DNA of 64,000 nt from Dipteris shenzhenensis (GCA_047967505.1 CM106538.1), one strand, 5' to 3'. Shown: positions 1 to 64,000, counted from the first letter of the stretch. Made by a program: numbers and translations. The notes: a model not told the origin generated them from the letters alone.

Positions 1-3000
1 CACAATACTTTGCACACAGCTTCAACTAGGTGGAATTGACTTACATGCAAAGTGGCACTCCCATCCCATAAGTGCTTGATCGTTTAACATACCTAGCAGC
101 GTGTTTTTTTACGGATGTGCATGACACTAAAGCAAAAATAGTATTTAATGCTCGATCGACCATGCAAAGGATATCCGATGGGCACAACACTTTTCCTACA
201 CCTCAACCTAGGTGGTATTGAAATGTTCTCAAAGAGGCACACCCATCCGATAAGTAATTAGTCAGATAACACACCTAAGGGCGTGTTTTTTTACGGATGT
301 GCATATCACTAGGGAAAAAACGGTGTATAATGTGTGATCGACCATGCAAAGCATAATCGATGGTGACAATACATTGCATGCACCTCAACGTAGTTGAAAG
401 GGACTTCGGTGTAAAGTGGAGCCCCCATCCGATAAGTACTTGTTTGAATAACACTCCTAGGGCCGTGTTTTTATATGGTTGTGCATGACACTAAGGCAAA
501 AACGGTGTTTTATGCTTGATCCACAATGCAAAGCATATCCGATGAGCAAAATACCTTGCACACACCTTCAGCTAGGTGGAATTGACTTACATGCAAAGTG
601 GCATTCCCATCTCATAAGTACTTGATCGGATAACACACCTAGCAACGTGTTTTTTTACGGATGTGCATGACACTAAGGCAAAAATGGTATTTAATGCTCG
701 ATCAACCATGCAAAGCATATCCCATGGGCACAATACTTTTCCTACACCTTAACCTAGGTGGTATTGAAATCTTCTCAAAGAGGCACACCCATCCGATAAG
801 TACTTGGTCAGATAACATACCTAAGTGCGTGTTTTCTTGCGGATGTGCATATCACTACGGGAAAAACGTTGTATAATGCGTAATCGACCATGCAGAGCAT
901 ATCCGGTGGTGACAATACTTTGCACGCATCTCAACCTAGTTGAAACGGACTTTCATGCAAACTGGAGCCCCCATCCGATAAGTACTTGTTTGATTAACAC
1001 ACCTAGGACCGTGTTTTTTCATGGTTGTGCATGACACTAAGGTAAAAACGGTGTTTTATGCTTGATCGACAATGCAAAGCATATCCGATGGGCACAATAC
1101 TTTGCACACACCTTCAACTAGGTGGAATTGACTTACATGAAAAGTGGCACGTCCATCCCATAAGTGCTTGATCGGATAACATACCTAGCAGCGTGATTTT
1201 TTACGGATGTGCATGACACAGGCAAAAATGGTATTTAATGCTCGATTGATCAACCATGCAAAGCATATCCGATGGGCACAACACTTTTCTTACGCCTCAA
1301 CCTAGGTCGTAATGAAATGCTCTCAAAGAGGCACACCCATCCGATAAGTACTTGGTCGGATAACACACCTAAGGGCGTGTTTTTTTACGGATGTGCATAT
1401 CACTAGGGGAAAAACGGTGTATAATGCGTGATTGGCCATGCAAAGCATATCTGATGGTGACAATACTTTGCATGCACCTCAACCTAGTTGAAACGGACTT
1501 GCGTGCAAAGTGGAGCCCCCATCCGCTAGGTACTTGTTTGAATAACACACCTAGGACCGTGTTTTTATATGGTTGTGCATGACACTAAGGCAAAAACGGT
1601 GTTTTATGCTTGATCCACAATGCAAAGCATATTCGATGGGCACAATACTTTGCACACACCTTCAACTAGGTGGAATTGAATTACTTGCAAGGTGGCATTC
1701 CCATCGCACAAGTACTTGATCGGATAACACACCTAGCAGCGTGTTTTTTTCCGGATGTGCATGACACTAAGGCAAAAATGGTATTTAATGCTCAATCGAC
1801 CATGCAAAGCATATCCGATGGGCACAATACTTTTCCTATGCCTTAACCTAGGTGGTATTGAAATGTTCTCAAAGAGACACACCCATCCGATAAGTACTTG
1901 GTCAGATAACATACTAAGGGCGTGTTTTTTTACGGATGTGCATATGACTACCGGAAAAATATTGTATAATGTGTAATCGACCATGCAGAGCATATCCGAT
2001 GGTGAAAATACTTTGCACGCATCTCAATAAGTACTTGTTTGATTAACACACCTAGGACGGTGTTTTTTTATGGTTGTGCATGATACTAAGGCAGCGTGTT
2101 TTTTTATGGATGTGCATGACACTAGAGCAAAAATAGTATTTAATGCTCGATCGACCATGCAAAGGATATTCGATGGGCACAACACTTTTCCAATGCCTCA
2201 ACCTAGGTGGTATTGAAATGTTCTCAAAGAGGCACACCCATCCGATAAGTACTTGGTTAGATAACACACTTAAGGGCATGTTTTTTTACAGATGTGCATA
2301 TCACTAGGGAAAAAACAGTGTATAATGCATGATCGACCATGCAAAGCATATCCGATGGTAATTATACTTTGCTTGCACCTCAAAGTAGTTGAAACAAACT
2401 TGCGTGCAAACTTGAGCCCCCATCCGATAAGTACTTGTTTGAATAACACACCTAGGGCTGTGTTTTTATATGGTTGTGCATGACACTAAGGCAAAAACGG
2501 TGTTTTATGCTTGATCCACAATGCAAAGCATATCCGATGGGCACAATACTTTGCACACACCTTCAACTAGGTGGAATTGACTTACATGCAAAATGGCATT
2601 CCCATCGCATAATTAACACACTTAGGACCGTGTTTTTTCATGGTTGTGCATGACACTAAGGCAAAAATGGTGTTTTATGCTTGATCGACAATGCAAAGCA
2701 TATCCGATGGGCACAATACTTTGCACACACCTTCAACTAGGTGGAATTGACTTACATGCAAAGTGGCATGCCATACCATAAGCGCTTGATTGGATAATAT
2801 ACCTAGCAGCGTGTTTTTTTACGGATGTGCATGACACTAGAGCAAAAATAGTATTTAATGCTCGATCGACCATGCAAAGGATATCTGATGGGCACAACAC
2901 TTTTCCTATGCCTCAACCTAGGCGGTATTGAAATGTTCTCAAAGATGCGCACCCATCTGATAAGTACTTGGTCAGATAACACACCTAAGGGCATGTTTTT

Positions 3001-6000
3001 TTACGGATGTGCATATCACTAGGGAAAAAGCGGTGTATAATCTGTGATCAACCATGCAAAGCATATCCGATGGTGACAATACTTTGCACGCACGTTAACA
3101 TAGTTGAAACGGACTTGCGTGCAAAGTGGAGCGCCCATCCGATAAGTACTTTTTTGAATAACACACCTAGGGCTGTGTTTTTATATGGTTGTGCATGACA
3201 CTAAGGCAAAAATGGTGTTTTATGCTTGATCCACAATGCAAAGCATATCCGATGGGCACAATACTTTGCACACACCTTCAACTAGGTGGAATTGACTTAC
3301 ATGCAAAATGGCATTCCCATCGCATAAGTACTTGATCGGATAACACACCTAGTAGCATGTTTTTTTACGGATGTGCATGACACTAAGGCAAAAATGGTAT
3401 TCAATGCTTGATCGACCATGCAAAGCATATCCGATGGGCACAATACTTTTCCTACACCTTAACCTAGGTGGTATTGAAATGTTCTCAAAGAGGCACACCC
3501 ATCCAATAAGTACTTGGTCAGATAACATACCTAAGGGCGTATTTTTTTACCGATGTGCATATCACTACCGAAAAAACGTTGTATAATGCGTAAGCGACCA
3601 TGCAGAGCATATCGGATGGTGACAATACTTTGCACGCATCTCAACCTAGTTGAAACAGACTTGCATGGAAAGTGGAGCCCCCATCCGATAAGTACTTGTT
3701 TGATTAACACACTTAGGACCGTGTTTTTTCATGGTTGTGTATGACACTAAGGCAAAAATGGTGTTTTATGCTTGATCGACAATGCAAAGCATATCCGATG
3801 GGCACAATACTTTGCACACACCTTCAACTAGGTGGAATTGACTTACATGCAAAGTGGCATGCCCATACCATAAGCGCTTGATTGGATAACATACCTAGCA
3901 GCGTGGCTTTTTATGGATGTGCATGACACTAGAGCAAAAATAGTATTTAATGCTCGATCGACCATGCAAAGGATATCGATGGGCACAACACTTTTCCTAT
4001 GACTCAACCTAGGTGGTATTGAAATGTTCTCAAAGATGCACACCCATCCGATAAGTACTTGGTCAGATAACACACCTAAGGGCATGTTTTTTTGCGGATG
4101 TGCATATCACTAGGGAGAAACGGTGTATAATGCGTGATCAACCATGCAAAGCATATCCGATGGTGACAATACTTTGCACGCACGTCAACATAGTTGAAAC
4201 GGACTTGCGTGCAAAGTGGAGCGCCCATCCGATAAGTACTTTTTTGAATAACACACCTAGGGCTATGTTTTTATATGGTTGTGCATGACACTAAGGCAAA
4301 AACGGTGTTTTATGCTTGATCAACAATGCAAAGCATATCCGATGGGCACAATACTTTGCACACACCTTCAACTAGGTGGAATTGACTTACATGCAAAATG
4401 GCATTCCCATCGCATAAGTACTTGATCGGATAACACACCTAGTAGCGTGTTTTTTTATGGATATGCATGACACTAAGGCAAAAATGGTATTTAATGCTCG
4501 ATCGACCATGCAAAGCATATCCGATGGGCACAATACTTTTCCTACACCTTAACCTAGGTGGTATTGAAATGTTCTCAAAGAGGCACACCCATCCGATAAG
4601 TACTTGGTCAGATAACATACCTAAGGGCGTATTTTTTTACCGATGTGCATATCACTACCGGAAAAACGTTGTATAATGCCTAATCGACCATGCAGAGCAT
4701 ATCGGATGGTGACAATACTTTGCATGCATCTCAACCAAGGATGTTTTTATCGAAGCTATGCTTATATATTAATATAAAATCTTGGCGAAAGTTTTCAAGA
4801 TTATTTTTTTAGTTTCACAATATTAGTAGAATGTAGTACTTTTATATATATATTCTTTGGAATTTTGAAGGAAAATTTTTTAATCCTGGCGAAACTTTAA
4901 ATTTTTTTGCATAAAAGTTTCAAATTCTTGCGAATGTTTCAAAGATTTATTTTTATTAGGGCATACAAACTTTCAATGCCAATATAAAAGTTTAGCTTCT
5001 TAACGAAACTAACTTGAAAAAATCATCCATGATCTCAACCTAGTTGAAACGGACTTGCATGGAAAGTGGAGCCCCCATCCGATAAGTACTTTTTTGATTA
5101 ACACACTTAGGACCGTGTTTTTTCATGGTTGTGCATGACACTAAGCCAAAAATAGTGTTTTATGCTTGATCGACAATGCAAAGCATATCCGATGGGCACA
5201 ATACTTTGCACACACCTTCAACTAGGTGGAATTGACTTACATGCAAAGTGGCACACCCATCCCATAAGTGCTTGATCATATAACATACCTAGCAACGTGT
5301 TTTTTTACGGATGTGCATGACACTAGAGCAAAAATAGTATTTAATGCTCGATCGACCATGCAAAGGATATCCGATGGGCACAACACTTTTCCTAGGCCTC
5401 AACCTAGGTGGTATTGAAATTTTATCAAAGAGGCACACCCATCCGATAAGTACTTGGTCAGATAACACACCTAAGGGCGTGTTTTTTTCGGATGTGCATA
5501 TAACTATGGGAAAAACGATGTATAATGCGTGATCGGCCATGCAAAGCATATCCAATGGTGACAATACTTTGCACGCACCTCAATCTAGTTGAAAGATACT
5601 TGCGTGCAAAGTGGAGTCCCCATCTGATAAGTACTTGTTTGAATAACACACACACCTAGGACCTTGTTCTTTTATGATTGTGCATGACACTAAGGCAAAA
5701 ACGGTGTTTTATGCTTGATCGACAATGCAAAGCATATTTGATGGGCACAATACTTTGCACACACCTTCAACTAGGTGGAATTGACTTACATGCAAAGTGG
5801 CATTCCCATCGCATAAGTACTTGATCGGATAACACACCTAGCAGCGTGTTTTTTTACGGATGTGCATGACACTAAGGCAAAAATGGTATTTAATGCTCGA
5901 TCGACCATGCAAAGCACCTTCAACTAGGTGGAATTGACTTACCTGCAAAGTGGCGCGCCCATCCCATAAGTACTTGATCGGATAACATACCTAGCATCGT

Positions 6001-6110
6001 GTTTTTTTACGGATGTGCATGACACTAGAGCATAAATAGTATTTAATGCTCGATCGACCATGCAAAGGATAACTTGGCGTGTCCATCTGATGAGTACTTG
6101 ATCGGATAAC
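1..6110 (+). repeat. Tandem satellite, ~182-bp monomer in ~546-bp (3-mer) and ~1090-bp (6-mer) higher-order repeats
   Basis: The motif ATGCAAAGCATATCCGATGG recurs every ~182 bp. GGAATTGACTTACATG recurs near 32, 578 and 1124, with a variant near 1672. Near-identical pseudo-ORFs recur ~1090 bp apart (661/1755, 3371/~4461). Confidence 0.97.
4736..5031. mobile_element. hAT-type MITE (296 bp) inserted in the satellite
   Basis: Termini CAAGGATG...CATCCATG resemble the Ac TIR. Perfect 8-bp TSD ATCTCAAC at 4728-4735 and 5032-5039. AT-rich interior homologous to 51379-51679. Confidence 0.9.
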
Positions 6111-6206
6111 TTCTCCCACCAATAAATTAAGTACTAATTAAAATTTATAATAAATGAGTAGATTATTAGAAAAAGACTAATATTTATGTAATTGTTGCTA
6201 CTGCAG

Positions 6207-9200
6207 CTTGCTTGCAAAGGACTCTCACAAAGGAGATGGCTATAGATTTTGTTCCAGGGATGGATGTGATTTTATGTAGCAAAAGAGAAGTAGTTGCATT
6301 TGCTACAATCCATGATAGTGATCCCAATTCAGTTTGCCACTTTCAAAGACTTGGTGAAGATAAGGTGGCAGTTACTATATCAAAGATTCTTAGCGCACAT
6401 GTTGAGCTAAAGTATAAATGTCGAGATATGGAAAGACTTGGAGATGTTATGCCCTACAATACATCCAACAAATCATTTATAACATGGGACAAAGATGAGA
6501 CTTATGCAACAGACATTATCAAGAATACAAAGTGCACCACCTTGGATTTTACTATAGGGGACATTTTACAAATGAGATCATTTGCAAATGAGACTGTAGC
6601 AGAAGGTAAAGTATTGGGATTTGAACAAGTGGAGCAATGGTCATTTGCACAGATGAGGATTCTAAAAGTCACTAATGATGGTATGGTTGATAACATAACA
6701 TCCTTATGTGATCCCTACTATGAGGTAGGCAAGAATATGAGATGGAGCATGCAATTTTTAAACATGAGAAAGAGGCACGTGGTTTTCAATGATAAAGACA
6801 AGGTATACTACAATATCAAAGGACCTAAAAAGCTTGCCCATGTGCCAGGCTCTATCACTTCAAATGTGGATGATTTCAATGTACTCAATTATAGAAGTGA
6901 CATCTTATTTGGAGTGGATGAGTTCATTGGTTCCGAGAAACAAAATGATTTTAGAAGCGAAGCCTTATCTGGGGTGGATGAATTCTTGCACAGTGAGAAG
7001 GGCAAAGGTTTCAATAGCGATGTCTTGTCAAGTGTGGATGAGTTCATGCATATTAACAAACCTGGTGTCAATCAAGCTTGTGGATTTGTGAAAGCCATGC
7101 AAGATGTCCCAATGAGTGATGTTCTCACAGGAGTGGAAGAGTTTCAAGGTTCTCAATATTCTCGTAGTATATTGAATTCATTGAATGGTCCTAAGAGTAT
7201 GTTAAAAACGAGGATGAGATCAACAGAGGATTATTCAATATTTAACTTTGATTGTGATATGGCCAAGGATGCAACGACCGATCATGGATGCTTGGTTACA
7301 AACAAATGTGAGGAGAAGAAGTGCATAAATACAGATAACAACGTGCATGAGGAACGAAAACGGTCATACATATGCATGAAGAGAAAGCGAATCCAGGCAG
7401 ATCCACAAAAGCAACCAAAGAGGAAGAGAGTAATGAAGGAGGAGAACATGTTAAATGCATTGGGATATCTATGTTGCAAGCGAAGATATATGCGCTTCAT
7501 TGATCTTGCAGACATCAGGGAATGTAGAGGACACGTGTGGCAAAGAAGAGGAAGCGAAAGAAATGAATACTTTCTCACAAGTCTCTCTTGCTTTCTTCAG
7601 AATGGCAATAAAAGGCTAAGTTCAAGACAAAAGGTAAAACCTCTCATAAATGGAAAAAAGATTTGCAATAAGGCATATCGCAATATTACTGGATTATCCC
7701 ATGGTACATATTGGGATTTAGTCACCAAGGCAAAGGGCGGCAACAAATTTAGCATTCACAGTAATAGAGGAAGGTCCAAATCAAGAATCTCAACTGTCAG
7801 GGCAGCAGCAATTTTGCAAGACTTCATACATGAAAATGCTTTACCTCAACCCCATATATCTACCAAACTCCCTAACGGTGACGCGATCACTGAAATGCAC
7901 CTTCCAATGGGCTTGACAAAGCTCGAAGTATTTGACTCTATTGCAGAAAAGCAAAGGCAAAGAGGGGATGCCGTAGCTTCTTCTCATACTTTGTATACTC
8001 TTTGGAAGAAGAACTTTGGATATGTTAAAATCCCAAGGAGGCAAAAAATGTCAAAGTGCAATGTCTATGATGATTTAAAGCGAGCGATTGAGAGTGCAAC
8101 ATGTCCAAATCAAAGGGAATTATACAAAAAAAACCGAAAATCTCATCATGACCTTATTCGACATTCCAGACAAAAATATGCATTTTGGAAGGAGCAAGCT
8201 ATTTCGCATCCCGATGACTACATGTGCCTTATTGTAGATGGCATGGATTTGAATACAACAACATTGCCTCGTTTTGTTGCCACTCCACCTAAATTACAAG
8301 GAAAGCACTTTCTAAAGACACATATATGTGGAGTGTTAGTGCATGGAATTAAGTTCTTTGCAGATATATGGATTGATTCCTTGCATCTACATGATAGCAA
8401 TCAAGTTGTAACATCTATTATGAAGGCAATTCGTAATGTACATGCTAAAAAAAGGTCGCCTACCACCGACTTTGAGAATACAAGCTGATAATTGCTGGCG
8501 AGAAAATAAGAATGTACTCATGTTTCCATTCTGCTCCATGCTAGTTGCTCATCGAATCTTCAATGAGGTCGAATGTGGATTTTTGTATGTTGGGCATATA
8601 CATGAGGATATCGATCAGGTTTTTAGCACAGTTTCAAGGGAGCTTAAATGCAAGGATGTGGAGACAATAGATGACTTGGTAAGAAGATGTGGTAGGCAAG
8701 TTGGTGGTCGTAAGGAAAGTACAGTATGTGAGAGGCTCAAAAGAATGTATGATTGGAAGAGCTTCATTCTACCTTTCATACAAACGAGTAGTGATGCATT
8801 GACAGGTCATACCAATCCACACTACTTTTGTTTTTTTTTAAAAGATGGAAAACCCGTAATGCAATGGCAACAGTATTCTCATGATACAAAATGGGAACCT
8901 GAAGAACCTTACAGTCTCTTAACTTTAATTCCCAGCAAGGAAAGGTATCCAACATGGGCTCCTATACAAGAATTCAATGAGAGGTCTAGCTGTGAAATAG
9001 AAGGATTAAAAGCATTCATTACATACAAAGAGGAAATGCTCCAGAGATATCCTGATTCGAAGCCTACTTGGAGAGAACACACTACCACTGTAATTAATAA
9101 GACACGAAATTTAATAAAGGACCTTGAGAGAATGCGAGGCTCAAAGGATGTCAAGGAAGAATGCAATATGTTTTGGCCAAATGTTCATAACGATTTGCGC

Positions 9201-9707
9201 CCAGCTCTAGTCTTTGAAAATAAATTTGTATCATTACTCCCACGTCCATATTGTGGACCGAAGAAGAGAGAGTTTATGCCACAAGGAGATATAGAGGTCG
9301 ATTGTATTGTTGTGGTTCGGCCATCGGATGATGAATATGAGAATGTGAATTTTTGGGTTGCAAAAGTAGTTGATGTGCAAAGAGATGACCAAGGGAGAGC
9401 TACAACATTTACAGCCGTATGGTATGAGCCAAAGGGCAGGAAGGAGAATATGGATAACAACACATTGTATACTAGTTGTATAATGAAGGAGTGGGTCCCA
9501 AATGATGAAGCGGTCTCTCAAGTTTCGACGGACACAATCATAGTGTCTTGGCATTCAAGGGCAAAGAAATCAAAGAAGCGCATGGGATATGAGGTAGAAG
9601 GAAAAATAAAAATACCACAGTAAAGTATTTTGCATATACACGAATTTTTAAGGATGCTCGTTGTGGAGGAAGTAGAAGGAGACAGTGCAAATGAAGAATG
9701 TCCATGA
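6207..9707 (+). pseudogene. DDE-type transposase (DUF7869/Sola-like core), with one frameshift and one probable premature stop
   Basis: ORFs 6212-8488 and 8436-9623 are joined by a +1 shift in the A-run at ~8447-8453, where copy B is in frame. Motifs: SKCxxC, CLIVDGMD, QADNCWRENKN, FLYVGH(T/I)HEDIDQVFS. TAA at 9621 is CAC in copy B, and the frame continues to TGA at 9707. Acceptor-like CTGCAG ends at 6206; first ATG at 6236. Confidence 0.8.
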
Positions 9708-9825
9708 TTAAAGCTTTGTATTGAAGTCCATTGAAGGATTTTATTTGGGTACTAGGCAAGAAGCCAGTTCAAGACAATTATAATCAGAGTCATCACCTCC
9801 TATGTCAAATGAGAGTCAAAATATG

Positions 9826-10210
9826 CACTGGATGTCACCCAAGGGTCAAGGCTTGGCAAGACAATAGGGAGTTAATGCAGATGGCACCTGGCAAGGGACT
9901 ATCACATTGAGCAATAAGACAATGGGGAGTCAATGCACCCAAGGGGCAAGGCTTGGCAAGACAAGTGGGAGTTAATGCAGATGGCACCTGTATTTTGCAC
10001 TGGATGTCACCCAAGGGTCAGGGCTTGGCAAGACAATAGGGAGTTAATGCAGATGGCACCTCGCAAGGGACTATCACATTGAGCAATAAGATAATGGGGA
10101 GTCAATGCACCCAAGGGGCAAGGCTTGGCAAGACAAGTGGGAGTTAATGCAAATGGCACCTGGCAAGGGACCATCGTGACATTGAGCAATAAGACAATGG
10201 GGAGTCAAAT
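9826..10210 (+). repeat. Subterminal minisatellite (two ~172-bp units built from CAAGGCTTGGCAAGACAA/GAGTTAATGCAGATGGCACC subrepeats)
   Basis: Direct repeats are visible. Only about one unit is present in the homologous region of copy B (~20960-21090). Confidence 0.85.
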
Positions 10211-10786
10211 TATGTAGATGGCACGAATTGGCTCTTTAAGAGCAACAATTTAAATTGTAAACATATGTTCAATCTATATCATTTTGGATATAAAGACTCT
10301 AGCTGAGAGAAACGTCTCTCAATGTAATCATATAATAATAGCTATAATTACTATTATACCTCTTTGGTTCAATACAAAACTTGGGTCTTATGGCATCATG
10401 TCTTTTTTCTATTTATTAAAAGTTTTAAAAATTTTGTGCATATTGCGAGTGACAATATTATTTTCATGAAATATTTAAGTCTCCTTTCATGGATTTATAA
10501 ATTTATCACGTCAAGGAAAAATATTAAAAATAATTACATTAACCAATAACTTAGATATAGCTAGAATTTCTAATATAGGATTATTTCAAATTCTTGCATG
10601 TTGGTGCAAAAGTATAGATTGAAAAAACAATATTTTTATGTGAATATGATAGTGCCACAAAGTGAACTTTTGATTTGGGAATAATATTTTCAAAAAGTAA
10701 AATTTTGATTTGGGAAGGATATTTTCATAAAGTAAACTTTTCATTTGGGAAGGATTTTTGGGCTTCGTCCAAAAACAACAAAATTA

Positions 10787-10812
10787 AGTCCAAAATTAAT
10801 GAAATAGGTGTT
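10787..10812. repeat. Terminal inverted repeat of transposon copy A
   Basis: 25/26 match to the TIRs at 20380-20405 (reverse complement) and 56352-56377. Confidence 0.9.
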
Positions 10813-10842
10813 TTAGTAGTTCTAAGTGATAATATCTCACTA

Positions 10843-12250
10843 CTATATTGTAAATGCTATGTGCTCTATATCCATTTTATCTAGACGATTGTCCCTTGAC
10901 ATCGTCCAATCCTCTACCATGTTTATTTCCATTTCAACTAGATCAATATCTATCTCCTTATCTTCCTCTTGATGCAAATACTCACGTTCTGGAATGTCAT
11001 TCCGCATGAGAGTAAGAATTAGAATCATCAAAAGATTGAAATACAATAATTGAAGGAGAATCTAACCATGTATTCCAAACCCCTGACACCACATTCCTCC
11101 TATGAACAACACTTAAAGGTGCTCAAAAATTTACTCCATTGTAACAAAAATTAATCATCAAGCCTATATAGCATATTTCCATGTAAAGTAATAGGTCTAG
11201 AAGCTAATAATACTTGTGACTCATCCAAAAGATGTATGGGATGTTCATTGTATTGCTTCCTACCCAAATTTGAATTAGCCTAGATAACATCTCAGATTGA
11301 GGCGCTTTTATAGGGAACCCAGAAAAATAATACATCTTGCCATAGGAAATTGGTCCCCTTCGTAGCATTCAAACATATTAAAAACCTAGCTATTTTACCC
11401 AAAGTCGAGTGGGCACCTCCAAGCTGCAGTAGCCATTTAGAGCATAAATTTGCATTTTTCACTATCATAGTACTGTTAAGGCCTAGCCCACCAGCCTCCC
11501 TTGGTCTAGTAACCAAGTCCCAACTGAAGGTATGCCATCTGCCCTCCCAAACAAAATTAGATATGCACCTGTCCACCTTCCTTAGGTTTGTTTTAGAGAA
11601 GGGCCAAACAGACAAAACATAAACATCAATGATTCAACTATATGTTTAGTAGCCGTGAGCCTGCCTACAAGAGATAAAGTCTTGCCAGCCCATTTCTCCA
11701 GCTTTCCTTTGATTCTTTAAAAGGCCCAATCAAAAATGGCTTTGAGACTTGTTCCAGCCCCCCAAGGGCACCCAAAATATCTTATTATTTGTCCTTTTGG
11801 AATCCAATTGAACTGGAAACTAGGAGCCCACTCAGGTAGCTCATCCCATCCAAGCCATAATGCTGTGGTCTTATCATTATTAATCTTTGAATCTAAAAGA
11901 GTTGCAAATTCATTGAAATTCTCGAGAAACTTGATAATATTTTCCGTTGTGCGTACCCAAAAAATTGCGAGCAGAAAGCAGAGCCATCAAGTAGCCTCAA
12001 ACCTTTGAGATTCCCACTATTTAACCGATAATCAATCTAGACCAGTAGAGGCTCGATGACTATTGCAAAAGCAAAGGCGCCAATGGGCAACTTGCCTAAT
12101 TGATCTTTGAAGAGAAAATCTTTGATAATGATACCCATTGACTGGAACTATGGCCCAGGCATTTGAGAACATCATTTTAGTCAACCCACAGAAGCCACTT
12201 CCAAAAACTAAGGTGCGCATGTTGCACAAAGCATTTAGCAGTGCTTCATG
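10843..12250 (-). mobile_element. Degenerate L1-like LINE ORF2 fragment (RT C-terminal part)
   Basis: Minus-strand remnants FSLQRSIRQ, KYFGCP-like, FVWEG...SWDLVTRPREAGGLG are typical of plant L1 ORF2. Many stops and frameshifts. Confidence 0.8.
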
Positions 12251-14533
12251 AATGCATCTGTTAGTCTGATGTCATTTGTTGATAGAGTAATAGAACTTTT
12301 AATAGATATATAATGTCAATTTTGCCATATAATAAAAAAGCAAGCCATTTAATCGGATATCAATATATTAAGATGGATTCTCATTGCTACACATATGAAT
12401 TTCGTGCTGACAATTGACGAGGAGGTGAACCAGGAAGCCTTGAAGGCTCGATCTACAAGCATAACGGGTGCATTGAGTAAAAAACTTGAATGGGGGGTAG
12501 TAGGGAATCGCTCGAGTAAATCCTTCTCGTAAAGGTGGAGCTTACATTGCGAATCCATGTGCTAAATGTGGCATGAATGCGAGGTGGGTGTCAGCTTCAT
12601 GGAGGGCAAAATCGCAGGAAAAGTCGTCCACCAGCAGAGCGTATAAAGGTGAGTAGAGGAGAATGTTCAAGAATCAAGGGAGGTTGGCAAGGAGAATGGA
12701 GCTGTCAAGTGAAGAGCGTCAGCTCACTCTCAGCTGTGCGGACAGTGGTATGCAGGGGGAACACAGAGACAGGAGAGAGAGAGAGACTCGAGACAGAGAG
12801 AGCGTGCATCGTGGAGGGCGAGACTGCAGAGTCGGGCCCAGACTTCAGAGTGTTGTAGTTCTAACTTATCATCAGTTGTGATCTTACAACTTTACAAGTT
12901 ACGTTCTGACTCGTGCTTTCAGGACGGCGTTCGAAACAGATGATATTGTAAACTCACTGACTCACTACTAGTGACTAGAGGAGAAGCGAAAACTTCAAGA
13001 AATTGAGTTTCTGTGGCGAGACCATGGGCTAGGGGATTGCTGGAGGAGAGGCTGGCCGCAGGACCTGGACTCGCTAGGGGATTGCTGGAGGAGAGGCTGG
13101 CCTCACGACCTGGACTCTGGACTCTCGAGCCTGGAACTGGAAGTTGGAGCTACTTCTAAATTTGGGGCGCACTCATTACAAGGACAATCATAGGCTCACG
13201 ATCGTCCTCGAAGTCCAGGACTGAGGAGGCCAGCCAGCAGCAGCCACAGACGGCGCCTCCACGCCCCAGGCTTCGTTAGTTATAAATACTGAAGTTTAAA
13301 CTGTTGTAGCTTCATCATCACCCCTGTTAGCCCGTGCGCACCGCCCCCTTCTCTTCAAAGTTCATACGGCCCACGAAAGCACTGTGCACTCTGTTTTAAA
13401 TACTACTACTAAATAGCATTTCCATTACTGATTGATTACGAGTCGAGCTCACATCGTCTTTCAAGTTTCATCCATCAGATTCAGTCTTGCACATATCTAC
13501 CTTATTATTATTCCACCATTTGCATTTCGCCTTCAAAGCGTATTGATGTTTCTACTCTTCCACTTTGCAGTAGCGTTCCAGCTGCTTGTAAAAACTAAAT
13601 ATAAGCTCTGTGGTTCTACCCTCCACCACCCTGACTCCCTGAGTACTTTAAACTGGCTGACGGCGGATTTTGGCAACATCAATTTCCCTGCCACCACGCT
13701 CAGTAGTACAAAAGCTGCACCCCTCCTAATTGCCCTGCATTTAACGCTAATTCTCGGCTTAATTTCGGACCCACGCACGCTCCACACGCGCTCGGACCTC
13801 GACAGTCGAGAGACCGGCGCTTAAAAATAGTTAGTATAGCGCTTTTAACACGCACTTTAAAGACCCCCTAAAATCTCCTTGTTTTTTGAAATTGATCACT
13901 CCCATAAGAAGAAGAGATATGGGCCTCATGATGAGAGGTGGTGCATCAACGTGGAAGTTGCGGGCAGGTGGCGGGCGTGGATTCGCTGAGTCATGACGGC
14001 AGGAGGAATGCCCGTGGCAGCATGCCGATTCCCGAATCTACGTGTTGACGGCTAGATGGTTGCCACGTGGCAGAGCCGGGCCAGTCTTTTTGTGTGAACG
14101 TCAACGAGGACGGGACCGTTTCCCAGTGACGTGGGATCATTATCCACAAAAAACTGATTAGGCGCTAATTTGGCGGGAATTCAATCTGGCCGCTAAATCC
14201 GACTCCGGCTACTCCCGGAGACAAAATAGGGAAGGCCAAGCGGTTAATGTTTTTGTAATCATTCAGCGGATACTACCAACCATCTCAACTTGAGAAAGGA
14301 AAATTTTGAGCATTTTTCTTCAGCCCTTGACAAACTAACACTTGCGCTATAGAGTGGCATGATTCGTATGTGGAAATCACACGGAACCATGTAATTAATC
14401 CCTCTCTAAAAGCACTCTTGCAACCATGTTTTTGGCCTGCCATATATGGAGGCCTAAGTAAAGCCAATGGCATTTGAGAAAGCTCATTTTTTGAGGGATT
14501 GGCGCCACGTGGAGCCACATCAACGCTTCAAAT

Positions 14534-14646
14534 CCTCTCTCTCTCTTTCTACCTCTCTCATTGCTAATTTCTTCAGATTCTTCCCTTCAAATCCTCTCTC
14601 TCTCGCTTTCTCCCTCCCTCCCTCTCTCTCTCTCTCTCTCTCTCTG
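14534..14646. repeat. Interrupted (CT)n microsatellite
   Basis: CT dinucleotide runs seen directly. Confidence 0.8.
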
Positions 14647-16237
14647 CTTTCTGCCCCTTTTTCCATGGTGCACATTCAATTCATCTTCTTTTTCGATCCC
14701 GGGCAGGCCTTATGAATGATATTCATCTTGTTTTCTTTTTAACTTTTAATGAATTTCATTTGCATCAAAAATAAATAAAATCCCTTCACCTTTAGAAAGG
14801 AGACTTAAGATGTGTTCATAAGCCACTCTAAAGAAACAATGCAATTCGATGGCCAATTCACCGGGATTGTTGAAGAATTGCCCCAAGGAAGGAAGCCTCT
14901 TGATCATTAAGCATAAATTAGGCACATAAGATTAGTAAAGGCAACTAGTCGGCCTTGTTTAGATTCCAAGGGGTCAGCCAAGAACTTGATGTAAACTTCG
15001 AGTTGGTGGCAAGTCTAGCTTGGCCAAAGTGGCAGGTCATCTATAACCCTTCAAAACAAGCTTTGCAATCCCCTCTCAAGCCACCACGACCCCTTGAAAA
15101 TTCAGCATCCACTCTATAGTCAAGCCTGCAATGGTGAGCCCCAAAGCCAATCCCCTGCCCTTTGATCCGTCTCATTGAACCACGTAGTAATTTTACATTC
15201 GAACCACTTAGGGCTTGCTTCCTTGCAAAGATGTGCGCATCTGGGTGCGAGAGCATGCTTTTATTCGGTTGACGCACGAGTTTTTCCAATTGGTGCGTGT
15301 CTTATTGAACAACTTAGGCTTAGTGCACAATTGGCCAGTTTTTAAGACTTGCACAGGAATCAAGGCATGTTTGGAGCACCATTGGTCTCCCTTTACACAC
15401 CTCATGTTTCAAGGTGCTGATTTTGAGCTCCAGTGCGCTCTTTCACCTCCAACCAATAGAAAGCTCGCATTTCTGGCTGACAGTGGGTTGAAAAGATTGA
15501 ACTGCTTTCAATGCTCTATTCTAGCCAATGAAGACTTGCCAGTTACAAACTGTGCAAGTCTTGCAGCTGGTCAGATGACATTTTGCAGCTTCTTGTAGCT
15601 CCCAAGAGCTCGTCAGATGCATGCAGTTAATGCTCACGGCCTTTAGTTCACGCGAAAAAATGTGAAATGCATCGCTTGTATCGCTCCAAAGGTGCCGTGT
15701 GCAGTGGCTCTTACATTCGAATTAGCTATGTTTTGAGGGAGGGTCAAATGATGGAATCATGGTTAGGTGAGGGGCAATAAAGGGGGGGTGAGTTAAGAGG
15801 ACCGGCGTTACGGGCATTAAGGGATGAAAAGGAGGGTGAAAGGGCGCAAGGGTTAAGGAAAGGTTAGGGGGTTTGTATTAACTAGAGTTAAGGGGACTAT
15901 CCATCTTCATCTTCCAAGCGAACTTTCTTCTTTATTCTTCTTCATCATCATCTTCTTCAACAAAATCATCTTCGTAGTTTTCAGCAGCAAAGCTTGCATT
16001 CCGCCATAGCCAGAAAAGCTTGCCTTCTGCCATAGCCGTCAAAGCTTCCACTTCGCCATAGCCAAATGCTTGCTCTTCTCCATCGCCAGCAGTAAGCTCC
16101 CCATGTCCTTTCCGAAAACATGACCTTCTTCCCCCCTCCTCCTCCTCCTCGTCACCTTCCACCCTCCATCGCCTCTCCTTCCTTCCAAACCCTTCCTTCT
16201 CCTTTCTCCCCCTCCTCCTCCTCCTCCCTCCTCAACC

Positions 16238-17551
16238 ATGCCCGCCTCGACTTCCCGCCGCCTCCGCTTTTGCTTCTTGGCATTCACCACCCTCGCTTCC
16301 CTCCTCTTCGTCGTCGCCGTCTTCTTGGCCTCTCCCGCCGCCTCCTCGCTTCTTTCAACCGGTGAGTTATCGTGTCTCCTTTTTGCAATGCCTTCGCTTT
16401 TCCTGTTTTCTGTTTCCGCTCTCCTGCAGCACTCAATGCACGTTACTTTGCACATGCACGCGTTCCTATCGCCCTTTTTTCTTCTTACGTCTTGCTGCTG
16501 TAAGTAGCGTACTACTTCTCGACAGCCCAGTTGATTTAGGAACCCGAGACGGGAACCTCCATATCGCTCTTCACAACCCCAAAAGGGGACCTCAGTTTTT
16601 CTCATTTCCTCCGGGCTCACGGCGTTCCTGCATCTGTCTCCGTCGTAATGTAAAATTCCCCAACTGCATTTTGCTTCGTGGGTCACGACCTGAAGAAACG
16701 AACAATTGGCCCCTTCTTTTCGAAGTGGTCTCCTTCGGCCGATTGTCGTCGTTGAGGTCCTTCTTGGGTGCATTGTCGACGCCGTGTCTTTCGCACATTT
16801 GTCGGATGTTGTTCCTCCGGGAAGCGTGCAATTCTTGAGAACAACCTTTCGAAGACCTTTGGAAAACAGTGTTTAACGTAATAAGAATCTCATTCAAATG
16901 CCGTGCATGACTACCAGATTTGCTATTTCCTTGACCCACGCTCTGCTTGCATGGGTTCTCATTACAGGCTCAATATCTTTTTGCATGTTCAGGTTTTGTC
17001 AAAGGGTTGGAGAATTCTACATCTTCCAGGGTTTTGTACACACAGAGTAGAAACCTTACAAAGACGGTTTTGAGGCTAGATAGGACTAGATCAAGAACTC
17101 GAAAACTCCTGGATCTTGGTGAGTAAAATACAACCCAAGACCGATTTCTTGGAAATTCCCCTAGCAGAACTATCCCTCCGCTTCAAAAACATTGGACTGC
17201 CTCCTGATTTACACGTTCGTGTGTGCAGATCGTATAGGAGATGCTTGTTCCATTGCCGATTTAGCTATACTGCAAGGCGAGACGAGTCCCTTACCCGACG
17301 GTATTCCTTCATTCACCGTACAGATTTTCAACCTCTGCGTTTCTGGGTGCCCCATCACAGATATACATGTTTCTTGTGGTTGGTTCGCATCTGCGAAACT
17401 GATCAATCCAAAGGTGTTCAAACGAATGAGGTTCAATGACTGTATTGTAAATGATGGGATGCCCTTGAATGGTGGAGACAGCGTAACGTTCGAATACGCG
17501 AACTCCTTTCAATATCCCTTGACAATATCTTCTTGTGTGAATACATGTTAG
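16238..17551 (+). CDS. TPD1: TAPETUM DETERMINANT 1-like secreted cysteine-rich peptide, join(16238..16361,16993..17118,17229..17551), 190 aa
   Basis: Exon 1 encodes a hydrophobic signal-like segment, exon 2 ends RKLLDL, and exon 3 reads DRIGDACS...GIPSFTVQIFNLC..GC.I.DIHVSCGWFASAKLINPKVFKR...DCIVNDG...FEYANSFQYPL, the TPD1 signature. GTGAGT donors at 16362 and 17119, CAG acceptors ending 16992 and 17228. Both introns are phase 1 and the 573-nt frame is open. Confidence 0.93.
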
Positions 17552-18400
17552 GTGATCACTGGCAATGGCAGCCTATTCAATAGAAATTCCTGGAAGTTTT
17601 TTAGATGATTCCTCATGGATTTTCGGCATGCAATGATGCTGTTCTGATCTTGTCTGTTGCGTTTTGAATTTTATTTCTATCTGAGATTATCACCTGTGAG
17701 CTTGTCTTGTGCCTCAAACTAGCTGCATAGTTGTAAAATTAGGGGTCTTAGGAAGCCACCGACATGCACCTCACATGATCATATCGAGCATTTTCTCGAA
17801 CCGTAAAGAATGATAACATTCTTTGTGAATTTAATAGCGGAGAATTCTGAGACGTTGGCTGCCAGGCCTTTTTTCAACAAATCAAAATCAAGTAATTCCC
17901 TTTTGAGATCCCAGTTATCTGGGTGTGATATTTTCTAATGCATCCGGACAAACAACCAGAATCTGTCTCTTTAATTGTTGATATATTGGAAATTTTGTGA
18001 TCAGTCACTTTCCATGTTGAAAATTGTCTGGACTTTTGTGCTATATGGACATGTGATCAACTCGATCAATCAAATCGTTGTCTTCGTGAGGGAGAATGTC
18101 GCCCAAAAAAGGTGGGTAGTTCACGTTTATCACATTGAATAAGCCATGTAATTATTTTCCAAGCCTCGCGACATGATATATTATGCTTATGCAATTTTTA
18201 CAATTTCAAAATTGAAGAGTTTAAACTTTAAAAGGAGAAAAGGTGTAAAATACTCGTAGTGGGGAGACTGAGCTGAAATGGAAATCTGTACTCTAAAATG
18301 TAAAATGTAGATCTACTACTTTTTTGCTTTTAATTAATATCTTAGCATCATCAACTCATTAACTTTAAAGGACTTGAGATTTACAAAAACATGGAAGATT

Positions 18401-18830
18401 ATATATTTTGACACTTTCAAGCGATGGCAATGGAATTTTTCTTTGAAGTGCACTTAAGACAAGGAACGTTGAATCACACTAAAAGGGAGGCAAACACTCT
18501 TTTAATGTTGTGCATTTATTGTCAAAATGGGAATATTTACTAATGTTTAAACAATGCTTGACGTTTGATATTGCATTAGGTTAATGTAGACCTAGTACTT
18601 TTCCGCATATGTTAACTAATTAAAAAAGGTGGTGCAAGGTTTTGAAAAAACATCAAGGGTAAATATATTGACACTCATGCAATTGTTATGGAGTTTTGCA
18701 TTTTGAATTGAACTTGAGACATCACATAAAAGGGAGGCATGCAATCTTTTAGTGTTGTGTATTTATGGTCAAAATGGGAATATTTACTCAATGTTTAAAA
18801 TCATGCTTGATGTTGGATATTGCATGAGGT
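18401..18830 (+). repeat. Diverged direct duplication (two copies ~260 bp apart)
   Basis: AAAAGGGAGGCA...GTCAAAATGGGAATATTTACT occurs at ~18481-18540 and ~18728-18790. Confidence 0.7.
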
Positions 18831-19299
18831 GGTCACTTGAAATGGGAGTTACTTGAAATGGGAGTTATTTTACTTCAAAATATAATTGGAAATTTAGGCT
18901 TTATTCTTAATATGTATCATGGTGACTTGATGTGCGAGTTGTTTTTTCTTTGAAATGCTCAAATTAAGTGGAATTTTTATTTCATGTTGAGTTTACAAAG
19001 ATTGAGCATAAATTTTGTCAGATACTGACATGCAGTCCACTTGTTTTCCACCATCCAAACAAAACTAGGTGTTAGAACATCATAGGTTCATTTGGGTAGA
19101 CAAGTAATGTTTGTTTTTCCTAGCTTGTTATTGCTTTACCTAAGAAGTAGATGTCCTTCTAGATTCTAGAATCTAAAGTAATAAAGCATATGGTTTTTAA
19201 AATAAAAATTCCATGTCACAACTCACAAGCCATAAGTATTGATTCTATATAAATTATCTTTAAGTTATAAAACCTGAATAAAAGAAGGTTAGTCCCAAA

Positions 19300-20379
19300 T
19301 CAACAGTAGAGGACCAATAAGGGGGGTAGTCCACACCCTTAAAAGACCATCTTTTCTTTCCTTTTTCCTTTTTTGAAAATAAAATAGTCGAGTCATATTA
19401 AGAGGGGGGGCAGCCTTGAAAAAACCCCTACGAAAGGTGGCCAAACAAGTGGGTAGAGCCCCAAGCCTACACTCAATGAGTAGAGAGAGAATTGTAAGCA
19501 AAAATAACTCAAGTACAAGACTAAGTTGCTCAAGCATTGGCTTTCTAGAGACTTGCCTTGCTCTGATAGATTACCCATGGATAAGTCTATAAATAAACTG
19601 AAGAGATGGACTATCCTTAAATAAACGTGGAAGCCACTTGCTAATCAGAGATATATTCTTAATGCTCACGTCTGGAATGCCAAGACCCCCTTGTTGTTTC
19701 GGAGACTTTAGGTCAGCCCATGGCAAGTAGTGCATTTTGCACCTACCATTCTCCTCTACCCATAGAAATGCACGGAGCACTCTTTCGATCTCTTGCCACT
19801 ATGTATGTCTAAATGACCAAACCGAAGCTACATAAGTTGTAGTGGTAGATAGTACATGCTTAATGATGAGAACTCTAGCATTCCAACCTAAGGGTACTCC
19901 ATGCCGGCTTTTTAGCTTATCCTTAATTTGGTCTTTAAACCATTCAAAATGCTGCTTTAAAGATACTCCATTCCCTAATGGAGCCCCTAAATACCTCACA
20001 ATTTGCCCACGGTTAATCGATTGCACAGGCATGTTTCTAACCCACACTGCAATAGCATCATCTAAAGATCTGACAGAGCAAATGATTTCTTCCAAATACA
20101 CACTAACTCTGATGCCGTACAAAAGCAAGAGACGATATTATTCAAAGCATTAATGCTATGCTACACTTCAAGCGAGAAGGCCATCCGATCATCTGCAAAC
20201 ATCGGGGAGCAAAATTTCTTCCCTGATGGTAGCATTATTCCTCGCAGTTGTCCCTCCTTCATAGCCCTTTTTAGGAGATTAAGAAGTGGAGCCAAAAAAA
20301 GTGCAAAAAGAAGAGGGGCTATTGGGCAGCCCTGAAAGATAGAGCACGTGAGGTTGAAGGTTCCAGCAAAACTCCATTA
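19300..20379 (-). mobile_element. L1-like LINE, 3' part of ORF2 (RT from the QGCP motif onward), degenerate
   Basis: Minus-strand SIFQGCPIAPLLF, MFADD, VRYLGAPLG, FLW...KMHYLPW...QGGLGIP. Cut at the ATTA TSD of the giant element. Confidence 0.88.
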
Positions 20380-20405
20380 AACACCTATTTAATTAATTTT
20401 GGACT
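20380..20405. repeat. Left TIR of copy B
   Basis: AACACCTATTTAATTAATTTTGGACT, preceded by ATTA. Confidence 0.92.
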
Positions 20406-21213
20406 TTTTCTGTTGTTTTTGGATGAAGCCCAAAAATCCTTCCCAAATGAAAAGTTTACTTTGTGAAAATATCCATCCCAAATCAAAATTCTACTTTTTG
20501 AAAATATTCTTCCCAAATCCAAAGTTCACTTTATGGCACTATCATATTCACATAAAAATCTTGTTTTTTCAATCTATACTTTTGCACTAACATGCAAGAA
20601 TTTAAAATAATCCTATTTTAGAAATTCTAGCTATACCTAAGTTATTTGTTAATTGAATTATTTTTAATATTTTTCCTTAACGTGATAAATTTATAAATAT
20701 GAAAGGAGACTTAAATATTTAATGTAAATAACATTGTCACTCACAATATGCACAAAATTTTTAAAACTTTTAATAAATAGAAAAAGACATGATGCCATAA
20801 GACCCAAGTTTTGTATTGAACCAAAGAATTATAATAGTAATTATAGCTATAATTATATGTTTACATTGAGAGACGTTGCTCTCCGCTGGAGTCTTTGTAT
20901 AAAATGATATAGATTGAACATATGTTTACAATTTCAATTGTTGCTCTTAAAGAGCCTGAATTCATGCCATCTGCATTGACTCTCCATTATCTTATTACTC
21001 AATGTGACAGTCCCTTGCCAGGTGCCATCTGTATTAACTCCATATTGTCTTGCCAAGCCTTGACCCTTGGGTGACATCTAGTGCATATTTTGACTCTCAT
21101 TTGACATAAGAGGTGATGACTCAGTACAGTTGCATCTACTAGTCTAATAATATATGATTATAATTGTCAATTGGCTTCTTGCCTAGTACCCAAATAAAAT
21201 CCTTCAATGGACT

Positions 21214-24200
21214 TCAATACAAAGCTTTAGCGCTGTCTCCTTCTACTTCCTCCATGGCGAGCATCCTTAAAAATTCGTGTATATGCAAAATACTGTGCTG
21301 TGGTATTTTTATTTTTCCTTCTACCTCATATCCCATGCGCTTCTTTGATTTCTTTGCCCTTGAATACTAAGACACTATGATTGTCTCTGTCGAAACTTGT
21401 GAGACTGCTTCATCATTTGGGACCCACTCCTTCATTATACAATTAGTATACAATGTGTTGTTATCCATATTCTCCTTCGTGCCCTTTGGCTCATACCATG
21501 TTGTAGCTCTCCCTTGATCATCTCTTTGGACATCAACTACTTTTGCAACCCAAAACTTCACATTCTCATATTCATCATCTGACAGCTGAACCACAACAAA
21601 ACAATCTACCTCTATATCTACTTGTGGCATAAACTCTCTCTTCTTCGACGTAATGATACAAATTCGTTTTCAAAGACCGGAGCTGGGCGCAAATCGTTAT
21701 GAACATTTGGCCAAAATATATTGCATTCTTCCTTGACATCCTTTGAGCCTCGCATTCTCTCAAGGTCCTTCATTAATTTTTGTGTCTTGTTAATTACAGT
21801 GGTAGTGTGTTCTCTCCAAGTAGGCTTCGAAGCAGGATACCTCCAGAGCATTTTCTCTTTGTATGTAATAAATGCTTTTAATCCTTCTATTTCATAGTTG
21901 GACCTCTCATTGAATTCTTGTATAGGAGCCCATGTTGGATACCTTTCCTTGCTGGGAATTGAAGTTAAGAGACTGTAAGGTTCTTTAGGTTCCCATTTTG
22001 TATCATGAGAATACTGTTGCCATTGCATTACGGGTTTTTCATCTTAAAAAAAAAACGAAAGTAGTGTGGATTGGTATGACCTGTCAATGCATCACTACCC
22101 GTTTGTATGAAAGGTAGAATGAAGCTCTTCTAATCATACATTCTTTCGAGCCTCTCACATACTGTACTTTCCTTACGACCACCAACTTGCCTGCCACATC
22201 TTCTTACCAAGTCATCTATTGTCTCCACATCCTTGCATTTAAGGTCTCTTGAGACTATGCTAAAAACCTGATCGATATCCTCATGTGTATGCCCAACATA
22301 CAAAAATCCACATTCGATCTCATTGAAGATTCGATGAGCAACTAGCATGGAGCAGAATGCAAACATGAGTACATTCTTATTTTCTCGCCAGCAATTATCA
22401 GCTTGTATTCTCAAAGTCGGTGGTAGGCAACCTTTTTCTGCATGTACATTGTGAATTGCCTTCATAATAGATGTTACAACTTGATTGCTATCATGTAGAT
22501 GCAAGGAATCAATCCATATATCTGCAAAAAACTTAATTCCATGCACTAACACTCCACATAGATGTGTGTTTAGAAAGTGCTTTCCTTGTAATTTAGGTGT
22601 TGTGGCAACAAAACGAGGCAATGTTGTTGTATTCTGATCCATGCCATCTACAATAAGGCACATGTAGTCATCGGGATGCAAAATAGCTTGCTCCTTCCAA
22701 AATGCATATTTTTGTCTAGAATGTCGAATAAGGTCATGATGAGATTTTTTGTTTTTTTTGTATAATTCCCTTCGATTTGGACATGTTGCACTCTCAATCG
22801 CTCGCTTTAAACCATCACAGACATTGCACTTTGACATTTTTTGCCTCTTTGGGATTTATCCAAAGTTCTTCTTCCAAAGAGTATACAAAGTATGAGAAGA
22901 AGCCACGGCATCCCCTCTTTGCCTTTGCTTTTCTGCAATAGAGTCAAATACTTCGAGCTTTGTCAAGCCCATTGGAAGGTGCATTTAAGTGATCGCGTCA
23001 CCGTTAGGGAGTTTGGTAGATATATGGGGTTGAGGTAAAGCATTTTCATGTATGAAGTCTTGCAAAATTGCTGCTACCCTGACAGTTGAGATTCTTGATT
23101 TGGACCTTCCTCTATTATCGTGAATGCTAAATTTGTTGCGGCCCTTTGCCTTGGTGACTAAATCCCAATATGTACCATGGGATAATCCAGTAATATTGCG
23201 ATATGCCTTATTGCAAATCTTTTTTCCATTTGCGAGAGGTTTTTCCTTTTGTCTTGAACTTAGCCTTTTATTGCCATTCTGAAGAAAGCAAGAGAGACTT
23301 GTGAGAAGGTATTCATTTCTTTCGCTTCCTCTTCTTTGCCACACATGTCCTCTATATTCCCTGATGTCTACAAGATCAATGAAGCGCATACATCTTCGCT
23401 TGCAACATAGATATCCCAATGCATTTAACATGTTCTCCTCCTTCATTACTCTCTTCCTCTTTGGTTGCTTTTGTGGATTTGCTTGGATTCGCTTTCTCTT
23501 CATGCATATGTATGACTGTTTTTGTTCCTCATGCACGTTGTTATCTATATTTATGCACTTCTTCTCCTCACATTTGTTTGTAACCAAGCATCCATGATTG
23601 GTCGTTGCATCCTTGGCCATATCACAATCAAAGTTAAATATTGAATAATCCTCTATTGATCTCATCCTCGTTTTTAACATACTCTTAGGACCATTCAATG
23701 AATTCAATATTCTACGAGAGTATTGAGAACCTTGAAACTCTTCCACTCCTGAGAGAACATCGTTCATTGGGACATCGTGCATGGTTTTCACAATCCACAA
23801 GCTTGATTGACACCAAGTTTGTTAATATGCATGAACTCATCCACACTTGACAAGACATCGCTATTGAAATCTTTGCCCTTCTCACTGTGCAAGAATTGAT
23901 CCACCCTAGATAAGGCTTTGCTTCTAAAATCATTTTGTTTCTCAGAACCAATGAACTCATCCACTCCAGATAAGATGTCACTTCTATAATTGAGTACATT
24001 GAAATCATCTACGTTTGAAGTGATAGAGCCTGGCACATGGGCACGCTTTTTAGGTTCTTTGATATTGTAGTATACCTTGTCTTTATCATTGAAAACCATG
24101 TGCCTCTTTCTCATGTTTAAAAATTGCATGCTCCATCTCATATTCTTGCCTACCTCATAGTAGGGATCACATAAGGATGTTATGTTATCAACCATACCAT

Positions 24201-24551
24201 CATCAGTGACTTTTAGAATCCTCATCTGTGCAAATGACCATTGCTCCACTTGTTCAAATCCCAATATTTCACCTTCTGCTATAGTCTTATTTGCAAATGA
24301 TCTCATTTGTAAAACGTCCCCTATAGTAAAATCCAAGGTGGTGCACTTTGTATTCTTGATAATGTCTGTTGCTTAAGTCTCATCATTGTCCCATGCTATA
24401 AATGATTTGTTGGATGTATTGTAGGGCATAACTTCTCCAAGTGTTTCCATATCTTCACATTTATACTTTAGCTCAACATGTGCACTAAGAATCTTTGATA
24501 CAGTGACTGCCACCTTATCTTCACCAAGTCTTCGAAAGTGGCAAACTGAAT
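21214..24551 (-). pseudogene. Transposase of copy B (DUF7869/Sola-like), 5'-truncated and multiply frameshifted
   Basis: ORF pieces 23788-24336, 22985-23800, 22130-22837, 21618-22028 and 21367-21630 are near-identical in protein to 6212-9623. It retains SKCNVC, DGMDQ, DNCWRENKN and GHTHEDIDQ. Confidence 0.85.
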
Positions 24552-52010: not shown

Positions 52011-52695
52011 GCATATATGATGTTGTTTTTGTATATATGCATGAGGAGCATATTCTCATGATGTTTATTCCATGAATATTATGGTTGACATTTATTTGTT
52101 GCAATGTATGAATCATGATGTTGTTTTTGTTCATTATACACCAATTTGTGACTTATTACTAAGTGGCATTTAGTCTTGATATTTATATATTTATTTCATG
52201 CACACAATTTTATGATATGAATGTGTGATGATGTGATTATTTGGAAATATAACCTTGTGTGATGATGTGATTATTTGGAAATAAATGTGTGATGAGAACA
52301 TAATAATTATTTGTAATATATTTCACTCCAAAGTATCAATTCCCAATGCTCCATTCACTTAAAGTACAGCATTCCCAATGCTCTGCAAGATTTTGTTCAG
52401 TTGGACAGTCTCCACTCACTTAAAGTAGAGCATTCCCAAATGATTCACTCACTTTATTCCAACCCTTATCCTTATCATAGTGAACACATCGTGCCTTAGT
52501 GCACTTGTATTCGTCCATCCTAGTCCTTCCACAAACACTCTTATTTCTTACATCCTAGTCCTTCTCATTAACTTGTATTCGTCTTTCACTTTACATCTTC
52601 CCTCACTTTCTATCACTCTTGAAGGAGGGGCGGCTCACTGTGCATCCCTCGCTATTGCTCCCTCACTCTCCTTCTCCCACTTTCCCTCTAAGACA

Positions 52696-55600
52696 ATGAC
52701 TAGTTACTACACAACTTCATTTACTAAACTCAAATTCTGTCTTAGATCCCTTTTGTATGGACCAATGAAGGGAAAATCATTTGAGGAGGATATGTTATGC
52801 ACATGGCTGCTTGATTTGAACTCAGCAGAAGAGGTTGTTGAGAGATATGGTGCCATGAGCACATAGATTAATGGGCTAAGGTATGGTATAGGAAAGAATT
52901 AAAGTAGCCACCCTAAGATGTGGACTACATGATGTGGAGATGTGGATTGAGGATATCCACAAGGAGAGATGTGGATGAGAGGATCCCACATGGTTTGACT
53001 ATTCTAAAGGCTCTCTCTATATAAGAAGCCTATCATGTATTGTTGAGTACAAGGAGAAATGCACATTCACTCAAGCTTCTGTTTATGAGTCCAAGTTAAT
53101 CTATCTTGGAACCTAATTGACTTGAGGTACATGTCATGAGCACTCTCTTCATCATGTTTACACACAGGTTCCATCCACCTTAGAGCGCTCCATAAATCGT
53201 GAGGCACGCATGTTTTCTCATGGTATCAGAGCTTAGGTCTAGTCTTCTAGATTAGTTGTAGGCATGACTTAGGAGATCACGTTTTCTCCAAGATTAGTTT
53301 TAGCTTTATATTGAGAGGTCTCTTCTACTTGGAGAAATTTTTCATTAGAGATTTTAAGTTAGTCTCATTTCCATCTACTCTTCTTTATTTCGTGTGAGAG
53401 AGAGAGAATTGAGTTGCGAAAGAGTAGTGCTTCTCTAAGCTAGTAGAGAGGAAGAACATTGTGAATAGCTCACAATTGATGTGGAAGATAGCTAAAGTAG
53501 CTGCGCAAATAGTAGGAGGACTCATTGAAAGTTGGAGTGGCTAACCACTTGTGAAAAAAAAAAACCGAACTGAGGCTGCAGTAGAAGCCTCCAAGAAGTA
53601 GAAGCTTGAAGAGAAGATCATAAGAGGGAGCCGCCAGAAGTCAAGAAAGCTTCGACACTCTTCAATATAGCTAATACCAGTGACTACCAAGCAGCAACAT
53701 ACATAATAGTAACGAGCTCCTCGACGAGCGGCTCAGTGGCCTCTACAACACAAGTGACACAAAGGCTCCAACAGCGCTGGACCAGAGTCACCCGGGTGAG
53801 ATGCTACAACGACCTCATGCTCGCATCGCCTTAGCCATCGACAACTCTAACAAGTTCTACTCAGACTCGGCCGGTGCAAAGCATACGAGACAATCATCAG
53901 CCATCCACGAGTAGCGCATCCTCGACCTTCCAGCAACGCTCGACCCTATGTCCTTCAACAACCTCAAAGCAGTCTCCCGCATCAATCGACTCCATGTCTC
54001 CCACAAGCGACTGAGCACCGGCTCCGCTCTTGCAACACCATCGACTCTGGTAGCAGAAACAAATTCTCTGCACATCTTCATCAGCAGACAGCCTCACACC
54101 CTCTCCAAAGGCCTTGACAAACCCAGCCGCTGCCTGCGACTCCTTGCAAAAGCACCGCCTCCTCCATGAGCTAACAGCCCATGACAGAGCAAAGCTCCCA
54201 GACTAGAAATCGATCCCTGTGTGTCTCCAGCGGGATGACTTCAAACAACCACAACTGTCTCGACCGACCAGCTCTGTAGCATCCTCATCGTCGCCACGCT
54301 CGATGACCTCACAGGCTTCAAGGATCTCTACCAAAAGACACGTGGCAGATAATAACTAACCAGGGTTAGTTAGAAGCACCCTTGGTTAAATGTGGAGTCA
54401 TCAGGGTTAGTTCAACCTTGGTCAAGTAACTGTGGTAAAGATGAACCATGGTTAGGTTTAGGATAAGGATTGGTTAATATGCCACATCATCTACAGTGCC
54501 ACCTAAGCACAGTTTGTAAGCAGCATGTGAATCCCTATGCCACATCATCGAGGCCCCCTCTTTTTCACAGAATCTTTGACAAGCCGTAACTTGCAATCCA
54601 AGAAGAATTTGGACACGCTCCAAAAAGGAAAAGTGATCGTCTTTTCAAGCTCTACGCGCCTGTCAGATCAGAATCATTGTATGCAATTAGACACTGCCAA
54701 TATTGAAAGAAATCAATTGGTAAGACCTTTGCAACAAATGGAAAAGCAAAGCATGAATGCACACATCATTGTCATAAGCATGCCAAAAGCACAAGTGCAT
54801 GAGATGACCATAGCAGAAAGCATGGCATCCACACATAAAGCATCAAGGCACATGGAAGAACAAAGCATCATGCATGAAGCTACATCGAGTAAAGATGCAA
54901 ACGCCATCGACATGAAGCATTGAAAAGCAAAAACCTTGCCAACCTTGCCTATATTTTTTGTAAATCAAACCTGACCACCTGAGAGTAGCTATGAAAGCAC
55001 CCAGGGGAGGTATTGACATGTAAAAACCACACTTGACCACCTTAAGTAGCAATGTATGCACTAAGGGGAGGTGATGGATTTGTAACTCACGTCTGACCAC
55101 CTTGCAGTAGCCAAAGGATCATGGCACCAAGGGGAGGTGTTGAGAGATATGGTGCCATGAGCACATAGATTAATGGGCTAAGGTATGGTATAGGAAAGAA
55201 TTAAAGTAGCCACCCTAAGATGTGGACTACATGATGTGGAGATGTGGATTGAGGATATCCACAAGGAGAGATGTGGATGAGAGGATCCCACATGGTTTGA
55301 CTATTCTAAAGGCTCTCTCTATATAAGAAGCCTATCATGTATTGTTGAGTACAAGGAGAAATGCACATTCACTCAAGCTTCTGTTTATGAGTCCAAGTTA
55401 ATCTATCTTGGAACCTAATTGACTTGAGGTACATGTCATGAGCACTCTCTTCATCATGTTTACACACAGGTTCCATCCACCTTAGAGCGCTCCATAAATC
55501 GTGAGGCACGCATGTTTTCTCAGAGGTGAATATCCCTAGCTTTCTTTTTTGCTTCTTTTTATCACGTACTTCTTATGCTAACGAGTTAAATTTTCATACA

Positions 55601-55844
55601 AGATATGGCGGTGGCCAGAAGCTGTATTGAAAAAAATGGTGAAGATGAGGAAAGCCAAGAGAGAAAAGAGGAGTTGTTGAATGCTTACAAGTCAGTGGAA
55701 GATTCGAAACAGGTTGTGAGGAGAGTCTGTGAGGAGATTTGCGATGCCAGCCCTGGTTACACATGGCCTGCAGATTTAAAGTTTGCTTGTTTTCATGAAG
55801 CCAATGCCATAGTAGGCACTTTCGAGGACATATGCTCTCTCTAA
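52696..55844 (+). pseudogene. Possible small two-exon cargo gene (52696-52833 and ~55602-55844) disrupted by the LTR element
   Basis: Removing the LTR element gives ...NSAEE|GTGAAT, a short T-rich intron, then DMAVARSCIEK... The acceptor appears mutated and no homology was recognised. Confidence 0.35.
52836..55522 (+). mobile_element. Non-autonomous LTR retroelement (2687 bp; TRIM/LARD-like)
   Basis: 385-bp TG...CA LTRs (52836-53220, 55138-55522) that look identical. GAGGT TSD at 52831-52835 and 55523-55527, tRNA-Met PBS at 53221, PPT AAGGGGAGG before 55138. No gag/pol motif recognised inside. Confidence 0.95.
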
Positions 55845-56351
55845 TGACATAATAGTCAAGTGATGGAAATTTAATTCCATAGAGACTTATGTGTTTTCTA
55901 AAGTAACTGTAATAGACAAGAAATGAAACTACAGTTCCACAAAGACTTTTTAGTTTTGTAATGTAAAGTTGTAATAGACAAGAGAGACCAAGATGAGATC
56001 TTCTAGGCTGAGCTAATGGAAGGTGTTTTTTGACACCATATGGCTTTGAGTTATATGATCTACTTCTTGTACAAATGTGTCATGCCTTTTTTTAAATGTA
56101 CTCTAGTTTTAATAACATGTCACGCCATTTTTTCTAATTTGATTTTTTAAAATCTTACTTTTTGTCTCTTTTAACAACGTGATGTCCTCTTTTTTTAATG
56201 TACTCTAGTTTTAATAACATGTCACATCATTTTTTCTAATTTGATTTTTTAAAATCTTCCTTTTTTACTCAAAGTTTTGTTTTAAAAGAGCCTCTTTTTT
56301 TAAAATGCTTTATCCAAAATTATCTCACAAAATGAATTTGGACAGTGCACC

Positions 56352-56377
56352 AGTCCAAAATTAATAAAATAGGTGTT
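56352..56377. repeat. Right TIR of copy B
   Basis: AGTCCAAAATTAATAAAATAGGTGTT, followed by ATTA. Confidence 0.92.
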
Positions 56378-56381
56378 ATTA

Positions 56382-57000
56382 AGACACAATGCAACTAAGG
56401 CATTCCCAAAGAGCATTGCTATCATCCAAATAAATGTGGATACAAAGCCTAAGTTATCGAGAAACATGAGGCTAAAATCTCATCTTATGCGGTCATAAGC
56501 CTTATCGAGGTCTAGCCCAAACAGGATGCAGCTTTGCCCCATAGTTGAAGCATAATGAGAGCATAATTCAGAAGCAAATTAATATTCAGAATATTGAAAA
56601 AACTCTAACGGCCCTTGACAAAGCCAGCTTTCTCTCTATCAATGATTTTCATACAAATCTCCTGGATTCTAAGGGCAAGTGACTTAGCAATTATCTTATA
56701 CGAAGAATTAAGCATGGTGATGGGACGCCAATCCCCCACCTGCAAATGACTTTGTCTTTTTGGAAATAGTTTTATAAGACCTAGTATATTGACATCTAAG
56801 GAGAGGGCTCCCTTCATCACTAAAGCATTAGCCATTGCCACAAGGTCCTTCCCCAAAACTTCCCAAAAACTGAAGTAAACTCAGTTTTGAGGCCATCAGT
56901 ACTCGAAGCTTTCAGTATCTCCTAAGGCCTTTCGCCACAATTCATCTTATGTATCATGGGAACCCAGTGAATCTGTCAAATGATTGAAGAAAGTTTGTAA
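56382..57000 (-). mobile_element. L1-like LINE, RT N-terminal part (continues at 20379)
   Basis: Minus-strand WRPITMLNSSYKIIAK, GFVKGR, LDLDKAYDR...GNALVALCL. Confidence 0.9.
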
Positions 57001-57382
57001 TACTATTGCAGATTGTTTCTCCTTAAAGAATCTCTCAAATTTAGGAGAAATTTGGTTGTTTTGAAAAACTATGCATTGATTTACAATAGCAATTTATCAA
57101 AAGGCTAAAATATACAATATTTTAGGTTCTTGAAAAATTTTATTACATAGAATCTACAATACTAAAACTACACACTCCAACTTCTCATTTTGGGATGCAA
57201 GGAAACTATAATGAAAATGTATGTAATTTAATACATTAAAAGATATTAGAACACATGAGCAAATGAAACATTATTGATTTTTTTCACTCCTTTTATTGAA
57301 TTGGCTCTAGTGCTTGTACATACATATAATTTATCTTTAAATTTCTTGTAATTTGAATTTAATTGGCATTATTGCTTTTACA

Positions 57383-57624
57383 CTCGGGGGGGTCACTATG
57401 TATAAACCCTCTATATCGCGTGCGTTCAAGGCTTATTTTTAAAATCCCTTATCTATACATTTTTCGTTAATAAAATGTACCCCTTTTCTACACAAATCTG
57501 TAAATTTTTTCCAAAACTATTTTAAATAGTCCCTTATGTATATTTATTTCTGTAAATTTTAGAAATAAAAAAATATGCTCTGGTTGAACTCACGTGATAG
57601 GGTTACATATGTGAGCCCCCCGAG
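57383..57624. mobile_element. MITE (242 bp) with GC-rich TIRs
   Basis: CTCGGGGGGGTCAC...GTGAGCCCCCCGAG, extending imperfectly to ~45 bp. Flanks CTTTTACA/CTGTTACA form a 7/8 TSD. Confidence 0.8.
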
Positions 57625-58484
57625 CTGTTACATGCACACATGATGCCTTAATTTATGAAATGATCATGGTTGAAATCATGAAGATCATAAGATAAGTGCA
57701 GCAATTCAAATTTTAGCTCCATACTCTAAAAGATAAGGAATGAAACTCTTATATACATCATAACTTATATCTGTCATTTAAGTTTGTAAAATTTGGAATT
57801 ACTAAATATTACATGTTTGTGACATCAAGGATACCTTGGCTTATTCATGCTCAAGACACAAACAAAGTACTTCTCTTGACATAGAAGAGATATGCAACAT
57901 ATTGCAAATGCTTTGGGCAACATTTACAATTACCCAAAAATTTTGCACTTTTACAAGATAAGAACCAAAATCTAAAGCATAAGAAAAAAAACAACATTGA
58001 ACATATAACATGAAGCTTTAAATCTATCTCATTCAATTCCTGGTAAGTATACTTCAATCTCCTTATGTCACATAAGTATTCAATACAAAAATAAATTGCA
58101 TATGACACAAGCTAATTGCTTTTTACATCATGCTTTAAACATGATGATAAATTAATATGTATAAACTACCATGTAACAAAAACAATGTTTGCAAGTTTTC
58201 ACATGATTCAATAAATTAACTTGAATTTTAATATACTATATAAATTAGATGGAGATTTAAAGCACTTAAAATTGGACTTTTGAAAGAGCTAAAGCATGAA
58301 GAAAAAGAGTTCATGCAAAAGTAGCATCTTGTAAAGCTGCTTTGAGACATTACAATCAATAATAACTGCTCAAAGCATGTTTATTACAATAACAACTTCA
58401 AAAAAGGAACTATATCAAATATTTGATCAAACTTAAACATCCAAAGGTTGGTCATGTTGTTCTTTGGATACATCATATTTAAAA

Positions 58485-59820
58485 GGCAAACATCAAGTGA
58501 AAGCTTCAATTCATGTTTTTCATCAAGTTGAATCTTTAATTCGATGTTTTGCATCAAGTTGAAGATTCAATTCTATGATTTGCATTGAATTGGAACTTCA
58601 ACTTATGCAAAACATCAAATTAAGGCATAAACTTGATGTACATCATCAAGTTGGTTTAATTTGATGATTTGCATCAAGTTGAAGCCTAGAGTTGCTGTAA
58701 AACATTGAAGTTGATGATTGACATCAAGCTAAAGCCTAAAGTTGATGTCTAAGGTCAAGTTCAAGCATAAAATTAGTATTAAATTTTACTTTTTGTATCA
58801 ACTTTTGATTTACAAGAAAATGTACCGAATGTCTATGGTTACATTGTAGTCAAACTAGTTGCGTAGCCAGGGGGTGTAAACAGCGGGTGGAGGGGTGCAT
58901 CAAGGAGTTGCACAGCATCATAGCCAGGGGGCATAGGGGGTAGCGGCATAGGGGGCACAATGACAAGTAGAGGCACAGGGGTATAGGGGCAAAGTGGGCA
59001 TAGGGGTGAGTAGGGTTGTAGAGGTGCAAGGCAAATCGAGACACAAGGCTTCGATTTGTTGCATCCAGTTGAAGCTTCAACTCGATGCAAAACATCAAAT
59101 TGGAACTTAAACTTAATGTAAAACATCAAGTTGAAGGTTCAATTTGATGTTTTGCATCAAGTTGAAACCTTGAATTCATGTAAAAACATCATAATTTTGA
59201 AGCTTTAACTTGATGCAAAACATCAAATTGAAGTCAGACTTGATGTAAAACATCGAATTAAAGGTTCAATTTGATGTTTTGCATCAAGTTAATGCCTAGA
59301 CTTGATTGAATTGATGTTTAACATCAAATTAAAGCTTAAATTGGATGTCCAAACTCAAGTTCAACCATGAACATAATATTCAATTGTAATTTTTGTTTTA
59401 TGATTTGAATTCCAAAGAGATATTATATGTTTTCCATGCTTATATTGTAATAAAACCCTAATCAAACTAGTGGCACAGCCCAGGGGTGTAACCACGAGGT
59501 GGAGGGATGTAGGTAGGTAGTGATCAAGGGTGTAGCTAGGGGACATAGGGATTATGGGTGCAGGAGACATAGGATGATCAGGGCCCTAGGGACACAGGGC
59601 AAGTAGGGGCACAAGGGCATAGTGGGCATAGGGACACAAGGGGCAGGGGCAAGTAGGCACGGTGAGAAGGGGCTAGCATAGGTACAACAAGAGAATGAAA
59701 CAAATAAGAGGGGACGGGCATCATATTCACAAAAGGGATGGGATGGCATAGCTAGGGGTGAGGGGGATCATGGTGTAGCCAAGAGGAGCATTAAGATGGA
59801 CAAGGGGATGGCAAACAACT
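58485..59820. repeat. Array of short palindromic CATCAAGTTGAA/TTCAACTTGATG motifs alternating with G-rich GGGGCATA blocks
   Basis: Many head-to-head copies at 58485-58800 and 59050-59365. G-rich blocks at ~58850-59035 and ~59460-59810 share an AAACTAGT.GC..AGCC.GGGGTGTAA start. Confidence 0.75.
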
Positions 59821-59949
59821 CTCTTTAATTAAACGAGTGTGAAAGTACTTTATTTTTCACTTTTCCATCAAGTTAACCTCCAACTCGATGCAAAAGTGAA
59901 AAATAAACACCTCGATTTTCATTTGAGGACATATCCTAACATCTTGAAA

Positions 59950-60480
59950 TTGGAAATCATAATTTCAACCTAAAAGATCATGGATTGAGATTTTAACCTC
60001 TTCTACAAAGTTGTAGATAGAATTCAAGATTTCTAATGCATCAGAAAGATCCCCAATGTGAATTTGGGAGAAAAAGTTATGATCAAAATAGTGACTGCTA
60101 CCGTTTTTTGGAAGAGGAGGCTCAGATTGCGTAAATCAAAATTTCAGTCTAATTGATCATGGACTTAGATTTCGACCTTTTCTACAAAGTTGTAAATAGA
60201 AATTCAATATTTCTAATGCATCAAAAATATTTTCAATCTAAGTTTGGGATAAAAAGTTATGAGCAAAATAGTGTCTTCTTCTTTTTTCTCAAAGAGGGCA
60301 CTTAGATTGCATAAATCAAAGTTCATTCTAATAGATCATGGGTCCAGATTTTGACCTCTTATACAAAGTTGTAGAGACAAATTGAAGATTTCCAACCCAT
60401 CAAAAAACTCCTCAATCAAAGTTTGGTATCAAAAGTTATGATCAAAATAGTGACTGTTGCTTTTTTCTTGGAAGAGGTGA
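59950..60480 (+). repeat. Three tandem ~179-bp units
   Basis: GATCATGG...TACAAAGTTGTA...AAAAGTTATGA.CAAAATAGTG occurs three times at ~179-bp spacing. Confidence 0.88.
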
Positions 60481-60799
60481 CTTGTAGTGTCAATGCAAAA
60501 CATCGAGATAGAGGATAACCTTACTCGTAGGAACTAGTTCCCCAAGTCATTATAAGCACATCTAGTATTCTTTGAAGCATATCATTTGATAGAAGTTCAA
60601 TCTTGAAGTCGATGTCAAATATTGTGTGCAAACTTTAACTAAATGTCAAACATCGAGTTGAAGATTTGACTTGATGTTGGACATCACCTTTAAGCTTGTA
60701 GTCAATTTCTTGCATCGAGTTCAAGATTCAACTCCTTCAAGAATGTCAAATTTAACTCCTAAAAGTTCTTAACTTGATGTATGGCATTTATTTAAATAT

Positions 60800-63240
60800 T
60801 ATTATTATTATCATAGAGGAATTCCACTTCATCTGGGGATGAAACCAATGCAACCAATCATAATGATGGCCCTAAGACAACATAGCAACATATATATTAG
60901 TAGTGGACACACTAAGTGAGGCCCTAGGATAGTCCTTGATCTTGACTAAGTCTTGAACCTTCCATAAGAAGGTTCATGTACCATAATTGAAGATTCCATA
61001 GTTCATAAAACCATACCCTGGTTTTATCCCTTTGCTCCCATAAGAAAGATTCATGTACCATAGCTGTTATAGCTAGATCCCATCTCCAGCAAGGGTCCTA
61101 GGTCTGTGCAATAGCTCGAGATCATGTGTGTTGTATACATGCATAAAATGCAAGTGAGGAAAGATACTTATTCTTAAACTTGAGCAGAACATCATGGGAT
61201 CGACACACAGCTAGTGGCAGACAGAAATTCTGAAGCATAGGAATATGATCAGATAAACAAGACTTACTTAGATATTCTCCTTTTAGAGTCCGGTTCATCC
61301 ACCACCCCTCACTAGATGCATAAAGTATGTCCAGCCTCCCTACCTTGAATGCCTCGCCCTTTCTTTTATTATTTAAGGAAAATCCATCCAACCTGATTGG
61401 GTCAGGTTCCAGGCAATCAACTAGCTCGAGTTGAAGGCATAGCGCCTCCCACTTCTTAAGCTCATTAGAATGAATGACCTTGGATGGATGAGACCGATCT
61501 TCACAATCCTCTGTGAAGTTCCGATCGCCAACAAATAGCCAATTATCATCAGAAATAAGAGAGATTAATGACATCCAACGATTCGCTGCTGGTAACTCAA
61601 TAAAGTTTGGGACATAGACACTTAGAACATTGAAATGGAATCCCTCTATAGTGACTCTAACAGCTAAGTAGCATCCCTCATTATGCCGAAACACTCCTTA
61701 TCCAATAAATAGTTCTTCCCAAGGACTGCCAAGCTGCCCTTACCCCTAGATGGGCAATTAGAGAATACAATATATCCAAGAGAAGCTACTAAGAACAAAA
61801 AAGGATCACACTCACCGCATTTCAGTTCTTGCAGCATTACCACATCCGCTTTGATCTTGGCTAAGAGTGAAAGGCATCCCTTCTGCTTTAGGCTATTAGC
61901 AACATCCCCTCAAGTTCCATGAGAGAACCTTCACCATCTTCAAGTCCATACTTCTATTGAGTCGAGCTGGTTTGCTGATTAGACAATGCTCTGTAGGCAG
62001 CATGACCACTTTTGACTTTCCCTTTTTACCAACAACCATCCTCTAGGTTGTGCCCTCTGTGTGACTTGCGGATTCCATCTCCTTATCTTGGATGTTGCTG
62101 GCAAACTCCCATTCCATCTTCTGGCTAGGGTCGTTGGACTGATCCGTTGGAGATGCCAAGCTATTTTCTCACTTATCACTTGCTACCAACTAGGTATTGA
62201 TAGCCTTCTTTGGGTAGTTCCTTGCCTCTTTCTTGCATAATGGGTTGTCACATAACCATAGCAAGAGTTGGGGATGACCCCAAACCTAACTTGATGCACA
62301 AAGACATAGTAGGAGTTGAGGACGACCCCAAACCTAACTTGATGCACAAAGGGCACACCATTGGCCTTTTTGATCTAGACAAAGTTAGGAGTGTCTTGGA
62401 TCCTATCCCATAGGATGCAAGCATCTTCGGGGGTGGAGGAACAAGGAGAACCCTTCCCAAGGTTGATGCAATGCCCTCCATTGAGTCACCTAGAATCATA
62501 CGTAAATTCGAGAAATCAATCCACACAGGGCACTCTCTGTAAAGAAATTCATCGATGCTGAATGTAGGTCTCCACAGGAAAACCAACATTGTCATGCTTG
62601 CAAATACATAGGAGTGAGGGGCCAACTCATTCCTAAGCTTCTCTGAGACTAGCCGAAGCAAGAAGAAGCCTTTTCCAAGAAACTTGGCGGAGAAGGAAAT
62701 AGAGGTATTATCGCATATGTAAAGAAGAAAATCCTCCATTTCGTCCATTGAAGGAATTTTCTCGATAAAGTTTAGAGATATAGACCTCCATTTGCTAGTA
62801 TACTGAGCTCTAGCTTGACATTAGCCAAATCCGGCTTGGAAGACACTACATGCTTCTTGCCCACCTCAAACCAGGGTTTGTTTGCGACTTACCTCACTCT
62901 CCTGTTTGCGTAAGTGTGCATCAGCTTGGTTACCAGATCATCATCAAGTTCAGAGAATCCCCCTTGCATCCTTTTGGCCACTGTCTCAACATACGATGTG
63001 TGATGCAAATCATCCTCTTTATGAGTGGCACGATTCAACTCAAAGGATTCAAGTCAGAGCCTTCATTGTGGGGGTCCTCTTTCACCCCACATTCCAAGGC
63101 AACCTCTTTCTCTTTAGACATTTCTGCACATGCTTTGGCCTCGTTTACTGACTCAGCCCATCTTGGGTGCTTGGCCCAAGATCTCTCACACAACTTAGGT
63201 GGAGAAGTGACATACGAAATGCTCATGCACTAATGAGGGA
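60800..63240 (-). mobile_element. L1-like LINE 5' part: ORF1 (DUF4283-like) and APE endonuclease of ORF2, degenerate
   Basis: ORF1-like FLGKGFFLLRL...FLWRPTF...PVWIDF (62248-62748). Endonuclease MVKVLSWNLRG (~61935), VVMLQE, FVGDRN, RLD, SDHIP. Confidence 0.88.
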
Positions 63241-63752
63241 AAAGATCCTTCTTGATAGCATATAATGTTTTGGCTACAAACCCCCTCCCTATTTGGATGG
63301 TGTAGTTGGTGACCATCTTTTCTTAAAAGGATCAAAAAGAGGGGTATTCAACACCCTTAAGTGACATAATAAACCGAAGTTGAAAATTTTATTAGAGTAA
63401 ATTGAATGATGTGTTAGAATAAATAAATTGAATATGGTGTTAGAACAAATATAAACCTATGTTTTTGTTTTTTCAATGAGACCTTACAAAAAATTAGGTG
63501 ACAACAATAGAGATAATTAAATACTTTTATAATAAAAAGAAGAAATTAGAAGGAGATTGAAAAAGTAAAGCGTAAAAAAGGAAAAAAATTATACATTAAT
63601 TAATTATTAATACATCATGTATTTTCGGGCCAAACCAACATAAGTTAACTAATCTCGCAATTGATATACATAGGGGATAATATTAGTTACATAAGGGACA
63701 ATATATAAGTTAAATCACCCAATTGATATGCATAAGAGACAAGTAAATAAAT

Positions 63753-63754
<2 letters not shown>

Positions 63755-63787
<33 letters not shown>
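63755..63787. repeat. (AT)n microsatellite
   Basis: Seen directly. Confidence 0.95.
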
Positions 63788-63789
<2 letters not shown>

Positions 63790-64000
63790 TAAAAAGAATA
63801 GGAATTTAAAAATGTATTTATTAGTAGAAGAACAACATTACAGTTTGGTCCCACAAAGAGGACGTTCGACCGCCACTGAAGAATGCATGTAAGAAGACAT
63901 TTGAACACCACTTGTGAAGGGTATGAAAGCATTAGATTTCATTTGAAGGTAGTGGGAAGTGCATTGGGAGATGTTGGGGAGGGGGGGGTTGGTAGTTCCA

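Follow-up and report, generated by a model that had tools for sequence, protein, structure and literature searches.

Sola transposons combine a DDD transposase with 4-bp target-site duplications (TSDs), include some elements over 15 kb and occur in moss (excerpt of PMC10741241), and Sola1 and Sola2 have AT-rich 4-bp TSDs with an AWWT target preference (PMC3845634; PMC3627910). In brown, green and red algae, Sola1 (21.5 kb), KDZ and EnSpm include giant elements that bear accessory genes and have other insertions nested in them (excerpt of PMC12477816). In ferns, whose genomes are very large, DNA transposons have hardly been characterised, and all that we found of them is a line of 2,739 'Sola' pieces in the RepeatMasker table of the fern Ceratopteris (excerpt of PMC6890710). 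Giant cargo-bearing DNA transposons as such are already described in algae and fungi.

Among seed plants, Pack-MULEs and Ulp1-bearing MULE and CACTA elements are TIR transposons with amplified, intron-bearing fragments of host genes. Pack-MULEs are described in PMC6431247.

Here we analysed a stretch of 64,000 nucleotides from the fern Dipteris shenzhenensis (GCA_047967505.1 CM106538.1), hereafter the window. With a probability of about 80%, its positions 20380-56377 are a single, since decayed copy (copy A) from a family of very large cut-and-paste transposons with a DUF7869 enzyme and putative cargo.

Termini and insertion site of copy A

Copy A is bounded by 26-nt TIRs that start with AACACC, one at 20380..20405 (plus strand) and its reverse complement at 56352..56377 (minus strand). 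The two are identical at 25 of 26 positions, their similarity ends after position 26, and ATTA flanks both sides (20376..20379 and 56378..56381, unstranded). A search of the window with the 25-nt TIR pattern and up to three mismatches returned both ends of copy A and one further site at 10788-10812, whereas the highest count in 100 dinucleotide-preserving shuffles was 0. All three matches are element ends, and the search found no additional TIR-like site inside the copy A block. The TIRs, the ATTA flanks and the absence of shuffle matches uphold the original prediction, which had described 26-bp TIRs with one mismatch lying 36 kb apart and a cut-and-paste transposon that entered at a single site; the evidence supports one TIR-bounded insertion of a DDE/DDD transposon.

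Inside the left TIR lie three direct repeats of about 35 bp each (20440..20545, plus strand), with CCAAAT at element positions 64, 99 and 134; these are candidate transposase binding sites, and the second copy described below keeps the same three. The right subterminal region (55523..56351, unstranded) holds two 76-bp direct repeats and a 161-aa ORF (55594-56079, minus strand) with no family match.

The insertion interrupts a LINE on the minus strand, of which the downstream half lies at 19000..20379 and the upstream half at 56378..57277. Both flanks match the Pfam profile RVT_1 in consecutive parts and on one strand, the right flank at profile positions 59-104 (E 0.023) and the left flank at 118-190 (E 4.6e-4), each under the curated cut-off. 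The minus-strand translation reads ...LDLDKAYDRIR*DFS...ALCLN on the right flank and SFAGTFNLTCSIFQGCP... on the left, and the sequence across the insertion point is ...CTCCATTA|AGAC... Because the reading frames of the two halves differ by one base beside the junction once one ATTA is removed, because the LINE already carries several frameshifts and stops, and because no paralogue spanning the insertion site occurs within the window, the split may be less than perfectly 'clean'. Of the cleanly split LINE that had been proposed, the consecutive same-strand halves stand, and the word 'clean' is less certain.

Layout and coding content

Without 8,447 bp of nested insertions, the 35,998 bp of copy A shrink to 27,551 bp, in line with the 27-28 kb estimated earlier. 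The order of parts is likewise as proposed: transposase (minus strand), 182-bp satellite, purine-rich tract, ORF2 (plus strand, with IDGQH), a triplicated module and a small ORF. The satellite (24552..31531, unstranded; 38.5 units, 72% matches) makes up 7 kb of what is left, and together with the purine-rich tract (31600..36940, plus strand; 80% A+G on that strand, with long imperfect (AG)n runs) it renders about 12.3 of the 27.5 kb non-genic. Two direct repeats of 258 bp, 94.6% alike, follow at 37328..37897 (unstranded).

Three elements are nested in copy A. A Copia LTR retrotransposon (38548..43988, plus strand; TSD TGCAT) has 700-bp LTRs that are 99% alike and an intact polyprotein ORF of 1329 aa (39307-43296, plus strand). 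A MITE-like insert of 309 bp (51369..51677, unstranded), with inverted ends CATGGATG and the direct repeat TGCCATT, is skipped by contigs of all four runs. A non-autonomous LTR element (52836..55522, plus strand; TSD GAGGT) has LTRs that are 99.7% alike and a tRNA-Met-type primer site after the 5' LTR.

The transposase, intronless and about 1,130 aa long, is present in copy A as a pseudogene with several frameshifts (21295..24614, minus strand). Its catalytic core lies in an ORF at 22130-22855 (minus strand) that matches Pfam DUF7869 (PF25273) with 158.6 bits (cut-off 26, E 1.8e-46); the corresponding ORF of copy B (8424-9623) scores 142.8 bits. In a 42-sequence alignment, D70, D73, H189, H191 and D193 never vary and D153 and D195 are conserved at 90% or more, so that the DNC..NKN..GH..D core noticed at the outset is real and conserved. 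The codons of D70, D153 and D193 in copy A are at 22646-22648, 22397-22399 and 22277-22279 (minus strand).

An AlphaFold model (pLDDT 85.1, pTM 0.84) predicts an RNase H-like fold for the core, in which the three conserved aspartates follow each other at distances of about 83 and 40 residues, uninterrupted by an inserted domain. The structures that match the model best are the Mos1 transposase (Z 10.5, rmsd 4.0, 179 aligned), retroviral integrases (Z 10.5, 2.9 A, 130 aligned), Metnase (Z 10.4) and IstA (Z 10.3). A profile of the transposase family found no sequence relative among solved structures. For this family a database domain entry exists, and the literature that we searched yielded no description.

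ORF2 is a long decayed frame in seven stop-to-stop pieces (44240..47976, plus strand) that runs divergently from the transposase and contains the motif (F/W)(E/Q)P(I/V)DGQH..AC (45614-46060, plus strand). A comparison with the ParB/Srx-like 'DGQHR' domain gave no Pfam or NCBIfam match for ORF2; the structure model of its homologue P0088 (pLDDT 40.9) is unusable for comparison with a ParB-like fold.

The module is repeated three times on the plus strand. Repeat 1 (47590..48874) consists of four pieces with SHWSL... and EQKDGHSCG boxes and is possibly Ulp1/C48-like, repeat 2 (49412..49772) is partial and retains the first two pieces only, and repeat 3 (50152..51344) has about 73% DNA identity to repeat 1. 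Two of eight pieces, in each case the His-box piece, match PF02902 (Ulp1/Peptidase_C48) below threshold, with 11.0 and 14.9 bits against a cut-off of 20.7 (E 0.37 and 0.024); read-through frames had no Pfam match at E <= 0.01, and a PDB sequence search with the module returned nothing relevant. The catalytic boxes of Ulp1 come in the order His, Asp, Gln, Cys, and the module has Asn at the expected Asp position. A fragment of an Ulp1-like gene may have been captured here. Of the '3x Ulp1-like' first suggested, the threefold repetition of a module is borne out, and the Ulp1 name has only those two sub-threshold matches behind it.

Copies, metagenome relatives and classification

A second copy of the family, copy B (1..10812, plus strand), is inverted relative to copy A and cut by the window start, so that its far end lies outside. 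From position 1 to about 6200 it consists of the 182-bp satellite, after which come a transposase gene (6236-9623) and a TIR (10787-10812) followed by TTAG. The two copies are 94.3% identical over 4,267 nt, and the alignment stops exactly at the TIR tip (10812 = 20380). In copy B, the transposase frames are open for 772 and 399 aa, with one frameshift from a single extra base at 8446. Because identity is the same in coding (94.1%) as in non-coding sequence (94.8%), neither copy shows signs of selection. Both are defective.

Contigs that are 90-99% alike cover 43.9-53.1 kb in four of four runs, including a 2-Mb contig set, and together with copy B they place the element in a family, as had been supposed. 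The run contigs are short; the half with ORF2 and the module is linked to the transposase half in copy A only, and none of the run contigs shown bridges to the right TIR. The fern host is borne out by a TPD1-like ORF, whose identity is 80% to Adiantum and 79% to Ceratopteris proteins.

Relatives were sought in metagenome contigs by surveying 60 loci of at least 2.5 kb for a pair of inverted repeats, 18 nt or longer, on the two sides of the transposase. Seven independent loci had such a pair, and an exact 4-bp flank repeat was present in only one of them; a second is added if ATAT is counted and a third at three of four bases, whereas the other four have no 4-bp repeat. One relative, L072, is 11,273 bp long, was found three times and has a TIR that shares 23 of 26 bases with that of copy A. 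It is flanked on both sides by ATAT, a palindrome that can also be read as part of the TIR. Another, L010, is 3,703 bp long with a 26-nt TIR and the TSD AAAA, so that the 4-bp duplication originally proposed recurs, AT-rich, in both. Like copy A, L072 carries its DUF7869 transposase near one end, reading outwards, together with a set of three repeated passenger modules encoded on the other strand; it differs in its length, in having no satellite, in passengers that are NIF phosphatase-like rather than Ulp1-like, and in a transposase core that is only about 28-47% identical.

Judging from published Sola traits (4-bp TSD, DDD) and not from sequence, we lean towards assigning the element to the Sola superfamily. 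A 4-bp TSD is present in copy A (ATTA), L072 (ATAT) and L010 (AAAA), with none in four of the seven metagenome candidates, and the DDD triad on an RNase H-like fold is represented by the invariant D70 and D193 and by D153. Shared with Sola are also the AT-rich TSD, short to medium TIRs, members over 15 kb, occurrence in non-seed plants (moss), a patchy distribution and many aquatic invertebrate hosts. Unlike Sola, copy A measures 27.5 kb (36 kb with nested insertions), more than any Sola size that we found stated, and contains a 7-kb satellite and a 5-kb purine tract. Of the three target sites at hand, ATAT fits the AWWT preference of Sola1 and Sola2, whereas ATTA and AAAA do not.

The giants of Ectocarpus (KDZ, EnSpm and Sola-1, including Sola1-1_Ec32) resemble copy A in exceeding 20 kb, in nested TE insertions, in a transposase that is often pseudogenised and in an accessory gene on the opposite strand (excerpt of PMC12477816). 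They differ in their host, a brown alga instead of a land plant, and in an accessory protein that is ParB-like with a DNA methyltransferase (same excerpt); no such domain was recognised in ORF2. Pack-MULEs and Ulp1-bearing MULE/CACTA elements share the amplified intron-bearing fragments and a cysteine-protease-like passenger, the Ulp1 identity being sub-threshold in the fern element, which differs from them in having no MULE or Transposase_21 match and a duplication of 4 bp rather than 9 or 3 bp.

Several other superfamilies were rejected. CACTA/CMC (EnSpm), with CACTA termini and TSDs of 2-4 bp, is disfavoured by termini that start with AACACC and by the lack of a Transposase_21-type Pfam match. 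KDZ/Zisupton elements have a KDZ transposase domain and an 8-bp TSD; here no KDZ Pfam match was obtained and the flanking repeat is 4 bp. Kolobok and piggyBac target TTAA, and the flanks are ATTA, ATAT and AAAA. Academ elements encode an XPG-type nuclease with 3-4 bp TSDs (AcademX) or a helicase with 9-10 bp TSDs (AcademH) (PMC10045372), whereas DUF7869 is the sole Pfam match in the 772-aa and 399-aa ORFs of copy B.

Alternative readings and significance

That DUF7869 enzymes form a separate, unnamed DDD superfamily with 4-bp duplications of its own, the block still being one insertion, is possible and less probable than a Sola assignment. The literature searched held no mention of DUF7869, the family profile matches no solved relative by sequence, and the duplications ATTA and AAAA misfit AWWT. 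On the other side, an organism is named for 11 of the 61 DUF7869 matches (cnidarians, an echinoderm, amphioxus, bivalves and a nemertean), and bivalves are reported Sola hosts; cnidarians, echinoderms, amphioxus and nemerteans are Sola host groups as well. A 4-bp AT-rich TSD with a DDD enzyme is moreover the published definition of Sola (excerpt of PMC10741241), and RepeatMasker reports Sola in a fern (excerpt of PMC6890710). A separate superfamily is favoured further by a 2017 survey that listed Sola, Kolobok, Novosib, Academ and Dada without a Pfam match (excerpt of PMC5751038), so that DUF7869 could equal any of these or none. More tentative still is the fuller version, in which DUF7869 is an undescribed superfamily of eukaryotic DDD cut-and-paste transposons distinct from Sola1-3, with a plant-associated lineage whose 26-nt TIR stays nearly unchanged although its transposases have diverged deeply. 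This lineage would regularly take up modules of host genes and triplicate them (Ulp1-like in the fern, at sub-threshold level, and NIF phosphatase-like in L072) and reach about 28 kb with a satellite in ferns. The claim of an undescribed giant plant family survives in that no description of the transposase family was found; it is weakened by the algal giants, by the 'Sola' line for Ceratopteris and by the 12.3 kb of repeats.

The remaining alternatives concern the block itself. It is unlikely that its right half (about 44-52.8 kb, with ORF2 and the module) is a nested transposon of another kind or host DNA picked up in this copy's lineage. Plant MULE and CACTA elements typically carry Ulp1-like domains, the module is exon-like in structure beside an intronless transposase, L072 has quite different passengers, and ORF2 has no relative in any of 80 metagenome loci. 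Run contigs also show loose ends at 52195, 52390 and 52541 and raised depth, which points to at least one other repeat near 52195-52541. However, 43.9-56.4 kb yielded no MULE, CACTA or other transposase family, the region is not bounded by any TIR pair with a TSD, it is multi-copy with a divergence similar to that between A and B, and within one insertion it is enclosed by the satellite side on the left and the matching TIR on the right. The empty site of copy A fits a duplication of 4 bp (ATTA), 3 bp (TTA) or 2 bp (TA) equally, and we prefer 4 bp because it is the sole reading with symmetric ends. A 3-bp duplication with PIF/Harbinger- or Zator-type behaviour (TTA in copy A and, on the comparable strand, TAA before the copy B end, hence TWA) is very improbable: it leaves the copy A ends unequal by one base, L072 and L010 have 4-bp flanks, and the only Pfam match is DUF7869, with none to PIF (DDE_Tnp_4, Plant_tran) or Zator-related families; PIF/Harbinger was rejected on these grounds. 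Only one complete copy is visible, yet a chance match or assembly artefact, with no mobile unit at all, has a negligible probability given the shuffles, a third end with the same 25 nt at which inter-copy homology stops, a homologous TIR bounding an independent element seen three times in metagenome contigs, and consecutive LINE halves.

Under the preferred reading of copy A as one large cut-and-paste transposon, and if the analogy to mariner and integrase-type enzymes holds, the transposase would bind the 26-nt TIRs and the 35-bp subterminal repeats, cut out the whole element and insert it into an AT-rich target through cuts staggered by 4 nt, whose repair would yield the ATTA duplication. 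Upstream of its transposase gene the element would have carried several kb of the 182-bp satellite, as at least two copies do; at the far side, and with transcription directed away from the transposase, it would have held a further long reading frame and a triplicated, putatively intron-bearing module. After insertion, copy A would have gained the Copia, the small LTR element and the MITE-like insert while its genes decayed; it would now be non-autonomous and mobile only with transposase from another copy.

A TIR element of 28-36 kb would rank among the largest cut-and-paste transposons reported from land plants. A biological identity, that of a transposase with a 4-bp duplication and defined ends, would be gained for a Pfam 'domain of unknown function' that occurs widely among marine animals and environmental eukaryotes, and the nearly intact gene of copy B, with its one frameshift, could serve as the basis for activity tests. 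The element also shows that a satellite array of several kb can be carried along within a transposon, which would let satellites be seeded directly at new loci. If the DUF7869 superfamily reading is true, such elements would be a source of satellite DNA and of gene-fragment shuffling in the very large genomes of ferns.

Ends of the element and its insertion site

The original prediction of a 36-kb transposon bounded by terminal inverted repeats (TIRs) at 20380-56377, here copy A, was borne out at its ends: 20380-20405 is identical at 25 of 26 positions to the reverse complement of 56352-56377, no similarity extends past position 26, and ATTA adjoins the TIRs on both sides. Three sites in the 64-kb window match the 25-nt TIR pattern with up to three mismatches, the third being 10788-10812, compared to no matches in 100 dinucleotide-preserving shuffles. 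Position 12 of the TIR is the sole variable position among these three ends, with A at 20391, T at 56366 and C at 10801.

Window self-comparison revealed an inverted match between 6327-10812 and 24551-20380 (91-93% identity), belonging to a second, inverted copy (copy B, 1-10812) that is seen from one end only, as its far end lies beyond the window. The two copies are 94.3% identical over 4,267 aligned bases (MAFFT). Their homology stops exactly at the TIR tip, where 10812 corresponds to 20380, and past the tip of copy B comes TTAG, then unrelated sequence. Because the homology ends at this point, the comparison provides independent evidence that the TIR is the true end of the repeated unit, and the existence of a second copy with shared sequence is independent evidence that the unit constitutes a family. 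The single-transposon finding is thus real, with support beyond that on which it was first proposed. In its 3′ subterminal region (9937-10215), copy B is longer than copy A by about 279 bp, because the segment matching 20972-21085 of copy A has been tandemly duplicated there.

The empty site of copy A is compatible with a duplication of four (ATTA), three (TTA) or two (TA) bases; symmetric ends are obtained only with the four-base reading. On the minus strand, the retroelement (LINE) sequence in the right flank terminates with ...LDLDKAYDRIR*DFS...ALCLN and that in the left flank begins with SFAGTFNLTCSIFQGCP; at the insertion site the LINE reads ...CTCCATTA, followed across the junction by AGAC.... 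The Pfam profile RVT_1 matched the right flank over profile positions 59-104 (E 0.023) and the left flank over positions 118-190 (E 4.6e-4), both under the curated cut-off. Because the two matches follow one another within a single domain and share a strand, the copy A block lies inside one old LINE copy. The predicted split of a LINE is supported to this extent, although the halves are one base out of frame right at the junction once a single ATTA is deleted. Apart from the junction, the LINE has decayed through several stops and no fewer than three frameshifts, and the window contains no LINE paralogue across the insertion site.

Between the two head-to-head copies lies a host exon of the TPD1-like family (TAPETUM DETERMINANT 1, PF24068; 17165-17551, plus strand), the ORF of which has its best hits in Adiantum (80% protein identity) and Ceratopteris (79%), identifying the host as a fern. 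Upstream of this exon, 16039-16872 is GC-rich and has an open frame on each strand (277 and 258 aa); the translations are of low complexity, rich in Arg/Glu or Pro/Ser. A piece of another LINE, from the part C-terminal to the reverse transcriptase, is present just beyond the end of copy B (11292-11845, minus strand); its protein identity with the 3′ portion of the split LINE is 33-36%.

The DUF7869 transposase and its relatives

The better-preserved transposase gene is that of copy B (6236-9623, plus strand), which is intronless and open over 772 + 399 aa with a single extra base at 8446. The copy A gene runs from 24614 to 21295 on the minus strand and contains several frameshifting indels, with the entire catalytic core retained in the ORF 22130-22855. 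This ORF matched Pfam DUF7869 with 158.6 bits (cut-off 26, E 1.8e-46), and no other Pfam family matched either the copy A core ORF or the copy B transposase ORFs. A search among longer proteins yielded 61 transposase relatives from 310 candidates, with a top identity of 58%. The 11 organism-named relatives all come from marine invertebrates or amphioxus (hydrozoan, coral, sea urchin, bivalves and nemertean), and the remainder are environmental or assembly proteins. Several relatives share the full architecture including the C-terminal part, at 1,044-1,070 aa. One oyster homolog (P0039, 947 aa) consists of a DUF7869 transposase with an OTU cysteine-protease domain fused to its N-terminus (Pfam E 5.6e-9), another cysteine protease linked to this transposase family.

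We assessed residue conservation in an alignment of the window ORF with 41 of the 61 relatives. D70, D73, Q151, N159, H189, H191 and D193 are invariant and D153, N154 and D195 are conserved in at least 90% of the sequences, giving the core pattern DGMDQ ... QADNC.RENKN ... GHTHEDID; the DNC..NKN..GH..D core noticed initially is thereby confirmed across 42 sequences. A confident AlphaFold model (pLDDT 85.1, pTM 0.84) had as its top structural matches the Mos1 mariner transposase (Z 10.5, rmsd 4.0, 179 aligned residues) and the integrases of lentiviruses and RSV (Z 10.5), then Metnase (10.4) and IstA (10.3). Foldseek returned the same families at E ~1e-3 (best 1.2e-3), with no match at E ≤ 0.001, and a transposase-family profile run against PDB sequences matched only barstar (E > 1). 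The acidic residues are spaced by ~83 and ~40 residues, and an inserted domain is absent. The structural matches and the conserved acidic residues make this an RNase H-like DDD enzyme, which, judging by fold and motif, would cut and join DNA like the enzymes it matches.

A scan of metagenome contigs confirmed 484 relatives, and 80 loci were retained from them. Three of these (L070, L072 and L075) represent one locus, with mutual identities of 99.6-99.7%. In L072 it comprises an 11,273-bp element (1206-12478) with ATAT on both sides, and its terminal 26 bases are identical to those of the fern element at 23 positions. Because the transposase core of L072 shares only ~28-47% identity with the fern core, no closer than to animal proteins, this conservation of the ends is striking. 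On the strand that does not encode the transposase, all three contigs also carry phosphatase-like modules of the NIF/FCP1 type (Pfam NIF, E 1.6e-14). Visual inspection suggests three ...DD..-box repeats in L072, a parallel to the module that is triplicated in the fern.

We surveyed 60 metagenome loci of at least 2.5 kb for inverted pairs (≥18 nt) on either side of the transposase match. Such a pair was found at nine loci, seven of them independent. An exact 4-bp flank repeat was present at one of the seven, with L072 added if ATAT is counted as a duplication; at one other, three of four bases matched, and the remaining four had none, compared with 0 of 36 shifted-flank controls. Among the individual loci, L010 has a 26-nt TIR, a span of 3,703 bp and AAAA flanks, and L015 has a 34-nt TIR flanked by TCTT and TATT. 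Together with copy A, these relatives lend modest support to a 4-bp AT-rich duplication for the DUF7869 enzyme family.

Satellite, second gene region and nested insertions

The 182-bp satellite of copy A (24552-31531, 38.5 units) also occupies the window from position 1 to ~6200 in copy B; its presence in both copies is evidence that it is part of the element and no later arrival. Three later insertions were identified in copy A: a Copia element (38548-43988) with LTRs 99% alike and the TSD TGCAT, whose 1329-aa polyprotein has the complete set of Pfam domains; a 2.7-kb LTR element (52836-55522) with LTRs 99.7% alike and the TSD GAGGT; and a 309-bp MITE-like piece (51369-51677) that is skipped by contigs of all four sequencing runs compared with the window (X1-X4). 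Without them copy A amounts to 27,551 bp, of which the satellite accounts for 6,980 bp and an 80%-purine tract for 5,341 bp. A 163-bp tandem duplication (38320-38655, 97-98% alike) extends across the boundary of the element with the Copia 5′ LTR and thus arose after the Copia insertion. Neither Rfam nor tRNA scanning of the window gave any match.

ORF2, a long decayed plus-strand frame (44240-47976), starts at 44.2 kb and points away from the transposase. Its 258-residue read-through has only six relatives among 1.84 billion representatives (best E 3e-15), sharing the motif EP(V/I)DGQH..AC. No Pfam or NCBIfam family matched ORF2, and no ORF2 relative was found in the 80 metagenome loci. For the idea that ORF2 is ParB-like, the AlphaFold model of the homolog P0088, built from a seven-row alignment, was poor (pLDDT 40.9). 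For part of the homolog P0089, fungal DUF3723 clusters were suggested by the Atlas (0.95, with 187 features in common), a relation that Pfam did not confirm and that we regard as a lead only. The module 3′ of ORF2 is four-piece and intron-like, with two full copies and one partial copy at ~73% DNA identity. It had been labelled Ulp1-like, and its His-box piece does match Peptidase_C48, but below the cut-off (E 0.37 and 0.024), and PDB sequence searches with two module pieces returned nothing relevant. Because the match is sub-threshold and confined to this one piece, the label is plausible rather than established.

About one quarter of the sampled words of 19400-24400 were present in two runs, and the runs listed as containing such words included no RNA run. 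In a comparison over 43900-58500, contigs of all four runs covered 43.9-53.1 kb, mostly at 90-99% likeness; one of the four, a contig set of just 2 Mb, reached depths of 18-83 over this stretch and up to 162 over the nested LTRs. This cover shows that the right half of copy A is also multi-copy. None of the contigs listed, which are short, links the right half to the right end. Cover was absent at 53640-54126, almost absent at 54127-54613, and at 56562-57048 absent in X1, X2 and X4 and next to none in X3, and no loose end at 56377 was among the rows listed. At 52195-52541, contig depth is raised (21.6 in X1, 82.8 in X2), loose ends occur at 52195, 52390 and 52541 in several runs, and homology among copies shifts; a further short repeat of high copy number is probably nested in the element here.

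Relation to described transposons

The defining features of Sola transposons are a DDD transposase and 4-bp duplications; moss is among their hosts, and some are longer than 15 kb (PMC10741241). They are reported absent from the angiosperms analysed so far (PMC9804982), and Sola1 and Sola2 prefer AWWT (PMC3845634, PMC3627910). In duplication length and enzyme type the fern element works like a Sola transposon, and it may belong to that superfamily. An assignment to Academ is unlikely because Pfam finds no nuclease or helicase domain alongside the transposase.

For ferns, our searches on Sola and giant transposons found nothing beyond a RepeatMasker table for Ceratopteris, in which 2,739 pieces, making up 0.06% of the assembly, are classed as Sola (PMC6890710). 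The original prediction did not recognise the family of giant elements as described. None of the papers searched mentions DUF7869, but giant DNA transposons have been described in Ectocarpus, and the fern element is no new kind of element. The Ectocarpus elements, among them a 21.5-kb Sola1, harbour nested TEs, have pseudogenised transposases and encode accessory genes on the opposite strand, and a 31.7-kb KDZ element is cited there as active in Chlamydomonas (PMC12477816). Copy A belongs to a large, Sola-like family of DNA transposons of the DUF7869 type in this fern; it has decayed, and it contains both a satellite array and a further gene region.
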